From Gemmatimonas sp. (GTDB taxonomy: Bacteria > Gemmatimonadota > Gemmatimonadetes > Gemmatimonadales > Gemmatimonadaceae): DNA of 64,000 bases. Positions 1 to 64,000 of this stretch are shown piece after piece. Both the position numbers and the translations under genes were made by a program. Numbering within the stretch: position 1 is the first letter of the stretch; the number at the start of each line of letters is the position of its first letter. The stretch covers positions 1 through 64,000 of the forward strand of contig JANNVQ010000001.1 in assembly GCA_031414535.1 (NCBI GenBank), given 5' to 3'. The notes below the pieces were generated by a model, which was not told the DNA's origin, did no database searches, and was given only the letters and a program-made list of their open reading frames with translations.

Positions 1-84
1 CTCGGCTCCATCTTGTTGAAAGGTTCGCCGAGGCCCCACAACCGCATTTTATGGGAGCGCTCGCAGCAGAAGCAAACGTTATGT
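1..84 (+). repeat. attC-like site, right half (left half beyond the window edge)
   Basis: Ends ...GCAGCAGAAGCAAAC-GTTATGT (R' at 78-84), like the 3' arms of the sites at 1931 and 5386. Inner arm CCCACAACCGC (35-45) is complementary to GCGGTTGTGGG in the sibling left arms. Confidence 0.8.
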
Positions 85-105
85 CGACACCGGGACCCTT
101 TCGCG

Positions 106-840
106 ATGCCTCACGCTGTTGAACAGCTTTGGTCTCGTCACGCACCTGAGCAGGGCTATCCGGCCGGTGTCGTCGCGGTACCAAAGCCCATACCAGGCAT
201 CGCGTTCTTTCCCGGCGGGTACGGACTTTGGCGTCCCGACCCGATGCAGCCGCTCCCGCAGTTACCCGTTGGCGGAGTCATGGTGCTCGGGCACGACTTC
301 CATTCGGTCGCCGGTTACAACGCCTCCTTAGAACATGGCCGCGAGTCCGAGAAGCAGCCCACGTGGGGGCACATGCTTCGGCTTTTTCGGCGTGTTCCTG
401 TCGTTCTAGAAGAGTGCTTCTTCACGAACGTCTATATGGGACTGAGAGTGGAAGGAAAGACAGGTCCATTCCCCGGAGCCGAGAGCGCTTCCTTCGTCGC
501 GCATTGCGTTGATTTCCTCCGACAGCAGTTATCAGAGCAGCGGCCGTCCTTGGTTATCACGCTTGGTCTGAATGTTCCGCCTCTTCTCTCTCGTGTATCG
601 GGCGATCTTAGCGGATGGACGGAGCGAATGAGCATCAAGGAGTTGGACGCATCCGGTTCGTTGAGAGAATCCGTTGCTATCTCGGGCATCCGCAATTTCT
701 CTACCACTGTCGCGGCGCTCGTGCATCCGTCGCTCCGCAATGGCAACGTTCGCTTCCGACGGTATCGCGGCCACACGGGCGACGCCGCTGAAGTTGCGCT
801 GCTAAGAGACGCGCTGGAATCACGCGCGCGTGCGATGTAG
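106..840 (+). CDS. Uracil-DNA glycosylase superfamily protein (cassette gene)
   Basis: Motifs VLGHDF, FFTN, LVITLG and LVHPS follow the UDG-fold order. The ATG at 106 is downstream of the attC R', whereas the ORF-track start at 13 lies inside the attC. Confidence 0.7.
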   Translation: MPHAVEQLWSRHAPEQGYPAGVVAVPKPIPGIAFFPGGYGLWRPDPMQPLPQLPVGGVMVLGHDFHSVAGYNASLEHGRESEKQPTWGHMLRLFRRVPVVLEECFFTNVYMGLRVEGKTGPFPGAESASFVAHCVDFLRQQLSEQRPSLVITLGLNVPPLLSRVSGDLSGWTERMSIKELDASGSLRESVAISGIRNFSTTVAALVHPSLRNGNVRFRRYRGHTGDAAEVALLRDALESRARAM

Positions 841-1928
841 AGTCAACTTTGAAGTGCACCGTTGAAGGTCATGCAGCATAGATCTCCTCCGGAGTTCTGA
901 AGCCCAGCCGCTTACGGGGGCGGCGGTTGAGTGTGTCCGCGATGCGTTGGCACTCGTCCTGCGTGAGCCCCGCCATCGAGCGACGCTTCGGCAGGTACTG
1001 ACGGATGAGGCCGTTCGCGTTCTCATTGCTGCCCCGCTCCCACGAATGATGGGGCGTTGCGAAGTAGCACTTGGTGTCGACGACGGCCTCGAGCTTCTCA
1101 TAGCCGTGGAACTCTGTGCCGTTGTCGAGTGTGAGCGTGCGCACCGGCCGCGGCTGCGCGTCGATGAGCTGACGGAGTCGCGCGTTCGTCGCAGGCGTTT
1201 GGCGTGAGTCGAGCTGTCCAATGGCGATGAACCCAGACTTCCGCTCGACCAGCGTGAGGATGCACGCGGTGTCCGTCGTGCTGCCCATCACCGTGTCGCC
1301 TTCCCAGTGGCCGAAGCGCGAACGATTCTCGGCGCCCGCCGGCCGCGTCGAGATGTGCCGCTTCCCCGCCAGGCGCCCGCGACTGTCGTACGTGCCGTAA
1401 CGCTTCCGCAGGTTCTTGGTCATCACGCGCAGATGCGTGTAGAGCGTGCCACCATTCTCGCGGTCGGTATGGATGTGCCGGTAGATCGTCTCGTGGCTGA
1501 TCGCGAGGAGGTCGAATCGCTGGCACCAGCCGACGATCTGCTCCGGGCTCCAGTCCTCGCGGATCCAGTACTCGACGAACGCCCACTCCTCGGCCGTGAA
1601 CTGCGCGTTGCGACGCGAGACCCGGCGGCGCTCATTCGTATACGACTGGGCCTTATCGACCCAGTACGTGCGGCCGTCGGTGCGCCATGCGTTGCGGCGG
1701 ACCTCGCGGCTGATCGTGCTGGGCGCGCGCTGCAGCTCTCGGGCGATTGCGGCGGAGGAGTAGCCGAGCTTCCGCAACGCGGAAATGGCGTACCTTTCTT
1801 CGTGGGTGATCTGGGCGTAGGTCATGGCTGCCTTTCTCTTGGCGGAGGATTGAAGCCTAGCCTGCCCCAGGTCACCTCACCCACTTTCGGGTGCGGCAAC
1901 GGCGGTGCACTTAGTATGTGAATGCGCG
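836..1928 (-). mobile_element. IS30-family insertion sequence
   Basis: Imperfect ~26 bp terminal IRs TGTAGAGTCAACTTTGAAGTGCACCG (836-861) and CGGTGCACTTAGTATGTGAATGCGCG (1903-1928) flank a transposase. Exact ends are approximate. Confidence 0.85.
869..1825 (-). CDS. IS30-family transposase
   Basis: N-terminal HTH (IARELQRAPSTISRE), WSPEQI, GHWEGDT, DNGTEF, WERGSNENANGLIRQY, NRRPRKRLG. Confidence 0.95.
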   Translation of the reverse strand: MTYAQITHEERYAISALRKLGYSSAAIARELQRAPSTISREVRRNAWRTDGRTYWVDKAQSYTNERRRVSRRNAQFTAEEWAFVEYWIREDWSPEQIVGWCQRFDLLAISHETIYRHIHTDRENGGTLYTHLRVMTKNLRKRYGTYDSRGRLAGKRHISTRPAGAENRSRFGHWEGDTVMGSTTDTACILTLVERKSGFIAIGQLDSRQTPATNARLRQLIDAQPRPVRTLTLDNGTEFHGYEKLEAVVDTKCYFATPHHSWERGSNENANGLIRQYLPKRRSMAGLTQDECQRIADTLNRRPRKRLGFRTPEEIYAA

Positions 1929-1930
1929 CG

Positions 1931-2009
1931 GTATAACGACGCTTGCTGCCGATGAGCGCCGGTGCGGTAGCGGTTGTGGGAGCGCTCGCAGCAGAAGCAC
2001 ACGTTATGT
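1931..2009 (+). repeat. attC-like site (79 bp, internally shortened)
   Basis: GTATAAC...GTTATGT core sites; L'' GCTT[G]CTGC pairs with L' GCAGAAGC, leaving one extrahelical G. Confidence 0.85.
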
Positions 2010-2139
2010 CGACCGGGATTCAGAGGAAAAGCGCAGCCAACTTTCCCAGCTTCATCGTGATGCGTGTGGGCTGGCTTGTCCCCTCATCAGCTCCGGCTAT
2101 TCACGCCACCCGAATGACTCGGCATTCCCGCGGCAGGAC

Positions 2140-2652
2140 TCACCGCGGAAGGACGGGCTGGACGCGGCGAATGGCCGTCATAGGAAGGCGCGCGCCGCCG
2201 TGATATTCCACGATGCCCTCCATCACTCGACCGTTGTCGGTCAACCGCGCGAGAAATCTCACATCGCCCTCCCGCGAGGCAACGACCATACGGACGGAGT
2301 CTCCATCAACGGTGAGCACGCGTATTGCCAATGTGTTCGTCAGGTACATCGTGATCGAGCCAGCCCACCCCTGTTCCACCGGGCCGATTGCGAAGAAGCC
2401 GGGGGACGACCTCTCACCCGCACGCATCGTGAAGTCCCATATTCCCTGCAAGTCGACGCCGCCGCTTTGCGTGGCAGCACCCGCGCTGGTCTGCGCGGGG
2501 GGCGTAACGGGCGCAGTAGATCGCGTTGACTGCGCGCTGGCGGTCCCAGAAGCGAGCAGGATGGCGGCCAGTGCCGCGAGCGCTTGGCAACACCGTCGGC
2601 AGTTGTTTCTGAGCAGGGTCCCGGCAGACGTCGCGTTACAATCCTTGAGCAT
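2140..2652 (-). CDS. Hypothetical secreted protein (start uncertain), antisense to the array
   Basis: Signal-like ALAALAAILLASGTASAQ, Pro/Thr linker, then a beta-rich domain. Confidence 0.6.
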   Translation of the reverse strand: MLKDCNATSAGTLLRNNCRRCCQALAALAAILLASGTASAQSTRSTAPVTPPAQTSAGAATQSGGVDLQGIWDFTMRAGERSSPGFFAIGPVEQGWAGSITMYLTNTLAIRVLTVDGDSVRMVVASREGDVRFLARLTDNGRVMEGIVEYHGGARLPMTAIRRVQPVLPR

Positions 2653-2835
2653 AGTATTCTCTGGGTTGCGAGTTCAGCTCCGAAACGACTCGTCCTAGCT
2701 GATCCTCAGACTGACGCATAGACAGAGCCAGAGTTTCACACTGCCCTCGTACGCGCGCTGCGCACATCTCAACCGGATCGGGGCCTGTGGCTATTGTCAC
2801 GCACGCGCTATGAACCTTCCGTGATCGCGGCTGCG

Positions 2836-2888
2836 GCATAACGACGCTTGCTGCCGACGAGCGCGGGGGCGGTAGCGGTTGTGGGCCC
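2836..2888 (+). repeat. attC-like left half only
   Basis: GCATAACGACGCTTGCTGCCGACGAGCGC...GCGGTAGCGGTTGTGGG is near-identical to the left arm at 1931. No right arm follows; the TetR stop codon comes next. Confidence 0.8.
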
Positions 2889-2893
2889 TGAGT

Positions 2894-3487
2894 TCAGGGG
2901 GTTGACGCACCACCGGGCAAGGCCGCCAGGAAGTAGAAGTCGAGCATCGCGCCCAGCGGCGCGGCACTGCCGAGGAGTCTACTGCGCAGCGCAGCCCCTT
3001 CCCAGCAGTTCACCAGCAGGCCGGCGAGTTGCAGAACGTCCGCGTCTTCAGGAAGGTCGCCCTGGTCGCGGGCTTGCTCCATGCAGACGACGATTCGGTC
3101 CTGGATTGCAGTAAAGCACGCCTCGATCTTCTGGCGGAACACCGGGCTCACGCCGGACAACTCCTGCCCGAGCCCGCCCAGCAGGCAGCCCATGTATCCC
3201 TCCGTCCGGTAGCTCTCCCGCGTCAGCTCGAAGAACCCGCGCACCCGCGCCAGAGGCGGGCAACGCAGGTCGCCGAGGCATGCGTCGAGGCCGGCATGCA
3301 CCTGCTGCATGTACTGGTCCACGACCTGGAGACCAAAGTCTTCCTTGTCTCGGAAGTGATGATAGAACGACCCTTTCGGAAGCCGCGTCGCGTCGAGCAC
3401 GGCCTGGATGCCAAGGTCATGGTAGCCATGCTTGAGGAGCATGGCCTGACCGGCATCCAGGAGTCGCTGCTTGGTGGTGTGTGTCAA
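2894..3487 (-). CDS. TetR-family regulator, NemR-like
   Basis: TetR HTH (PKGSFYHHFRDKE), GCLLG motif, WEGA C-terminal motif. Confidence 0.9.
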   Translation of the reverse strand: MTHTTKQRLLDAGQAMLLKHGYHDLGIQAVLDATRLPKGSFYHHFRDKEDFGLQVVDQYMQQVHAGLDACLGDLRCPPLARVRGFFELTRESYRTEGYMGCLLGGLGQELSGVSPVFRQKIEACFTAIQDRIVVCMEQARDQGDLPEDADVLQLAGLLVNCWEGAALRSRLLGSAAPLGAMLDFYFLAALPGGASTP

Positions 3488-3509
3488 TTGGGCAACGTGC
3501 GGGTGATGA

Positions 3510-3893
3510 TTACTTAGTCATCTCTATCATGTGATCGATGACCAGGCTGTGCTCACGCTGCGGACTGAACATCACGATCTCCGCGTCTGCGTCGACCTTG
3601 ACATTGTGTCCGGCCGGCCAATGGAACAAGTCGTTGGCGCGCACCGTCTCCTGCCCTCCATCCTCGTCCGTTGTCGTGAGCTGCCCCTTCATCACGAAGC
3701 CCCAGTGCGGGCACTGGCACTGGTCGTGCTCAAGTCCCTGAAACAGCGGGGTGGTGTCAACACCGGCCGACAAGGTGAAGTACTCCCCGCTGATCGCGTC
3801 GAATCCGCGCACGGTTCCGAACCCGGTGCGCTGCCGAATCACCGCACCCGGGATCTCCATTCGCACGTCCACGTCGTCCTTGGCTACTCGCAT
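3510..3893 (-). CDS. Cupin-domain protein
   Basis: CQCPHWGFVMKG and HWPAGH cupin motifs; ATG at 3893 preferred. Confidence 0.8.
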   Translation of the reverse strand: MRVAKDDVDVRMEIPGAVIRQRTGFGTVRGFDAISGEYFTLSAGVDTTPLFQGLEHDQCQCPHWGFVMKGQLTTTDEDGGQETVRANDLFHWPAGHNVKVDADAEIVMFSPQREHSLVIDHMIEMTK

Positions 3894-3926
3894 GAGGCTA
3901 CCCTCGTCACTCGGGAAGTACTGCAG

Positions 3927-3944
3927 ATAGACCAATCGGTCTAT
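3927..3944. promoter_or_regulatory. NemR-type operator
   Basis: Palindrome ATAGACC-AATC-GGTCTAT matches the TAGACC-N4-GGTCTA NemR box and sits upstream of cupin-tetR. Confidence 0.8.
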
Positions 3945-3949
3945 TCCTG

Positions 3950-3978
3950 ACCCTACCCCCTGAAACCGCCGATGTCAA
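3950..3978 (-). promoter_or_regulatory. Sigma70 promoter for cupin-tetR
   Basis: Minus strand TTGACA (3978-3973)-N17-TAGGGT (3955-3950), immediately upstream of the operator. Confidence 0.65.
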
Positions 3979-4269
3979 GTGGAGTTCTCAGGCGTTTCGT
4001 GGATACTGCTAACCTCATCCGTCTCACGAGAGGGCATGCCAGCGTCGCATGGTTCGAGCAAGACCTACGCTACGCTCGCACCAGTGATTAGCGACCTTCA
4101 GCAGCGTCAGCTTGGCGACCGCAGAATGTTCTCGAAGCTGACTCACGCAATTGTTATTGCGCGAAACTTGATGGCTCACGGAGGAACAATGTCCGAATCG
4201 GTTCTGAACGTTGCCTGCAAGAACGGTCTTGAGCTCATTCCTCCGGTCGCTGCCCTTGCACAAGCCTAA
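3979..4269 (+). pseudogene. C-terminal fragment of a HEPN-motif protein (cassette remnant)
   Basis: RNLMAHG (Rx4H) motif, lower GC than flanks, no credible start, ends just before the attC at 4292. Confidence 0.5.
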
Positions 4270-4291
4270 ACCCTATTTCAGTTGCGAGGCG

Positions 4292-4386
4292 CCATAACGA
4301 CGCTTGCTGCCGACAGTCACGCTCTTGTAGCGGCCGCTGCGCAGCCGCATTTTATGGAGCGTCCACAGCAGTAGCACACGTTATGG
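4292..4386 (+). repeat. attC-like site (95 bp)
   Basis: CCATAAC and GTTATGG are perfectly complementary cores; arms GCTT[G]CTGC and GCAGTAGC. Confidence 0.85.
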
Positions 4387-4673
4387 CGACCGAACCGACA
4401 TCAATGCAGTACATGGTGATTGAGCATTTCCGCGGCGGGAATCCCTCGCCCGTTTACGCGCGCTTCCGGTCGCACGGGCGGCTCGCGCCCGAGGGGCTCA
4501 CGTACGTGAACAGCTGGGTGACCGACGATCTGACGACGTGCTATCAGGTCATGGAGTGCACGGACCGCGCGTTGCTCGACGAATGGATGCGCGCCTGGGC
4601 GGACTTGGTGGAGTTTGAGGTCGTGCCGGTGATTAGTTCGCCCGAAGCAGCCGCCCGTGTGCCGGCGCCCTGA
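4383..4673 (+). CDS. DUF3303-family protein (cassette gene; start may be 4404)
   Basis: YMVIEHF...GRLAPEGLTYVNSWV...CYQVMEC...WADLVEFEVVPV. Confidence 0.8.
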   Translation: MATEPTSMQYMVIEHFRGGNPSPVYARFRSHGRLAPEGLTYVNSWVTDDLTTCYQVMECTDRALLDEWMRAWADLVEFEVVPVISSPEAAARVPAP

Positions 4674-4750
4674 CGGCGGTTGGCGCAGATGGCCGTGCTA
4701 GAGAAGCGGGGCGGCGGCCCCGCACATTATTGCACAACCTGACGTTATGG
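4668..4750 (+). repeat. attC-like site of a different sequence type, R'' mutated
   Basis: CCCTGAC-GGC-GGTT[G]GCGCA ... TGCAC-AACC-TGAC-GTTATGG has the same spacing and extrahelical G as the other sites. AAC is changed to GAC. Confidence 0.6.
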
Positions 4751-4961
4751 CGACTTTGGTGATAGACCGGCTTTAAACCGAGGATGCTGACAGCATGAGC
4801 CTCTTCGCTTCGTCCCGCACCTGCTCCTCGGCGGGCGCATCGTGAGCGGCAACCTGTTGTTCTCTGTGCTCGGCGCCGTGGGCCTTGCGCCATCCTGGTC
4901 GTACCTCGACGACGCCGATGCGCCCGCCCACAAGGCGTCGGCTGGATTCGGTCGGCGCGCA

Positions 4962-5002
4962 GGCTAACGATGCTTACTGCTGATGAACGCGGGTGCGGCG
5001 GC
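4962..5002 (+). repeat. attC-like left half only
   Basis: GGCTAACGATGCTTACTGCTGATGAACGCGGGTGCGG resembles the left arms at 1931 and 2836. A short upstream ORF (4842-4967) stops at the TAA of this core. Confidence 0.7.
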
Positions 5003-5369
5003 AGGCCGCACCGTGGACCACGACACCGCTCTTGCTCGCGTCGTCTTCCGCGCCGAAGTCTTCCGTGGCCTCGATGCGCTAGCGGCCGTCGGCGGGCTCG
5101 ACGCGCTGAGCCAGCCGGCCGAACTCGACCGCCTCAAGACCTTCCTCGGCTGGGCGCTGCCCTCCACAGTGCTCTCCAGTGTCGTCGCAGCGGAGCTCAC
5201 GGCCGGCGCGCGCACACCGAAGGCACTCGACGCGCTCAACGACGCGTTGCTCGCGTGTCAGGCGCGTGAGCACGGATGGACAATCGTCACGCGCGATGCG
5301 GACTTTGGCGCGCTGCGCCGATCCATCAGCGGCCTCAAGGTCGCGGCGCCGTTCCCCGCCCGTCCGTAG
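5003..5369 (+). pseudogene. Deleted or fused VapB-like antitoxin and PIN (VapC-like) toxin remnant
   Basis: The C-terminus LSSVVAAELTAGAR...NDALLACQAREHGWTIVTRDADF is PIN-like, but the N-terminal DTN motif and central helices are absent. The ORF-track ATG (4983) lies inside an attC half. Confidence 0.6.
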
Positions 5370-5385
5370 AATCCGGCGCGCGCCT

Positions 5386-5522
5386 GTATAACGACGCTTG
5401 CTGCGGTCAGCCGCGGGTAAGGATGCAGTTGTGAGGCGCCCGCGCTATTGTTTATGAGACGTCCTGCGGCCGCCCCACAACTGCTTTTATGGAAGCGTCC
5501 ACCGCAGAAGCAAACGCTAGTT
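5386..5522 (+). repeat. attC-like site (137 bp), R' core GTT changed to GCT
   Basis: GTATAACGACGCTTGCTGC...GCAGAAGCAAAC-GCTAGTT; inner arms GCAGTTGTG and CACAACTGC. Confidence 0.8.
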
Positions 5523-5553
5523 TGACAAAGGCCACCATCCGTGAGGTGTCACA

Positions 5554-5754
5554 GTGAACCATCAACAACGCCGGATTGTCCTCGCAGTTTGCTTCGGCAT
5601 GGTCATCGGACCCGTATTAGGTCCACGGCTCGGTGACTTGGTGGTCGCTCAGTTCGGCGACGGTGCCGTCTGGCAGGTGCTGCCGTGGCTCCTTCTCGCG
5701 GCCATCTTCGTGTTCTTGCTGCATCGCATCAAGCGCGTGCCGCCCACCGCGTAG
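5554..5754 (+). CDS. Small two-TM membrane protein
   Basis: GAGG RBS upstream; two hydrophobic segments. Confidence 0.6.
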   Translation: MNHQQRRIVLAVCFGMVIGPVLGPRLGDLVVAQFGDGAVWQVLPWLLLAAIFVFLLHRIKRVPPTA

Positions 5755-5783
5755 TAGCCTCGCCGACGCGGAGCGCGCGACCC

Positions 5784-6023
5784 ATGCCTCGCGGTGAGCC
5801 GAAGCCCACGACGCTCAGGCGCGCCTCCACGCTGAGCGACGAACAGCAGGCGCGCGTCCGGAGCCTGCTCGAGCCGCTGTGCACGCCGCACGCCGATCCG
5901 AAGGTGCGCGCGAAGCTCCAGTATGTCTATCGCTTCGAGGGACCGGCGGTGGTGTTCTTCGAGCGCCGCCCGCACTTCGAGACCGGCGAGTGGTTCTCGA
6001 GAATGGTTCGCGGGCGTGCTTAG
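5784..6023 (+). pseudogene. Truncated DUF3024-like protein
   Basis: VRAKLQYVYRFEGPAVVFFERRP...GEW, then an abrupt end where it meets the convergent gene. Confidence 0.5.
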
Positions 6024-6520
6024 CGCACTGGGATCGGCGCCGCGGGACTCGACTTCGTGAGCAAGGTAGTCCGCCGCGAGCCACCCGACTCGAACCGGAC
6101 AACGTTGACCTGATCGGTGTGCAGTTCGGTCAGCAACAGACTCGAGAGCCGTACCGGTGCGCGCGCGCCACTCCCCTCGGCGCGGTAGCAGACCAGATAG
6201 ACGTCGCGCACGCGCTCGATGCCGCAGCTCCGCAGCGGGAGCGTATTCCCCGCTGCATCGGTCACGACGACCCGCTGCTGGACGTAGCGATCACCCTCGT
6301 CGGCACGGACGGAGGAATCGCTCGGCGCTGCGTGACCTGCGAAGGCCGCCACACTCGCGGAGAAGTCGTCGGCGAAGATGCGGATCCGGAGTTCGATCGC
6401 GTTCCGCTCGACGGTCGCGACCGTGAGGGTGCTGTGGATCTCGTGCCGCACGGCCGCGGGCCGCGCGATCGGCGTCTCCGCCGTGCCGATGAGCAGCGTC
6501 GCCACGAGTAGGGTAATCAC
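6020..6520 (-). CDS. Secreted protein, DUF6702-like
   Basis: GTG at 6520 overlaps the upstream TGA; signal peptide, HEIHSTLT, IRIFADD, DQVNVV. Confidence 0.7.
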   Translation of the reverse strand: MITLLVATLLIGTAETPIARPAAVRHEIHSTLTVATVERNAIELRIRIFADDFSASVAAFAGHAAPSDSSVRADEGDRYVQQRVVVTDAAGNTLPLRSCGIERVRDVYLVCYRAEGSGARAPVRLSSLLLTELHTDQVNVVRFESGGSRRTTLLTKSSPAAPIPVR

Positions 6521-7122
6521 GGAAGCCGATCCCAGGCCCAGACGGTGGCGATGAGTGTGACCGCAGCGGAGACACCGGCCAGCCGGATCTGGAACGGGGC
6601 GACGCGTGTGATGCCGCCGGAGCGCAGCCGTCCGATCAGGCGATCCAGCGCCACGAAGGCGAGTGCCGCCGCGAGGAGCACGGTCACCTGCCCCAGTTCG
6701 ACACCGAGGTTGAAGCCGAGGAGCGGGAGGGTGATGTCGTCCACGAGAAGACTGCGCAGGTAGCCGGCGAAGCCAGCGCCGTGCACGAGCCCGAAGAGGA
6801 GCGCGAAGACGGGTCGGTGGCGCGCGGTACTCCCGGCCGCGGCGCGCTCCCGCAGAACGAGATTCTCGATCCCCGTCGCGACAATTGTGACCGGGATCAG
6901 GAACTCCACCCACGCCGACGGCACCGCGAGCCGGCCGGTGACGGCGAGCGCGAGCGTCAGCGAATGCCCGATGGTGAAGGCGGTGATCACCGCGAGTGCG
7001 GCTCGCCAGTCTCGCGGCCGGTAGATCGCGGCCAAGGCGAGCAGGAAGAGGATGTGGTCGGCGCCACCGACAGCGACGATGTGCCGGAATCCGAGTTCGA
7101 GGTAGGCGGCGAGGTCTCCCAT
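6517..7122 (-). CDS. HupE/UreJ-family membrane protein
   Basis: LGFRHI...DHILFLLAL, TAFTIGHSLTL, FGLVHGAGFA, GFNLGVELGQ. Confidence 0.9.
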   Translation of the reverse strand: MGDLAAYLELGFRHIVAVGGADHILFLLALAAIYRPRDWRAALAVITAFTIGHSLTLALAVTGRLAVPSAWVEFLIPVTIVATGIENLVLRERAAAGSTARHRPVFALLFGLVHGAGFAGYLRSLLVDDITLPLLGFNLGVELGQVTVLLAAALAFVALDRLIGRLRSGGITRVAPFQIRLAGVSAAVTLIATVWAWDRLP

Positions 7123-7125
7123 CGG

Positions 7126-8382
7126 CTACCGCGCGCCCTTCGCGAGCGTGAGCGCAGACGTGAGCGCGGCGGCGACTGAGGCGTCGATCGCGGAGTCAAT
7201 CGCGGCGGCGTGCGCGCGGAGCAGCGGATCCTGCGTGCCCAGTTGGAGCGCTTGCGTCATGGCGACCTTCGCTTCGGCGGGCCGATCGGACTTCAAGAGC
7301 GCCCAAGCGAGGAGATCGTACGCATAGATGTCCTTGCGGTCACGGAGCTCCTCCTCCACACGCTCGAGGACTTCGCCCACGCGCTCGCCCCGGTCGAGGA
7401 GCGCGAGACTCCAAGTCCGGTGGAAGGGACCACTGCGTGCGCTCACAGCCACGTCGAAGGCGGCGCGGAGTTCCTGCGCCTGCACGGCGCGGCCGAGTTC
7501 ACTGTGCGCGCCGGCGAGGAGGAGGATCAGCTCCGGGTCGAGCTCGGCGCCGATCGCGCGTTCCCCCCAGTCGACCACGGCCTGCGCGTCGCCCCGCGCT
7601 GCGGAGAGCCGCGTCATCGCGGCGAGGAGCCGCGAATCCTCGGGTTCGATCTCGAGACCACGCCGAAACGCGGACTCGGCGCGGTTGGGACGGTCGGCAC
7701 GCCGCTCGAATTCGCCGAGCCGGAGTGCGAACCAGGCCTTCACCTCGGTCGGCACATCGGTGCGCCGCCAGGCTTCGTCGAGAGCGTCGGTGAGAAGACG
7801 GCGGGACTCGGAGACCTCGCCGCGCAGTTCGTGCCAGCGGGCGAGCCGCGGCGCGACGGACAGATGGGTCCGCAACGGGCGCACCCGCTTGAACTCCTCC
7901 CCGGCGAGAGCGTAATTCCCGCGCTCCATCGCCACTTCGGCGAGGATCGCGTGATACTCGAGGAGATCAGGGTCGCGGGCGACCATCTCGCGTGCGATCC
8001 CCTCCGCCTCGCTGAAGCGATGCTGTGCGACGAGGGTCGCGACGAGCGTCGCCGACGCGGCGCCATTGCGGTACACGCGACTGGCGAGCGAGCGACGTGC
8101 GAACGCTTCGGCAGTGAGGATGTCGGACCAACCACCTCCTTCGCGGGAACGTTGGAGATGGAGCCCCGCGAGCTGAGTGAGCACGAGCGCGCTGGTGGAA
8201 TCGGCGGCGAGCGCCTTACCCCAGACGGCGATCTGCGTATCGCGCTGCGGACGTTCACTGAATGCGGAGGCCGACAACGCGGCCACCGTGCCATTCCCGG
8301 CACGGTGGGCCGCCCGCACCCCGCCCCAGAGTGCCGCCCCGACGAGCGCGACGACGGGGACGAGATGCAGGCGTCGAATCAT
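7126..8382 (-). CDS. TPR-repeat protein with N-terminal anchor
   Basis: Helical repeats, AQHRFSEA, RKDIYAYDLLAWAL; translationally coupled to the upstream gene. Confidence 0.8.
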   Translation of the reverse strand: MIRRLHLVPVVALVGAALWGGVRAAHRAGNGTVAALSASAFSERPQRDTQIAVWGKALAADSTSALVLTQLAGLHLQRSREGGGWSDILTAEAFARRSLASRVYRNGAASATLVATLVAQHRFSEAEGIAREMVARDPDLLEYHAILAEVAMERGNYALAGEEFKRVRPLRTHLSVAPRLARWHELRGEVSESRRLLTDALDEAWRRTDVPTEVKAWFALRLGEFERRADRPNRAESAFRRGLEIEPEDSRLLAAMTRLSAARGDAQAVVDWGERAIGAELDPELILLLAGAHSELGRAVQAQELRAAFDVAVSARSGPFHRTWSLALLDRGERVGEVLERVEEELRDRKDIYAYDLLAWALLKSDRPAEAKVAMTQALQLGTQDPLLRAHAAAIDSAIDASVAAALTSALTLAKGAR

Positions 8383-8924
8383 CGTGGCGACTCGAGGTAC
8401 GGGAACGTCGCGCTGAAGCTGCGGGTGGACATCGGCACGTTGTCGCTCGTCAGTCCGGCGACGACACTCGCCGACGGATCGAGCAGGTTGCCGAAGATGG
8501 CGGTGAGACCGGCGTCAACCACGTCGTCCTGCAGACGGCGGCCTCCGTATCCGGCCGCGAGCGCCCAGCTCAACCACCCGGCACTGTTTGCCGCGCGGTT
8601 CGGGTAGACAATCAGCATGTCCGGTACGAGCACAGCCACGAGCGTGTTACCGATCGTGTTACCACGGCTGAACGCGTCGGTGAAGCCCTTGATCTTGGGG
8701 CCGAACCCGTTGGCCACGTCGGTCGCCGGGGCGGTGGTGTTGTGCAGGCCGTGGTCACGCTTGGGGAAGAAGACCTCGCTCACGAGCGGGTTGCCGAGGC
8801 GTTCGACTTGGGCGTAGACGCGCTCGGTGTCGGGGCCAGTCACGTTGGTATCGTCGCAAGCGGCGAGGACGAGCGGGAGGAGGAGTGCAGCGCCGAGGAG
8901 GCGCGCGGTGGACAGGTATCGCAT
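8379..8924 (-). CDS. DUF4331-like lipoprotein (C-terminal half of the domain)
   Basis: Lipobox LAAC; QVERLGNP, GGRRLQDDVVD, FPYL. Confidence 0.75.
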   Translation of the reverse strand: MRYLSTARLLGAALLLPLVLAACDDTNVTGPDTERVYAQVERLGNPLVSEVFFPKRDHGLHNTTAPATDVANGFGPKIKGFTDAFSRGNTIGNTLVAVLVPDMLIVYPNRAANSAGWLSWALAAGYGGRRLQDDVVDAGLTAIFGNLLDPSASVVAGLTSDNVPMSTRSFSATFPYLESPR

Positions 8925-8968
8925 GGGTCGGGTTCCGATGGGAGGGGAAAGACGTTCTGTGGTCGGCA

Positions 8969-9682
8969 TCAGCGGCTGATCGTGCCCCAGACGCCGATCC
9001 TGGCATCCGCAGCGGTATTGCTCGTCAGCATGGACTTCGGGAGTTCGATGACAATCGCCAGCGCGTTGAACGGGCGGAGGAGGTCAACGCCCGGGGTCCG
9101 GAACTGCGACGCCGTGGGGGTCGAGGGTCCCGAGAGCGGGCCGGTGGCTGGGCGACGGTCGGGGATGATGTTGAAGAACTGCTCGAGGTCGATTACGAAC
9201 GGATCCGCGCGTAGTCCGGCAAAGACCTGCATGCCGTTGGTGCCGGCGACCGTGGTTCCGATCGTGCCGCGGGCGAGGGGCCCGGAGGTGACGAGCATCG
9301 CATTGGTGCCGGTCATCGTCGGGGCGATGGGGCCGCGGACGGTAAAGGTCTGGCCGGTCGGGCTCACGCCGTCGAAGGTGATCTGGATGACCTGATCCTC
9401 GACCGCGTCCCCAGTCGCATCAATCTTGAACTGATAGAGCAGATTCGGATCGAACGCGGCGTTGGAGCCGGCAATCGGGGACGATGTGGTCATCACGAGC
9501 GTGATGCGGTCGGCGCTCGAGCCCGGGAAGGCGTAGACATCGTTGATGTCCATTCGCGGGTTGAGTTCGACTTCCGGGGTGTCCATATGATCGGACGCGC
9601 GAGCGCGTTCGGTGGCGACCAACGCCACGGCTCCGACGGCGAGCGCGAACGCGGTGCGTGCGGCCCAGCGATTCTTCAGCAT
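8969..9682 (-). CDS. DUF4331-like secreted protein (N-terminal half of the domain)
   Basis: Signal peptide then ASDHMD, DINDVYAF, VFAGLRADPF, GVWGT. Confidence 0.8.
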   Translation of the reverse strand: MLKNRWAARTAFALAVGAVALVATERARASDHMDTPEVELNPRMDINDVYAFPGSSADRITLVMTTSSPIAGSNAAFDPNLLYQFKIDATGDAVEDQVIQITFDGVSPTGQTFTVRGPIAPTMTGTNAMLVTSGPLARGTIGTTVAGTNGMQVFAGLRADPFVIDLEQFFNIIPDRRPATGPLSGPSTPTASQFRTPGVDLLRPFNALAIVIELPKSMLTSNTAADARIGVWGTISR

Positions 9683-9753
9683 ACCAGCTCCTTCGTGTTG
9701 GATCGTGAGTGCGCCCTACCGCGAGAGCGCGGGGAGCGGGGGAACACTCTTGC

Positions 9754-9779
9754 TACGTCACGAGCCAGCGGACCGGATG
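9754..9779 (-). promoter_or_regulatory. Candidate ECF-sigma promoter
   Basis: Minus strand CATCC-N17-CGTA, between the hairpin and the DUF4331 start. Confidence 0.5.
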
Positions 9780-9783
9780 TGTG

Positions 9784-9826
9784 ACAACGCTCACAGAATC
9801 GCAGATCGCGATTCTGTGAGCGTTGT
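9784..9826. terminator. Perfect 19-bp inverted repeat (likely terminator after the anti-sigma gene)
   Basis: ACAACGCTCACAGAATCGC-AGATC-GCGATTCTGTGAGCGTTGT. Confidence 0.7.
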
Positions 9827-9916
9827 GGGCCTACGGCGCGAACGGATGAGTCCGTACTACATCATCTTTTTCAGCATGCTCTTGGCGGCGACCATCGTTG
9901 GCATCACGCCGCGCAC

Positions 9917-10711
9917 TCACGCGGCGGGGAAAGTCCCGGCGAGGAAGGGCGTGGTGGTCGGCTGCGGCGAACCGCCCTTCGGCTCGAGCGAGACGAGCAC
10001 GGCGGAGACACCTGCTGCCGTCGTTGGCACGGTGAAGTCCTCGATCAAGGCATGTCCGTCCGGATCGGAGTTGAACACCTTGATCGAGACGGGCTTGCCG
10101 TCGACGAGCGCCCAGATCTGGTAGTCGCGTCCTGCAGGGGCCGGCGCGAGACGGAAGGCGTGTGCGACCACCTTCCCCTGCTTGGCATTCCAGAAGAACT
10201 GGATTCCGGGCCCTGTCTCACCGGCGCTCGACGTGAGGTGGACCACGTAGAGATCCTTCTCCGCGTCGAGAACGGTGTTCAGCGTACGGTCGCGGTCGGC
10301 GAGTTTCGCGTCGAGCGCCGCTACACTGGAGCGCAGGCGCGCGAGTTCGCCGCGTTGCCGCCAAGCGTCGGCGCCGAGTCCGACCGCCACGACGAGCGAC
10401 GCGGCGAGCGCAATTGGGACCCAGGAGGGGAGGCGGCGGATGGCAAGGACCTGCGTTTCGCGCGCGCCGCGGACGGGCTCCTTGGCAACGGCGGCCAAGA
10501 GCGCGCCGCGCAGCTCCGGGGATGGCGTCACCGAGCGCGCCTGCGCGGCCGACATCGTCTCGGTGACGCCGCGGAAGGCCTGCACTTCGGCGGCGAGCGC
10601 GCGGTCGGTCCGCATCGCCGCCTCGATCGCGGCCGTCTCCTCGGGCGTCGTCGCGCCGAGCGCGAAGAGCGGCGCCAGTTCGCGCAACTCGTCGTGCGAG
10701 TATGTGGTCAT
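9917..10711 (-). CDS. Anti-sigma factor, RskA-like
   Basis: One TM segment; YQIWAL and VSLEPKGGSPQPT RskA C-terminal motifs. Confidence 0.9.
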   Translation of the reverse strand: MTTYSHDELRELAPLFALGATTPEETAAIEAAMRTDRALAAEVQAFRGVTETMSAAQARSVTPSPELRGALLAAVAKEPVRGARETQVLAIRRLPSWVPIALAASLVVAVGLGADAWRQRGELARLRSSVAALDAKLADRDRTLNTVLDAEKDLYVVHLTSSAGETGPGIQFFWNAKQGKVVAHAFRLAPAPAGRDYQIWALVDGKPVSIKVFNSDPDGHALIEDFTVPTTAAGVSAVLVSLEPKGGSPQPTTTPFLAGTFPAA

Positions 10712-11355
10712 GCGCGACTCCCTTGGTCGAGTGGCGCTAGCAGTTCCCGCAACTTGAGCATCCCCAGGCGGATTCGTGTCTTGATTGAGCCGAGCGGTTC
10801 CGCCAACCGCTCCGCGACTTCCACATGCGTGAGTCCTTCATAAAACGCGAGTTCGATCGCCCTTCGTTGCGCGGGCTGCAAGGTGCGGAGCGCCGCATCC
10901 ACTGTCTCGCGCAATTCATCGGCCTCGACCCCGGCACTCGGGTCGCCGTCGATGCTCGTATCGACCAGCACCAGCGGCGCTTCCCAATCCTCTCCGAGCG
11001 GCTCACGTTTCTCGCGCCGTGCGGTCGTGCGGGCAAAGTCGAGCGCCCGGCTTCGGGCGATGCTCGTGAGCCACCCCATCACACTCCCGCGGGACCCGTC
11101 GAACGAGTCTGCCGTCCGCCACGCTTGCAAGAATGCTTCCATCAGCACGCCTTCGGCATCGGAACGGTCCCGCACGAAGCGCATCACCAGTCCGAGCAGC
11201 ACCGGCGCATGGCGGTCGTAGAGCGACGCCAGACTCTGTTCATCGCCGCCCTGCAACCCTACTACGAGCGCACGGTCGTCCGCGGATGTTTCGCGGGCGG
11301 ACGCGGCTGCGGAGGAACGGGACTCGGCTGCGGGCATGGTCGCGGTGAGGGTCAT
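10708..11355 (-). CDS. ECF RNA polymerase sigma factor (SigK-like)
   Basis: LYDRH, WLTSIARSRALD, LAFYEGLTHVEVAERLAEPLGSIKTRIRLG; coupled to the anti-sigma gene. Confidence 0.93.
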   Translation of the reverse strand: MTLTATMPAAESRSSAAASARETSADDRALVVGLQGGDEQSLASLYDRHAPVLLGLVMRFVRDRSDAEGVLMEAFLQAWRTADSFDGSRGSVMGWLTSIARSRALDFARTTARREKREPLGEDWEAPLVLVDTSIDGDPSAGVEADELRETVDAALRTLQPAQRRAIELAFYEGLTHVEVAERLAEPLGSIKTRIRLGMLKLRELLAPLDQGSRA

Positions 11356-11419
11356 CGGCGCATCAACTCAATCAAATGTGGGCCGCGGCTCCGCTTACGA
11401 CAAGCGTCGCGGAACGATC

Positions 11420-11602
11420 TGCCGGCGGCGGTGATCTTCTTCACGAGGCTGTCCGCTGGATACTCGAGCGCAGGCCGTCGCTCGGGATAGAGCCGCGACG
11501 AGCGCCGATAGCGCGAGGCCGGAGTCTCCTGCCCCAACGTCTCGTGCAGCCGCTTATCGTAGTACTCGTGCTGGAACGCGTCGAAGTTGCGCTGCTGCGC
11601 GG
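11420..11602 (-). pseudogene. IS481-family transposase fragment
   Basis: Minus strand reads AQQRNFDAFQHEY...HETLGQETPASRY..S.RLYP.....EYP...VKKITAAG. Confidence 0.65.
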
Positions 11603-11607
11603 TGCGG

Positions 11608-11790
11608 GTCTTCCAACGCAGTTCCGAAGCCGAGTCGCTTGCGCGGCCGGCGATTGAGTTCGTGGCCGATGCGTGGGCAGTCGCGCTGCGTCAGGTGTTC
11701 CATCGGGACGCCCTTCTTCCACGTACTGGCGAATCAGGCCGCTCGCGTCCTCGTTGCTGCCGCGCCCCGAAGCGTGATGCGGCGGCGCGA
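11608..11790 (-). pseudogene. IS30-family transposase C-terminal fragment (frameshifted)
   Basis: APPHHA..RGSNEDASGLIRQY and MEHLTQRDCPRIGHELNRRPRKRLGF align with the intact transposase at 869-1825. Confidence 0.8.
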
Positions 11791-11863
11791 CGTGTCACCC
11801 ATGCCGCGGACGTCGTGGACGAGAGTGGCGTTCTCACGTTGCCTATCGAGGCCCGTGAGACCA

Positions 11864-13435
11864 CTATCGCGCGGCCGTCGGTATCCGCTTCCTCGGCACC
11901 CGCTCCGCCGCCATCGCCGCGTGGTACACGTACGACGCCATTATCGTCGCATTTTTCATAAGATCTTCCGCCTGTATCCCCTCGAGATAGTCGAGGTTCG
12001 TGTGCCCCGCCGTCCCCGGCGTGCGGTCCTGCAGGAACTGGAAACCCGGGAGCCCGACGTCGTCAAAGGGGATGTGATCCGTGCTCCCCACGCTCTGGTT
12101 CGAAACGGCCGTCATACCGAGATCGCGGAACGGCTGCATCCAAGCGGTCATCATCTCCCGCGCGGCTTCGTTGCCCTGCAGGTAAATCCCGCGGTACTGC
12201 CCCGCCCCGTAGTCCTGATTGAAATACGCCGAGAGCTTGTCGTACGCCGGCTTCACGCCACTCGTCGAATCGCGCGGATCGCCGAAGTGCTCGCGCACGT
12301 AGGCGCGCGACCCAAACAGTCCCTGCTCCTCCCCCGACCACAGCGCAATCCGAATGGTGCGTCGCGGCCTGGCACCCACGGCTTGGAGAATGCGCATCGC
12401 CTCGAGCGCTACCGCCACACCCGAGGTGTTGTCACTCGCGTTGGGACTGCCGTGCCAGGTATCGAAGTGTGCGCCGAGCATCACGACGCCGGCGTTCGGA
12501 TCCGTGCCGGGAATCTCGGCGACCAAGTTCTGCGCCCGTTCCACTCGTTCGCCAATGCGATTGCGAATCTCGACCTCGACCTTCACCGCAATCCCGCGTC
12601 GGAGAATGCGATACATGCGATTGTAGTGCTCCGGAGTGACGGCGAGGATTGGCACCGATGCACGCATGCCCTCGGCGCTCCATCCGTCGTCGCGCGAGCC
12701 CGGACGCGAATACCCGGGCACGATGGCAAGGCGATTACCATCGGTCTGCAGCACGACGGCCACTCCCTCGCTCTTGAAGAAGGCCATCCGTTCCACCGCA
12801 GTGATGAGCGCAGTGTTGGGGATAGCGCGCGGTGGAGACGGGCGTGCCGGAATGATGGCTGTGCGCTCGAGCGCCTGCAGCTGCTCCTCTGTGTAGCGCG
12901 GCACGCCATTGGTGAGCGTCGCGAGGTCAATCACCGCGGGATTCGAGATCAGCACCGCCTTTCCGTTGAGCTTACCGCGATGCGCTTCGAGATCTTCTCG
13001 GGTTTGGAGCTCAACAATCATCGCCTCGGCCGTCACACGTCCTGCTGTCCCCGCCGTGTGCGCGACCGGGTATGCCGTGAGCGGCGTGTAGTCGGGTTCA
13101 AGCATGTGCGCCGAGACGTACTCGTTGTCCCAAGTCACGCCGTAGTCCATGAAGGGCTCGCTCGCGACATTCGCGAGGCCCATCCGTCGCATCTCCGCGA
13201 GTGCCCAGGCCTGCGCACGCTGCATGTCGCGAGACATCGTGAGGCGCGCGCCGAGTACATCAACCATGTAGGACTCGAACTCCATCACGCGCGAACGTTG
13301 GAGGCCTTCCTCGCGGATGCGGGCGACCATTACTGGATCGACGGCGCTGGCGTAGGTGAAGGCAACGGTGGTCGTCGCGATGGCGACGAGCAGGGCGAGC
13401 GCAAAGGGGCGGCGGCGGGAGGGGCGACGGGTCAT
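11864..13435 (-). CDS. M28-family metallopeptidase, secreted
   Basis: LGAHFDTW, ASDNTSG, WSGEEQGL, STDH. Confidence 0.9.
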   Translation of the reverse strand: MTRRPSRRRPFALALLVAIATTTVAFTYASAVDPVMVARIREEGLQRSRVMEFESYMVDVLGARLTMSRDMQRAQAWALAEMRRMGLANVASEPFMDYGVTWDNEYVSAHMLEPDYTPLTAYPVAHTAGTAGRVTAEAMIVELQTREDLEAHRGKLNGKAVLISNPAVIDLATLTNGVPRYTEEQLQALERTAIIPARPSPPRAIPNTALITAVERMAFFKSEGVAVVLQTDGNRLAIVPGYSRPGSRDDGWSAEGMRASVPILAVTPEHYNRMYRILRRGIAVKVEVEIRNRIGERVERAQNLVAEIPGTDPNAGVVMLGAHFDTWHGSPNASDNTSGVAVALEAMRILQAVGARPRRTIRIALWSGEEQGLFGSRAYVREHFGDPRDSTSGVKPAYDKLSAYFNQDYGAGQYRGIYLQGNEAAREMMTAWMQPFRDLGMTAVSNQSVGSTDHIPFDDVGLPGFQFLQDRTPGTAGHTNLDYLEGIQAEDLMKNATIMASYVYHAAMAAERVPRKRIPTAAR

Positions 13436-13574
13436 GGGAGGCAAGTTGGCTGATTCTGCTGTGTGGCGCCACGCCGACGGGAGAGTCATTGGAATGCCTT
13501 GCTTCCGAGCATTCTGGGCGTGACGTTTCCGACGGCCCTCTTGCGGCCGTCATCCGCCTTCCCGCTCCCCCGCT

Positions 13575-13721
13575 ATGACCGACCCCGAACAGCCCGACCA
13601 ACCCACGATCACGCCGGTCGTCGCGTGGTTCTCGGCGCATGGCATGAAGGTGCTCGCCGCGCTGATCGTCGTAGAGTTGATTTTCCACGCCTACGCCATT
13701 TCGAACCGGACGATGCCGTGA
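13575..13721 (+). CDS. Putative 48-aa single-TM protein
   Basis: MTDPEQPDQPTITPVVAWFSAHGMKVLAALIVVELIFHAYAISNRTMP; below the ORF-track cut-off. Confidence 0.4.
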   Translation: MTDPEQPDQPTITPVVAWFSAHGMKVLAALIVVELIFHAYAISNRTMP

Positions 13722-13763
13722 TGACGGCACCTTTCAACGCGACTTCCTGCACAGCGCCTCGGC

Positions 13764-14117
13764 CTACAAGCCGAGCGCTTGTTTCACGTGGGCCTTGATG
13801 AGAACGTTGTCGTAGGCGTAGTCCAAGCCGGGCTCAGTGAACGTCGTGACAATTTGATGCGCACGACACCACGCCTTGATGCGCTGGCGCTGCTCCGCGG
13901 AATAGGCGCCGCCAATCAGGACGAGTCGCACGCGCGCGCGGTGCTTGAGCAGGAGCTCGTATCCCTCTGCTTCGCTCAAGGCCGCGAAGGCGCCGAGGTC
14001 ACCGATCGTGGCTAAATGCCGCAGCACCTCGTCGCGCCGCAACGGGTTGCCACCGAAGATCACCATGACCGGTGCCGTGCTGGATTCTGGTACGATGTGG
14101 TCAATCAATGGAGGCAC
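13764..14117 (-). CDS. Hypothetical protein (receiver-like alpha/beta)
   Basis: Last gene of the doxX-pirin run; RLVLIGG. Confidence 0.6.
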   Translation of the reverse strand: MPPLIDHIVPESSTAPVMVIFGGNPLRRDEVLRHLATIGDLGAFAALSEAEGYELLLKHRARVRLVLIGGAYSAEQRQRIKAWCRAHQIVTTFTEPGLDYAYDNVLIKAHVKQALGL

Positions 14118-14138
14118 GGATACGACTCGGTGTTCAGA

Positions 14139-14861
14139 TTACCCACGCACGCCGCGGTGCATCGGCACCTCAACGCAGATCAGCTCACAGGCGCTGCTTG
14201 CGCTGAGCTCCACTCCGGCGATGTCGTACAGGCCGATGTCATACAGGCCGATGGCGTCGCCCGCATTGAGCGCCTGCCCCGCTACCACTGCGGTGCCCTC
14301 TGCGCAGTGGATATACACACCAGCGTTCTCTTGATGCATGCGATACCGGAGCGCACGCCCAGCGTCCAACGCACAGAGACTGAAGAAGGCGTCTTGACCG
14401 ATGAGAGCGGACCCCTCGCGTTCATCTGGCGAGAGTGCGAGCACGAGCGCATTGCGGTTTGATGCTTCCGTAAAGGCGTAGTTCCCGGAGCGAGGCTCTG
14501 CGCCCGTACGTCGCGGATGCACCCAAATCTGATAGCTATGAAACGGCAGCGCGTCAGACGCATTCACTTCGGAGTGCGCGATGCCGGTGCCGGCGCTCAT
14601 GGTCTGGACAACGCCAGGCTCTACACGACGCTTACCGCCTGTGCTGTCCTCGTGCAACTGCGCCCCCCTCGTCACGATGGTGCTAATCTCCATGTCGCAG
14701 TGCGGGTGCATGGGGAACCCCACGCCACCTTGCACGATGTCGTCCGCGAAGCCGCAGAGTTCACCGAAGTGCGTTTGATTCGGCACGAAGGCATACCATG
14801 ACTGCTTCCATCCGTCATCCCGATGCAAGCGCGACGAAGAGGGGCGATGCAGGACCTTCAC
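14139..14861 (-). CDS. Pirin-family protein
   Basis: GFPMHPH.DMEI, MSAGTGIAHSE.N, QIWV. Confidence 0.92.
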   Translation of the reverse strand: MKVLHRPSSSRLHRDDGWKQSWYAFVPNQTHFGELCGFADDIVQGGVGFPMHPHCDMEISTIVTRGAQLHEDSTGGKRRVEPGVVQTMSAGTGIAHSEVNASDALPFHSYQIWVHPRRTGAEPRSGNYAFTEASNRNALVLALSPDEREGSALIGQDAFFSLCALDAGRALRYRMHQENAGVYIHCAEGTAVVAGQALNAGDAIGLYDIGLYDIAGVELSASSACELICVEVPMHRGVRG

Positions 14862-15238
14862 GCGCGGCGGCGGCGTAGCAGGTGCAGACGCAGCAGACCA
14901 GCAGTCATGGCCAGCAAGCCGAGCACGAGTGGAAACACCGGCGACTCCCCGCGCTTTACATGCACAATCACCGCCCCGCCCATGAGTGCGCCAAGGGCCA
15001 CGCCCGCCACGGGCGAGAGCACCGGCACTACTCCCGTGGCTGCCGGCAGAATCAATCCCAGCGCCCCCGCCACCTCGGCGCTGCCGATTGTCTTCACTTC
15101 GGCGTCACTGAAGTCCGTGGACCAGGCCATGTTGGGATCGGCCCGGAGCTCGGTCCCCGACTTGGCCAGCTTCGTGCCGCCCGCGCCGGCAAAGGCCAGT
15201 GCAACGAGGACTTGGAGTACCCACACAGCTTTGTTCAT
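14858..15238 (-). CDS. DoxX-family membrane protein
   Basis: WVLQVLVA..F..AG..KL, IG.AEV.GALGLILP, MGGAVIVH. Confidence 0.88.
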   Translation of the reverse strand: MNKAVWVLQVLVALAFAGAGGTKLAKSGTELRADPNMAWSTDFSDAEVKTIGSAEVAGALGLILPAATGVVPVLSPVAGVALGALMGGAVIVHVKRGESPVFPLVLGLLAMTAGLLRLHLLRRRRA

Positions 15239-15270
15239 TGGCGCCTCACAGATGCGCGAAGAGGATAATC

Positions 15271-15307
15271 GTCAGGACAAGTGATTGTCAGTAGCTCTGA
15301 CGGTCAG
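15271..15307. promoter_or_regulatory. Candidate MarR operator array
   Basis: Perfect GTCAG-N5-CTGAC at 15287-15301; GTCAG also at 15271 and 15303 (16-bp period). Confidence 0.55.
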
Positions 15308-15348
15308 GATGGCTTATCATAAAGGTCCCCTCCACGACTGTCAACTCC

Positions 15349-15843
15349 ATGCCCCCTCGTCGTCCGCTGCCCCAGGTCGCCACTGACGTCATGTCCCCGC
15401 CACCTGCGGCGGTGTCGAACGCCGTGGGATTCCTCGTCAATGAAGTGGCTGCACTGTTTCGCCAGCGGTTCGAAGAGGTCCTGGCGGCGCACCGGCTGCG
15501 CCGACGCCAATACCTGATGCTGTTGGTGCTGCGCGATGAGGGTCCGATGCCGCAGCAAGCATTGGGTCAGCGATTGGCGATGGACCGCACCACGACGATG
15601 CAATTGGTACAGAACCTCGCGGATGCGGGCTCCGTGAATCGGCACGATGATCCGTCTGACCGACGCGTGTATGTCCTGTCGCTGACGGCGAGCGGCCGAC
15701 GGTTAGTCGCCACGCTTGAAGGACTCATCAAGCGCGCCGAGTCAGAGTTACTCGCGCCGCTGACTGCGGACGCGCGGAAGACCTTCGCGACGCAACTGCG
15801 TGCCGTGCTCGCCGCCAAGGCGGTAGCCGACCGGGCCTCGTAG
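15349..15843 (+). CDS. MarR-family regulator (start uncertain)
   Basis: QQALGQRLAMDRTT...DPSDRR...LTASG; divergent from doxX. Confidence 0.92.
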   Translation: MPPRRPLPQVATDVMSPPPAAVSNAVGFLVNEVAALFRQRFEEVLAAHRLRRRQYLMLLVLRDEGPMPQQALGQRLAMDRTTTMQLVQNLADAGSVNRHDDPSDRRVYVLSLTASGRRLVATLEGLIKRAESELLAPLTADARKTFATQLRAVLAAKAVADRAS

Positions 15844-15921
15844 ACCGTCATCGGCCTCAGGGTGCTTGATGCCTACGCAGGCCGTACCGCGCCTACCACT
15901 CTTCGAGGATGAGCTGTGTAG

Positions 15922-15981
15922 AGGTCTCCTCACCCACAGTTGGGGGTGGGCACAGTGTCGCGCTTACTATTTGAATGCGCG
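15922..15981 (-). mobile_element. Isolated IS30 5' terminus (relic)
   Basis: AGGTCTCCTCACCCAC...CTTACTATTTGAATGCGCG resembles AGGTCACCTCACCCAC...CTTAGTATGTGAATGCGCG at 1869-1928. Confidence 0.7.
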
Positions 15982-15998
15982 CTATCCAGCTTCCGACT

Positions 15999-16799
15999 AT
16001 GCCGACAGTCTTTCCTGAGCATCCGCATCTCCGCGCATTGACCCGTGCAATTTCGCCGCGGTTGGCGGAGGGTGAACTCACGCACCTGGAGCGCACGCCA
16101 ATCAATCTCGCGGCCGCGCGCGCGCAGCACGAGGCGTACGCGCGCGCCCTTGCATCGCTCGGCTGCGAGGTGCACGAAGTGGAGCCGGCGCCGGAGTATC
16201 CCGACTCCGTGTTTATTGAGGACACAGCGGTGGTCTTCGATGAAATCGCGGTCATCACGCGCCCTGGAGCCGAGTCGCGGCGCGGCGAGACGCTGGCCGT
16301 GGAGCGCGCGCTCGCGCCACTTCGGCCAGTTGCGCACATCGTAGCCCCCGGCACGCTCGATGGCGGCGATGTGCTAGTGGTGGGGAAGCGCGTCTTCGTT
16401 GGCCGCACCGGACGCACGAATCGTGAGGGGATCGCACAGCTGCAGGCGGTGGTGGCGCCGCACGGGTATTCCGTCGAGGCCGTGGAGGTGACGGGGTGTC
16501 TGCATCTCAAGACGGCCGTGACCGCGCTCGACGACCACACGGTGCTCGTGAATCCCGCATGGATTGGTGCGGAGGCGCTCGCCGGGCTCGAGCGAATCGA
16601 GGTGGATCCCGCGGAGCCGATGGGAGCAAACATCGTGCGGGTGGGCTCGGCGCTGCTCTATGGTGCCGCGTACCCGCGCACGCTCGCGCGGATTGTGGCG
16701 CGCGGGTACGCACCGGTGTGCGTGGATGCGTCGGAGGTGGCGAAGGCCGAGGGGGCGGTGACCTGCTGCTCGCTAGTGATGCTGGTGCGAAGCGCTTAG
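15999..16799 (+). CDS. Dimethylarginine dimethylaminohydrolase (DDAH) family
   Basis: PDSVFIEDTAV, RRGE, DGGDV, LHLKT, EGAVTCCS. The ATG at 15975 lies in the IS end, so 15999 is preferred. Confidence 0.9.
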   Translation: MPTVFPEHPHLRALTRAISPRLAEGELTHLERTPINLAAARAQHEAYARALASLGCEVHEVEPAPEYPDSVFIEDTAVVFDEIAVITRPGAESRRGETLAVERALAPLRPVAHIVAPGTLDGGDVLVVGKRVFVGRTGRTNREGIAQLQAVVAPHGYSVEAVEVTGCLHLKTAVTALDDHTVLVNPAWIGAEALAGLERIEVDPAEPMGANIVRVGSALLYGAAYPRTLARIVARGYAPVCVDASEVAKAEGAVTCCSLVMLVRSA

Positions 16800-16857
16800 C
16801 CTAGCGCATTCACACCCCGCCCAAAAACTCGGCCTGTGGATGGCTTCTTGCGAATCC

Positions 16858-19800
16858 TCACGGCAGCGGCGCACAGCCCTCCACTCGCTCGCACATCGGG
16901 TCGAGTGGCGGAAGCCCGATGCGACCTAGTTCGCGATTCACCGCCGCCAGATCCCTCGCCCACACCTGCCGCAGCTTCGTCTCGTAGCCCTTCAACTCGG
17001 CGTCGAGAATCCCAAAAATCTCCGGCATGTACGTTGTTGGCCGTCCATCGCCGCGCTCGGCCATCGACAAGAGATTCGCCAGACGGTTGTTCACGCGGAT
17101 GGGGAAGTTGAGCGGGTCCTGCCCACTCTGGTTCTTCACCTGATAAATGTCGTCCTCGACGTCCGATGCGTTGGTGAGGAGCGTGCGACCCGCCGTTGCA
17201 AGGCGGCGGTCGCTGCTGCGCTGCTGCCGCTGCTCCAGCTGGGCCTTCACGCGGCGAATCTCAATCACGCGCAAGTTGGCGTCGTTCGCGCGGTCGCGAA
17301 CCTGCCGCCCGAACAGGTACTGCGCGTGGAGGTCAGCGTCACTCACCTCGGGGAGCAGCGGACTGCGCTGCACCACCAAGGGCTGCGTCAGTATCTCGCC
17401 GTCGGCGATGAGACGCACGGTATACGTGCCTGGCGGAATCGCCGGGCCGGCAAGCCCAGCGCCCCAGAGGATCATCCCTGGGAATCCAGTGATCGGTGTG
17501 GTGCGGAGGTCCCAGTCAATGCGGTTGAGACCGGCGGTGGCGGGGATGAATGCCGAACCGCCGCCGCGGCGACGGCCGCCAGTGGGCACGGCGGCTGCGG
17601 TGGTGGCGGTGTCCTTCTCCCAGCGGCGGAGCACGGTACCCGCGGAATCCACCACCTCGAGCGAAGCCCGTTGCGGCGCACTGGCGAGCTGCCAGCTGAA
17701 CGTCACCGGCAGACCGGAGCGAATGGCGGCCGGCGGTGCGAAGAGATGTGCACGGGACGCGGCCACGCGCGCACCGGCCTGACGCAGCGGCGCGATGTTG
17801 TCGAGCACCCAGAAGCTGCGCCCGTGCGTGGCGATTACCAGTTCGTTCCGCTCGACGATGAGATCAGAGACCGGTACGTCGGGCATGTTGAGTCGCAGCG
17901 ACTGCCAGTGGTCGCCGTCATCATATGAGATGTACACGCCGTGCTGCCCCGCCGCGTACAGCAGGCCGCGCCGCGTGTGGTCTTCGCGGATGGTGTGCAT
18001 GTAGTCGTCGGCACGAATACCCTGCACGATGCGCGTCCAGGTGCGGCCGAAGTCACGCGTGCGCCAGAGGTGCGGACGGTGGTCGTCGAGCAGTGGGCGC
18101 CGCACCGACACGAACGCCGTACCGTCGTCAAAAGCCGAGGCGTCGATCTGGCTCACGCGGCCGAAGTCAGGCATGTCGGGCGGCGTGATGTTGGTCCAGG
18201 TCTTGCCTCCATCGCGCGTGACGTGCACGAGCCCATCGTCGGAGCCCACCCAGATTACGTCAACGTTGCGCTTGCCAGGTGCCACGGCGAAAAGCGTCGC
18301 GTAGACCTCGGGGCCGTTCATGTCGCCGGTGATCGGACCGCCCGAGGGTCCCTGCGTCTCTGGCGCGTGGCGCGTGAGGTCGCCGGAGAGCTGCTCCCAA
18401 GTGGTGCCGCCATCGCGCGTCATCCAGAGGCGCTGCGAACTCACATAGAGACGCCGCGGGTCAGCCTTTGAGAAGATGATGGGGAAGGTCCACTGCCAGC
18501 GTTCGCGGATGTCGCGTGACGGTTCGCCCGAGTAGAACCACGGGTACGGATTCACTTCGCGCGAGAGTCCGGTGCGACGGTTGAACTTGTCGAGGTAGCC
18601 GCCGTTGTTGGTGCCCGAATAGAACAGATCTGGATCGAGCGGGTCAGCGCCGATGTAGCCCGGCTCGCCGCCGCCAGCCACGTAGCTGAGGTCCATGCTT
18701 CCCGCCGCGGGATCGCGGTAGCCGGCACCGGGGCCGCCGGCTCCGGTGTCGGCGCGCTCACCGCTGTACATCCCAAGTCCGCCACGCGCTCCCGCGCCAC
18801 CGCGGTTCCAATTGAACGGCGTGCACGCCGTGCTGTTGTCCTGCTGCGACCCGCACACGTGAAACGGAATGTGCGCGGTGGTGATCACGCGGTAGAACTG
18901 CGCCGTCGGAAAATCCTGCGCGGTCCAGTTGCGCCCGGTGTCGGTCGTCACCGCGCCGCCGCCGTCGTTGGCCACCACGAGGTGTGCGGGATTGCTGGGA
19001 TCAATCCAAAGGTCGTGGAAGTCGCCGTGCGTCCCGTCACCGATGCTCGTCAGCGTCTTGCCTTGATCTGCCGAACGGAAGAGCGAGGTGTTCTGCGCAT
19101 AAACCACGTCGGCGTTCTGGTGGTCGGCAAAGAGATGCGAGTAATAGAAGGCGCGTTGGCGAATCGAGCGGTTGTCGTTCATGAGCGTCCAGCTGGCGCC
19201 CGCGTCATCGCTCTTGAAGAGTCCGCCGCGCTCGTTCTCCACCAGCGCGTACACGCGCTGCGGGTTCGCCGCGGTAAGCGCGACGCCGATGCGGCCCACC
19301 AATCCCGTTGGGAGCCCGCGGTTGCGCGTGATCTCGGTCCACGTCTCACCGCCATCGGTGCTTCTAAACAGACCCGACCCTAGCCCGCCCGACGACATCT
19401 GGTACTCCTTGCGGTACGCTTCCCAGAGTGCGGCGTAGAGCACGTTCGGATTGGTGCGGTCTACTGCGATTTCCACCGCGCCTGAGCGCGCGTCGCGGAA
19501 GAGCACGCGGCGCCACGTGCGTCCGCCATCAATCGTCTTGTAGACGCCACGCTCTTCGCTGGGCACGCTGTACTCGCCGAAGACTGCCACCCACACGATG
19601 TCGGGGTTGGTGGGATGCACGCGAATCTTGGAGATTGCGTCCACGTTCCTGAAGCCCATGTGCGTCCACGTCTTGCCTGCGTCTACGGATTTGTAGACGC
19701 CATCGCCCGGCATGATGTTGCCTCGAATCGCCGACTCACCCATGCCGATCCATACTTGGTCAGGATGCGACTCGCTCACCGCTACTGCACCGACAGAAGC

Positions 19801-20106
19801 GGAGGTCACTTGGCCGTCGGTCACGGGAAACCAGGTCGCGCCGCCGTCCATCGTTTTCCAGAGTCCGCCGCCGGTGGCGCCGAAGTAGGCCTCATGCGGG
19901 CGGCCCACCACGCCGCTCGCAGCGATTGAACGGCCACCGCGATCGGGCCCGATGTTGCGCCAGCGAATGTCCCGCAGCAGACCGTCGTCGAGCGTCACGC
20001 GTTCGGACGCCTGCGCCGAAAGTGTGAGCGGCAGTGCGAGGAGCGCGCCCGCAAAGTGGGCGCCCGCGAGGAGGCGAGCCGAGCGGAGGAGGAAGGATCG
20101 GGGCAT
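16858..20106 (-). CDS. Secreted BNR/VPS10-like beta-propeller protein (putative glycosyl hydrolase)
   Basis: WRNIGP..GGR, many S.DGG.TW Asp-boxes, HGD.HDLWIDP, QQDN, ATHGRS. Confidence 0.9.
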   Translation of the reverse strand: MPRSFLLRSARLLAGAHFAGALLALPLTLSAQASERVTLDDGLLRDIRWRNIGPDRGGRSIAASGVVGRPHEAYFGATGGGLWKTMDGGATWFPVTDGQVTSASVGAVAVSESHPDQVWIGMGESAIRGNIMPGDGVYKSVDAGKTWTHMGFRNVDAISKIRVHPTNPDIVWVAVFGEYSVPSEERGVYKTIDGGRTWRRVLFRDARSGAVEIAVDRTNPNVLYAALWEAYRKEYQMSSGGLGSGLFRSTDGGETWTEITRNRGLPTGLVGRIGVALTAANPQRVYALVENERGGLFKSDDAGASWTLMNDNRSIRQRAFYYSHLFADHQNADVVYAQNTSLFRSADQGKTLTSIGDGTHGDFHDLWIDPSNPAHLVVANDGGGAVTTDTGRNWTAQDFPTAQFYRVITTAHIPFHVCGSQQDNSTACTPFNWNRGGAGARGGLGMYSGERADTGAGGPGAGYRDPAAGSMDLSYVAGGGEPGYIGADPLDPDLFYSGTNNGGYLDKFNRRTGLSREVNPYPWFYSGEPSRDIRERWQWTFPIIFSKADPRRLYVSSQRLWMTRDGGTTWEQLSGDLTRHAPETQGPSGGPITGDMNGPEVYATLFAVAPGKRNVDVIWVGSDDGLVHVTRDGGKTWTNITPPDMPDFGRVSQIDASAFDDGTAFVSVRRPLLDDHRPHLWRTRDFGRTWTRIVQGIRADDYMHTIREDHTRRGLLYAAGQHGVYISYDDGDHWQSLRLNMPDVPVSDLIVERNELVIATHGRSFWVLDNIAPLRQAGARVAASRAHLFAPPAAIRSGLPVTFSWQLASAPQRASLEVVDSAGTVLRRWEKDTATTAAAVPTGGRRRGGGSAFIPATAGLNRIDWDLRTTPITGFPGMILWGAGLAGPAIPPGTYTVRLIADGEILTQPLVVQRSPLLPEVSDADLHAQYLFGRQVRDRANDANLRVIEIRRVKAQLEQRQQRSSDRRLATAGRTLLTNASDVEDDIYQVKNQSGQDPLNFPIRVNNRLANLLSMAERGDGRPTTYMPEIFGILDAELKGYETKLRQVWARDLAAVNRELGRIGLPPLDPMCERVEGCAPLP

Positions 20107-20324
20107 GGGATTTGGTCTCAGACGGTGGTCAGATCGTAACAGCAGACATACGCGACGCCACGACATTGCGTTGCGGCCGACCGTCGTTGGGATTGGTAAT
20201 TCGATCGGCCCACGTTGAGTATAGGCCGCGCCCCGTCCCTTGGCGAGCGGTTCGGAGGAGGTTTCGACCGTGAGGTGTTGGTAGGAAGTGCTCTCTATAG
20301 AAGTCGCACCTGATGGCAGGCAGT

Positions 20325-20441
20325 CAGGAGTTTCGCGAGAAGGCGCTACGGCAGCTCTAGGCCAGGACGAAACCCATCCGCCAACTCGCCAACGAGCTCG
20401 GCGTGCCCATCGAGAGGCTGCACCACTGGGCTTCCCAGTAG
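20325..20441 (+). pseudogene. IS3-family OrfA (HTH) relic
   Basis: QEFREKALRQL*ARTKPIRQLANELGVPIERLHHW with an internal TAG at 20358. Confidence 0.6.
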
Positions 20442-20646
20442 ACCGACACTTCGATCGCGGCTGTCTTCCAGCCTCATCTATGGCCTAGTTTGCGAGCGAG
20501 CACCAACAGTTTCTGCTAACGTTCAATCGCCACGTGATGCACGACCGGCTCGGCCACCTAAAGAGTCAGGCGGCGGTGGATTCTTGTGCATCGCGCACGA
20601 CGTGGGACCGCTTTATGGGCACTCACCCTCTGCGAGGCCTGCTCCA

Positions 20647-21789
20647 ATGACGCCATTCTTCATTCCCGTCACGCTCGGCGGCGCTGCAATCGCGTTACTT
20701 GCTATTGTCGCCGCTCCGGCGACCAGCACTTCGAGCTCTGGCGCGTCAGGTGAAGTGATTGCGGGGCCCCGCATGAGTGCCGTGCGCGCTGCGCACACCG
20801 CAACGGCGCTAGCAGACGGACGCGTGCTGATCGCCGGCGGCGGTACTGAGACGCGCTCACCCGTTGGCGCAGAGCTCTACGAGCCGACCGCAGGCCGCTT
20901 CGTCGCCCTGCCACCGATGGTCGTCACGCGGCACAGTCACACCGCGACACGCCTCGCCAATGGGAAGGTATTGTTGGTTGGAGGGTATGGCGCTGGTTCG
21001 GCGGTAGTAGCCGACGCCGAGTTGTTCGACCCAGCGACGAACACGTTCACGCCGACCGGCCATTTGGGTGCCGCGCGCGCCGGGCATGTCGCTGTCATCC
21101 TGCCAAGCGGGATGGTGTTGATTGCCGGAGGCGTTGGACCCAACTGGCAGTTTTTGTCGAGCGCGGAGTTGTACGACCCGGCGACGGGACGCTTCTCCCC
21201 CACGGGCGGGATGAGCGTGGCGCGCGAGAGTCACGTAGGCGTCGCGCTCGCGGACGGCCGCGTGCTGGTAGCGGGGGGACATCGTGGCCGACGAGCCGAC
21301 ATCGAGCTGTTCGCGTCGACGGAGATCTACGACCCTGTGCAACAACGCTTCACACTTGGGAGCTCAATGGTGACGCGACGACACAAGCACGACGCGATCT
21401 TGCTCCCGGACGGACAGGTGCTAGTCACTGCCGGGTCGGACGAGCGCGATGATCGCGGCGTGTATCGTTCGACAGAGTTTTTCGATCCGCAGACATCGAC
21501 GTTTCGCAGTGGTCCGCCGACGCAGTTGGGTCGGTATAAGCACGCGGGGAGCGGCGTAGTTCTGCCCAACGGACTGGTACTGCTTGCGGGCGGCGCGGCG
21601 CAGGCCGAGCTCTATGATCCGCGCACGCGGCAATTCAGCGTGGTACCCAGCACGGAGCGGATGGCGGGACAATTCGCCGCCGTCGCACCGCTGCCCGGGG
21701 GCGGGGCGCTGATCACCGGTGGATACGGGAGCGGCACGGGCCCTCGAGCTTCAGCGTGGGTGTTTCGGCCAGCGGGGAGCAGGAGATGA
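20647..21789 (+). CDS. Kelch-repeat protein, secreted
   Basis: Repeated R..HTAT.L.DG.VL.AGG...AELYDP units. Confidence 0.9.
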   Translation: MTPFFIPVTLGGAAIALLAIVAAPATSTSSSGASGEVIAGPRMSAVRAAHTATALADGRVLIAGGGTETRSPVGAELYEPTAGRFVALPPMVVTRHSHTATRLANGKVLLVGGYGAGSAVVADAELFDPATNTFTPTGHLGAARAGHVAVILPSGMVLIAGGVGPNWQFLSSAELYDPATGRFSPTGGMSVARESHVGVALADGRVLVAGGHRGRRADIELFASTEIYDPVQQRFTLGSSMVTRRHKHDAILLPDGQVLVTAGSDERDDRGVYRSTEFFDPQTSTFRSGPPTQLGRYKHAGSGVVLPNGLVLLAGGAAQAELYDPRTRQFSVVPSTERMAGQFAAVAPLPGGGALITGGYGSGTGPRASAWVFRPAGSRR

Positions 21790-21796
21790 ATCGCTG

Positions 21797-22324
21797 ATGT
21801 CACGACCACAAAGCGCGATGACCTTGGCTCTGGCCATCGCCCTTGGCTGTAGCCAATCCCAAGATGACGCACTCCCCCGCCCCACTCCCGAAGCCGTGCG
21901 GGCTCTCATCGAAGCAGAGATTGCGCTGGGCGTTAGCGCCACCTGGAAGCAGGATATTGACGCGTTTATGGACGGGGTTCCAAGCGGTTACGTGATTCAC
22001 GATGAGAGCGGCCAGCTGATCACGCGCGAGCAGTTGCGGGCCAACACACTTCGCAACTGGGCAGTGATCCCCCGCACCCTGGACTTGACGATCGCGGTAG
22101 ACAGCCTAGAACTGACCAGCGATTCTGTCGCAATCATTGGGAGCTCCCAGCGCTGGGAGCGGCTGATGGGTCGGCCCGATCGCCCTGGCGAGGACACAGT
22201 GCTCACCACGCAGAAGCACCGGGAAACTTGGAGACTTACGAAAGGCCGCTGGCTCAACTACGTCATCGAGGAGCTAGGTGGGGAGATCTTTGTGAATGGA
22301 AATCCGTATCGGCCGAGTCAGTGA
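21797..22324 (+). CDS. NTF2-like (DUF4440-type) lipoprotein
   Basis: Lipobox ALGC; SnoaL/NTF2-like pattern ending RETWR...GRW. Confidence 0.6.
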   Translation: MSRPQSAMTLALAIALGCSQSQDDALPRPTPEAVRALIEAEIALGVSATWKQDIDAFMDGVPSGYVIHDESGQLITREQLRANTLRNWAVIPRTLDLTIAVDSLELTSDSVAIIGSSQRWERLMGRPDRPGEDTVLTTQKHRETWRLTKGRWLNYVIEELGGEIFVNGNPYRPSQ

Positions 22325-22446
22325 CGAGGCGGGAGAGGAGGGGCTGCGAGAGAGAGTGCAGCAGCTTTTGCAGATGCAGTCGAGCGTGCGGTACGGGGAG
22401 GGCACCAGTCCGGCGGCCTTTCGCGAACCCTAACAACGGAAGGCCC

Positions 22447-22608
22447 ATGAAAGCCGTCTGGCAAGGTACCGTCATCGCCGAGTCGACTGACACGGTTGTC
22501 GTGGAAGGCAACCACTACTTCCCCTTGGAGTCATTGAAGCGCGAGTACGTCATTGAGAGTGCGACGCACACGCGCTGTTCATGGAAGGGCGTCCAGGTCG
22601 CGCCGTGA
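22447..22608 (+). pseudogene. Truncated DUF427-family protein
   Basis: MKAVWQGTVIAES...VVEGNHYFP...T.CSWKG, then a stop after only 53 aa. Confidence 0.7.
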
Positions 22609-24026
22609 GTGCTCCTCAGTTGATTGATGCCGCGGTCATAGGAAGCGGTCAGGCGGGTCCCGGTCTCTCCACCGCGCTCGCGACGCGTGGCGAGTCGGTG
22701 ACCTTGTTCGAAGGAGGGCTTCTCGGCGGAAGCTGTGTCAATGTTGGCTGCACGCCGACCAAAACACTTCGGAAGAGCGCGCGCATCGCGCATTTGGCTC
22801 GTCGCGCGAGCGACTTCGGCGTGCAGGTGGGCGACGTGGCGATTGACGCTCCAGCAGTGCTCGCGCGCATGCGCGACGTGGTGGAGCGCTCGCGCAGCGG
22901 ACTCGGCAAGTGGATCGATGGCACTGCCAACCTCGCGCTCGTACGCGCGTGGGCCTGCCTTGATGGTCGCGCGAGCGACGGCCGATTCGTCGTGCGCGCG
23001 GGCGATCAGATCTTCCACGCGTCGCGCGTCTATCTCAACGTGGGCACGTTGCCTGCTCTTCCCCCCGTGCCCGGTCTCGCTGAGTCGAAGCCTCTCACGA
23101 ACGACACGCTGCTCGCGCTCGACGCGTTCCCTGCGGAACTCGTGATCCTCGGCGGGAGCTACATCGGATTGGAACTCGGGCAGATCTTCGCGCGGCTCGG
23201 CAGTCGCGTGACGATTCTCGAGGTGGCGCCGGCCGTGGCTGGCCGCGAGGATCCCGATGTGTCGGCGATGATCGTGTCGATGCTCGAGGACGAGGGTGTC
23301 CGCATCGTCGCAGGCGTGACACTCCGCTCGGTCTCGCGCCTCGCTGACGGCACGGTCGCGGTGACGCTGCGCCGACCGGGCGCGACGGCCGACGAGGTGA
23401 TCGGCGGCACGCACCTGCTGGCGGCCACTGGCCGCCGCGCTCGAACCGATGGACTCGGGCTCGAGACGGTCGGCATCAGCCCCGATGCGCAGGGCTACGT
23501 AGTCGTCAATGGTGGACTCGAAACGAGCGTGCCCGGCCTCTTCGCACTCGGTGATGTGAACCGCCGAGGGGCGTTCACGCATACTTCTTGGCAGGATCAC
23601 GAGATCGTACTCGCCAACCAAACGGGCGGGAAGCGCACGGCCGATGGGCGCATCACCACGTATGCGATGTACACCGATCCGCCCCTCGGCCGCATTGGTC
23701 TCTCCCAGTCCGAGGCGATTGCGTTAGTAGCCAAGGGCCGCCGGTTTTTGCAGGCGACGATTCCGATGGCGCACGTCTCACGCGCGAAGGAAGAAGGCGA
23801 GACCACTGGGCTCATCCGTGTGCTCGTGGATGCCGACACCGAACGCTTCGCCGGGATCAGCATGCTCGGCATCGGCGCCGACGAGATTGTGCAGGTAATC
23901 GGAGCGATGATGGCGGCCAACGCTCCGTATCAGGTGCTGAGGGACTTCCTGCCCGTGCATCCCACGGTCACAGAGTTTTTTCCGACGATCCTCAATCGGT
24001 TGAAGCCGTTGGTCGTGACGGCGTAG
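22605..24026 (+). CDS. Class I pyridine nucleotide-disulfide oxidoreductase
   Basis: IGSGQAG, redox CVNVGC, GGSYIGLE, HPT. No MerA C-terminal CC pair. Confidence 0.9.
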   Translation: MSAPQLIDAAVIGSGQAGPGLSTALATRGESVTLFEGGLLGGSCVNVGCTPTKTLRKSARIAHLARRASDFGVQVGDVAIDAPAVLARMRDVVERSRSGLGKWIDGTANLALVRAWACLDGRASDGRFVVRAGDQIFHASRVYLNVGTLPALPPVPGLAESKPLTNDTLLALDAFPAELVILGGSYIGLELGQIFARLGSRVTILEVAPAVAGREDPDVSAMIVSMLEDEGVRIVAGVTLRSVSRLADGTVAVTLRRPGATADEVIGGTHLLAATGRRARTDGLGLETVGISPDAQGYVVVNGGLETSVPGLFALGDVNRRGAFTHTSWQDHEIVLANQTGGKRTADGRITTYAMYTDPPLGRIGLSQSEAIALVAKGRRFLQATIPMAHVSRAKEEGETTGLIRVLVDADTERFAGISMLGIGADEIVQVIGAMMAANAPYQVLRDFLPVHPTVTEFFPTILNRLKPLVVTA

Positions 24027-25149
24027 GCGCGTTAGAACCCGTACCCACCGCCTCGTCGTCGCCGAGTTCGTCGAGCACGAGATGGTGCGCTTTTCGACCG
24101 CCGCGTCCCATAGCGTGCGGAGCGTGTTCGTGGTCGAGGAGCAGTTGCGCGTGGTCTACAGCCCGTGCCGCCAGCGCCCGCGCCGCCTCGTGCAGCTCCG
24201 TACTGCGCTGCACGACCTCCACGTTGCGCTCCATATCCTCAGCGCTCCACCCGCGAGAGTGCGCGATGTATGGGAACTGCGGGAACTGGCAGCCAATCTC
24301 TGCAAAGAATCCCAAGAGCTGCCCCGCTACCGCCTGCACGTTGTCCTGTCCCCCCGTGATGATGAATGCCGCGACCTTGTCGCGCATCAGCACCCGGTTG
24401 GCAATCGTCACTTGGTTCTGAACGCAGTTGAGTCGCTCCACCATGCGGTAGTAGAGTGATCCCGAGTTGCCCCAACGGATGGGCGTCGCGAGGAGAATCA
24501 CATCCGCCCAGTGGACGAACGCCTCGTAGACGCGGTCCATCTGATCTTCGGGATCCATCTGCGTGATGGAGCAGGGCCAGGTGCAGGCGCGGGCCGCCTT
24601 CGAGTAGTAGCCCTCACAGGGGCGGAACTTGAGTTCGGCGAGGCGGATCGTCTGCGTCTCCGCCCCAAGCGCGCCGGCGGCCTCGATGGCCTCGGCGAGG
24701 AGCGCGTCGCTCGTGGAGAAGCGCGGGTTCGCGAGGTCCATGTTTGTGGTGGAGATACCGACGACGCGCACCGGGCCTGGCGCCCGCTCAACCTTCCGCG
24801 CCACCGGATGCTTGGGATGGTCGCCGTGCGTCCGCTTCGTCACCGGCTCAGCGGTCGCGAACAAACGTCCGCCCTCCAGCTTCACGTCATAACGCGGTAG
24901 TGCGTCCGCCTCGTAACCTGGCTCGCCGAGTCCCGTGCGGCAGTGGTACTTCCAGTTGTGCCACGGGCATACGATGTACTCGCCGTCGAGGCGTCCCTGC
25001 GCGAGCGGCCCACCGGCGTGATTGCACACTCCCGAGACGACTCCGAACTCCCCGTTTTGATGCGTCACCACGACCTTCAACGTGCCGATGGTCGCCGCAG
25101 TGAGGGGATGCTTCGTGAAGTGCTCAATCGGACCGAGGTCATACCACAT
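23992..25149 (-). CDS. Rieske [2Fe-2S] / NADPH-dependent FMN reductase (flavodoxin-like) fusion
   Basis: CNH...CPWH Rieske motif, then CEG...CTWPC, ATPIRWG, ITGGQD. Confidence 0.85.
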   Translation of the reverse strand: MWYDLGPIEHFTKHPLTAATIGTLKVVVTHQNGEFGVVSGVCNHAGGPLAQGRLDGEYIVCPWHNWKYHCRTGLGEPGYEADALPRYDVKLEGGRLFATAEPVTKRTHGDHPKHPVARKVERAPGPVRVVGISTTNMDLANPRFSTSDALLAEAIEAAGALGAETQTIRLAELKFRPCEGYYSKAARACTWPCSITQMDPEDQMDRVYEAFVHWADVILLATPIRWGNSGSLYYRMVERLNCVQNQVTIANRVLMRDKVAAFIITGGQDNVQAVAGQLLGFFAEIGCQFPQFPYIAHSRGWSAEDMERNVEVVQRSTELHEAARALAARAVDHAQLLLDHEHAPHAMGRGGRKAHHLVLDELGDDEAVGTGSNAPTPSRPTASTD

Positions 25150-25194
25150 GGAGATTGCCCGGGTTAAGAAGAGGATGCGTACGCTATGGTAGGG

Positions 25195-26832
25195 TCAGGG
25201 GCGCGACGGGGTTCCGCGTCGCAAGTGCCGCGGCGAGACAGCGCGCTCCACTACCGCCAGCGCCGCATCTACAAGAATCGCCAAAAGCGCTGCGGGGACC
25301 GCGCCGCTCAGCACGAGACGTGTGTCGGCGAGCGCCAGGCCCGCGACAATTGGCTCGCCCAAGCCACCTGCGCCGATGAAGGCGGCGAGTGAGGCCGCGC
25401 CCACCGTGATGACGGCAGAGGTCCGCACACCGGCGAGGATTACCGGCGCGGCAAGGGGGAGCCGCACCCAGAGCAGCCGCTGCCGCGCCGTGGCGCCAAG
25501 CGCCTCGCAGGCCTCTACTGCATTTGGATCGGCATCCCGCACACCAGAGTACGTGTTGCGAGTGATTGGGTACAGTGCGTACAGCCAGAGCGCGACCAAC
25601 GCGGGCGTAACTCCCACGCCGAGCAGTGGAATCATGAACGCGAGCAACGCGATGCTCGGAATGGTCTGTAGCACTCCGAGTGCCCCCACGACTCCCTCGG
25701 CGATGCCGCGCGTCCGCTCAAGCGCGAGGCCCAGTGGAATTCCGACGACAACCGCTGCGAACAGCGCCATCAGTACGAGCGCGAGATGGCGCGCTGCAAG
25801 CTGCGACGTCTGCGCGCGCCGCTCCCAGAAGAAACGCCAGAACCCTGCGTCCCCACCGCGTGCCGGGGCGTTGCTTATCACCTCAGGCGACGCGACGAGC
25901 CGGAGATCGGCCAAGAGACTCGCAGCGACAACCGGAATCGCCTCGCCATCAACCTCCACTCGGCGATTCAGCTCGCGCATCCGCCCCTCATCAATGCGAC
26001 CGCTGAGCAGCGTGAGCGTGGCGACGACATCCGGTCGCTCCCTTGCGACCGACGGTGAGAGCGCTGCGGCCGCCTCGTAGGGTGGGAAGAAGTGTCGATC
26101 GTCGTCGAGCGTCACGAGATCGAATTTCGCGAGCAGACCGTCGGTGGAGTACCCGTCGATAACGTCGACCGCGCCCTGAGCCAGCGCTGCGTACTTCACT
26201 GCGGGCGCGAGTGGGCGGACGGTGCGGAAGCTCATACCGTACTCGCTGCGAAGCCCAGCGAATCCGTCGAGCCGACCAATAAAATCGGCCGTGAACCCCG
26301 CCGTGAGTGCGCTACCGGCCCGCGTGAGGTCGGAGAGCGTGCGCAGCGAGAGGCTATCGGCGAGCGAACGCCGCACGGCGATTGCATATGTGTTCTGGAA
26401 TCCCAGCGGAGGCAGCCACCGCACACCGAAGACCTCCATAGATCGCTCGGCCACCCGCGCATACGCCGCGCGTGGGTCCGCGCGCATCGCCGGCGTAAGC
26501 GAGTCGCGGAGGACAACGAGGAGTCCAGTGCCCGTGTACTCGGGATACACATCGATTGCATCGACGCGCAACGCGCCGAAGGCAATCTCGGTGGCACCGA
26601 GTCCAGGGCGACGATCGACCGCGATGCCGCGCGACTCCAGGAGCTGCGCGAAGACTTCGGCGAGGAGATACGACTCGCCAAAGGGCTTCGACGCCACAAC
26701 CACGGGCGCGGCCTTGGCCCTCTGGGTCACCCCAAGGCCTGCGTCTGCTTGCTGCGCTCGAGTCACAACCGGAAGGAGCATCATTGCCGCTGCCACCGCG
26801 CCGGCAATGCCGCAGGGAATTCTCCAGCTCAC
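25195..26832 (-). CDS. Betaine/osmoprotectant-type ABC transporter, substrate-binding + permease fusion
   Basis: SK.FGE, YPEYTGT, GFQNTY, FFPPY, then QTIPSIAL and EAA-like permease motif. Confidence 0.9.
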   Translation of the reverse strand: MSWRIPCGIAGAVAAAMMLLPVVTRAQQADAGLGVTQRAKAAPVVVASKPFGESYLLAEVFAQLLESRGIAVDRRPGLGATEIAFGALRVDAIDVYPEYTGTGLLVVLRDSLTPAMRADPRAAYARVAERSMEVFGVRWLPPLGFQNTYAIAVRRSLADSLSLRTLSDLTRAGSALTAGFTADFIGRLDGFAGLRSEYGMSFRTVRPLAPAVKYAALAQGAVDVIDGYSTDGLLAKFDLVTLDDDRHFFPPYEAAAALSPSVARERPDVVATLTLLSGRIDEGRMRELNRRVEVDGEAIPVVAASLLADLRLVASPEVISNAPARGGDAGFWRFFWERRAQTSQLAARHLALVLMALFAAVVVGIPLGLALERTRGIAEGVVGALGVLQTIPSIALLAFMIPLLGVGVTPALVALWLYALYPITRNTYSGVRDADPNAVEACEALGATARQRLLWVRLPLAAPVILAGVRTSAVITVGAASLAAFIGAGGLGEPIVAGLALADTRLVLSGAVPAALLAILVDAALAVVERAVSPRHLRRGTPSRP

Positions 26833-27578
26833 GCGCGTTCCAGCGCAGCGTGCGCCGCTTCGGCGCGCGCGAAGAGTTCGGCGACGTAAGGCGTGGCCGG
26901 CGTGGTGCGTACTTCGGCGATTGTCCCCGCTTGCTCAATGCGTCCCGCCCGCATCACAACGACGCGGTCAGCGAGCCGTGCCGCCTCCGCGAGGTCGTGC
27001 GTCACGAGCAGGGCCGTGAATCCACGCTCGGCGCGGACGCGCGCGAATGCCTCGTGCGACTCGGCTCGCGAGATTGCGTCGAGCGCGCCGAAGGGCTCGT
27101 CGAGCAGGACCGCCTCTTGTCGCGCCGCGAGCGCGCGGGCCAACGCGACCCGCTGGCGTTGGCCACCAGAGAGCTCGTGTGGATACCGATCGCCAAAGCG
27201 AGCGGGGTCCAGTCCTACGAGCGCCAAGGCATCACGCACCACGTCCGCCGAGAAAACGCCAGTGAGCGTCGGCACGAGCGCGACGTTTCGCGCAACAGTC
27301 CAATGCGGCAGAAGCCCCCCGTGCTGGGGCACATATCCAATCCTCCGGCGAAGCGCCTCAGACGCCAGACTGCGGACATCAGCGCCTCCGACGCGGACCT
27401 CGCCACTCGCGCACTCCACCATTCGGTTGAAGGCGCGGAGCAGTGTTGTCTTCCCTGACCCGCTCTCTCCCACCAACGCCACGGCGCTCCCACCAGGTAC
27501 ATCGAGCGAGACCCCGTCGAGCGCTGGGACGTCGCCGTAGCGATGGTGCAGGTCGCGCGCGCTTAGAGCGAGAGACAT
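26829..27578 (-). CDS. ABC transporter ATP-binding protein (ProV/OpuA-type)
   Basis: GESGSGKT, LSGGQRQR, LLDEPFGALD. Confidence 0.93.
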   Translation of the reverse strand: MSLALSARDLHHRYGDVPALDGVSLDVPGGSAVALVGESGSGKTTLLRAFNRMVECASGEVRVGGADVRSLASEALRRRIGYVPQHGGLLPHWTVARNVALVPTLTGVFSADVVRDALALVGLDPARFGDRYPHELSGGQRQRVALARALAARQEAVLLDEPFGALDAISRAESHEAFARVRAERGFTALLVTHDLAEAARLADRVVVMRAGRIEQAGTIAEVRTTPATPYVAELFARAEAAHAALERA

Positions 27579-27849
27579 CAGAAGCGAGTGTGCGTTGGCG
27601 AGGACGAGGGCGCTGGGGACGACCGTGGCTGGTCGTTTGGGAACCATACCCCGTGCAAAACGCTAAAGTAAGGCTCAAAGCCTCGGACGTCTCGACCGCC
27701 GCTCCGCCCGCGCTCACGTGCCGAGTGCTGCCATCTCACCTCGACCCGACGTCCGGACGAGAATCGTCCACAGCGCTCCGCGCACCGTCCCCTTCCTGCC
27801 CGCCCTCGCCGGAAGATTTCGGCGGGTCCGCGCGCAAACGGAGTCCCTT

Positions 27850-28140
27850 TGCGTGCCGCTCGCAGCCGCGGCGAGCAGGATTGAGATGCACCTCGTGTCC
27901 ACGCGGGAGCAGCAGGTGCGCGTGGCTGGCGCGACGTTCGCGTTCGGGACTGGCGAGACGATTCAATCCGAATCATCCAATAAGTACGACCTGCCTCGCC
28001 CCAAGGACCTAATGACGGCCGCGGGCTTCGACATTGGTGCGCTCTGGGCGGAGCACCGCGTGGCGGAACGCTTCCGTCAACTGGCGGTGTCATGCACAGG
28101 CCTCACGACGAACGTCCCGTTAGGCGAGAACCCGACGTAG
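27850..28140 (+). pseudogene. egtD: EgtD (histidine N-alpha-methyltransferase) C-terminal fragment
   Basis: SRIEMHLVS.R.Q.V......F..GETI.SE.S.KY...AGF.....W; no SAM-binding N-terminal part. Confidence 0.7.
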
Positions 28141-28235
28141 TGACGAGCAACATGGTGAGCGCACTGAGGTCAATCCCCGCTCTCTGCATCGCCACGAGCG
28201 CTCCAATCGTGATGGCGAGCTAGCGACCGACGTGC

Positions 28236-28273
28236 ACCACCGTAGTACCACCGTAGTACCACCGGAGCACCAC
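28236..28273 (+). repeat. 11-bp tandem repeat, about 3.5 copies
   Basis: ACCACCGTAGT ACCACCGTAGT ACCACCGGAGC ACCAC. Confidence 0.8.
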
Positions 28274-28482
28274 AGCCATCGGAGTTGCCGCGAGCACAAT
28301 CACCTTGCGACCGAGCGTGAACGGCGAGCCACAAAGGGGCGCGTGCAAGATTTCCATTACATGATGAAATCCTGCCGCGAAGTACCCTATGCGCGAAGCC
28401 ACTGCACGATCATATGGGCAAAGCTAGGGCTGGATTCGCACAATGGCTCGGACAATCGCCCAACAGAGGATCCGCATCTGGG

Positions 28483-28511
28483 TTGACTTTGCAAGTCATT
28501 GTGGTTACTAT
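28483..28511 (+). promoter_or_regulatory. Sigma70 promoter with overlapping palindrome
   Basis: TTGACT-N17-TACTAT; TGACTT-TGC-AAGTCA at 28484-28498. Confidence 0.6.
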
Positions 28512-28732
28512 ACTTAACACAAGGCTAGTGCGCAGTGACGCAAGCCTTCAGAGTTCCCGGGGACCAGCGGTCCTCAAGTGTGAACTCATCCGAGCGCGCG
28601 ATCGTCGCGCGCCCACCGCCGCTTCAAGAGACAAGCGACAGGATAACGCCCGCGAGTAGCCGTCCCCGACGCTGATGGACTCGCACAGGTGGTGCCCGCA
28701 GGACCTCGCGTCAGTCCGCAGGAGGACCAGAT

Positions 28733-29311
28733 ATGAAGAACAACACGAAGAACGCGAACGCCCCCGTCTCAAACGCCCCCTCTTTAAACACCGCCGTGAA
28801 GGATGGCCCGGTGAAGATGGGCTCCGTGAAGAAGGTCGCAGGCGACGACCACGGTCTCCGGCTCGCTGCGCTCAAAGATTTGAAGGAGATCAAGCTCAAT
28901 CAGATTCCCGACGTCCGCGGCTGGAATGCCGTATTGCGCGACGGACTCGTGCTCGGAAAGATCTCCCGTATTTTGGTTGATCAGCAGCAGGCGTACGCAC
29001 CGCGTTATCTCGACATCACGGTGGACGCCGCTCACCTCAAAGGCATGAAGCTGGTTTCGCACGATTTCCTCGTGCCGATTGGACGCGCTCAAGCGGCGGA
29101 AAGTGGAGACATCGTGATGCTTCCCTCCCTGACCAAGGAACAAATCAAGTCGCTACCAATGCTGAAGCCAGGTTCAATCGGCTTCGAATTCGAGAGCACC
29201 GTCGCGAAGTTCTTTGGATGGAAGAGTGAGGTGAGGGATGCCAACGCGCTCTACGAGACCGAGCTGTTTAGCGTGAAGGACTTTATGGTGCTCCGTCCAG
29301 CAGTGAAGTAG
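28733..29311 (+). CDS. PRC-barrel domain protein
   Basis: AGGAGG RBS; PDVRGW.....G..LG.I..ILVD....RYL......LVPIG. Confidence 0.8.
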   Translation: MKNNTKNANAPVSNAPSLNTAVKDGPVKMGSVKKVAGDDHGLRLAALKDLKEIKLNQIPDVRGWNAVLRDGLVLGKISRILVDQQQAYAPRYLDITVDAAHLKGMKLVSHDFLVPIGRAQAAESGDIVMLPSLTKEQIKSLPMLKPGSIGFEFESTVAKFFGWKSEVRDANALYETELFSVKDFMVLRPAVK

Positions 29312-29357
29312 TTCCTCGCACTCGGGCGCTCCCTGAAAGCTGAGTGACGCCCCGCGC

Positions 29358-29392
29358 GAAATGAGGAGAGTCCATCGGACTCTCCTCATTTC
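29358..29392 (+). terminator. Intrinsic-terminator-like hairpin
   Basis: GAAATGAGGAGAGTCC-ATC-GGACTCTCCTCATTTC, a 16-bp perfect stem. Confidence 0.75.
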
Positions 29393-29482
29393 CTTGGCCC
29401 ATACCCACCACACAGCCACGGACTATCCATAGCGGCGGTGCTTCGCCGCGGTCGAACAACGAAGGTTGTAGACTATTCTGGC

Positions 29483-30028
29483 TTACGGCACCGCGCGATC
29501 ACGCCTGAAGTAGTTATACGCCACTGCCGCGCCGAGCGGCGAAGTCACTGGCGACACCGGAATAGGCAAGGTGCCAAGCAGCGAGCCACTCAGCGTCGCA
29601 ATGAACGGCGATTGGAATCCGTGATGCTTGCCGTGCCACTGCACACCGATTGCCGAACCCACGGCCCCGCCCACGAGGGCTGAGACGGCCACGGCAGTGC
29701 TCGCGGCGAATCCCGTCTCCGCACCTCGCTGCGTTGATGCGCTGATGAATCCACCGGCCAGAAAGCCCACGAGCCATCCGCCAAAGCCAGCGAGGAGCTG
29801 GCTGCCGAGCGTGGCCGGAGCGGGCGCACCGCTCAGGGCGACCCGCAGTCCAGCGGGAACGCGTTCAAAGTTTGCGTCAGGTATGGGAGCAACGTGCGCG
29901 CGCTGCGGAAATCGACCTTCCTGCAACTGTTGCGCGTGTAGCGTCGTCGTTGTGCAGACTACGAGTATGAAGCTGAGGAGTACGCGCAAATGTCTATCCG
30001 CGAAAAGTGTGGGGTGACGCTGGGTCAT
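29483..30028 (-). CDS. Hypothetical membrane protein
   Basis: Signal peptide plus Gly/Ala-rich hydrophobic segments. Confidence 0.6.
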   Translation of the reverse strand: MTQRHPTLFADRHLRVLLSFILVVCTTTTLHAQQLQEGRFPQRAHVAPIPDANFERVPAGLRVALSGAPAPATLGSQLLAGFGGWLVGFLAGGFISASTQRGAETGFAASTAVAVSALVGGAVGSAIGVQWHGKHHGFQSPFIATLSGSLLGTLPIPVSPVTSPLGAAVAYNYFRRDRAVP

Positions 30029-30299
30029 TGCTGAGGGATACCAGCAAAGGCGGGCCGCTGCAGAGTCGGCGAGATGTCCCGCCTTCAACTCAGATGGGAC
30101 AGGCGCATCTGCTTAATTAAAGGATAGTCGGTTCTCGAATCAGTAACTCAATTCGGGTCTGTCGAGCACATGGTTCACCGCGGTCAATTTTGCTCGGCGC
30201 TTCCCGAACAGGGCATGGTGGCGGTTGTTCGCGCTGTATCTTTACCGAGCAATCATTCCCAATTTCCACGCGCGCTCTTTTGTGACGCACAGTTCGTTC

Positions 30300-30848
30300 A
30301 TGGTCGACGCACATTTCGATGATAGCCTCGTCAACGCGTAGGCTAGCGTGGACATTTTGGGTTCAGTCGCCACCCAGCGAGCGCCAGGTGAAGCCGTCTG
30401 GCTTCCCGACATACTCGGCCCGGAATTGTTGAGCCCCCTGCTCACTGAGATGGAGAGCGTGCGCACGAAGGTGCACCGCAACTACGTCCCCACGCAGAAA
30501 AAGGGAGGCAGTGTGAGTTACGTCACGCTACGTGAACAGGCGCCGCAGCTCTTGGCGCTGTACAAGCACCCCGCCCTCATTCACCTGCTCGAACGGATCA
30601 CGGGTGAGCGGCTCATGGTGTGCCCCGAAGGAGTTCTCTCTTACACGGGCAAGCGGTTCACCGTACTCATTGGCCTCACGGACCGCTCGTCGAGCCGGCT
30701 AAGGTGCCGTATGAATACAAACACACGCGGACGTGAGCCCACAGAGCTAGCCCTAGCCACCGCTCCCGGAATGTTGGTGGCCTTCAATGGCGACAAGCTC
30801 TAGCACGCGGTGGCGTACTTCGGCATTCGCGGAATCCTGTGCCGCTGA
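30300..30848 (+). pseudogene. Degraded paralogue of the 2OG-Fe(II) oxygenase at 58693
   Basis: Near-identical stretches (VHRNYVPTQKKGGSVSY, LYKHPALI); TAG at 30339 and 30801; two internal deletions. Confidence 0.9.
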
Positions 30849-30874
30849 CGCAGAAGCACGGAACGCGTCGCTCG

Positions 30875-31771
30875 TCAACGCGTCGCGCCACCCACTGCAA
30901 GCCCTGCCATCCCGTTGCGCGGATCAAATGTCGAACCGGCAGGCAGCACATGCATCTGCAGCCCCGAAGCGCCGAGCACCTGTCCCGTTGGCGTTATCGT
31001 TGCCGACCGCGCGTCGTAGATCACGACCGTGCTCGCGCCGCGCACGCTCCACGTACCGTCGGGATGCACCACGAGCGCCGTGGATTCGTCGATACCCACG
31101 CCAAGATGCGGCTCGCGCTCAAGCACGAGGCTGATCAGACGGTTGTGCCGCTTCCGTCGCAGGAAATGTTGGTCGATGATGGCGTTGTCAATCAGCCCGA
31201 AGCCGCTGGTGGTGATGGTGTTGTCGCGCGCGATGGTGACCCACGAGAGCGTACTGTCGGAGCGCGGGCCGCCTGGCGTGCGCTCGTCACCCGTGAGCAT
31301 CACCGTCGACATCACCGCGGCGCCGGCCGAGGTCCCGCCGATTACCGCTCCGGCGGCGAAGCGCGCATGGATTGCACGCTCGGTGGCCGTGGCGCGAATG
31401 ACGTCCGCTAGACGGACCTGATCGCCGCCTCCGAACCAGACGCCGGTCGCTCCGTCGAGCAGTCGCGCGACTGAGTCGGTCATCGCCTGCTCACGCGTAA
31501 TCCAGACGTTCAGCGCCTGCGCACCGAGTCCACGCAGTTGCTCAGCCTTCTCCTCACCGCCGGTCAGACCGGATGCACTCGCCATCGCGAACACGACGAT
31601 GCGTGCCTTGCCACGACCGCCGGCGAGATTGACGAACTCCTGCACAAGGGCTGCGGGCTGTGGTCCGCCGCCGACGATGTAGAGGGTGCCGCGGCCTGCT
31701 GCGGATTGAGCGGCGAGTGGGGCCGCGGCGAGTGTGGCGAGGAGCAACAGGGTTTTGAGGAGTCTTTTCAT
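30875..31771 (-). CDS. Cyanophycinase (peptidase S51) with signal peptide
   Basis: FGGGDQ, GGTSAGA, IDQHF..R.R..RL, GIDE.TA. Confidence 0.88.
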   Translation of the reverse strand: MKRLLKTLLLLATLAAAPLAAQSAAGRGTLYIVGGGPQPAALVQEFVNLAGGRGKARIVVFAMASASGLTGGEEKAEQLRGLGAQALNVWITREQAMTDSVARLLDGATGVWFGGGDQVRLADVIRATATERAIHARFAAGAVIGGTSAGAAVMSTVMLTGDERTPGGPRSDSTLSWVTIARDNTITTSGFGLIDNAIIDQHFLRRKRHNRLISLVLEREPHLGVGIDESTALVVHPDGTWSVRGASTVVIYDARSATITPTGQVLGASGLQMHVLPAGSTFDPRNGMAGLAVGGATR

Positions 31772-31924
31772 GACTCCGAAGATACGACGGATGGGCTGGC
31801 GTGGCGCCGCCTTCCGTGCGGGGGCCGTCTTGCCCTAGGGCAGGCCGTGTGCGCTTCCAACATTCTCTCTACATTTTTGGTGTACGGGAGCGCCGTATGT
31901 TATTTGCACAGGAGGGCGTGAGCC

Positions 31925-33772
31925 GTGCGAATTGCAAGCACTGTCTTCCATGTTCTGCAACGCAGGATGGTGTGCGTTGCGGCTGCGCTCCTCTTGGTCG
32001 TCTCGTGCAGCGAGCAGGCGACCCAAGTAATCGAACCGCCGCGGGAACCGCCCGGAGGCACGAGCGCGGCCGGGGTTTCAGTTGTCATACTTTCTGGCCA
32101 TGGGCAATTAGGAGAGGCCGGGCAGCTGCTGGAGCAACCGATCAAGATTCGCGCGCTTGATCGGTCGGGTGAGCCCGTCCGCGGGGTGCGAGTTTACACA
32201 CCCATCCGATGCGAACTTTTTTGGGCCGTTTGCCCGACTATTCCGGGAGTGGAGCAACTGCGAGTTGTTTCCGAGGTCGGTTTTGTCGCGACTGGCAGCG
32301 ACGGTACTGCTGAGTTTCAGGTGCGGGCTCCTGATCGGTTCAGCGATTTTGCCGAGTACGAGGGGAGCGCTACATACAACAGGCTGGCCCTCAGCGGCGT
32401 CAGCGACTCCACCCGATGGTTGGACCTGGGTGTGAAGGTGCGCGCCGCTTCTCCGGTGCGCTCTGAGTGGATACGCCCCAGCACGCTTGATCTCGCCGAG
32501 GGAGAGGCAATCATTACACGGTTGCGCTATCTCGACGCTCTCGACAACGAGATTCATCCGGCGAGGTATTCAATTCCAAGCGTAGCGGTCGCAGACCCCG
32601 TAAAGGCGACGGTGGCAGTTGCGAGGGGCGCGCAGACGGGCCTGCCTCCCTCGTGGGCCTCCGCGCGATTAGCAGTCGCGACGACCTCGTATGCCGATTG
32701 GATTCTGCTCACAGGACGAGCGGCCGGTGCCACGACCATGCTGATCGATCACGCCACCGGGCCGAGAGGCTACCCTGTTCTCGTCCTCCCCCGAAGGCCT
32801 GTTGTGACAGAGCTTATACTGCCCGACTCCAACACAGGAGAAGCGTGGAAGCTACTCCGCGTGATGGCGCTACGGGATGCGGCAGTAGTCGTCGCGCGAC
32901 GCGGCTCCTCGATTTACGCGATGCGTACTTTCGGGGACTCGTTGCGTATCATGTTTGGTCCTGTGCCGTTCAACGGAACGGAAAACGTGATCACGTCGTC
33001 CGCGCGCGGCGATACGGTCGCGTGGTCCTACGATCAGCAAGTGTTCGTCAGCCGCGACGGCGGGCGCGAGTGGACCATGCTCCCGAGCCCCCCATTCACC
33101 TTCTTCTCGGTGTCCGTGGAGCGCGGTGGCGAAGTGATTGCCGCCCGTGATCGCCCGTGGATGGTCAGCCGGACAAGCACCGGTACTTGGCAGACGGATA
33201 CCCTCAGCGGGCCTCTTATGGCCTTCGAGTCAATCGGCACGTATCTGTTCGCCAAAAGCGAATATGCGCAAGGAGAGGACCGCGTGAGGATGGACGGCCT
33301 CTATCGTCATCCACCACGGGAGGACGGCCTCCCCGACATCCGTACCCCAATCACCGGATTCGCCCATCCAAAGGGTTACGCGTTTGCCGGCGACACGCTG
33401 CTTTTCGCAGCGCAGGAGTATCGCCTTGTTTGTAGAATCATCTTCGTCATGGCCCCGTGTACGCCCGGCGAGGAATCAGGACAACTGCAGGTAGTGGCGG
33501 GACTCCCCCGTTCTGAGGTGTTCGCAAGTGTGCCGCTCCCATCTGGGACGCAAGGTCACTGGCTTACTCAGGCCGGCGACGGGTCGACGGTCCTTGCTTC
33601 TTACTCCGAGGGATACTTCCGCAAAGGCAGCGGGTGGGAGTCGGTTTCACTCCCGAGGATCAACGGATCATCGAACACAGGAAGTTGGAGCACGTCGACC
33701 CTCGCATGGATCTTTGCCTCGGGCAATGTCTGGCGCGTTGAGCTTTCGTCAAACGAGCCGCGGAGTCCGTAA
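31925..33772 (+). CDS. Hypothetical lipoprotein (Ig-like region plus an Asp-box)
   Basis: AGGAGG RBS; VVSC lipobox; SG.GQ.G.AG..L..P; SRDGGREW. Confidence 0.7.
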   Translation: MRIASTVFHVLQRRMVCVAAALLLVVSCSEQATQVIEPPREPPGGTSAAGVSVVILSGHGQLGEAGQLLEQPIKIRALDRSGEPVRGVRVYTPIRCELFWAVCPTIPGVEQLRVVSEVGFVATGSDGTAEFQVRAPDRFSDFAEYEGSATYNRLALSGVSDSTRWLDLGVKVRAASPVRSEWIRPSTLDLAEGEAIITRLRYLDALDNEIHPARYSIPSVAVADPVKATVAVARGAQTGLPPSWASARLAVATTSYADWILLTGRAAGATTMLIDHATGPRGYPVLVLPRRPVVTELILPDSNTGEAWKLLRVMALRDAAVVVARRGSSIYAMRTFGDSLRIMFGPVPFNGTENVITSSARGDTVAWSYDQQVFVSRDGGREWTMLPSPPFTFFSVSVERGGEVIAARDRPWMVSRTSTGTWQTDTLSGPLMAFESIGTYLFAKSEYAQGEDRVRMDGLYRHPPREDGLPDIRTPITGFAHPKGYAFAGDTLLFAAQEYRLVCRIIFVMAPCTPGEESGQLQVVAGLPRSEVFASVPLPSGTQGHWLTQAGDGSTVLASYSEGYFRKGSGWESVSLPRINGSSNTGSWSTSTLAWIFASGNVWRVELSSNEPRSP

Positions 33773-33837
33773 TAGCTGCAAGAAGCGAGGAGACCGTCCA
33801 AATCGTGCCGCAGTCCGAAGCGAAGTTCCAGCGTTCC

Positions 33838-36800
33838 TCAGCGTCCAGGTACCGGTACCGGCACCGGCGCAAGACCAAGGCGCCTGCGCAGAGTGTTCAG
33901 CGCCGGCAACTCCCGCGAGAGAATCCGTTCCCAAGCGGATTGCGCATCCGTGAGCCGCTTTGAGCTGGCCGCGAGAGCCGCAATCATACCAGCGTTCGGT
34001 GCGTGGTCCGCGTGGTCCTGCGCGTTCAATTGACTCGCGAAGGCGTCGTTCGCATCGCGAAACTTGCCGGCGAAAAGCCCACGCGAATCGGCACCGACAG
34101 CCGAGTCCATGGCGGTGCGAAGTGTGTTGATTGCCGTTGCGACTTCAGGCGCTGCCCCAGCTGACGCGGCGCTCAGGTCGGCGCGTAGCGCGTTGACCTG
34201 CGTCTGCCCTTCGTGTGAACTGCGCAAGCCAGCGACGAGCTGCATCTGCAGCGCATGCTGTGCGGACAACTCCGAAGAGGCTGCCTTAGAGCGCGGGTCG
34301 TTGCGAACAGTGACTTGGCTTGAGCGCGTGCTGCCGTTTGCCGTGATGCGGAGCGTGTAAGTACCGGGCAACGCGAGCGGTCCCTCTGGCGTCGCGGGCG
34401 TCCTGCCGGCATTCGCACTGATGGGGTAGCTGTGCGCGAATGCCAATGGAGCGTCGTGCCGGAGATTCCAATTCACGCGATGATGGCCTGCACTCGCCGG
34501 CAAGGACTTGGGCACTTCGATCCAGAAGTCCGGGAAAGACGGCCGCGTCGCTTCGCTCACGAGCGCCTGCGCATCGCTCGAGAACCGCCGCACGACAGTG
34601 CCGCTCGCGTCGAGCACGTCGAGCGTGACGCGGGCAGCGGCGGCGCCAAGCCAATAATCGATGATGACGCCATCGAGCGCGTTCTCGGCGTGCGGAATAT
34701 CAGGCGGGAGCGGAGTGCCGTCGTTGGTGTTGCGCCGTACGCGAGTAGAAAGCCCCGGCGTGAAGATGTGCACCGGCGCCGCGGCGATGGCTGCGGTCAT
34801 CTGTCGCAGCGCGGAGATGTCATCAAGCACCCAGAGGCCGCGTCCGTGCGTGGCGATGACGAGATCGTTGTCCTTCACCAACAAATCGCGGACCGGCGTG
34901 TTCGGCAGGTCAAGCGCCAGCGACTGCCACGAGTCGCCATCGTTGAACGAGACGTAGATGCTGCTCTCGGTTCCGGCGAAGAGCAGACCGGCTGTGACAG
35001 GGTCCGGACGCACGACTCGCGCAAAGCTGCCACTCGCTTCGTCCGTCGGCATGCCCACCACAATCTTCGTCCACGTGCGCCCGTAGTCCCTTGTTCTATA
35101 GATATAGGGCGTGTGGTCGCCAACGCGCAGCAATTCCACGGCGGCGTAGGCCGTGCCCGCCGTGTGCGGCGATGGCTCAATGGACGAGATGTTGGCACGA
35201 GTGCGCGACGCGAGCCCGGGAATGCTCACATCGCGCCAGTTCGCGCCGTGGTCGCGCGTGACGTGAATCAAACCGTTGTCCGTGCCGACCCAGATTTCGC
35301 CGGGCGACTTGGAGGACGCCGCCATTGATTCGATGCTGCCTCGTCCACCCGGCGTGCGTGCGGCGGTTGCGGAGTCCATATCGGCGGCGACGCCGAGTTC
35401 GGGACTCAGGCGAGTCCAGTGCGCGCCTTGATCGTTGGTGGAGACGACGTAGTTGAGTCCGGCAAACAGCAAGCGCTGATTCCACGGTGCCCAGACCACT
35501 GGCAATGAACTCGTCCATCGCGCGCTGGCCGCAGGATCAATCGCTGGGCTCACATCAATGAACTGATCCGCGGGATAGGTGATTTTCACGACACCCGTAC
35601 CAGTCGAATACACCGTGTTGGGATCGAGCGGGTCCACGACGATGCTGCCCCATTCCCATCCGTTCACGGGATTCCAATCGAACATCGTGATGGCGCCGTA
35701 GTTGCCGCGGCTGCGCGTACGAATTGCGCCCGCGTCCTGCTGCGTGGCGTACACCCAGTACGGGAATGAGTTGTCGGCCGCGAGATGGTAGAGTTGCTCT
35801 GTGGACTGGTTGTACCATGATGTCCACGTCGCGCCAGCGTCGAGTGAGATAGTCGCGCCTTGGTCGAGCCCCATCAGGATTCGGCGACCATCGGTGGGAT
35901 CGATCCACAATTGTTGCGGGTCATCCCCGCCGGGCGCGCCCTTGATGCCGGTAAACGTGCGGCCGCCGTCCGTGGATTTGTACGCGGCCGTGTTGATGGT
36001 GTAGACGAGATCGGGGTTCTTGGGATCAACGTACACGCCACAGCTGTACCCGCCCTGTCCATTGCGGATGCGCTCGTCATCGGCGGCCATCTGCCGCCAC
36101 GTTGCACCGCCGTCATCGGAACGGTAGAGCGCGGTGTTCGTAATGAGATAGACACGCTGCGCGTTGGTGCCCATCGCGACGGCAGCGCAGGTGCGGCCTT
36201 CGAGCGCCGGCATTCCACTTCCGTCGAGTCGGGTCCAGGTTACGCCAGCATCGCGAGACTTCCAGATAGCCGAACGCGTGGCGCTGGTGTCTCCAGCCAT
36301 CCGCGCGGTTCCGAATTGCCACGAGCGATACTTGCCGACGGAGTATCCTGGTGGCGTGTGATGCCGTACGGTGGTGGCGAAGATGACGTCGGGCGCATCG
36401 AAGGCGCGAGCTAATCTCGCGATGCCGGTTTGATCGTCCACGTAGAGCGTCCGGCTCCACGTGCGACCGCCATCCGTACTGCGAAACACACCGCGTTGAT
36501 TGTTGGCGTTGATGTGATCTCCGAGCGCGCCAACGAGCACGACGTCCGCTGAGCGCGGATCTACTAGAAGCGACTGGATGTGCCGAGTGCCTTGGAGACC
36601 GATGGACCGCCACGTCACTCCCGCGTCCGTGCTCTTGTACATCCCGTTGCCTTGATCGAGCGTACCGCCCGTGATCATGTCACCCGTGCCGACGTACACG
36701 ATGTTCGGATCCGACGGTGCCACCTCGACAGCGCCAATGGACGAAGCTTCGCGCACCGCGTCGAACACGGGGGACCAGACCTGTCCCCCGCTGGTGGTCT

Positions 36801-37047
36801 TCCACAAGCCGCCACCGGGAAAGCCCGCATAGTACGTGCCCGGAGAGCCAACGACCCCAGTGACCGCGCTCACCCGCCCTGCGCGGAATGGACCAAGGTT
36901 ACGCCACGAGAGATTGGCGAAGAGTCGCGGGTCGATCGTCGGGGACTGCGCGACCGTCTCGAGCAGCGGCAACGCGAGCAGCAAGAATTGCGCGGCAACG
37001 AGCGCAACATGGCGCAGGGCGGGACGGGGACGCGACACACTGGACAT
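33838..37047 (-). CDS. Secreted BNR/VPS10-like beta-propeller protein
   Basis: WRNLGPFRAGR, Asp-boxes, GGDDPQQLWIDP, ATHGRG. Confidence 0.9.
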   Translation of the reverse strand: MSSVSRPRPALRHVALVAAQFLLLALPLLETVAQSPTIDPRLFANLSWRNLGPFRAGRVSAVTGVVGSPGTYYAGFPGGGLWKTTSGGQVWSPVFDAVREASSIGAVEVAPSDPNIVYVGTGDMITGGTLDQGNGMYKSTDAGVTWRSIGLQGTRHIQSLLVDPRSADVVLVGALGDHINANNQRGVFRSTDGGRTWSRTLYVDDQTGIARLARAFDAPDVIFATTVRHHTPPGYSVGKYRSWQFGTARMAGDTSATRSAIWKSRDAGVTWTRLDGSGMPALEGRTCAAVAMGTNAQRVYLITNTALYRSDDGGATWRQMAADDERIRNGQGGYSCGVYVDPKNPDLVYTINTAAYKSTDGGRTFTGIKGAPGGDDPQQLWIDPTDGRRILMGLDQGATISLDAGATWTSWYNQSTEQLYHLAADNSFPYWVYATQQDAGAIRTRSRGNYGAITMFDWNPVNGWEWGSIVVDPLDPNTVYSTGTGVVKITYPADQFIDVSPAIDPAASARWTSSLPVVWAPWNQRLLFAGLNYVVSTNDQGAHWTRLSPELGVAADMDSATAARTPGGRGSIESMAASSKSPGEIWVGTDNGLIHVTRDHGANWRDVSIPGLASRTRANISSIEPSPHTAGTAYAAVELLRVGDHTPYIYRTRDYGRTWTKIVVGMPTDEASGSFARVVRPDPVTAGLLFAGTESSIYVSFNDGDSWQSLALDLPNTPVRDLLVKDNDLVIATHGRGLWVLDDISALRQMTAAIAAAPVHIFTPGLSTRVRRNTNDGTPLPPDIPHAENALDGVIIDYWLGAAAARVTLDVLDASGTVVRRFSSDAQALVSEATRPSFPDFWIEVPKSLPASAGHHRVNWNLRHDAPLAFAHSYPISANAGRTPATPEGPLALPGTYTLRITANGSTRSSQVTVRNDPRSKAASSELSAQHALQMQLVAGLRSSHEGQTQVNALRADLSAASAGAAPEVATAINTLRTAMDSAVGADSRGLFAGKFRDANDAFASQLNAQDHADHAPNAGMIAALAASSKRLTDAQSAWERILSRELPALNTLRRRLGLAPVPVPVPGR

Positions 37048-37193
37048 CGGAATTTCCTGATGAAGTGACGAACCCGGGCGCGACGGGAGCATGTAGATAG
37101 GGTATTCAGCGGATGGCGAACATAGCACATCTGCGCCAAGCTGGTGTACGAACCTTCGACTTCGCACCCAAGCTCGGCGCACTCCCTACTCAC

Positions 37194-37790
37194 ATGTTAC
37201 GCTCACTCCCGCTGGCCATCGCAATCTTTGCAGCCGCGCTCGTGACGACGCCCACCGTCGCACAGACGCCGCCGGATTTGCCAGAGGGTGCGCGAATCCG
37301 AATCAAGCTCCTCAGCCCAATCCTGGCAGCGCGGAAGCCGGAGACGACGAACGGCATAGCCACCATTCACCGCACGGACACCGACTCGATTGCGTTTCAG
37401 CTCACCGGCTCAGACGTGGTACGCGTCGTGCCCTGGGGGCAGGTGCAGGAGTTGTATCTGAGTGAAGGGAGACGCCCCTTCAGGGTGGCCGAGCGCCTTG
37501 GCTTCGCTGCCGCTTTCACCTTCGTCGGCGCGCTTGCGGGCTATGACTGGTGGCACACGTGCAACGACCCAGAGTCGGATGTGATTTGGAGCTGCATCGT
37601 CGCCCCGCGTCGCCTCGGGACCTCAGTCCGCTTCGGCACCTGGACGGGGCTCACCATAGGCGCCCTCACTGCGCTGGGGATTCGCGATGCCGAGCAGTGG
37701 CACCCTGTCCTTCACACTCATCGCCCAACGTTGCTCATTGGTCTCCAAGCTCGCAGCGGCCTAAGGATCGGGGTCAACTTCCGGTTCTGA
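37194..37790 (+). CDS. Hypothetical secreted or membrane protein
   Basis: Signal peptide, two TM-like segments, C-terminal Phe. Confidence 0.65.
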   Translation: MLRSLPLAIAIFAAALVTTPTVAQTPPDLPEGARIRIKLLSPILAARKPETTNGIATIHRTDTDSIAFQLTGSDVVRVVPWGQVQELYLSEGRRPFRVAERLGFAAAFTFVGALAGYDWWHTCNDPESDVIWSCIVAPRRLGTSVRFGTWTGLTIGALTALGIRDAEQWHPVLHTHRPTLLIGLQARSGLRIGVNFRF

Positions 37791-37826
37791 CCCCGCACTA
37801 GGCCGCTGGAGCTGGCGTCGAACTAA

Positions 37827-40800
37827 TCAATCCATCCGCGGCACAGGCCCAATCGCGCGGTCGAGCGCCGCCTTGGCGTCATCAAGCTCCTTCCGCAGCA
37901 CATCCGCCCGCTCCAACGCATCGCGACCAACCTTCTGGTCTACTCGCGTCGTCATGCTCGACAAATACTGAATGTGCGCCTGCAAGCCAGGCTTGCCATA
38001 GCGCACCGGCTGCGTAAGCAGCTGGCCGCGCAGCACCGTCCGCACCTTCGCCAGCGAGTCGGCTGCCGAAGCTCCAGCCGCAGCCAACCGAGTCTCCGCC
38101 TCACGCGCGCGAGCAATCACCGCATTGACCTCGGCCACCATATCACGCATGCGCACATTGTGCGTGAACTGTTCCTGCAGGTCAGCCGCGGTGTAACCCT
38201 CGGCGGCGAGACGCGGGTCAATGTCCACGCGGAGCGGCACCGTCTTGGTTTGCCCGCCTACGGACACCGTCACCATGTAGTCGCCCGGTGGCGCACCGAA
38301 TCCGTTCTGATGCTGCACGCCCCAAGTGAATCGGTTGAAGCCGGCGTTCGCAGTGACCAAGTTGAGCACCGGAGCATCGAGCGCCGGGCCGGCACGTCCC
38401 ACCATCATCGCCTGCTCTGCCTCCTCTTCGGCGTCGGCTGGCCGCCGACCGCGCGATGGTGCCGGTGGTAGCACGCCACTCTTGTAGCGGTTCACTACCT
38501 GCCCGCGCGCATCACGAATCTCAATCCGTACGGTATCGCCAGGCGCGGCTGCAAGATGATAGTCCACCTGAGGACCAAAGAACTGCGCCGTTACGCCCGT
38601 GGTGCGCACGCCCGCGCGCGGCGTGTACACGTGCAGCGCCTCGCTGTGCGTCGTGGCGGCGAGCGTGTGCAGCGCGGACAGGTTGTGTAGGATCCAGTTA
38701 CCACGCCCCTGCGTGGCGACAATGAGATCCTTGTTATGCACTAGAATCTGATTGATTGGGATCTGCGGCATGTTCAGGTTGAACGGCTGCCAGCTCGTGC
38801 CATTGTTGAACGAGATGAAGAGGCCGAACTCCGTGCCAGCGTAGAGCAAGCCTTCACGATTGGGATCCTCACGCACCACACGAGTGGGCGTATCGCCCGA
38901 GATACCGTTGCTCCCGTTGGTGAGCTTCGTCCACGTGGCCCCGTAGTCATCGGTGCGATAGATATAGGGCGCGTAATCTCCCAAGAGATAGCGATAGGTC
39001 GCGAAGTACGCCGAGCCACGACGATGCGGCGAGGCCTCAATCCACGCGACGCGGCCACCCTTCTCAAGATCCTTGGGCGTGATGTCAGTCCAGGTCTTGC
39101 CACCGTCGCGCGTGATGTGGAAGGGGCCGTCGTTGGCGCCGGTCCAGATCACGCCCGCCTCGTGCGGCGATTCAGTGATGGCGTAGAGCGTGCTGTAGAA
39201 CTCTTCTCCCGTCACGTCACGCGTGATGGGTTCACCGCTTGCGCCCTGACGATGATCCTGCGGGTACCACGTGAGATCAGGAGAGATGCGCTCCCAGGTC
39301 ACGCCCTTGTCGCGCGTACGATGCACGTACTGCGTGCCATAGTAGAGCACCGACGGATCGTGCGGCGACAGCGCCATCGGCGATGTGCGCTGAATGCGAT
39401 AGATCAGATCTTGACCGGCGTTGCCGTAGAGCGACTGGCCGCCAATCCAATAGTTGCGCGTCTGACGCGTCTCGGTGTTCATCACCGCGAACTGACCCTT
39501 GCAAGAGCCATAAATCACGTTTGGCTCTGAAGGATGCGGAATGATTGGGCCCGTCTCGCATCCGGGGCCGGTCTGCAAGGCCGCAGGATCATAGGGATTG
39601 GCGACACTTGACCACATCCAAGTGCTGTTGTCCTGTTGCGCCGAGTAGAGGTTGTACGGGAAGCGATTGTCCGGCACCACGCCGTAAAACTCGGCGGTGG
39701 GCTGATTGCGTTGCGTAGACCAGGTGCGGCCACCATCAAACGACACGTTGGCACCGCCATCGTTGGACTGCACCATCGTTTGCCCGTTGGTCGGGTTAAT
39801 CCAGATGTCGTGATTGTCGCCATGCGGCGTTGGGAATGCCGTCATCGTGCGTCCACCATCGGTGGACTTATAGAATCCTTCGGCGCCGGCGTACACGACG
39901 TCAGCGTTGGTGGGATCGGCACCGAGCGAGGTGTAATAGAACGGCCGCGTGATGAGCCCCGGCGTGGTGTTCACGACTTGCCACGTGGCTCCAGCATCGT
40001 CGGAGCGATACAAACCACCGCCCGGCTCGGCTTCCACGAGTAGATAGAGGCGCTCGGGATTTGCTGCCGTGACTGCAATGTTGCCCTTACCGATGAGTCC
40101 GGCGGGGAGACCGCGTCCGGTCTTACGGAAGGTCATGCCACCATCAGTGCTCTTATAGAAACCGCCCTCACGCGATCCCGAGATAATCGTCCACGGCTTG
40201 CGCTCGAGACGAGCCATCCACGCATACACGGTGTTTGGGTCACCCGGCTTGAGCTCAACGTCAGACGCGCCAGTGCTGTCATTCAGGTAGAGCGTCTTAC
40301 GCCAGGTGCGGCCGGCGTCGGTGGTCTTGAAGATGCCGCGCTCGGTGTTGCGCTTGAACACATCGCCGGTGGCAGAGACCCAGGCGGTGTTGGGATCCGT
40401 AGGATGCACGCGCAGGGAGCCAATCTGCCCAGCATTGTAGAGGCCAGCGAAGCTCCAGCTTTCTCCAGCGTTCGTGCTGCGATACACTCCGCGGCCCGTG
40501 GACACATTACTGCGTGCGCCATCGGAGCCGGTGCCGAGCCAAATCACATTGGGATCACTCTCGGCGACGGTGATGGCACCCATGGAGCCGAGCGGAATCT
40601 TCCCGTCCGTGATGGGTTGCCAATTTTCGCCGCCGTCAGTGGTGCGAAAGAGTCCGCCGCTGGCCACGCCCATATAGAATGTGCGCGGCTGCGAGGGTAC
40701 ACCGGTTACGGTCGTGACGCGACCGCCCACCGAATGGCCAGCGTGGCGGAACTGCATGCCAGCGAACGAAGCGGGATTGATCATTGGGGCCGGAGCAGCA

Positions 40801-40895
40801 CTCGCGGGCGTTGCCCGGGACGCACGCTGCGCCGAGAGCGACGCAGCGGTGCACAGCGCCAAGGTGAGGGACGCGGTGAGGGTTCTGCCGATCAT
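37827..40895 (-). CDS. Secreted BNR/VPS10-like beta-propeller protein
   Basis: GGRVT, Asp-boxes, HGDNHDIWINP, QQDN, ATQGRG. Confidence 0.9.
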   Translation of the reverse strand: MIGRTLTASLTLALCTAASLSAQRASRATPASAAPAPMINPASFAGMQFRHAGHSVGGRVTTVTGVPSQPRTFYMGVASGGLFRTTDGGENWQPITDGKIPLGSMGAITVAESDPNVIWLGTGSDGARSNVSTGRGVYRSTNAGESWSFAGLYNAGQIGSLRVHPTDPNTAWVSATGDVFKRNTERGIFKTTDAGRTWRKTLYLNDSTGASDVELKPGDPNTVYAWMARLERKPWTIISGSREGGFYKSTDGGMTFRKTGRGLPAGLIGKGNIAVTAANPERLYLLVEAEPGGGLYRSDDAGATWQVVNTTPGLITRPFYYTSLGADPTNADVVYAGAEGFYKSTDGGRTMTAFPTPHGDNHDIWINPTNGQTMVQSNDGGANVSFDGGRTWSTQRNQPTAEFYGVVPDNRFPYNLYSAQQDNSTWMWSSVANPYDPAALQTGPGCETGPIIPHPSEPNVIYGSCKGQFAVMNTETRQTRNYWIGGQSLYGNAGQDLIYRIQRTSPMALSPHDPSVLYYGTQYVHRTRDKGVTWERISPDLTWYPQDHRQGASGEPITRDVTGEEFYSTLYAITESPHEAGVIWTGANDGPFHITRDGGKTWTDITPKDLEKGGRVAWIEASPHRRGSAYFATYRYLLGDYAPYIYRTDDYGATWTKLTNGSNGISGDTPTRVVREDPNREGLLYAGTEFGLFISFNNGTSWQPFNLNMPQIPINQILVHNKDLIVATQGRGNWILHNLSALHTLAATTHSEALHVYTPRAGVRTTGVTAQFFGPQVDYHLAAAPGDTVRIEIRDARGQVVNRYKSGVLPPAPSRGRRPADAEEEAEQAMMVGRAGPALDAPVLNLVTANAGFNRFTWGVQHQNGFGAPPGDYMVTVSVGGQTKTVPLRVDIDPRLAAEGYTAADLQEQFTHNVRMRDMVAEVNAVIARAREAETRLAAAGASAADSLAKVRTVLRGQLLTQPVRYGKPGLQAHIQYLSSMTTRVDQKVGRDALERADVLRKELDDAKAALDRAIGPVPRMD

Positions 40896-40980
40896 CACAA
40901 GGTCTCGCTTTGGGAAGGGTGCAAACAACGCTATGAGAAATTACGCAGATAAACGCAGAGTGTTGGTACGGAACACCGAC

Positions 40981-42633
40981 CTAACGCCGTCCGGAGCGCG
41001 CTCCCTGACCCGCCAATGGCGGCACCACCGCGCTCGGCCGGCGATGCTTGGTGGCCTGCTCGTAGGAGTAGCCAAATCCGAGCAGCTTCGCCTCTGTGAA
41101 CGGCCGTCCGAGAAACTCCAAGCCCGCCGGTAGACCATCGGCGGTGAAGCCCATCGGCACAGTGAGCGCCGGCCAGCCAAGCGTCGGGCTTAAGAAACGG
41201 TTGTCACCGAGGCTGTAGCGGTCGTTTGGACGCGGATTGGTGAGCACATCATCGGCGATGAGCGTGGGTGCCGCATCGAAGGTAGCGTAGATCAGCGCGT
41301 CGAGCTGATGGTCGGCCATCAACTTGAGCACCGCCACGCGTAGTTCCTCGCGGCGACGCAACAGGGTGCCGAAGCCGGGCTCGTCGGGTGATCGTCCGAG
41401 GGAGCTAATCAGTGAGCGCGCGCGCCAAGGATTCACTTGGCCAGCGAGAATGATTTCGCGCAGTGTTTTGTATGGTGCGTTGGGATGCTGCGCGAGGTAG
41501 GCGTCCGTTGCCGCCTCGGTCTCGAAGTCGTTCTCGGTAGTCCCGGGCACGCGCGGCACGCGCAGGGAGTCCACAATCTCTGCGCCCAGCGTACGGAGCT
41601 GCGCGATGGAGGCCTCGAAGAGTGGGCTGACCTTGGCAAACTCGACGACAGCCTCGCGCGTGAGACTGTCGCGGCGTGCCAGTGCTGTGTCGGCACGCAA
41701 GGCCGAGTCGCGGGCGGGCGTGAGCGTGAGAACTGTGTCGCGCGGAATGCGGAGTACACCGATGCGCGCCCCGCGCAGTGCGTCGGCAGAGAGTGTACGC
41801 GCATACGACGTCGGTACCTGACCCACGGCGTAGGCAGTGATGGGATCGCTGGCATCGTAGCCCGCAATCACATCCAACACAGCCGCTGCATCCGCCACGG
41901 TCCGCGTCATGGGACCCATCGTGTCCTGTGTCGGCGAGGCTGGCATCATCCCAAAACGGCTCACCAACTGGAGCGTGGGACGCAGCCCAACGAGCGAACT
42001 CACAGCCGCCGGCCCACGGACTGAGCCGCCAGTATCTTCGCCAATGCCGACGAGCCCGAAGTTGGCGGCCACGCCGGACGCCGAGCCGCCGGAGGAGCCG
42101 CTAGGGTTGCGACGCGGGTCGTAGGCGTTGCGGATGATGCCGGAGCCCGATCCCACGTAGCGTTGGGCGAACTCGCCCATTGTGGTCTTTGCGAGGATGA
42201 TGGCACCGGCGCCTTGCAGGCGCGTCACGATTGTGGCATCGCGCTGCGGGACGAAGTCCTTAAACAGCGCCGATCCATAAGTCGTGCGCATGTCTTTGGT
42301 CTCGACCTGATCCTTGAGCAGCACCGGGATGCAGTGCAGCGGCCCACGTGTGGCGCCGCTGTGTTGGACGGCATCGAGCGAGTCGGCGATAGCCAGTGCG
42401 CGCGGGTGCAGCGTCTGAATGGCGTTGAGCGATGGGCCGCGTTTGTCATACGCGGCGATGCGATCGAGATACGACTGCACAAGAGCGCGGCAGCTGAGCC
42501 GGCCGGCCGCCATCTCCGCGTGCACCGCGGCGATGGTAGTCTCGGTGACCTCAAAGCGCTGCTGCGCGGTGGCGGGGATGCTGACGCCGCACAGCAGCAG
42601 CGTCGCGAAACCTAGCCGGGCCAATCGAAACAT
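40981..42633 (-). CDS. Amidase-signature family protein, secreted
   Basis: LKD, GSSGGSA, GEDTGGSVRGP. Confidence 0.92.
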   Translation of the reverse strand: MFRLARLGFATLLLCGVSIPATAQQRFEVTETTIAAVHAEMAAGRLSCRALVQSYLDRIAAYDKRGPSLNAIQTLHPRALAIADSLDAVQHSGATRGPLHCIPVLLKDQVETKDMRTTYGSALFKDFVPQRDATIVTRLQGAGAIILAKTTMGEFAQRYVGSGSGIIRNAYDPRRNPSGSSGGSASGVAANFGLVGIGEDTGGSVRGPAAVSSLVGLRPTLQLVSRFGMMPASPTQDTMGPMTRTVADAAAVLDVIAGYDASDPITAYAVGQVPTSYARTLSADALRGARIGVLRIPRDTVLTLTPARDSALRADTALARRDSLTREAVVEFAKVSPLFEASIAQLRTLGAEIVDSLRVPRVPGTTENDFETEAATDAYLAQHPNAPYKTLREIILAGQVNPWRARSLISSLGRSPDEPGFGTLLRRREELRVAVLKLMADHQLDALIYATFDAAPTLIADDVLTNPRPNDRYSLGDNRFLSPTLGWPALTVPMGFTADGLPAGLEFLGRPFTEAKLLGFGYSYEQATKHRRPSAVVPPLAGQGARSGRR

Positions 42634-42741
42634 CGCGGTCATCCTAGTTGAGTGATGAATGAACTTTCTGTCAGCGCCCACAGTACACGCCAAAGATGCC
42701 TCCGCGTTGTCACCTGACGTCAGGGGGCGTAGTTTAGCGAC

Positions 42742-45708
42742 ATGTCCCTTCTCCGCCTCCGCGCGCCGCGCGCCCTCATCACCGGCCTGCTTCTCTCCGC
42801 CGCCGGTTCGATTCCCGCCCTCGCCCAGACGCCGAGCGCCGCGCTCACTGGTGCCCTGCCCTTCCGCAGCATCGGCCCCGCGTCAATGTCCGGCCGCTTC
42901 GTGGACCTCGCGGTGGTGGAGTCCGCCCCGCACGTTTTCTACGCTGCCAGCTCCACGGGCGGTCTGTGGAAGACGACGAACAATGGTACCACCTTCACGC
43001 CGCTGTTCAGCCACGAGGGCACGCACTCGCTCGGCGCCATTGCCGTGCATCAGCGCGATACCTCGATTGTCTGGGTGGGCACAGGCGAGCGCGCAAATCG
43101 TCAGAGTTCCTCGTGGGGCGATGGCGTGTACCTCTCGCGCGATGGCGGACGCAGCTGGCGCAATATGGGCCTTCGTGAATCGGCGCACATCGGGCGCATT
43201 GTCTTGCATCCGCAGCAGACGGAAGTCGCCTACGTAGCGGCAATGGGTCAGCTCTGGGGTCCGAACGAAGAGCGTGGCCTGTACCGCACGCGCGACGGCG
43301 GTGCGAGCTGGCAGCGTATCCTGAAGGTGGATGCGAACACCGGCGTCGTGGACGTCGCGATGGACCCCAGCGACCCAAACATTCTGTATGCGGCCTCCTA
43401 TCAGCGCCGTCGCACGAGCTTCGGCTTTGACGGCGGTGGCCCCGGCAGCGCGCTGTGGAAGTCCACCGACGGTGGCGAGACCTGGCGCAAGCTGACGAAC
43501 GGCCTCCCCAGTGGCGACTACGGCCGCATTGGCATCGCCATTTTCCGCGCCGATCCGCGGATCGTGTACGTGAGCATCGAGCAAGGACTGCGTTACACCG
43601 CTGCGACGAACTACGAGGAGCCGCAGGCTGGCCTCTACCGCTCCGAGAACCGGGGTGAAAGCTTCACGCAGCAAAGCACGTGGAACCCGCGGCCGATGTA
43701 TGCCAGCCAGGTGATCGTGGATCCAGTGGATTCCTGCCGCATCTATATGATGAACTTCTTCTCCACATCTACCGACTGTGGAAAGACCTCACGCAGCGTG
43801 CGCCAGTCGCTGCACGGTGACGATCGCTTTATGTGGATCAATCCGGCAAACCCGCTGCACATCATTAAAGCCGACGACGGTGGCATCGGCATCAGCTATG
43901 ACCGCGCGCAGACCTGGCTGTTCATCGCCGATCTCGCGGTGAGCCAGTTCTACCGCGTCAGCTTCGACATGCAGAAGCCGTACAACGTGTACGGTGGCTT
44001 GCAGGACAATGGCTCGTGGGCGGGCCCGTCGGCCACCTACCGCAGCGAAGGCATCACCAACGCCGATTGGATCAAGTGGGGCGGCGGCGACGGCTTCTTC
44101 AACGTGGTGGACACCACCGACAATCGCACGCTCTTCACGGGTTCGCAGTACCTCGGCATCTCACGCGTGAATCTCGTGACGGGCGAAGAACGCGACCTGC
44201 GTCCGGGCGATCCCACCGGCGCCATCGAGCCGCGCCGCAACTGGACGACTTGGGGTGACCGCAGCGCTTCGCCACAGCGGCTCGGCAATGCCATGGCGCC
44301 CGCCAACTGGGATTCGCCAATCGTCATCTCGCCGCACGACGCGCGCACGCTCTACGTCGGCACGAATATCCTCTGGAAGAGCAATGACCGCGGCAACACG
44401 TGGACGGCACTCGGCGACCGCACCAAGGGTATCGATCGCCGCACATTGCCGATTATGGGCCAGATGCCAACTGCCGCATCCCGCTCCCTCGATGACGGCG
44501 TGCCCTACTGGCCCACGGTGAGCGCGATTGCGGAGTCGCCTCGGCAGCGCGGCGTGCTCTGGGTGGGCACTGATGACGGCAACGTGCAGCGCAGCGCTGA
44601 TGACGGACGCAACTGGACCGAGATGGCAAACCGTATGCCTGGCCTGCCGCGCGGTTCCGTGATCAACGGCATCGAGTTATCGCGTCACTCCGTGGGCCGC
44701 GTGTACGTAGTGGCCAACGACTATCGCAACGGAAACTTCGGCAACTTTGTGTACCGCAGTGACGATGACGGGGCGACGTGGACTCGCATTGATGCCGGTT
44801 TGCCCAGCGGCCGCGTGGCGCGCACGCTGCGCGAGGATCACGTCAACGCCGACCTGCTCTTCCTCGGCACCGAGCTCGGTCTGTTCTGGAGCAACGACCG
44901 CGGCGCGAGTTGGGCGGAGTTGCGCGGCAACATGCCGCTCATGGCGTACAACGATCTCTTCATCCATCCTCGCGAGCACGATCTCGTGCTCGGCACGCAC
45001 TCGCGCGGCATCTGGATCCTCGACCACATCGCAGCGTTGCGCGAGTTGACGCCGAGCGTGGCGCAGCGACCACTGCACGTGTTCAGCACCAGAGCCGCCG
45101 AGCAGATTCGGTATCGCGGTGCACTGGGGCATGTGGGCGATGTGTTCTTCCGCGGCGAGAATCCGGCGGCTGGTGGCCTCATTGACGTGTGGATGCGCGC
45201 GGCCGACTCACTCACCGTGACGTTCCACGATGCCAGTGGTACAGAAGTCGCGCGCGTGCGTCAGGCCGGCGTGGCTGGTGTGAACCGTGTAGTGTGGGAT
45301 CTCCGCTATGCTGGCAACGGCCCGTTCGTTCACCTTGGGGTTTACGAGGTGCGGGCCACGGCGGGTGCAGCGACCGCGACGGGTCGTCTCGAAGTGCGTG
45401 AGGATCCACGCATCAGCGTGGCGGCGGACGTGCGTCGCACTTGGACAGAAGCGATGCGCTCGCTCGCCATTTTGCGCAACGAGACTCGGGCACTGAATCA
45501 ACAGGCGCAGCGAGCCTTGGCGGCACTGCCGGCCAATGCGCCGAGCGCGCGCCGCGCCGCGGCGGCGGAACTCGTGCGGGAGAGCACCGAGCTCGTCTCG
45601 CGAGTACAGCGGCTTTATAGCGATGCCAATGGGGAGGTTGGGCCGTTGACGGCGATTCAGCGGGAGCAGGAGGCGTACTACCGGCGGATGCTGGCGGAAC
45701 TGAGGTAG
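42742..45708 (+). CDS. Secreted BNR/VPS10-like beta-propeller protein
   Basis: FRSIGPA.MSGR, Asp-boxes, GGLQDNG, GTHSRG. Confidence 0.9.
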
Positions 45709-45712
45709 GGCG

Positions 45713-46654
45713 GTGGACCTCCGCGCACGCATCTATATAGCTGGACACACCGGACTCGTGGGTTCGGCGTTGACGCGTCGCCTGCGGGCGCTCGGATACC
45801 TGAACCTTCTCGAACGCACACACGCGGAGCTCGAACTCGAGGATGGAGCCGCGGTGAACGCTTTCTTCGCGGCAGAGCGGCCCGAGTACTTATTCATGGC
45901 GGCCGCCCGCGTGGGTGGGATCCTCGCGAACGACACGTATCCGGCGGATTTCATCCGGTCGAATCTGGCCATCCAATGCAACGTGATTGAGGCCGCATTC
46001 CGACACAACATCACGCGCATGATGTTCCTCGGCAGTTCCTGCGTGTACCCGAAGCACGCCCCACAGCCGCTCAAGGAGGAATACCTGCTGTCCGGGTACC
46101 TCGAGCCGACGAATGAAGCGTATGCCGTCGCAAAGATCGCCGGGATTACGATGTGTCAGGCGTACAACCGGCAGCACGGGACTGACTTTCGGTCAGTAAT
46201 GCCCACCAATTTGTATGGTCCGGGCGATAACTACGATTTACAGGAGAGCCATGTCCTGCCCGCACTGCTGCACCGTTTCCATCTCGCCAAGGAGCGCGGC
46301 GATCCAACGGTCACAGTGTGGGGCACGGGAACGGTTCGGCGAGAGTTCCTTCACGTGGATGACATGGCAGACGCCTGCGTCTTCCTCATGCAGCAGCCGG
46401 TCATGAAGGAGATTGTGAATATCGGGTGCGGCACCGATGTGTCCATCGCTGACCTCGCGAGTCTGGCGCGGGAGGTCGTCGGCTATTCCGGTGAGATCGT
46501 CTATGACTCGTCTAAGCCGGATGGGACGCCGCGCAAGCTACTCGACGTTTCAAAGCTCACCTCGCTTGGTTGGGCACCGCAAATCGAGCTGAAAGCCGGA
46601 CTGCAGTCGGCTTACGAAGCGTTCCTCAGCGAGCGCCGCTTGTCGAAAGCGTGA
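45713..46654 (+). CDS. fcl: GDP-L-fucose synthase
   Basis: [47 protein letters not shown]. Confidence 0.95.
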
Positions 46655-48338
46655 TCCACGAAGGAATCCACGGCTTCACGAGGTCGAGTGGATCGGGCGT
46701 TGGCTGGGGTGAGCGAGCGTCGGGCAAACAAAGCACCGCGTGTGTTCGGAGCAGCACTGCGGGATGGGGGCACGCCGGCGTGTCCTGAGTGTCATATCGG
46801 ATGCCATACGCCGTGAAGTGGAGGTCCACGTTCACGAACGGCGCTCCCTCCTGCGAGACGGTGATGACTCCGCCCGCGGCGTCAACCGAGAGTGCGGCGA
46901 GTTGGCGGCGATGTAAAACCTGATCTAGGGTTGCCGTCACGTTCGATGCGAGCGCGACAATCGCGATGTTCACCGCGACGAGTGCTGCCAAGACCATCAC
47001 GACGCGCCGCGGTCTGCTCAAGAGCAACGGCGGCAGTGCGGCGAGCCAGAGTTGAGGGGCGTAGCGCGCGTAGAACCCAAAGGGCAAGACGAGCGACGAC
47101 GCAGCAATGGCCAGTGCGAGGACGGTGAGTCCGCCTACCGGTTCGGCCCGCCGCCAGGCGACGACGAACGCGAGCAGACCCACCAGCAGCGCGGCGCCGA
47201 ACAGTGGCCCCCACCCCCCGACGCGCGTGTCCAAGGTGGTGAACGCGGCCACTTCATTCGCCTGCACTGTGAACGGCAACTTCAGCTGTGGCGGCCTGTA
47301 CGAGTCGTCACTACTCGCGGCGAACATCGACGTCAGTACCTGCTCAAATCGCGGGCGCGCACTGAATGCCGAGTCGCGATGCACCCATCCAGCGATTGGT
47401 AGCGCGTCGCGGCCGCGCGCGGGATACGCCGGGTGCCCGTACCAGATTGTGTTGGTGATGTATGGGTTGAGGCCCGCCAGCAGCGCGAGCCCGCCAGCCG
47501 CAACCCCAAGGCGCAACGCCGACGAAAAGCGAGCACGATCACGCCACGCGAGCCACGCGAGAGCGAGGATGCCGCACTGCGCGACCAATGCGGCGCCAGT
47601 GAACTTGAGTGTGCAGAGCCAGGCAGCATGGAGCACGAGGGCAAGGCCCCAGCGACGCTGGCGCGTGCGGTACCACAGCACGCCGAGGGCCGCGACAATC
47701 AGCAGTGAGGACGCGACGAGTCCGTCGACGTAGTAGGTCAGCAGTTGCGGTGTCGTCACCGGATTGAGCGCCGCCGCGACGGCAACGAACCACGCACGAC
47801 GGCGCCCCACGCCGAGCGTCAGCAGGGCCGACCCGGTGAGCAGTATTGCGGACGCGAGGGCAAGCAGTTGCATCGCTTTGCCCCCTTCGATGTTGCCCGT
47901 TGCCTGCAATAGCATCGCTGGGAGGAGCCACGCACCCTTTGGAAGTCCGGTCACGTGCGGACCGCCGACGAGGGACTCCGATCGCGTGGGGTCCCACACC
48001 GGATTCCAGCCCTCGGCTAGCTGTCGGATGCCAACTTGATGATACGTCTGGCCATCGTAGCTCAAATCGAACGTCAGCGCGGCGATGACGATGGCGACCG
48101 ACACGACGGCGCTCGCCACGCCGAACGTGCGCAGAGCTGGGGCACCAGGCTGCTTCCAGCACCATCCGGCAATCACCAGTGCTGCTACGAGCAGAGGCCA
48201 TGGCGTCAGCGGAATCCCGAGTGCAAATCCGGCAGCGGCGATGGCAGTTGGGAGCGACAGCGCGAGGGCGAGCAGTAGGCCGAGCTGGGCGGCGCGCTCC
48301 GGGCCTGGCGACTGCGTCACCGGAATTTGAGGCGCCAT
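46626..48338 (-). CDS. Polytopic membrane protein (GT-C-like)
   Basis: More than 10 TM segments; [22 protein letters not shown]. Confidence 0.65.
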
Positions 48339-49801
48339 AGCGCGAACCAAGTCATGCGAAGCAACAGGAGGCCGTGGCGCCAACGCTGGATGTTCGTATC
48401 GCCGTACACGCGCTCACGATAGCGGATAGGCAGGTCTTGGATACGAAGATTCAGCTTGGCCGCGCCGAACAGCAGGTCGAAATCGCCGAACGGGTCGAAG
48501 TCACCGAAATACGCCCGGTTCGCCGCGATGCGATCGTAATCGCGGCGCCATAGGACCTTGGTGCCACAGAGAGTGTCCTTCACGCGTTGTCCCAAGAGCC
48601 AGGAGAAGGCCCAACTGAAGCCATGATTCGCGAACAAGTTCAGCAGTTGCATGGCTTGCCCTTCCATGGGATACACGAGGCGTACCCCGTTCACCATTTC
48701 ACCGAGTCCATCGCGCGCGGCCGCATAAAATCGCGGCAGCTCTTCGGGAGGCATCGTGAGGTCGGCGTCGAGAATCATGAGCAAATCGCCGCGTGCCTTC
48801 GCGAATCCGAGCCGCACGGCATCGCCTTTGCCAGAGCCCGTTTGGCGGAACGCTTGGCACGACCATTCAGGATGCGCCGCAATCTCGCGCTGGATGGTGT
48901 CCCAGGTGTCGTCTCGCGAGTGGCCTTCGATGAACACAATCTCGGTCTCGCGGCCCATGCGTGGCAGGCGCGCGAACAGTGCCGCTATGTTGCCGGCCTC
49001 GTTGCGTGCGGGCACAATCACCGACACGCTCGGCGCCGACTCAGGCATCGCACGAGGCTTGGGCCGCGCAACCATCAATGTGGTGAGCGCGAGTAAATGG
49101 AAGGGCGGGACTCGGACGAGGCCCCGATTCAGCAAGGGGGCGAGGAGCGGGATGTCCAGCGGTAGGAGAATCTCGCGGGACTCGCGGACGACCTCAAAGC
49201 CGGCCAGGTTGAGAAGGCCGCGTAAATCGCCGGCGGCCAGCCAATTCTGATGGAGCACTGGTCGCGCGAGGCGCAGCGCGAGTGCTGCCGCGAGGAGCGG
49301 CTCCCACACCTTGCTGTACGACGTAATCACCAGCCGGGTCTGCGGCGTACACACGCGGGCCACTTGCTCGAGTACCTGCTGCACGTTCCACAGGTCGTTG
49401 ACGAGGTCCGACAGGATGACAACATCAAACGTGCCCTCGATCGGCAACGCATGGGCATCAGCAGCAACGAAATGCAGGTGCGGGTGACGGGCACGCGCCG
49501 ATGCCAGCATTTCCGTCGAGAAGTCGACGCCGAGGCCAAATGACGGCTGGCACGCCGCGAGGAGGTCGCCGCCGGCACAGCCAATTTCGAGCACACGTTG
49601 ACCCGGCGCGATCGCGAACTGGTGGATCTCCGCCATGCGCCGATGGTAGGCACCGCCGAATCCCGGTCGGTGACGCTCCTGAATCGCCACGCTATCCCAA
49701 TTGCGTATGCGGGCCGCGCGATGGTGATCACCCGGACCCGTCTCCATCGTCCCACTCAATTCGGTCCGGTCGTTCACGGAGGGGAATATCTCCGTTCGCA
49801 T
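48317..49801 (-). CDS. Class I SAM methyltransferase-GT2 glycosyltransferase fusion
   Basis: LEIGC.GG in the N-terminal part; PARNE, ILDADL, DTLCGTK, GDFDLLFGA in the C-terminal part. Start could be 49747. Confidence 0.88.
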   Translation of the reverse strand: MRTEIFPSVNDRTELSGTMETGPGDHHRAARIRNWDSVAIQERHRPGFGGAYHRRMAEIHQFAIAPGQRVLEIGCAGGDLLAACQPSFGLGVDFSTEMLASARARHPHLHFVAADAHALPIEGTFDVVILSDLVNDLWNVQQVLEQVARVCTPQTRLVITSYSKVWEPLLAAALALRLARPVLHQNWLAAGDLRGLLNLAGFEVVRESREILLPLDIPLLAPLLNRGLVRVPPFHLLALTTLMVARPKPRAMPESAPSVSVIVPARNEAGNIAALFARLPRMGRETEIVFIEGHSRDDTWDTIQREIAAHPEWSCQAFRQTGSGKGDAVRLGFAKARGDLLMILDADLTMPPEELPRFYAAARDGLGEMVNGVRLVYPMEGQAMQLLNLFANHGFSWAFSWLLGQRVKDTLCGTKVLWRRDYDRIAANRAYFGDFDPFGDFDLLFGAAKLNLRIQDLPIRYRERVYGDTNIQRWRHGLLLLRMTWFALWRLKFR

Positions 49802-49824
49802 TGACCGCCGCAATATCTTACGAG

Positions 49825-50586
49825 ATGATGTCGCAACCCAGTAAACCCAGCAGTGCAGTGAGCGCACGCGTCGAAAACGAGCTACGACATGGGGCGTGGC
49901 TCGCGGCCGAGGAAACAGAGCGCGTGTGGGGGTGGGGTACGCCTGCGGGCCGCCGCCGCGCTGCACGCCGCGGCGCCTTGATTGCACGTGTCGCCGCACT
50001 CAGGCCTGGCCGCCGTGCGCTTGAGGTGGGCGCGGGCACGGGAATCTTCACCGAGATCTTCGCGCGGACCGGCGCTGACGTGGTCGCTGTGGATCTGTCG
50101 CCAGATCTGTTGGCGAAGGCTCATGTGCGACTCAGCGCGTTCGACCGGGTGCGGCTCTTGGAGAAGCGATTTGAAGACTGCGATGTGGACGGCCCGTTCG
50201 ACGCGGTGATTGGGTCATCGGTATTGCACCACCTGGAGCTGGCGCCGGCGCTGCGTCGAATCGCAGAGTTGCTCACCCCCGGTGGCGTGCTATGCTTCGC
50301 GGAGCCGAACATGCTCAACCCGCAGATCTTCGCCGAGCGGAGGTTCCGGCGGTTCTTTCCCCAAGTATCGCCCGATGAAACGGCGTTCGTGAGGTGGACC
50401 TTGGCGCGTTCGCTGGTTTCGGCAGGCTTCAGCAATGTGCAGATCACGCCGTTCGACTGGTTGCATCCGGCAGTGCCGGCGCCGGGCATCGGCGTCGTCT
50501 CGGCGGTTGGCCGTGGGCTCGAGGTGTTGCCCGGCCTACGGGAGTTCGCGGGGTCTCTGTTGATTCGGGCAGAAAGGGCTGTGTAG
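49825..50586 (+). CDS. Class I SAM-dependent methyltransferase
   Basis: LEVGAGTG, VDLS, FDAV...VLHHL, L.PGG....EPN. Confidence 0.88.
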   Translation: MMSQPSKPSSAVSARVENELRHGAWLAAEETERVWGWGTPAGRRRAARRGALIARVAALRPGRRALEVGAGTGIFTEIFARTGADVVAVDLSPDLLAKAHVRLSAFDRVRLLEKRFEDCDVDGPFDAVIGSSVLHHLELAPALRRIAELLTPGGVLCFAEPNMLNPQIFAERRFRRFFPQVSPDETAFVRWTLARSLVSAGFSNVQITPFDWLHPAVPAPGIGVVSAVGRGLEVLPGLREFAGSLLIRAERAV

Positions 50587-50693
50587 GTGTGGCGGATTCC
50601 ACGTCGTCATGAAGGTCGGTCGATGGCCAAAGGCATTGACCAGCAGCGCGGCGGCACCTGTCCAGCTTCCACGACGCGAGCTAATTTCGCTCG

Positions 50694-51977
50694 ATGACCA
50701 GACCTCTCACGCGCGGTTTCGCTTCACTCGTCCTGCTCGGCCTCTTCACCAGCAACTTGGTGGCACAGGGTCGCGCCGTCTTCCAGCCTGCCGCCAGCGC
50801 CGCGGCCGCGGGATTCTCCGCCACGCGCCTCGCCCGGATTGACTCCCTCGTCGCCGGGGCCGTCGCGCGGGGAGAGGTCAACGGCGCCGTCGTCCACATC
50901 GTCCGTGGCGGGCGGGTGGTGATGCACCGCGCCTACGGGGTGCGAGACGTCGGAACACAAGTGCCGATGCGACGCGACGACATCTTCCGCATCGCTTCGC
51001 AGTCCAAGGCCATCACAGCGTTGGCCGTGATGATGTTGTGGGAGGAAGGTCACTTTTCACTGGATGAGCCGATCTCGCGTCTCCTACCGGAGTTCGCGCG
51101 GCCCACGGTGCTGACCAAGTTCAACGCGGCAGACTCGACAGCAGAATCAGAGGCCGCTGGGCGCGAAATCACCGTACGCCAATTGCTCACGCACACCTCT
51201 GGAATCGACTACGCTGGCATCGGCAACGAAGAATTCCGCGCCCTCTACGCCAAGGCTGGCATACCGAGTGGAATCGGTAATGACCGCGCCACGATTGGCG
51301 AGAAGATGCGCGTGCTGGGGCGCCTTCCCCTCCGCGCGAGGCCCGGCGAGCGCTACACCTACTCCCTCTCCTTCGATGTGCTTGGGTATCTCGTGGAGGT
51401 CGTCTCGGGGATGCCCTTCGATCAATTCCTGCGCGCGCGCGTCTTTGATCCACTTGGGATGCGCGACACCTGGTTCTACCTGCCAGCGGACCGGCACGAA
51501 CGTCTCGTGACGTTGCACGATGGTGAGTCGGGCAAAGCGGTGCCGATGCAAGGCACGGCCTTTGATGGCGTCAATCCGAACTATCCGCGACTAGCCGGCA
51601 CGTACTTCTCGGGTGGAGCCGGCCTCTCGTCCACGGTGGAGGACTACGCGCGCTTTCTGCAACTCTTCCTGAACAAGGGAGAACTCGGCGGCGTGCGTTT
51701 GCTCAGCCCGCGTACGGTGGAGATGATGCTCACCGACCAGTTGCCCGCGATGACGAATAAGGTGGGACTCGGCTTCGGATTGGAAACTGAGGCAAACGAC
51801 TTTCGCTCGCCGCGCAGCATTGGCGCGTTTAGTTGGGGAGGCGCGTTCGCTACAACGTACTGGGCGGATCCGCGCGATGAACTGATTGCGCAGATTTACA
51901 CGAACATGGTGAATCCGGCCGCGCGCGATCTAGCGGGGCGGTTCAATGCGCTCACGTATGGGGCGATGGTGCGCTAG
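50694..51977 (+). CDS. Serine hydrolase (beta-lactamase family)
   Basis: FRIASQSK, LLTHTSG, YS, WGG. Confidence 0.9.
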   Translation: MTRPLTRGFASLVLLGLFTSNLVAQGRAVFQPAASAAAAGFSATRLARIDSLVAGAVARGEVNGAVVHIVRGGRVVMHRAYGVRDVGTQVPMRRDDIFRIASQSKAITALAVMMLWEEGHFSLDEPISRLLPEFARPTVLTKFNAADSTAESEAAGREITVRQLLTHTSGIDYAGIGNEEFRALYAKAGIPSGIGNDRATIGEKMRVLGRLPLRARPGERYTYSLSFDVLGYLVEVVSGMPFDQFLRARVFDPLGMRDTWFYLPADRHERLVTLHDGESGKAVPMQGTAFDGVNPNYPRLAGTYFSGGAGLSSTVEDYARFLQLFLNKGELGGVRLLSPRTVEMMLTDQLPAMTNKVGLGFGLETEANDFRSPRSIGAFSWGGAFATTYWADPRDELIAQIYTNMVNPAARDLAGRFNALTYGAMVR

Positions 51978-51991
51978 GACGATGCGCTCGC

Positions 51992-53557
51992 CTAAAGGGT
52001 GGGCGCCCGCCGATGCCTTGTCGCCTGCTCGAATCCGTAACTGAGCGTGATGAGTTGCCCTTCACTCCACGCGCGCCCAAAGAACGTGACACCCGCCGGC
52101 AGGGTATTGCCACGCGTGTAGCCCATCGGAACGGTAATCGCCGGAAACCCCGTGAGCGGAGAGAAGATCTGGCTGTTATCTCCGTGCGGCGTATTGAGAT
52201 CACCGATGAGTCGCGGCACGTTGCTCCAGGTGGGATACACCAGCGCGTCGAGCTGCAGTGAATCCATGAGCGCGGTCACGGCGCTGCGCAGCGCCTCCTT
52301 CATGGGAGTGCGGGCACGGCAGCCGGCGAGCGAATCGGGTGGAAGTGTCACCGCCTGCGCTTGCACGAGGCGGTACTGCGCGCTGGGATGAAACGCACCA
52401 CTGCTCAGTACTGCCTCAAGGGTACGCACCGGCGCACCATCGCCGCGCGCTGCGAAGTAGCCTTCAACGTCAGACTTAAAGCGATTGCAGCCGCCGCGCG
52501 CGATGGCAAGAATCGAATCGAGCCGCGGGACGAGCGCCGAGTCAAGCACAATCGCACCGGCGCTGCGCATGTCGTCGAGAGCCTTGGTGAAGACCTCGCG
52601 CACTTCCGGGTCGAGGGTCGCGCGGTCATACGCCTGCCGCAACACACCGATGCGCGCACCGCGTAGGCCGCCGGGGACGACGAAGCTGCGATAATCGGCT
52701 GCGCGTCGGCCGCGGCTCGCGGACGTAACGGGATCTTCCGCGTCTTCGCCTGCTATCACTTGGAACAGCGCCACCGCATCGGCAACCGTGCGCGTCATTG
52801 GGCCAGCGATGTCCTGCTCGTTGTTCAGGGGCACCACACCGGCGCGCGAGGTGAGGCCCATCGTTGAGCGAATCCCCACCAGCGCTTGGTGCGCGGAAGG
52901 ACCGCGGATGGAGTTCCCAGTATCAGTACCGAGCCCAACAGCGCCCATATTCGCCGCGACGGCCGCAGCGGTACCGCCACTTGAGCCCGCCGTGACGCGG
53001 CCCAGCGAATAGGGATTGCGCGTGTACCCCGGCACGATTGAACTCACCGTCTCGTAGGGCGAAAAGGCCCACTCGGCGAGATTCGATTTGGCGAGGATAA
53101 CAGCGCCGGCCGCACGAATGCGCGCGACCTGTGTAGCATCGCGCATGGGGATCCAACCCTTCAGGGCCAATGAGCCAGCGGTCGTCTGCAGGTCAAAAGT
53201 CTCGAAGTTGTCCTTCACGATAGTGGGAATGCAGTGCAAGGCGCCCAGAGGAGCACCGCGGCGCTGCACGGCATCGAGCGAATCGGCGACGGAGAGTGCC
53301 GCATTATTGATGGTGACGATAGCGTTGATGCTAGGGCCACGTTTATCGAGCGCGTCAATTCGCGCGAGATATTGTTGGACCAAGCCGCGGCAAGTCAATT
53401 GGCCACTGACAAACGCCGCGTGGATCTCGGCGATGCTGGCTTCTTCGAGGCGAAACGGCCCGCGAGCCTGCTGCGCGCCTGAGGGCGCCGCGCTGACAAG
53501 AAAGAAGACTGACAGGGTCGCGACTGCGACGACGGAACGGACGCGGAGTTTTGGCAT
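51992..53557 (-). CDS. Amidase-signature family protein, secreted
   Basis: VKDN, GSSGG, GTDTGNSIRGP. Confidence 0.92.
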   Translation of the reverse strand: MPKLRVRSVVAVATLSVFFLVSAAPSGAQQARGPFRLEEASIAEIHAAFVSGQLTCRGLVQQYLARIDALDKRGPSINAIVTINNAALSVADSLDAVQRRGAPLGALHCIPTIVKDNFETFDLQTTAGSLALKGWIPMRDATQVARIRAAGAVILAKSNLAEWAFSPYETVSSIVPGYTRNPYSLGRVTAGSSGGTAAAVAANMGAVGLGTDTGNSIRGPSAHQALVGIRSTMGLTSRAGVVPLNNEQDIAGPMTRTVADAVALFQVIAGEDAEDPVTSASRGRRAADYRSFVVPGGLRGARIGVLRQAYDRATLDPEVREVFTKALDDMRSAGAIVLDSALVPRLDSILAIARGGCNRFKSDVEGYFAARGDGAPVRTLEAVLSSGAFHPSAQYRLVQAQAVTLPPDSLAGCRARTPMKEALRSAVTALMDSLQLDALVYPTWSNVPRLIGDLNTPHGDNSQIFSPLTGFPAITVPMGYTRGNTLPAGVTFFGRAWSEGQLITLSYGFEQATRHRRAPTL

Positions 53558-53578
53558 AAGAGAAGTCTACGTTACGGC

Positions 53579-55171
53579 CTACTGCCGCCGGCACGCAATC
53601 GGTCCACTGAGTGTGGACTCCCGCGACGTCGCCGACACACTCAGGAACTGCACCTGCGCTGGTTCTGTCGGCGCCAGCGTGATGCGGAGCGCCAAATCTC
53701 CCTTCGCGCAGCGGAGCTTCCAGCGCCCGCGCAGGGCGTTCTCCACCACGAACGGCCCCTCGTCGCGACATTCCCCGCCGGCGGCGGCGCGGAGTTGGGA
53801 AATCTGCGCCGCGCGTCGATCCGCCGACTCATCGCGGAACAAGTTCATGGCCGCCAGTGAGTCCGCGAGCGGCGCCGACCACTGCTGCACCAAACGCGTG
53901 ACCTGCGCGCGCCGCAACTCAAGCACCGGCGATGGCTGCGGCTCACGCGATTCGAGACCACCGCTGCGCTTGAGAGCTGCAAACGCCTGATCCACGACGG
54001 GCGTCCATCCGGTGTAGGTGAGGCTCCCCAACGCGATGATGCCCACCCCGTGCTCAGGCAGCCAGCGCATAATCGATCCGTACCCTGGCAAGCCGCCCGT
54101 GTGCGCGACGATATGCCTTAAGTCGCAGTTCTCGCTCACCCCGAGCCCGTAGCCGTAGCCGCCCGCACTGAGCGACACGGCGTCCGCGGTGACGTTGGTG
54201 AACGCCGCATTGTAGCGGTGTAACTGTTGCATCTCTCGCACCGAACTGCGCCGCACCGGTCCGCGTTCCTCGCTATCGCGCGCCGGCCACGCGTCGAGCA
54301 TATACGCGACCCAGCGCGAGAGATCGGCTGGCGTCGTGAGCATTCCACCCATGACACCGAACGCGCCGTCGGGAAGCGGCGGCTCAAGCACCCATTCCCC
54401 GTCCTGCACGCGATACCCATGGGCTAGTCGCGCCGGATTCACATCACCCGACTCCAACGTGGTAGAGTGCATCTGCAACGGCGCAAGGATGCGCTCGCGC
54501 AGGTAGCGCGCGTACGGAACGCCGGAGACATTCGTGACGATGCGGCCGAGTACGGCGAACCCGAAGTTGGAGTACTCGTACGCCGTACCAGGCGCGGTCG
54601 AGAACGGGATGCCGCCGCGCATCATCGCGCTGAAGGCCTCTTCGGTGGCATCAAGCTGTTGATCGCCCCAGGGGTTGTCCTCAGGAAAGCCCGCGGAGTG
54701 CGTGAGGAGATGGCGCACGGTAATTTGCGGCGCGTCAGTCGTGGCGTAGCGAAGCGCACTGAATTCGGGGACGTAGCGCGAGACTGGCTCGTCGAGCGCG
54801 AGTTTGCCCTCGTCGCGGAGTTGGAGGATGGCAAGCGCGGCAAAGCTCTTGCTCATGGACGCGATGCGAAACACCGTTGCCGTATCGACAGGAGCGCCGC
54901 TACGCGTCTCGCGGATGCCGCCTGCCACCACGTGCGCGAGTTGCCCATCGATGATGATGCCGTAGGCGTAGCCGGGAACGCGGCGCGACGCGGCAAAGCC
55001 GGCGACGAGGGAATCGATGACCGGGAAGGCCGCGCGTAGCTTCGCGACTCGTTGCGAATCGGCGAAACGCGGCGGTGGTGCGATGGAGCTCAGTGGGCCC
55101 TGCGCTTGCGCCCCGCCAAGTGCGGGGACGAGCGCCAGCAGCAACAAGCTACGCGAGAGGCCAGTGAGCAT
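53579..55171 (-). CDS. Serine hydrolase (beta-lactamase family)
   Basis: FRIASMSK, LLTH, YSN, HTGG. Confidence 0.9.
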   Translation of the reverse strand: MLTGLSRSLLLLALVPALGGAQAQGPLSSIAPPPRFADSQRVAKLRAAFPVIDSLVAGFAASRRVPGYAYGIIIDGQLAHVVAGGIRETRSGAPVDTATVFRIASMSKSFAALAILQLRDEGKLALDEPVSRYVPEFSALRYATTDAPQITVRHLLTHSAGFPEDNPWGDQQLDATEEAFSAMMRGGIPFSTAPGTAYEYSNFGFAVLGRIVTNVSGVPYARYLRERILAPLQMHSTTLESGDVNPARLAHGYRVQDGEWVLEPPLPDGAFGVMGGMLTTPADLSRWVAYMLDAWPARDSEERGPVRRSSVREMQQLHRYNAAFTNVTADAVSLSAGGYGYGLGVSENCDLRHIVAHTGGLPGYGSIMRWLPEHGVGIIALGSLTYTGWTPVVDQAFAALKRSGGLESREPQPSPVLELRRAQVTRLVQQWSAPLADSLAAMNLFRDESADRRAAQISQLRAAAGGECRDEGPFVVENALRGRWKLRCAKGDLALRITLAPTEPAQVQFLSVSATSRESTLSGPIACRRQ

Positions 55172-55206
55172 TTTAGTGCGTCTCCGGTGTACGGGTGATA
55201 AGTACT

Positions 55207-56370
55207 TCAGCGCGAACTTCTCCACGCCGCCAACACCTCCGCCTCCTTCGCCGCCGCAATTCCCGCGAGCGCCCCGTTCGCCAGAGCCTCCTGTTCCGCT
55301 ACCGGCCGCGTCTTGTGCCAGTCGAGCGTGTCCTTGGCCGTGACGGCGAGTGGCCGGAAGCTCAGACCCGCCGCGACCGCGCGCGCATTGCTACGCCGCA
55401 TGAATCCGGCTGTCGCGCCCTCGGGAGGCAACCACACCGGCATGTGCCGCCAACCCTGCACTTCTTGCGTGCGCAGGAAGTCCGCTGGCACCCACGTGAA
55501 CTGCGCGCCGCTGCTGGTCACGGCCTTGATGCCCGCGAGCATCTCACCCATAGTGAGTGGCGCCGCCGGCCCGCAAGCATTGAAAGTGCCAAGCACACGG
55601 CGTTCGGCGAGTCGAATCATCCACTCGGCTAAGTCACGTGCATCAATGATTTGCGTAGGATCGTTGGGCGTACCAGGTGCAAGCACTTCACCACCGCGAT
55701 CAATACGCACTGGCCAATAAGTAAAACGGTCGGAGCGGTCCAGTGGCCCGACAATGAGGCCAGGCCGGATGATTGTGCAGCGGTCTCCATAGTGCTGCTG
55801 CACCTCGCGCTCGGCGGCAGTCTTGAGCGCCCCGTAATGGCGACGCGCGTCGTCCATTGACGTTGTGTGGGCGTCGAGCCCCGCTGGCAATGGTGTCACG
55901 CCATCGGACTCATCGCGCCCGGGCACGCTGTTGTCGGGATACACCGACATCGTAGAGATGAACAGGTAGTGCTTGGTGTGGCCGGCGAGGTGCTGGGCCG
56001 CGTTGCGCACCCAGAACGGCAAGGTGGTGGGGTTATCAATCACCACATCAAAAGATTTGCCGGCAAGCGCCGAGACGTCGCCGCTTAAGTCGCCGATAAG
56101 TTGCTCAACGCGTCCCTTGAAGAAATCGGGGCGCGTGCGATTGCGATTGAACAGTGTGACGCGATGTCCACGTGCGGTGGCGTATTCCACCTGCTCAGGG
56201 CCCGTGAAGCCAGTCCCACCCAAGATGAGAATGTCGAGTGGTGCGGCGGCGCGTTCGACGCGACGCTCGCGCGGATGGGGCTCGAGCGCGGTGACCAGCG
56301 ACGGCAATGCCGTCAAGCCAAGCGCAGTGACGGCAGACTGGCTGAGGAAATCGCGACGAGAATTCGTCAT
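55207..56370 (-). CDS. NAD-dependent epimerase/dehydratase family with Tat signal
   Basis: SRRDFL; LGGTGFTG; YGALK; RPGLIVGP. Confidence 0.88.
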   Translation of the reverse strand: MTNSRRDFLSQSAVTALGLTALPSLVTALEPHPRERRVERAAAPLDILILGGTGFTGPEQVEYATARGHRVTLFNRNRTRPDFFKGRVEQLIGDLSGDVSALAGKSFDVVIDNPTTLPFWVRNAAQHLAGHTKHYLFISTMSVYPDNSVPGRDESDGVTPLPAGLDAHTTSMDDARRHYGALKTAAEREVQQHYGDRCTIIRPGLIVGPLDRSDRFTYWPVRIDRGGEVLAPGTPNDPTQIIDARDLAEWMIRLAERRVLGTFNACGPAAPLTMGEMLAGIKAVTSSGAQFTWVPADFLRTQEVQGWRHMPVWLPPEGATAGFMRRSNARAVAAGLSFRPLAVTAKDTLDWHKTRPVAEQEALANGALAGIAAAKEAEVLAAWRSSR

Positions 56371-56378
56371 CTAGGCCC

Positions 56379-57371
56379 CTAGTGGCGGAGTAGGAATGAT
56401 ACGCCGTCCAACTGGCGCAGTACCGCTGGTGGCACGGCAATGCCGAGGTGCTGGAGGATTGACGGCGCGATGTCCACGATAGCCGCGTTACCACGCGTGA
56501 AGCGTTCGGTGAGCGCAGGGCGGTTCGTCACCATCCAAGTGGTACGCTCGCGATCGGACTGGCCACCGTGACCCTTTCCGGTCGCCGCATCGCGCCCATG
56601 ATCGGTGGTCACGACAATCATCCAGTCTTCGCCTTGGGCTTGCCGCCGCTGCACGGCCGTCCAGATACGGCCAATCATCGCGTCAGCCTTTTGCACGGCA
56701 TCGAAGAAGGGCTCGCCGTCACCGTTCGCGTGCCCAGCATCATCGGTGTGCTGCAGATACACCCACGTGAGATCTGGCCCTATAGCGGCGATGTGCGCTG
56801 CGGCCTCGGCGCTCACGCGCTCGTCAATGGCTAGGATGTAGGCCTTCGCGCGGTCGTGTGGGTATGCGATGGTGTCGAGCTCGAGGCCATCGGCGACATG
56901 GTCTATCTGGAAGTCACCAGCGCTCGGACGCCCGAGGCCGATAAGCACGGTGCGGTTGTCAGTCCACGTGGAGAACAGCGCCGTGCGGCGCGCGGGCTCA
57001 GCCGTCTCGACAATTCGAAAGAGATTCCAGTAGTCGTAGTTGGGCGACTGATTGCTGTTCCCGCGAACGTTGTGCTTGTTGCCCCACGTACCGGTGAGCA
57101 GACTCATGTAGCCGGGCGCGGAGATCGTGGGCGTCTGGGTCGGCCCACCGCGCTCACCGCCGACGTGCGCACGCGCGTAGCCGCCCGCAGCGGCAATTGC
57201 ATCGAGCGCCGGGGTGTGCACGCGCTCAATCACATCAGCCGGGATGCCATCGAGCAGGATGAATACCGCTTTCCGCGCCGGTTGCGCTTGAGCGACGAGC
57301 GGAGCATTGAGCGACGGGCCCGCTGCGACGAACAGCGTGATGGCGAGGAGAAGCTCAGGGCTGCGCATCAA
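56379..57371 (-). CDS. Alkaline-phosphatase-superfamily protein
   Basis: ILLDG, TISAPG, DDAGH, TTDHG..H. Confidence 0.85.
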   Translation of the reverse strand: MMRSPELLLAITLFVAAGPSLNAPLVAQAQPARKAVFILLDGIPADVIERVHTPALDAIAAAGGYARAHVGGERGGPTQTPTISAPGYMSLLTGTWGNKHNVRGNSNQSPNYDYWNLFRIVETAEPARRTALFSTWTDNRTVLIGLGRPSAGDFQIDHVADGLELDTIAYPHDRAKAYILAIDERVSAEAAAHIAAIGPDLTWVYLQHTDDAGHANGDGEPFFDAVQKADAMIGRIWTAVQRRQAQGEDWMIVVTTDHGRDAATGKGHGGQSDRERTTWMVTNRPALTERFTRGNAAIVDIAPSILQHLGIAVPPAVLRQLDGVSFLLRH

Positions 57372-58542
57372 TCAACTCGCGCACCTGGGCATAGAAGACT
57401 TCGCGCGCGGCAGGCTGGGGGCCAAGAGTCGCGCGCGGCCAATTAGAGTGGCTCGCGATGACGAGCTTGCGCGCCGGATCAATTAAAATCCCCTGCCCGA
57501 AGATGCCTTGCGCGGACACTGCGCCGTCGTCGTATGTCCACCACTGCAAGCCGTAGCCGCGGCCTGGCTCCCCAATGTCCTTGTGTTTGACGATGGCCTC
57601 GGCGAACCAAGTCTCCGGCACAATCTGCTTGCCGCCAACATTGCCGTTTGCGAGTACAAACAGGCCCAAGCGCGCGAGGTCGCGCGTGCCGGTCTGCATG
57701 CAGCAGCCAGCGATCTCGTGCCCCGTGCTGCCGAGAAGCCAAGTCGCTTCGGCTTCCATGCCAGCCGGATGCCAGATCTTCTCCTGCAAGTACTGCGAGA
57801 GGGACTTCCCTGTTGCCGACGACACCAGCACGCCAATCAGGTTGGTCTCGCCCGTGTTGTAGTTCCACACTTCGCCCGCGGGGTGCGCGCGCGGCAAGCG
57901 ACGTAGGTAACTGACCGTTGCGTCCACTCCATCGTCGGGCTTCGCATTGTTGAACTGCGCGACATCGGCATTGGGGTCCTCGTAATCCTCGTTCCAGCGC
58001 ACGCCGGAGCTCATCGTCAGCAATTGACGGATGGTGACTTGATCGTAGGCGGAGCCGCGCAGGTCGGGGATGTAGCGACTGACCGTGTCGTCGAGGCTCG
58101 TGATGGCGCCGTCTTGAATGGCCGCGCCAACGAGCGTGGACGTGAAGGACTTGGCCACCGAAAAACTCGTCCAGCGGCCACTGGCATCGAAGTCGAGCCC
58201 GTAGCGCTCGAAGCGAACCTTGCCGTCCTGAATGATGACCAGCCCGGCCGTCCGTTGGTCGGCCATGTACGCGTCAATGCCGGGAATCTCCAACGGCTCG
58301 CCCACGGGGAGCGGCGAGGGCGTTGGCGAGGGTGTGATGCGCGCAGCCTTTGCGAGCACCGGGAGGCGATCAAGCGCACGGAAGGCGGCATCACGCTGGC
58401 TTTGGGTCCAACTGAGGACGTCGCGGTCAGTCGGAACAGCCGCGAGCAGGCCGCGCGTCTCCTTGTCGAGACTGGCGAAGAGGAGTGCTCCGCCGAGTGC
58501 TATGGCGCTGACGGCGGCGATGGCGAGCGTACGAATGCGCAT
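57355..58542 (-). CDS. Serine hydrolase (beta-lactamase / NylB-like)
   Basis: SFSVAKS, LLTMSSG, YNT, G.FGQ; ATG at 58542. Confidence 0.9.
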   Translation of the reverse strand: MRIRTLAIAAVSAIALGGALLFASLDKETRGLLAAVPTDRDVLSWTQSQRDAAFRALDRLPVLAKAARITPSPTPSPLPVGEPLEIPGIDAYMADQRTAGLVIIQDGKVRFERYGLDFDASGRWTSFSVAKSFTSTLVGAAIQDGAITSLDDTVSRYIPDLRGSAYDQVTIRQLLTMSSGVRWNEDYEDPNADVAQFNNAKPDDGVDATVSYLRRLPRAHPAGEVWNYNTGETNLIGVLVSSATGKSLSQYLQEKIWHPAGMEAEATWLLGSTGHEIAGCCMQTGTRDLARLGLFVLANGNVGGKQIVPETWFAEAIVKHKDIGEPGRGYGLQWWTYDDGAVSAQGIFGQGILIDPARKLVIASHSNWPRATLGPQPAAREVFYAQVRELIDAQP

Positions 58543-58692
58543 GGTGGGGTCCAAGCGAGGAGGTCCTGTCAAGCGCCTTGGGCGGCGGCGCTCCTCCGGA
58601 TAATATGCGTCACTGAGCTCTCGCGGGTGTCCATATTTAGAGAGTGAGTTACACCCCCAGCATCGCCACCCAGTCGCGAGGAGATCTCGTTC

Positions 58693-59415
58693 GTGCTCGA
58701 CACCACCTTTGAGGATCGCCTCCGTACCACGCTGGCCCGTGTGGACATTCCCGAGACAATCGCAGCGTATCGCGCGCAGGGTGAGGCAATTTGGATTGCC
58801 AACCTGCTCGGCCCCGAGCTGATGAGCCCGCTGCTCAGTGAGATGGAGAGCGTGCGCGCGCTGGTGCACCGCAACTACGTACCGACGCAGAAGAAGGGCG
58901 GCAGTGTCAGTTACTTCCTGCTGCGCGAGCACGCACCGCAACTCGTGGCGCTGTACAAGCATCCCGCCCTCATTCGCCTGCTGGAACAGATCACAGGCGA
59001 GCAGCTCATGGTGTGCCCCGAGGATGATCCCCACGCCTGCGCCCTCTACTACTACACAGAGGAAGGCGACCACATTGGGTGGCACTACGACACGTCCTTC
59101 TACAAAGGCAAACGGTTCACCGTACTCATTGGCCTCGCGGACCGCTCCTCGAGCCGGCTACTGTGCCGCCTGAATACCAAGACGCCGGGACGTGAGCCCA
59201 CAGACTTGGCCCTCGCCACCTCGCCGGGCATGCTCGTCGCCTTCAATGGCGACACCCTCTGGCACGCCGTCTCGCCACTAGGCGCCGGTGAGGAGCGTAT
59301 CTCCCTGTCGCTGGAGTACGTCACCGATCAGAGCATGTCGCGGTGGGGACGCATGATCTCCAACGTGAAGGATGCCGTCGCCTATTTCGGGATTCGTGGG
59401 ATTCTGCGTCGCTAA
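58693..59415 (+). CDS. 2OG-Fe(II) oxygenase family protein
   Basis: GWHYD (HxD), distal H in WHAV, R.S 2OG-binding motif. Confidence 0.85.
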   Translation: MLDTTFEDRLRTTLARVDIPETIAAYRAQGEAIWIANLLGPELMSPLLSEMESVRALVHRNYVPTQKKGGSVSYFLLREHAPQLVALYKHPALIRLLEQITGEQLMVCPEDDPHACALYYYTEEGDHIGWHYDTSFYKGKRFTVLIGLADRSSSRLLCRLNTKTPGREPTDLALATSPGMLVAFNGDTLWHAVSPLGAGEERISLSLEYVTDQSMSRWGRMISNVKDAVAYFGIRGILRR

Positions 59416-59467
59416 CGCGGTCGCGGGGTTCGCCTATTTGCGCTGTTCCGTCACTAGTTTCCATAAG

Positions 59468-60136
59468 ATGTGGCGAATTCTCGCTCTCATCCCTTTCGCG
59501 CTCGGTGCCCAGCAGATCTCGAGGCCTCCGAGTCCGGCTCATGCAGAACTCGTGATCGTGCAGGCTGCCATCGCCGATGCGTTCATCGCGGCGGCCAGCG
59601 ATTCCGTTAACGGCCATATCGAGCGCGCCATTACGCACGCGAGGCGTGCCGTGGCCCTCGCGCCCCGCGACGCCGACGCGCACTACTGGCTGGCGGCTGC
59701 ACTGGGGCGGCGCGCGCTCCGTACTGAGTACCGCACGGCACTACGCGCTGCGACGGAGTCGTACCGCGAAGCCAATCAGGCCCTGCAGCTCGATTCATTG
59801 CACGCCGGTGCGCACGCCGTGGTCGGCCGGTTCAATGAAGAGCTATCGCGATTCTCGAGGCCCATGCGAATGGTCTTGTCAGCCGTGAGCGGCGAGGAAG
59901 ACCTGAAGCGCGTGTCCCTCGCGGTCGCGGAACGCCAGTATCGCAAGGCCATCACACTCGATCCGCGCGCCGTGCTGTTCCGTAACGACTACGGTCGCTT
60001 CTTGGTGGGTGTCGGCCGGCTCGCAGAAGCGGCCGAGCAGTCGCGGGTTGCGCGAACATTGCCGGACCGCATGCCGGCCGACCAATGGCTCCGCGATGAT
60101 CTTGCCGCGCGGATTGCTCGGGCAAGCGGCAAGTGA
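59468..60136 (+). CDS. Secreted TPR protein
   Basis: Signal peptide; P.DADAHYWLA and other TPR-like units. Confidence 0.75.
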   Translation: MWRILALIPFALGAQQISRPPSPAHAELVIVQAAIADAFIAAASDSVNGHIERAITHARRAVALAPRDADAHYWLAAALGRRALRTEYRTALRAATESYREANQALQLDSLHAGAHAVVGRFNEELSRFSRPMRMVLSAVSGEEDLKRVSLAVAERQYRKAITLDPRAVLFRNDYGRFLVGVGRLAEAAEQSRVARTLPDRMPADQWLRDDLAARIARASGK

Positions 60137-62136
60137 GCGAAGCCAGAGCGCGGGCTGTGTCCGCGTGGTTCTGGCAACTCGGCGCGGCGACGCTGCGCGG
60201 TGTTGCCATTGCCGGCCTGGTGCTCGGTACGGCCGTCGCGGCCTTACTCTCGGTGGACCGCATCAATCGGCCCGCGCCTGCCGCCGATCTCGGCATCGCC
60301 TCGGTAGATCGCAGCGCTCGGCATCGCCGACTGCTCATCTTGCACGTGGACAGTTGGCGCGACAGCAGCGCCCGCGACAGCACGCTGTTTCCCTTGACGG
60401 CGCAGCTACGTCGGCAGGGCGCATCGGGGACACTGCAGGGCGTGTACGAGGGGTTCACCATCCCAGCGGTGCGCGCCGCGTTCACCGGGGTTGCCGAGAC
60501 GCAGTTGGTGAATCTCCTCCAAAACTTCCACTTCACGGCGCTTCCGCTTTCGTCCGTCTTTCGCGATGCGCAGCGCGTTGGTCGCCGCACCCTGGTGGTG
60601 GCGCGTGAACCCTTCGTGCAGTTTGGGCCTGTACTGAAGATTCGCTACGACAGCATGCCTGGGCAGGACATGTACGCCACCGACGCTCTGCGACCGCAGA
60701 TTGCGCTCGATGCGTATGCCGAGGGGTATGATGTCGTGGTCTGTCAGTGGGAGACGTTCGACTGGGTCGCGCATGAAGATGGCGTGAGCACGTTGCGCTA
60801 TCGCGTCGCCGCGCGACAGGCCGATTCCGTCATCGCCGCCTTCGCCGCTGCGCGCGCGCCCGAAGACTACCTCTTGGTCTACGGCGACCATGGCCATACG
60901 TGGACCGGTGAGCACAAGACTGGGTACGACATTCCGGCCTTCGTGTTGCTGCTAGGGCCCGACGTGACTGCCGGCGCCGATATCGGCGAGCTCGCCATCA
61001 CCAACCTGCGGTACCTCGCCAGCCACGCACTCGGCATCACACTGCGGGGCGCACCCTACGATCTCGCGGCCATTCGGCGCGCTATTCCCATCCGCGGTGA
61101 GGCAACGGCTGGTGCGCTAACCGCGACGGACAACGCGACGGGTGCTGCGAATAACCAGCCGAGCGACAACGCTTCCACCGGACTGAGCGACCGCCCGATG
61201 GATTACGTGATTGCCCTCGTCGTCTTTCTTGCCGTTGCCGCCGTCGCTGCCCTCTGCCTCCGACTCCTCGCCACCCCGTCGTACGCAGTGAGCACGCTAC
61301 TGCCACCGCTACTCTTGCTCGCCGCAGCGATGCTCCTCACGCCAAGCATCCCACCCGTGGATGCTTGGCTTCGCCCCGCGGGAGAACTTTGGGTGGTAGT
61401 GCTGTACGCCGTGGCGGTGCTAGCGAAGCTCGTGCTCTTCCTGCGCCGAGCCGACGGGCGTTGGCTCGCGGCAATCATCGCGACCGCCGCCGTGGCGATG
61501 TCCGAGTTCTGGAATGTGGTATTCGATCAGCCGCTGGTGATGAGCGCGTTAATTCTCGCAGCACTCATCGCGTCGTTCGTCCCACGCCAAACGGCGCACA
61601 GGGACCTCGCACGCATCGCGCTCCTACAGCTTCTTGTGTATGCGACGCTCCGAGTGCCACTCTACCTCTTCGCGTGGCTGGACCTCGTACTGTTGGCCGC
61701 GTTTCTGATCGCGAAGCATCCACAACTCGTCGCACGACCGGCGCTGCGCGATGCACTCATCGTACTCACGGCCTATTCGTGCACAATTGGGTGGGTGCCG
61801 GGCGGACTGGAGTGGGGCTTCCTCTACAAAGTGTTTCCGGCGCACCTCGTGGAACTTGAAGTCCAGCGATTCCTTCCGTTGATTTTGGCCAAGATTCCGC
61901 TGGTCTTCGTGCTATTTCTCGTCGTGGCCCGTCGCAGGCCCGACCGCGCCCTCGCGCAGGTCGCGATGTTGATGGTGGCGCTGAGGCTCGCCGCGGTATG
62001 GACCTTGAGCCTGGCCGGCGCGCCGACGGTGCAACTGTGGCCCCTCGCGGAGCACGGGGCTTACCTCGCCACCTTCGTCGTGGCCGTGGTCGCTTGGGGA
62101 TGGCAGCTTCGCTCTGCCGCAAATCGTGTCGGTTAG
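60133..62136 (+). CDS. Membrane alkaline-phosphatase-superfamily transferase, PIG-O/PIG-G-like
   Basis: N-terminal TM; HVDSWR, FTIPAVRAAFTG, DWVAH, GDHGH...GEH; multi-TM C-terminus. Confidence 0.7.
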   Translation: MSEARARAVSAWFWQLGAATLRGVAIAGLVLGTAVAALLSVDRINRPAPAADLGIASVDRSARHRRLLILHVDSWRDSSARDSTLFPLTAQLRRQGASGTLQGVYEGFTIPAVRAAFTGVAETQLVNLLQNFHFTALPLSSVFRDAQRVGRRTLVVAREPFVQFGPVLKIRYDSMPGQDMYATDALRPQIALDAYAEGYDVVVCQWETFDWVAHEDGVSTLRYRVAARQADSVIAAFAAARAPEDYLLVYGDHGHTWTGEHKTGYDIPAFVLLLGPDVTAGADIGELAITNLRYLASHALGITLRGAPYDLAAIRRAIPIRGEATAGALTATDNATGAANNQPSDNASTGLSDRPMDYVIALVVFLAVAAVAALCLRLLATPSYAVSTLLPPLLLLAAAMLLTPSIPPVDAWLRPAGELWVVVLYAVAVLAKLVLFLRRADGRWLAAIIATAAVAMSEFWNVVFDQPLVMSALILAALIASFVPRQTAHRDLARIALLQLLVYATLRVPLYLFAWLDLVLLAAFLIAKHPQLVARPALRDALIVLTAYSCTIGWVPGGLEWGFLYKVFPAHLVELEVQRFLPLILAKIPLVFVLFLVVARRRPDRALAQVAMLMVALRLAAVWTLSLAGAPTVQLWPLAEHGAYLATFVVAVVAWGWQLRSAANRVG

Positions 62137-62143
62137 GACGCCG

Positions 62144-62887
62144 TCACTTCCCTGGCGCGGGTTCGGCGAGGAACATGTAGTTGATGCGATTGTTGTACTG
62201 GGCCATGAACTCCGCCTCAGTGAGCGGCGACTTCTTGTCGAGCCAGTCCTGCATCAACCACAAACGCATGCCGAGTTCGTCCGTCATGAAAGACCAGACG
62301 TATTCGGGCTTGGTGCCGTAGAACTCCGCTGAGCCCTGACCAAACTCGAATACGATGGTTGGCCGGCTGCGTCGAATAGTATGGACGCCGCCGCGCATGA
62401 CCATGAACTCGGCGCCTTCCACATCAATCTTGATGAAATCGATCTTGACGTCGGCGGGAATGGCATCGTCCATGCGGAGCACCTCAATGATCGTATCGCG
62501 CGTCTGGTCTTCGTTCACCGGATACTCGCGGCGTCTAAACCCGCTGCGCGCCGGCGCCTGAACCGCCAAGACGAAACTCATGGTCCCCGTTGAGTCTCCC
62601 AGTGCGCAATTGCAGATCTCGGCTTCAGGGAAGTCCTCTTCCAATTGCTGAAAAAAGTTTGGCTGCGGCTCAAAGGCAAAGGTTCGGCCGCGAGGAGCAA
62701 TCTTCATCAGGTCTTGCAGAATCTCGCCGATGTACGCGCCCACGTCGATGCTGGCGCTGGAGTCGTTCATTACGCGGCGCGCCACCTCGATTGTCTGACG
62801 GTTGTAGCGCGAGTCCATGCCTTCCTCGCAACCCTGCGTCACCACTAAGAGTCCAGCGATCAATGAGACGGAACGAAGATTCAGCAT
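62144..62887 (-). CDS. FkbM-family methyltransferase
   Basis: IDVGA.IG, AFEP, IKIDVEGAE. Confidence 0.92.
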   Translation of the reverse strand: MLNLRSVSLIAGLLVVTQGCEEGMDSRYNRQTIEVARRVMNDSSASIDVGAYIGEILQDLMKIAPRGRTFAFEPQPNFFQQLEEDFPEAEICNCALGDSTGTMSFVLAVQAPARSGFRRREYPVNEDQTRDTIIEVLRMDDAIPADVKIDFIKIDVEGAEFMVMRGGVHTIRRSRPTIVFEFGQGSAEFYGTKPEYVWSFMTDELGMRLWLMQDWLDKKSPLTEAEFMAQYNNRINYMFLAEPAPGK

Positions 62888-62983
62888 GAGTGATGAAGAA
62901 GTGTTTGTTGGGCCGCGCCTTCCACCTCAATCTTAATGGAATCCATCTTACCCATGCGCTCACCGTAGGGACGGGTCAGAGTC

Positions 62984-63838
62984 CTACACGCGTTCACCAC
63001 CAGCGATTGAACGAAGGGCATCGGTAACGATCCAGTGCCCACGGTTCACGAAATGCCACGCCGCGCCGAGCAACTGCGTCAACTGGAACCGAGGACTCCG
63101 CGCGCGCGCGCGAAAGCGCGCGCTGATGCGCGGCCAGTCCTGAGGCCCGACGAGCGGCCGTGCGCTACGCCAGAAGTTGCTCGCTTCTGTGGATACGGCA
63201 GGTGCGCTGAACCGGCTCATCACCAACGGCCCGGCAAGTGCGCCGTACATGCGCTCCATCGCGACCTCAGGCTCTGCAGGGCCGGGCAACCATGATCCGT
63301 AGAACGGGACTCGACTGAGGGGCAAGAGTTCCCGCTCCCGGAGGTGGCGACGCGGTTCGTGTGCATCGAAGTGCGCACCATCTGCCGCTGCCGTGCGCGT
63401 AAGTAATCCCAGTTCCGTCAGCCCAGCGTGAGCGAAGGGAACGAGCGTCGTCGGAAACGCAAAGAAGTATCCATGCTGACGCCGGAACCTGAGGGTGAAC
63501 CCGTGCGCGCGACAGACCGCAGCAAAGCGCGAATCAAGATCTTGCGTTGAAGCGTCGAGGAGGAAAGCGTCGGCGTCGTCATCCCAGGGCAGCAAGCCTT
63601 GCAGACGCAGCGCTCCGAGCAGCAGTCCTTTGTGCGCCACCGGGGTAAATCCGTGCTCCTCGAGCGCCGAGATGACGAAAAGCAGGCTATCGACGGCGTC
63701 GGTCGCGAACCACGACGGCATCATCAGGATGCGCGGTCGATTACTGGGACGTAGCTCCCTCAGCTTGCCGCGGAGCCCGGTCAGCATCAGTTGGCGCGGT
63801 CGAGCTTTGCGTTCACCCACACCCAGTGGTGCCTCCAT
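62984..63838 (-). CDS. LicD-family phosphotransferase (start uncertain)
   Basis: GLLLGALR..GLLPWDDDAD; F.G..LPGP..PE......YG. Confidence 0.82.
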   Translation of the reverse strand: MEAPLGVGERKARPRQLMLTGLRGKLRELRPSNRPRILMMPSWFATDAVDSLLFVISALEEHGFTPVAHKGLLLGALRLQGLLPWDDDADAFLLDASTQDLDSRFAAVCRAHGFTLRFRRQHGYFFAFPTTLVPFAHAGLTELGLLTRTAAADGAHFDAHEPRRHLRERELLPLSRVPFYGSWLPGPAEPEVAMERMYGALAGPLVMSRFSAPAVSTEASNFWRSARPLVGPQDWPRISARFRARARSPRFQLTQLLGAAWHFVNRGHWIVTDALRSIAGGERV

Positions 63839-64000
63839 CCCAACAGAATACGCCGCAGCGTGAGGATGTAGCGTGCGCCCAGCCAAACACCGAGGACCAT
63901 CGCCGCAGTCGTCGCCATCGACGAAGGAAGCAACCACAGCAGCCCAGCGCCAAGCACCGCGCTCCACGTTGGCTCAGGATGCCCGCCCGTGGTGGTGTGC

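Follow-up and report, generated by a model that had tools for sequence, protein, structure and literature searches.

The 64,000-nucleotide stretch analysed here (the window; G000:C1:1-64000, beginning at the contig start) appears, from comparison of sequences, to hold the decayed far end of one of three attI-headed cassette arrays, all likely filled by a single integrase, a reading to which we assign a probability of roughly 0.78. More generally, we lean towards a multi-dock integron, in which an attI-plus-promoter module would have been copied to several loci without intI, one integrase would move cassettes among all of them, and the largest array could itself be integrase-less. The first-pass annotation of this DNA had proposed the distal, eroding end of an integron array with a lineage-specific attC family, which is supported; it had also expected either an intI to the left of the window or a CALIN, whereas the layout turned out to be one IntI with three attI-headed arrays, although the tail seen here may be that of the intI array.

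All seven positions proposed as attC-like sites consist of attC-derived sequence on the plus strand, but only three (sites B, D and G, the last with a mutated core) are full length, and site E belongs to a second family. Site A (1-84, +) is truncated by the contig start and keeps its right part only, with the R' core GTTATGT at 78-84. It is followed by a cassette gene for a uracil-DNA glycosylase-like protein of 244 aa (106-840, +; PF03167, E 0.0023, below cut-off), whose current stop codon falls within the left end of an IS30-family element (836-1928, minus strand; transposase 869-1825, NF033563, 282 bits for a cut-off of 80). Site B (1931-2009, +) is a complete short form of 79 bp with AAC and GTT cores (66.3 bits with our own covariance model; R-box pairing probability in the fold 0.97-0.99); its terminal stem carries an internal deletion, and the same form is found on C22. 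A 170-aa ORF without a family match (2140-2652, minus strand) runs against the array direction within the B-C cassette. Only the left half of site C is present (2836-2888, +; nhmmer E 1.2e-08), 92% identical to site B over 53 nt. Next to it, genes for a TetR regulator (2894-3487) and a cupin (3510-3893), both on the minus strand and recognised by Pfam, make up a block (2894-3893) whose insertion, probably as non-cassette DNA, would have severed site C. Of 54 other genomes of the genus, 5 carry the block, at loci devoid of attC, and its reading as an inverted cassette was rejected.

Further along, a 96-aa ORF without a family match (3979-4269, +) is, from its position, probably what remains of the 3' part of a cassette gene. 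Site D (4292-4386, +) is complete at 95 bp, with AAC and GTT cores, 63.0 bits and a R-box pairing probability of 0.99-1.0 in the fold. A DUF3303 cassette gene (4383-4673, +; PF11746, E 5e-28) has its stop codon within the decayed site E (4668-4750, +; 14.6 bits, E 0.13), which aligns with intact sites of the relative G042 but carries a deletion and a change of AAC to GAC. Site F (4962 to about 5021, +; nhmmer E 9e-04) is a left half with an approximate right border. The adjoining sequence (5022-5369, +; PF01850) is the deleted remnant of a two-gene cassette for an antitoxin and a VapC/PIN protein, with three blocks that match, at 77-80% identity, a cassette that is intact in G017 (L236, about 4030-4750); by the same comparison, a 128-aa ORF at 4983-5369 was rejected as a gene, being a fusion of remnants. 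Site G (5386-5522, +), the last site, is full length at 137 bp, but its R' core has changed from GTT to GCT and its ends are unpaired in the fold. The terminal stretch (5523-6023, +) contains a 66-aa membrane ORF (5554-5754) and a DUF3024 fragment (5784-6023); in the 64-kb window, our covariance model found no further attC after site G. The spacers had been described as short unrelated genes, which holds in part: the IS30 element, the TetR-cupin block, the minus-strand ORF and the deleted remnants also lie between the sites.

The covariance model is lineage-specific and did not recover a class 1 dfrA14 site; site G, at 137.5 bits, was part of its training set. Sites E, C and A were not significant with this model, site F was absent from the matches listed, and nothing else in the 64 kb exceeded 15.2 bits. 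A search of Rfam gave 0 matches, and a promoter and terminator scan of 1-6200 showed no excess over shuffled sequences. Contigs from two public runs (X1, which may be the source of the G000 assembly, and X2, another sample of the same study) reproduce the window sequence, one of them covering 54-7000 in overlapping pieces, so that the decay of the sites is not an assembly error; among the public runs listed as carrying the sequence, none was of RNA. Joints in the run contigs, with sides of at most 31 nt among the matches listed, carry no evidential weight. Core matching was imperfect in both neighbouring pairs formed by the full-length window sites. Within the window, the pairing cores RYYYAAC/GTTRRRY are found only in sites B and D (site G reads GCT), and these two alone are likely to have remained able to recombine.

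In the whole of G000 (58 contigs), the family numbers 105 sites of 79-144 bp on 18 contigs, with a mean likeness of 76%; on each contig the sites lie on a single strand, except for a fold-back at the end of C31. Eighteen control stretches of 15 kb contained no copies. The register TAAC-N3-GCTT[G]CTGC ... GCAG-AAGC-N4-GTTA given by the first-pass annotation was correct, and the bottom-strand folding that it had advised paired AAC with GTT in all 57 sites, each time with a probability greater than 0.5 (median 0.98). An unpaired central spacer, a variable terminal stem and two extrahelical bases are all present, and 13 of 40 pairs predicted with RNA parameters show compensatory change. The extrahelical G that it had described lies on the top strand; on the bottom, recombining strand, the bulged bases are C and T, giving T-N6-C instead of the usual T-N6-G. 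The spacing from AAC to the first bulge is 7 nt, against 8 in dfrA14, the sole class 1 site measured. In the passages of PMC3053210 on attCdfrA1-type sites, T and C are likewise bulged six bases apart on the bottom strand, and such T-N6-C cassettes are efficiently excised by IntI1; unlike these, the sites here reach 130-144 bp and have a terminal stem that is long and rich in G+C. The cassette start equalled its own R'' in 25 of 37 neighbouring pairs (10,000 permutations: mean 3.5, maximum 12), whereas the cores matched within one site in 7 of 58 cases.

A genome search for intI, also advised in the first pass, yielded one intact gene, C31:45625-46566, which is free of stops and is the only one of seven TIGR02249 matches in G000 to exceed the cut-off (413.7 bits, cut-off 265). 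Its product has the insertion typical of integron integrases, in common with IntI1 and missing from the XerD of the genome, and all catalytic R-K-H-R-H-Y residues are kept. The best named match, Gemmatirosa at 56%, fits the Gemmatimonadota-like host that had been guessed. The gene is transcribed towards its array, and at the relative loci with clear matches attC sites also lie downstream of intI on the same strand. An attI-like core, identified by position and junction, is found ~85 bp past the intI stop. Two further heads of this type, on C23 (92.8% over 97 bp) and C10 (29/30 nt), have no adjoining intI and at least two attC without a nearby intI; the C23 head retains ~50 bp of the intI 3' end. 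Each of the three heads is identical to the R'' of its first cassette at 9/9 bases. The core was found in 22 of 55 genomes of the genus (reversed control, 0): 41 matches gave 30 loci, which served for the comparison of promoters and first cores. A candidate motif for the cassette promoter Pc, TTGCG(G/A/C)-N17-xAxxxT, defined from these same 30 loci, lies upstream of attI in 17 of them. The intI locus L037 was left out of the separate intI-locus comparison, the motif sought there being absent, and the first site of the intI-linked locus L059 in the 30-locus comparison is a false pattern match.

Relatives with better assemblies show the same layout. G070, in one contig, has three attI-like cores and one IntI, and 88 of its 89 exact attC arms fall in three arrays; the nearly closed G017 has five attI-like cores and one IntI over the cut-off. 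No intI lies near two of the three arrays in G070 or four of the five in G017. All 10 relative loci examined have their attC sites on the downstream side of the core only. Among 23 heads without intI, the first R'' was visible in 18 and matched perfectly in 15 (permutation mean 1.2, maximum 7). Moreover, cassettes of 732 and 634 bp in G070, and of 183 and 347 bp in G017, are 100% identical between the intI-linked array and an integrase-less array. Given three or five attI-headed arrays per IntI, and cassettes shared between arrays, a single integrase probably acts in trans. No intI accompanies the largest array of G017 (52 R cores with the head counted, against 27), and in four pairs of integrase-less heads, including C10 with G017, the upstream gene is common across species and the first core differs. 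Some relatives (G042, G008, G015 and G052) have two or three IntI.

These observations bear on three other accounts. The integrase-less arrays could be ordinary CALINs, frozen relics whose intI was lost or split off by rearrangement, with only the intI-linked array active; the window would then be a relic or the plain tail of a single active integron. Such origins are in print (PMC4889954), a remnant of the intI 3' end at the C23 head is expected from deletion or duplication, and the window is heavily decayed. Decay of a tail is, however, uninformative about its head, and relics should not share 100% identical cassettes with the intI-linked array, have 15 out of 18 heads with a perfect attI junction, differ in first core at loci common to species, or include the largest array of G017. 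We regard this account as unlikely. The extra arrays could also be active but filled by another route: a second intI may have escaped assembly, a mobile integrase may come in from outside, or the near-identical attC may undergo homologous recombination with one another. Indeed, arrays break assembly and G000 is fragmented, so that a second intI or a further head could be missing; the sites are on average 76% alike; and rearrangements do occur at arrays, since a C31-type head is joined directly to a C30-type flank in G070 while ~100 kb separate them in G017. Yet G070 and G017 each manage with a single IntI over the cut-off, and homologous recombination would not place a new cassette right behind attI with a matching core, which makes this route more doubtful still.

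The high homogeneity, ~100 copies and long internal stem of the repeat would also suit a palindrome of the REP or MITE kind that has nothing to do with site-specific recombination. Such a repeat, as the first-pass annotation had pointed out, should be scattered in both orientations without one-gene spacing. The copies instead lie in single-strand arrays only (three clusters in G070, none in the control stretches), the cores match across cassettes and not inside sites, and an IntI gene stands directly upstream of one array; distribution and core matching already refute this reading, and we give it almost no weight.

If one integrase serves all attI-headed arrays, known IntI behaviour suggests the following course. 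The bottom strand of attC would fold back as a hairpin in which C and T bulge out, and IntI would excise the cassette as a circle and insert it at the G|TT of any attI. Fresh cassettes would come in at the head and older ones would be driven to the tail, where deletions, the TetR-cupin insertion and an attC-homing IS30 would break the sites.

Roughly as frequent as complete integrons, CALINs tend to be taken for degraded forms. Should many of them keep an attI and be filled in trans, the integron would extend as a network over the whole genome instead of occupying a single locus, and tools blind to attI would miscount it. This lineage offers a short attI signature, near-closed genomes with three to five heads and one IntI, and identical cassettes across arrays, making trans capture directly testable. 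IntegronFinder recognises attI in the clinical classes only. Published CALINs, in the excerpts at hand, are likewise arrays without a nearby intI in genomes that encode IntI elsewhere; mobilisation in trans has been suggested for them, and those of Xanthomonas lie at conserved loci. In contrast, the arrays described here keep a copy of attI and, judging from sequence, appear to gain cassettes. The sections of PMC4889954 on CALIN origins name intI loss, splitting and secondary-site insertion, and a retained attI goes unmentioned in them. The inverted integron of the Treponema denticola type, as portrayed in parts of PMC3607928 and PMC4889954, also has the IntI insertion, an intI directed towards attI and cassettes, a long homogeneous attC array and toxin-antitoxin cassettes, but differs from the three heads here, and the three to five in two near-closed relatives, per intI; the corresponding part of PMC3607928 states one attI per integron, and additional ones were not sought there. 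The integron of Gemmatirosa kalamazoonensis KBS708, by inference of the same phylum, encodes the IntI that is 56% identical and, according to extracts of PMC9024848, has more than 10 attC; our comparison places an attI-like core downstream of its intI, as here, and its attC family differs from that of G000 (no nhmmer match).

G000 has three heads and three tails, the window being one tail. No contig overlap of at least 25 nt joined C1 to any head; the sequence of site A also opens C30, and a 17-nt overlap of C1 with the end of C42 fits C30 too. Flank synteny failed to link C1 to a head because C1 is mostly accessory DNA, run contigs at the far end of C1 did not identify the next contig, and the ends of C14 (which C9 joins), C5 and C29 gave no assignment of C1 to a head. 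C1 itself has at least two attC without intI nearby, but the contig starts inside the array. With no join to any head, the window may be the tail of an ordinary intI-linked array; still, we find it somewhat more probable that it belongs to an array with an integrase-less head.

The window is a clear record of tail decay and adds a further IS30 element that stands next to attC at a constant position. Its right end lies 5 nt before the TAAC of site B, the ends being set from relatives with 72-86% identity. Elements of this group keep a fixed offset before attC at 18 of 21 right ends and have imperfect ends with a common AAGTGCAC. Of the 10 copies whose two ends can both be seen, 4 have a 3-bp target duplication; it is missing from the window copy, whose unequal flanks (CGA left, CGG right) suggest that cassettes were lost between two target sites. 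Insertion sequences of the IS1111-attC group (ISKpn4, ISPst6), in the portion of PMC11187229 that treats them, likewise occupy a fixed place at attC, but their transposase is of the DEDD type and RNA-guided, whereas the window element lies just outside R'', leaving attC whole. Membership of that group (DEDD, IS110/IS1111) was rejected, the window transposase being of the IS30 family (NF033563). The literature searched gave no account of an attC-homing IS30, or of several heads with one integrase.

GC skew of the G000 contigs was too noisy for orientation, and GGGNAGGG, which we take to be a replication-oriented motif, was used instead; on G070 its strands count 17 to 1 in the first half and 4 to 13 in the second. 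An intI running against the fork was rejected as a general rule: among six other genomes whose intI shares a contig with dnaA, the gene runs with the fork in five (G042, G084, G204, G233 and G035) and against it in G074.

All seven places between 1 and 5522 that the first-pass annotation had reported as attC-like proved to carry attC-derived sequence on the + strand. The window is a genuine integron array tail, ordinary in itself, and part of a multi-head integron system. Because the window begins at the start of contig C1 in a 58-contig genome (G000), the array is truncated on its left side, and the contig start leaves only the right part of site A (1-84). Two sites are complete, B (1931-2009) and D (4292-4386), and G (5386-5522) has its whole length with GCT in place of GTT; sites C (2836-2888) and F (4962 to about 5021) are left halves; and site E (4668-4750) belongs, in decayed form, to a second attC family, intact in the relative G042. 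With a covariance model trained on 18 G000 sites, G among them, the scores were 137.5 bits for G, 66.3 for B and 63.0 for D, and 15.2 bits or less for the rest of the window. The region was reproduced by contigs from two sequencing runs. B and D are likely the sole remaining candidate substrates in the window. As no attC adjoins the TetR-cupin block in five relatives, this block likely inserted into site C and severed it, and the stretch 5022-5369 derives by deletion from an antitoxin-VapC cassette whose intact version is found in the nearly closed genome G017. The stretch 6020-11355 carries DUF6702, HupE/UreJ and TPR genes and then more ORFs, among them what is by eye a likely anti-sigma/ECF sigma pair; this gene block was also found in 8 of the 54 other genomes of the genus.

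On the bottom strand, sites of this family form a hairpin in which the R box is followed by a small internal loop, then by an L box carrying a bulged C, then by a bulged T and finally by a long terminal stem; the two bulges are six bases apart (seven in a common variant). Compensatory change was seen in 13 of 40 pairs of the fold, the AAC/GTT core was paired in 57/57 sites, and of the 58 complete sites, 45 were more stable as bottom strand than as top strand (mean -41.7 versus -39.5 kcal/mol, DNA parameters). The extrahelical G proposed earlier must therefore be read as a C on the bottom strand, which is the one that recombines. According to PMC3053210, IntI1 uses T-N6-C sites as good substrates; the dfrA14 site is also T-N6-C, with one base more between AAC and the bulge than in the G000 family. 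The strongest sign of cassette traffic is the agreement of cassette starts with their own R'': of 37 neighbouring pairs, 25 match in the first bases (permutations gave 3.5 on average and never more than 12), and the same match within one site occurs in only 7 of 58.

The genome holds 105 attC sites on 18 contigs. Arrays start on C31, C23 and C10 and end on C1, C9 and C30, eleven contigs lie wholly within arrays, and a lone intact attC stands at C14 320641-320775 with no attI-like head near. One IntI above the family cut-off was found, on C31, with the integron-specific insertion; it is oriented towards its own array, as is the Treponema integrase in PMC3607928. The intI stop is followed, about 85 bp on, by a core that ends in TAATACAC-GTTA, and the continuation of this core matches the R'' of the first cassette at 9/9 bases. 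Copies of this core, without intI, head the C23 and C10 arrays, again with a 9/9 match to R'', and the C23 head retains a short fragment of the intI 3' end. From their position and junctions, the three cores are putative attI sites. Three decayed sites lie past the array end of C9, and a decayed attC cluster at C9 1424-2680 is away from any attI-like head. On C16 (locus L086), a 14.7-kb gap (1758-16455) separates two attC sites; at C31 48662-48793, an attC left arm folded back at the contig end is likely an assembly artefact.

Among relatives, IntI was above cut-off in 29 of 41 genomes (G000 counted), and 22 of the 55 genomes in the genus carried the attI-like core (reversed control, 0). Thirty core loci were examined: intI was upstream in 10 and absent in 20, two of which had only about 500 bp upstream. 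The single-contig genome G070 has three cores and one IntI; its exact arms number 52, 32 and 4 in the arrays, with one more standing alone. G017 likewise has a single IntI, with five cores, and the largest of its arrays is without intI. The first R'' was visible in 18 of 23 heads without intI, and matched perfectly in 15. Cassettes 100% identical end to end occur in different arrays of one genome, and in four head pairs the upstream gene is common to two species and the first core different. Taken together, the core counts, matching first R'', identical cassettes and changed first cores favour one integrase that would capture in trans at multiple heads, although these related genomes are not independent of one another and a second intI may be concealed in the fragmented ones. 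Three integrase-less heads of G017 (L072, L073, L076) have a common leader of about 200 bp directly after a host gene, which suggests that the attI module may have been copied as a unit; the C10 leader is related to theirs. Cassettes of 246 and 183 bp are repeated many times in G070 and G017, both side by side and in separate arrays, with 85-100% identity.

No link was obtained between C1 and any of the heads. In G017, C30 forms the tail flank of the C10-type head; in G070 it flanks the tail of the intI array. If C30 goes with C10, C1 would be the tail of the intI array or of C23; if it goes with C31, C1 would be the tail of an integrase-less array. Given these alternative pairings, there are roughly two chances in three that the head of the window is without integrase. 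Comparing G070 with G017, arrays behave as if they were rearrangement points; about 100 kb between two arrays in G017 (585-750 kb) is missing at the corresponding place in G070 (2413-2457 kb).

In published work, integrons are recorded in Gemmatimonadota (PMC8618304) and in Gemmatirosa (PMC9024848), co-oriented integrases and CALINs (attC arrays without intI nearby) have been described, as has the possible use of CALINs in trans, attG-site insertion is another route to intI-less arrays (10.1101/2022.09.11.507474), attI has been searched only for clinical classes, and attC-targeting is documented for the IS1111 group (PMC11187229). A full-text literature search, with most subscription journals outside its scope, returned no description of integrase-less arrays keeping attI or of IS30 elements at attC. 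In PMC5371416, 25 of 30 sedentary integrons are oriented opposite to the arrangement here, and lagging-template arrays have at most 22 cassettes, whereas arrays here reach about 50. An against-fork orientation as a general rule was rejected, since intI runs with the fork in 5 of 6 further genomes.

An IS30 element occupies 836-1928. Among 21 distinct right ends of such elements (34 loci), AAC stood exactly six bases on in 18, the check covering the left arm of the sites; in the other three, AAC followed a short duplication in one and was not at this distance in two. Ten copies have both ends, and four of these show a 3-bp duplication. In the window copy, the left flank agrees with how the first cassette should end, unlike the right flank, and this mismatch suggests that cassettes may have been lost by deletion between two IS30 targets. 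A decayed IS30 fragment (11611-11798) and a lone right-end-like motif (15960) adjoin no attC. On C9, at about 28700-29990, a different IS30-family element (protein 36% identical) sits immediately behind the half attC that closes the array, and the tail of the 1.34 Mb array of G070 carries a close copy. An element of about 1.4 kb in G017 (array-oriented coordinates: L073, about 14887-16222; L074, three copies; L075, about 3169-4506) takes one fixed position inside the attC right arm, and its 383-aa transposase was judged IS110-like by eye. In G070, the terminal stem of an attC is interrupted by a 1-kb insert (L079, 13073-14107) that has TGT...ACA ends, shows a short duplication and was judged IS481-like from its ends alone.
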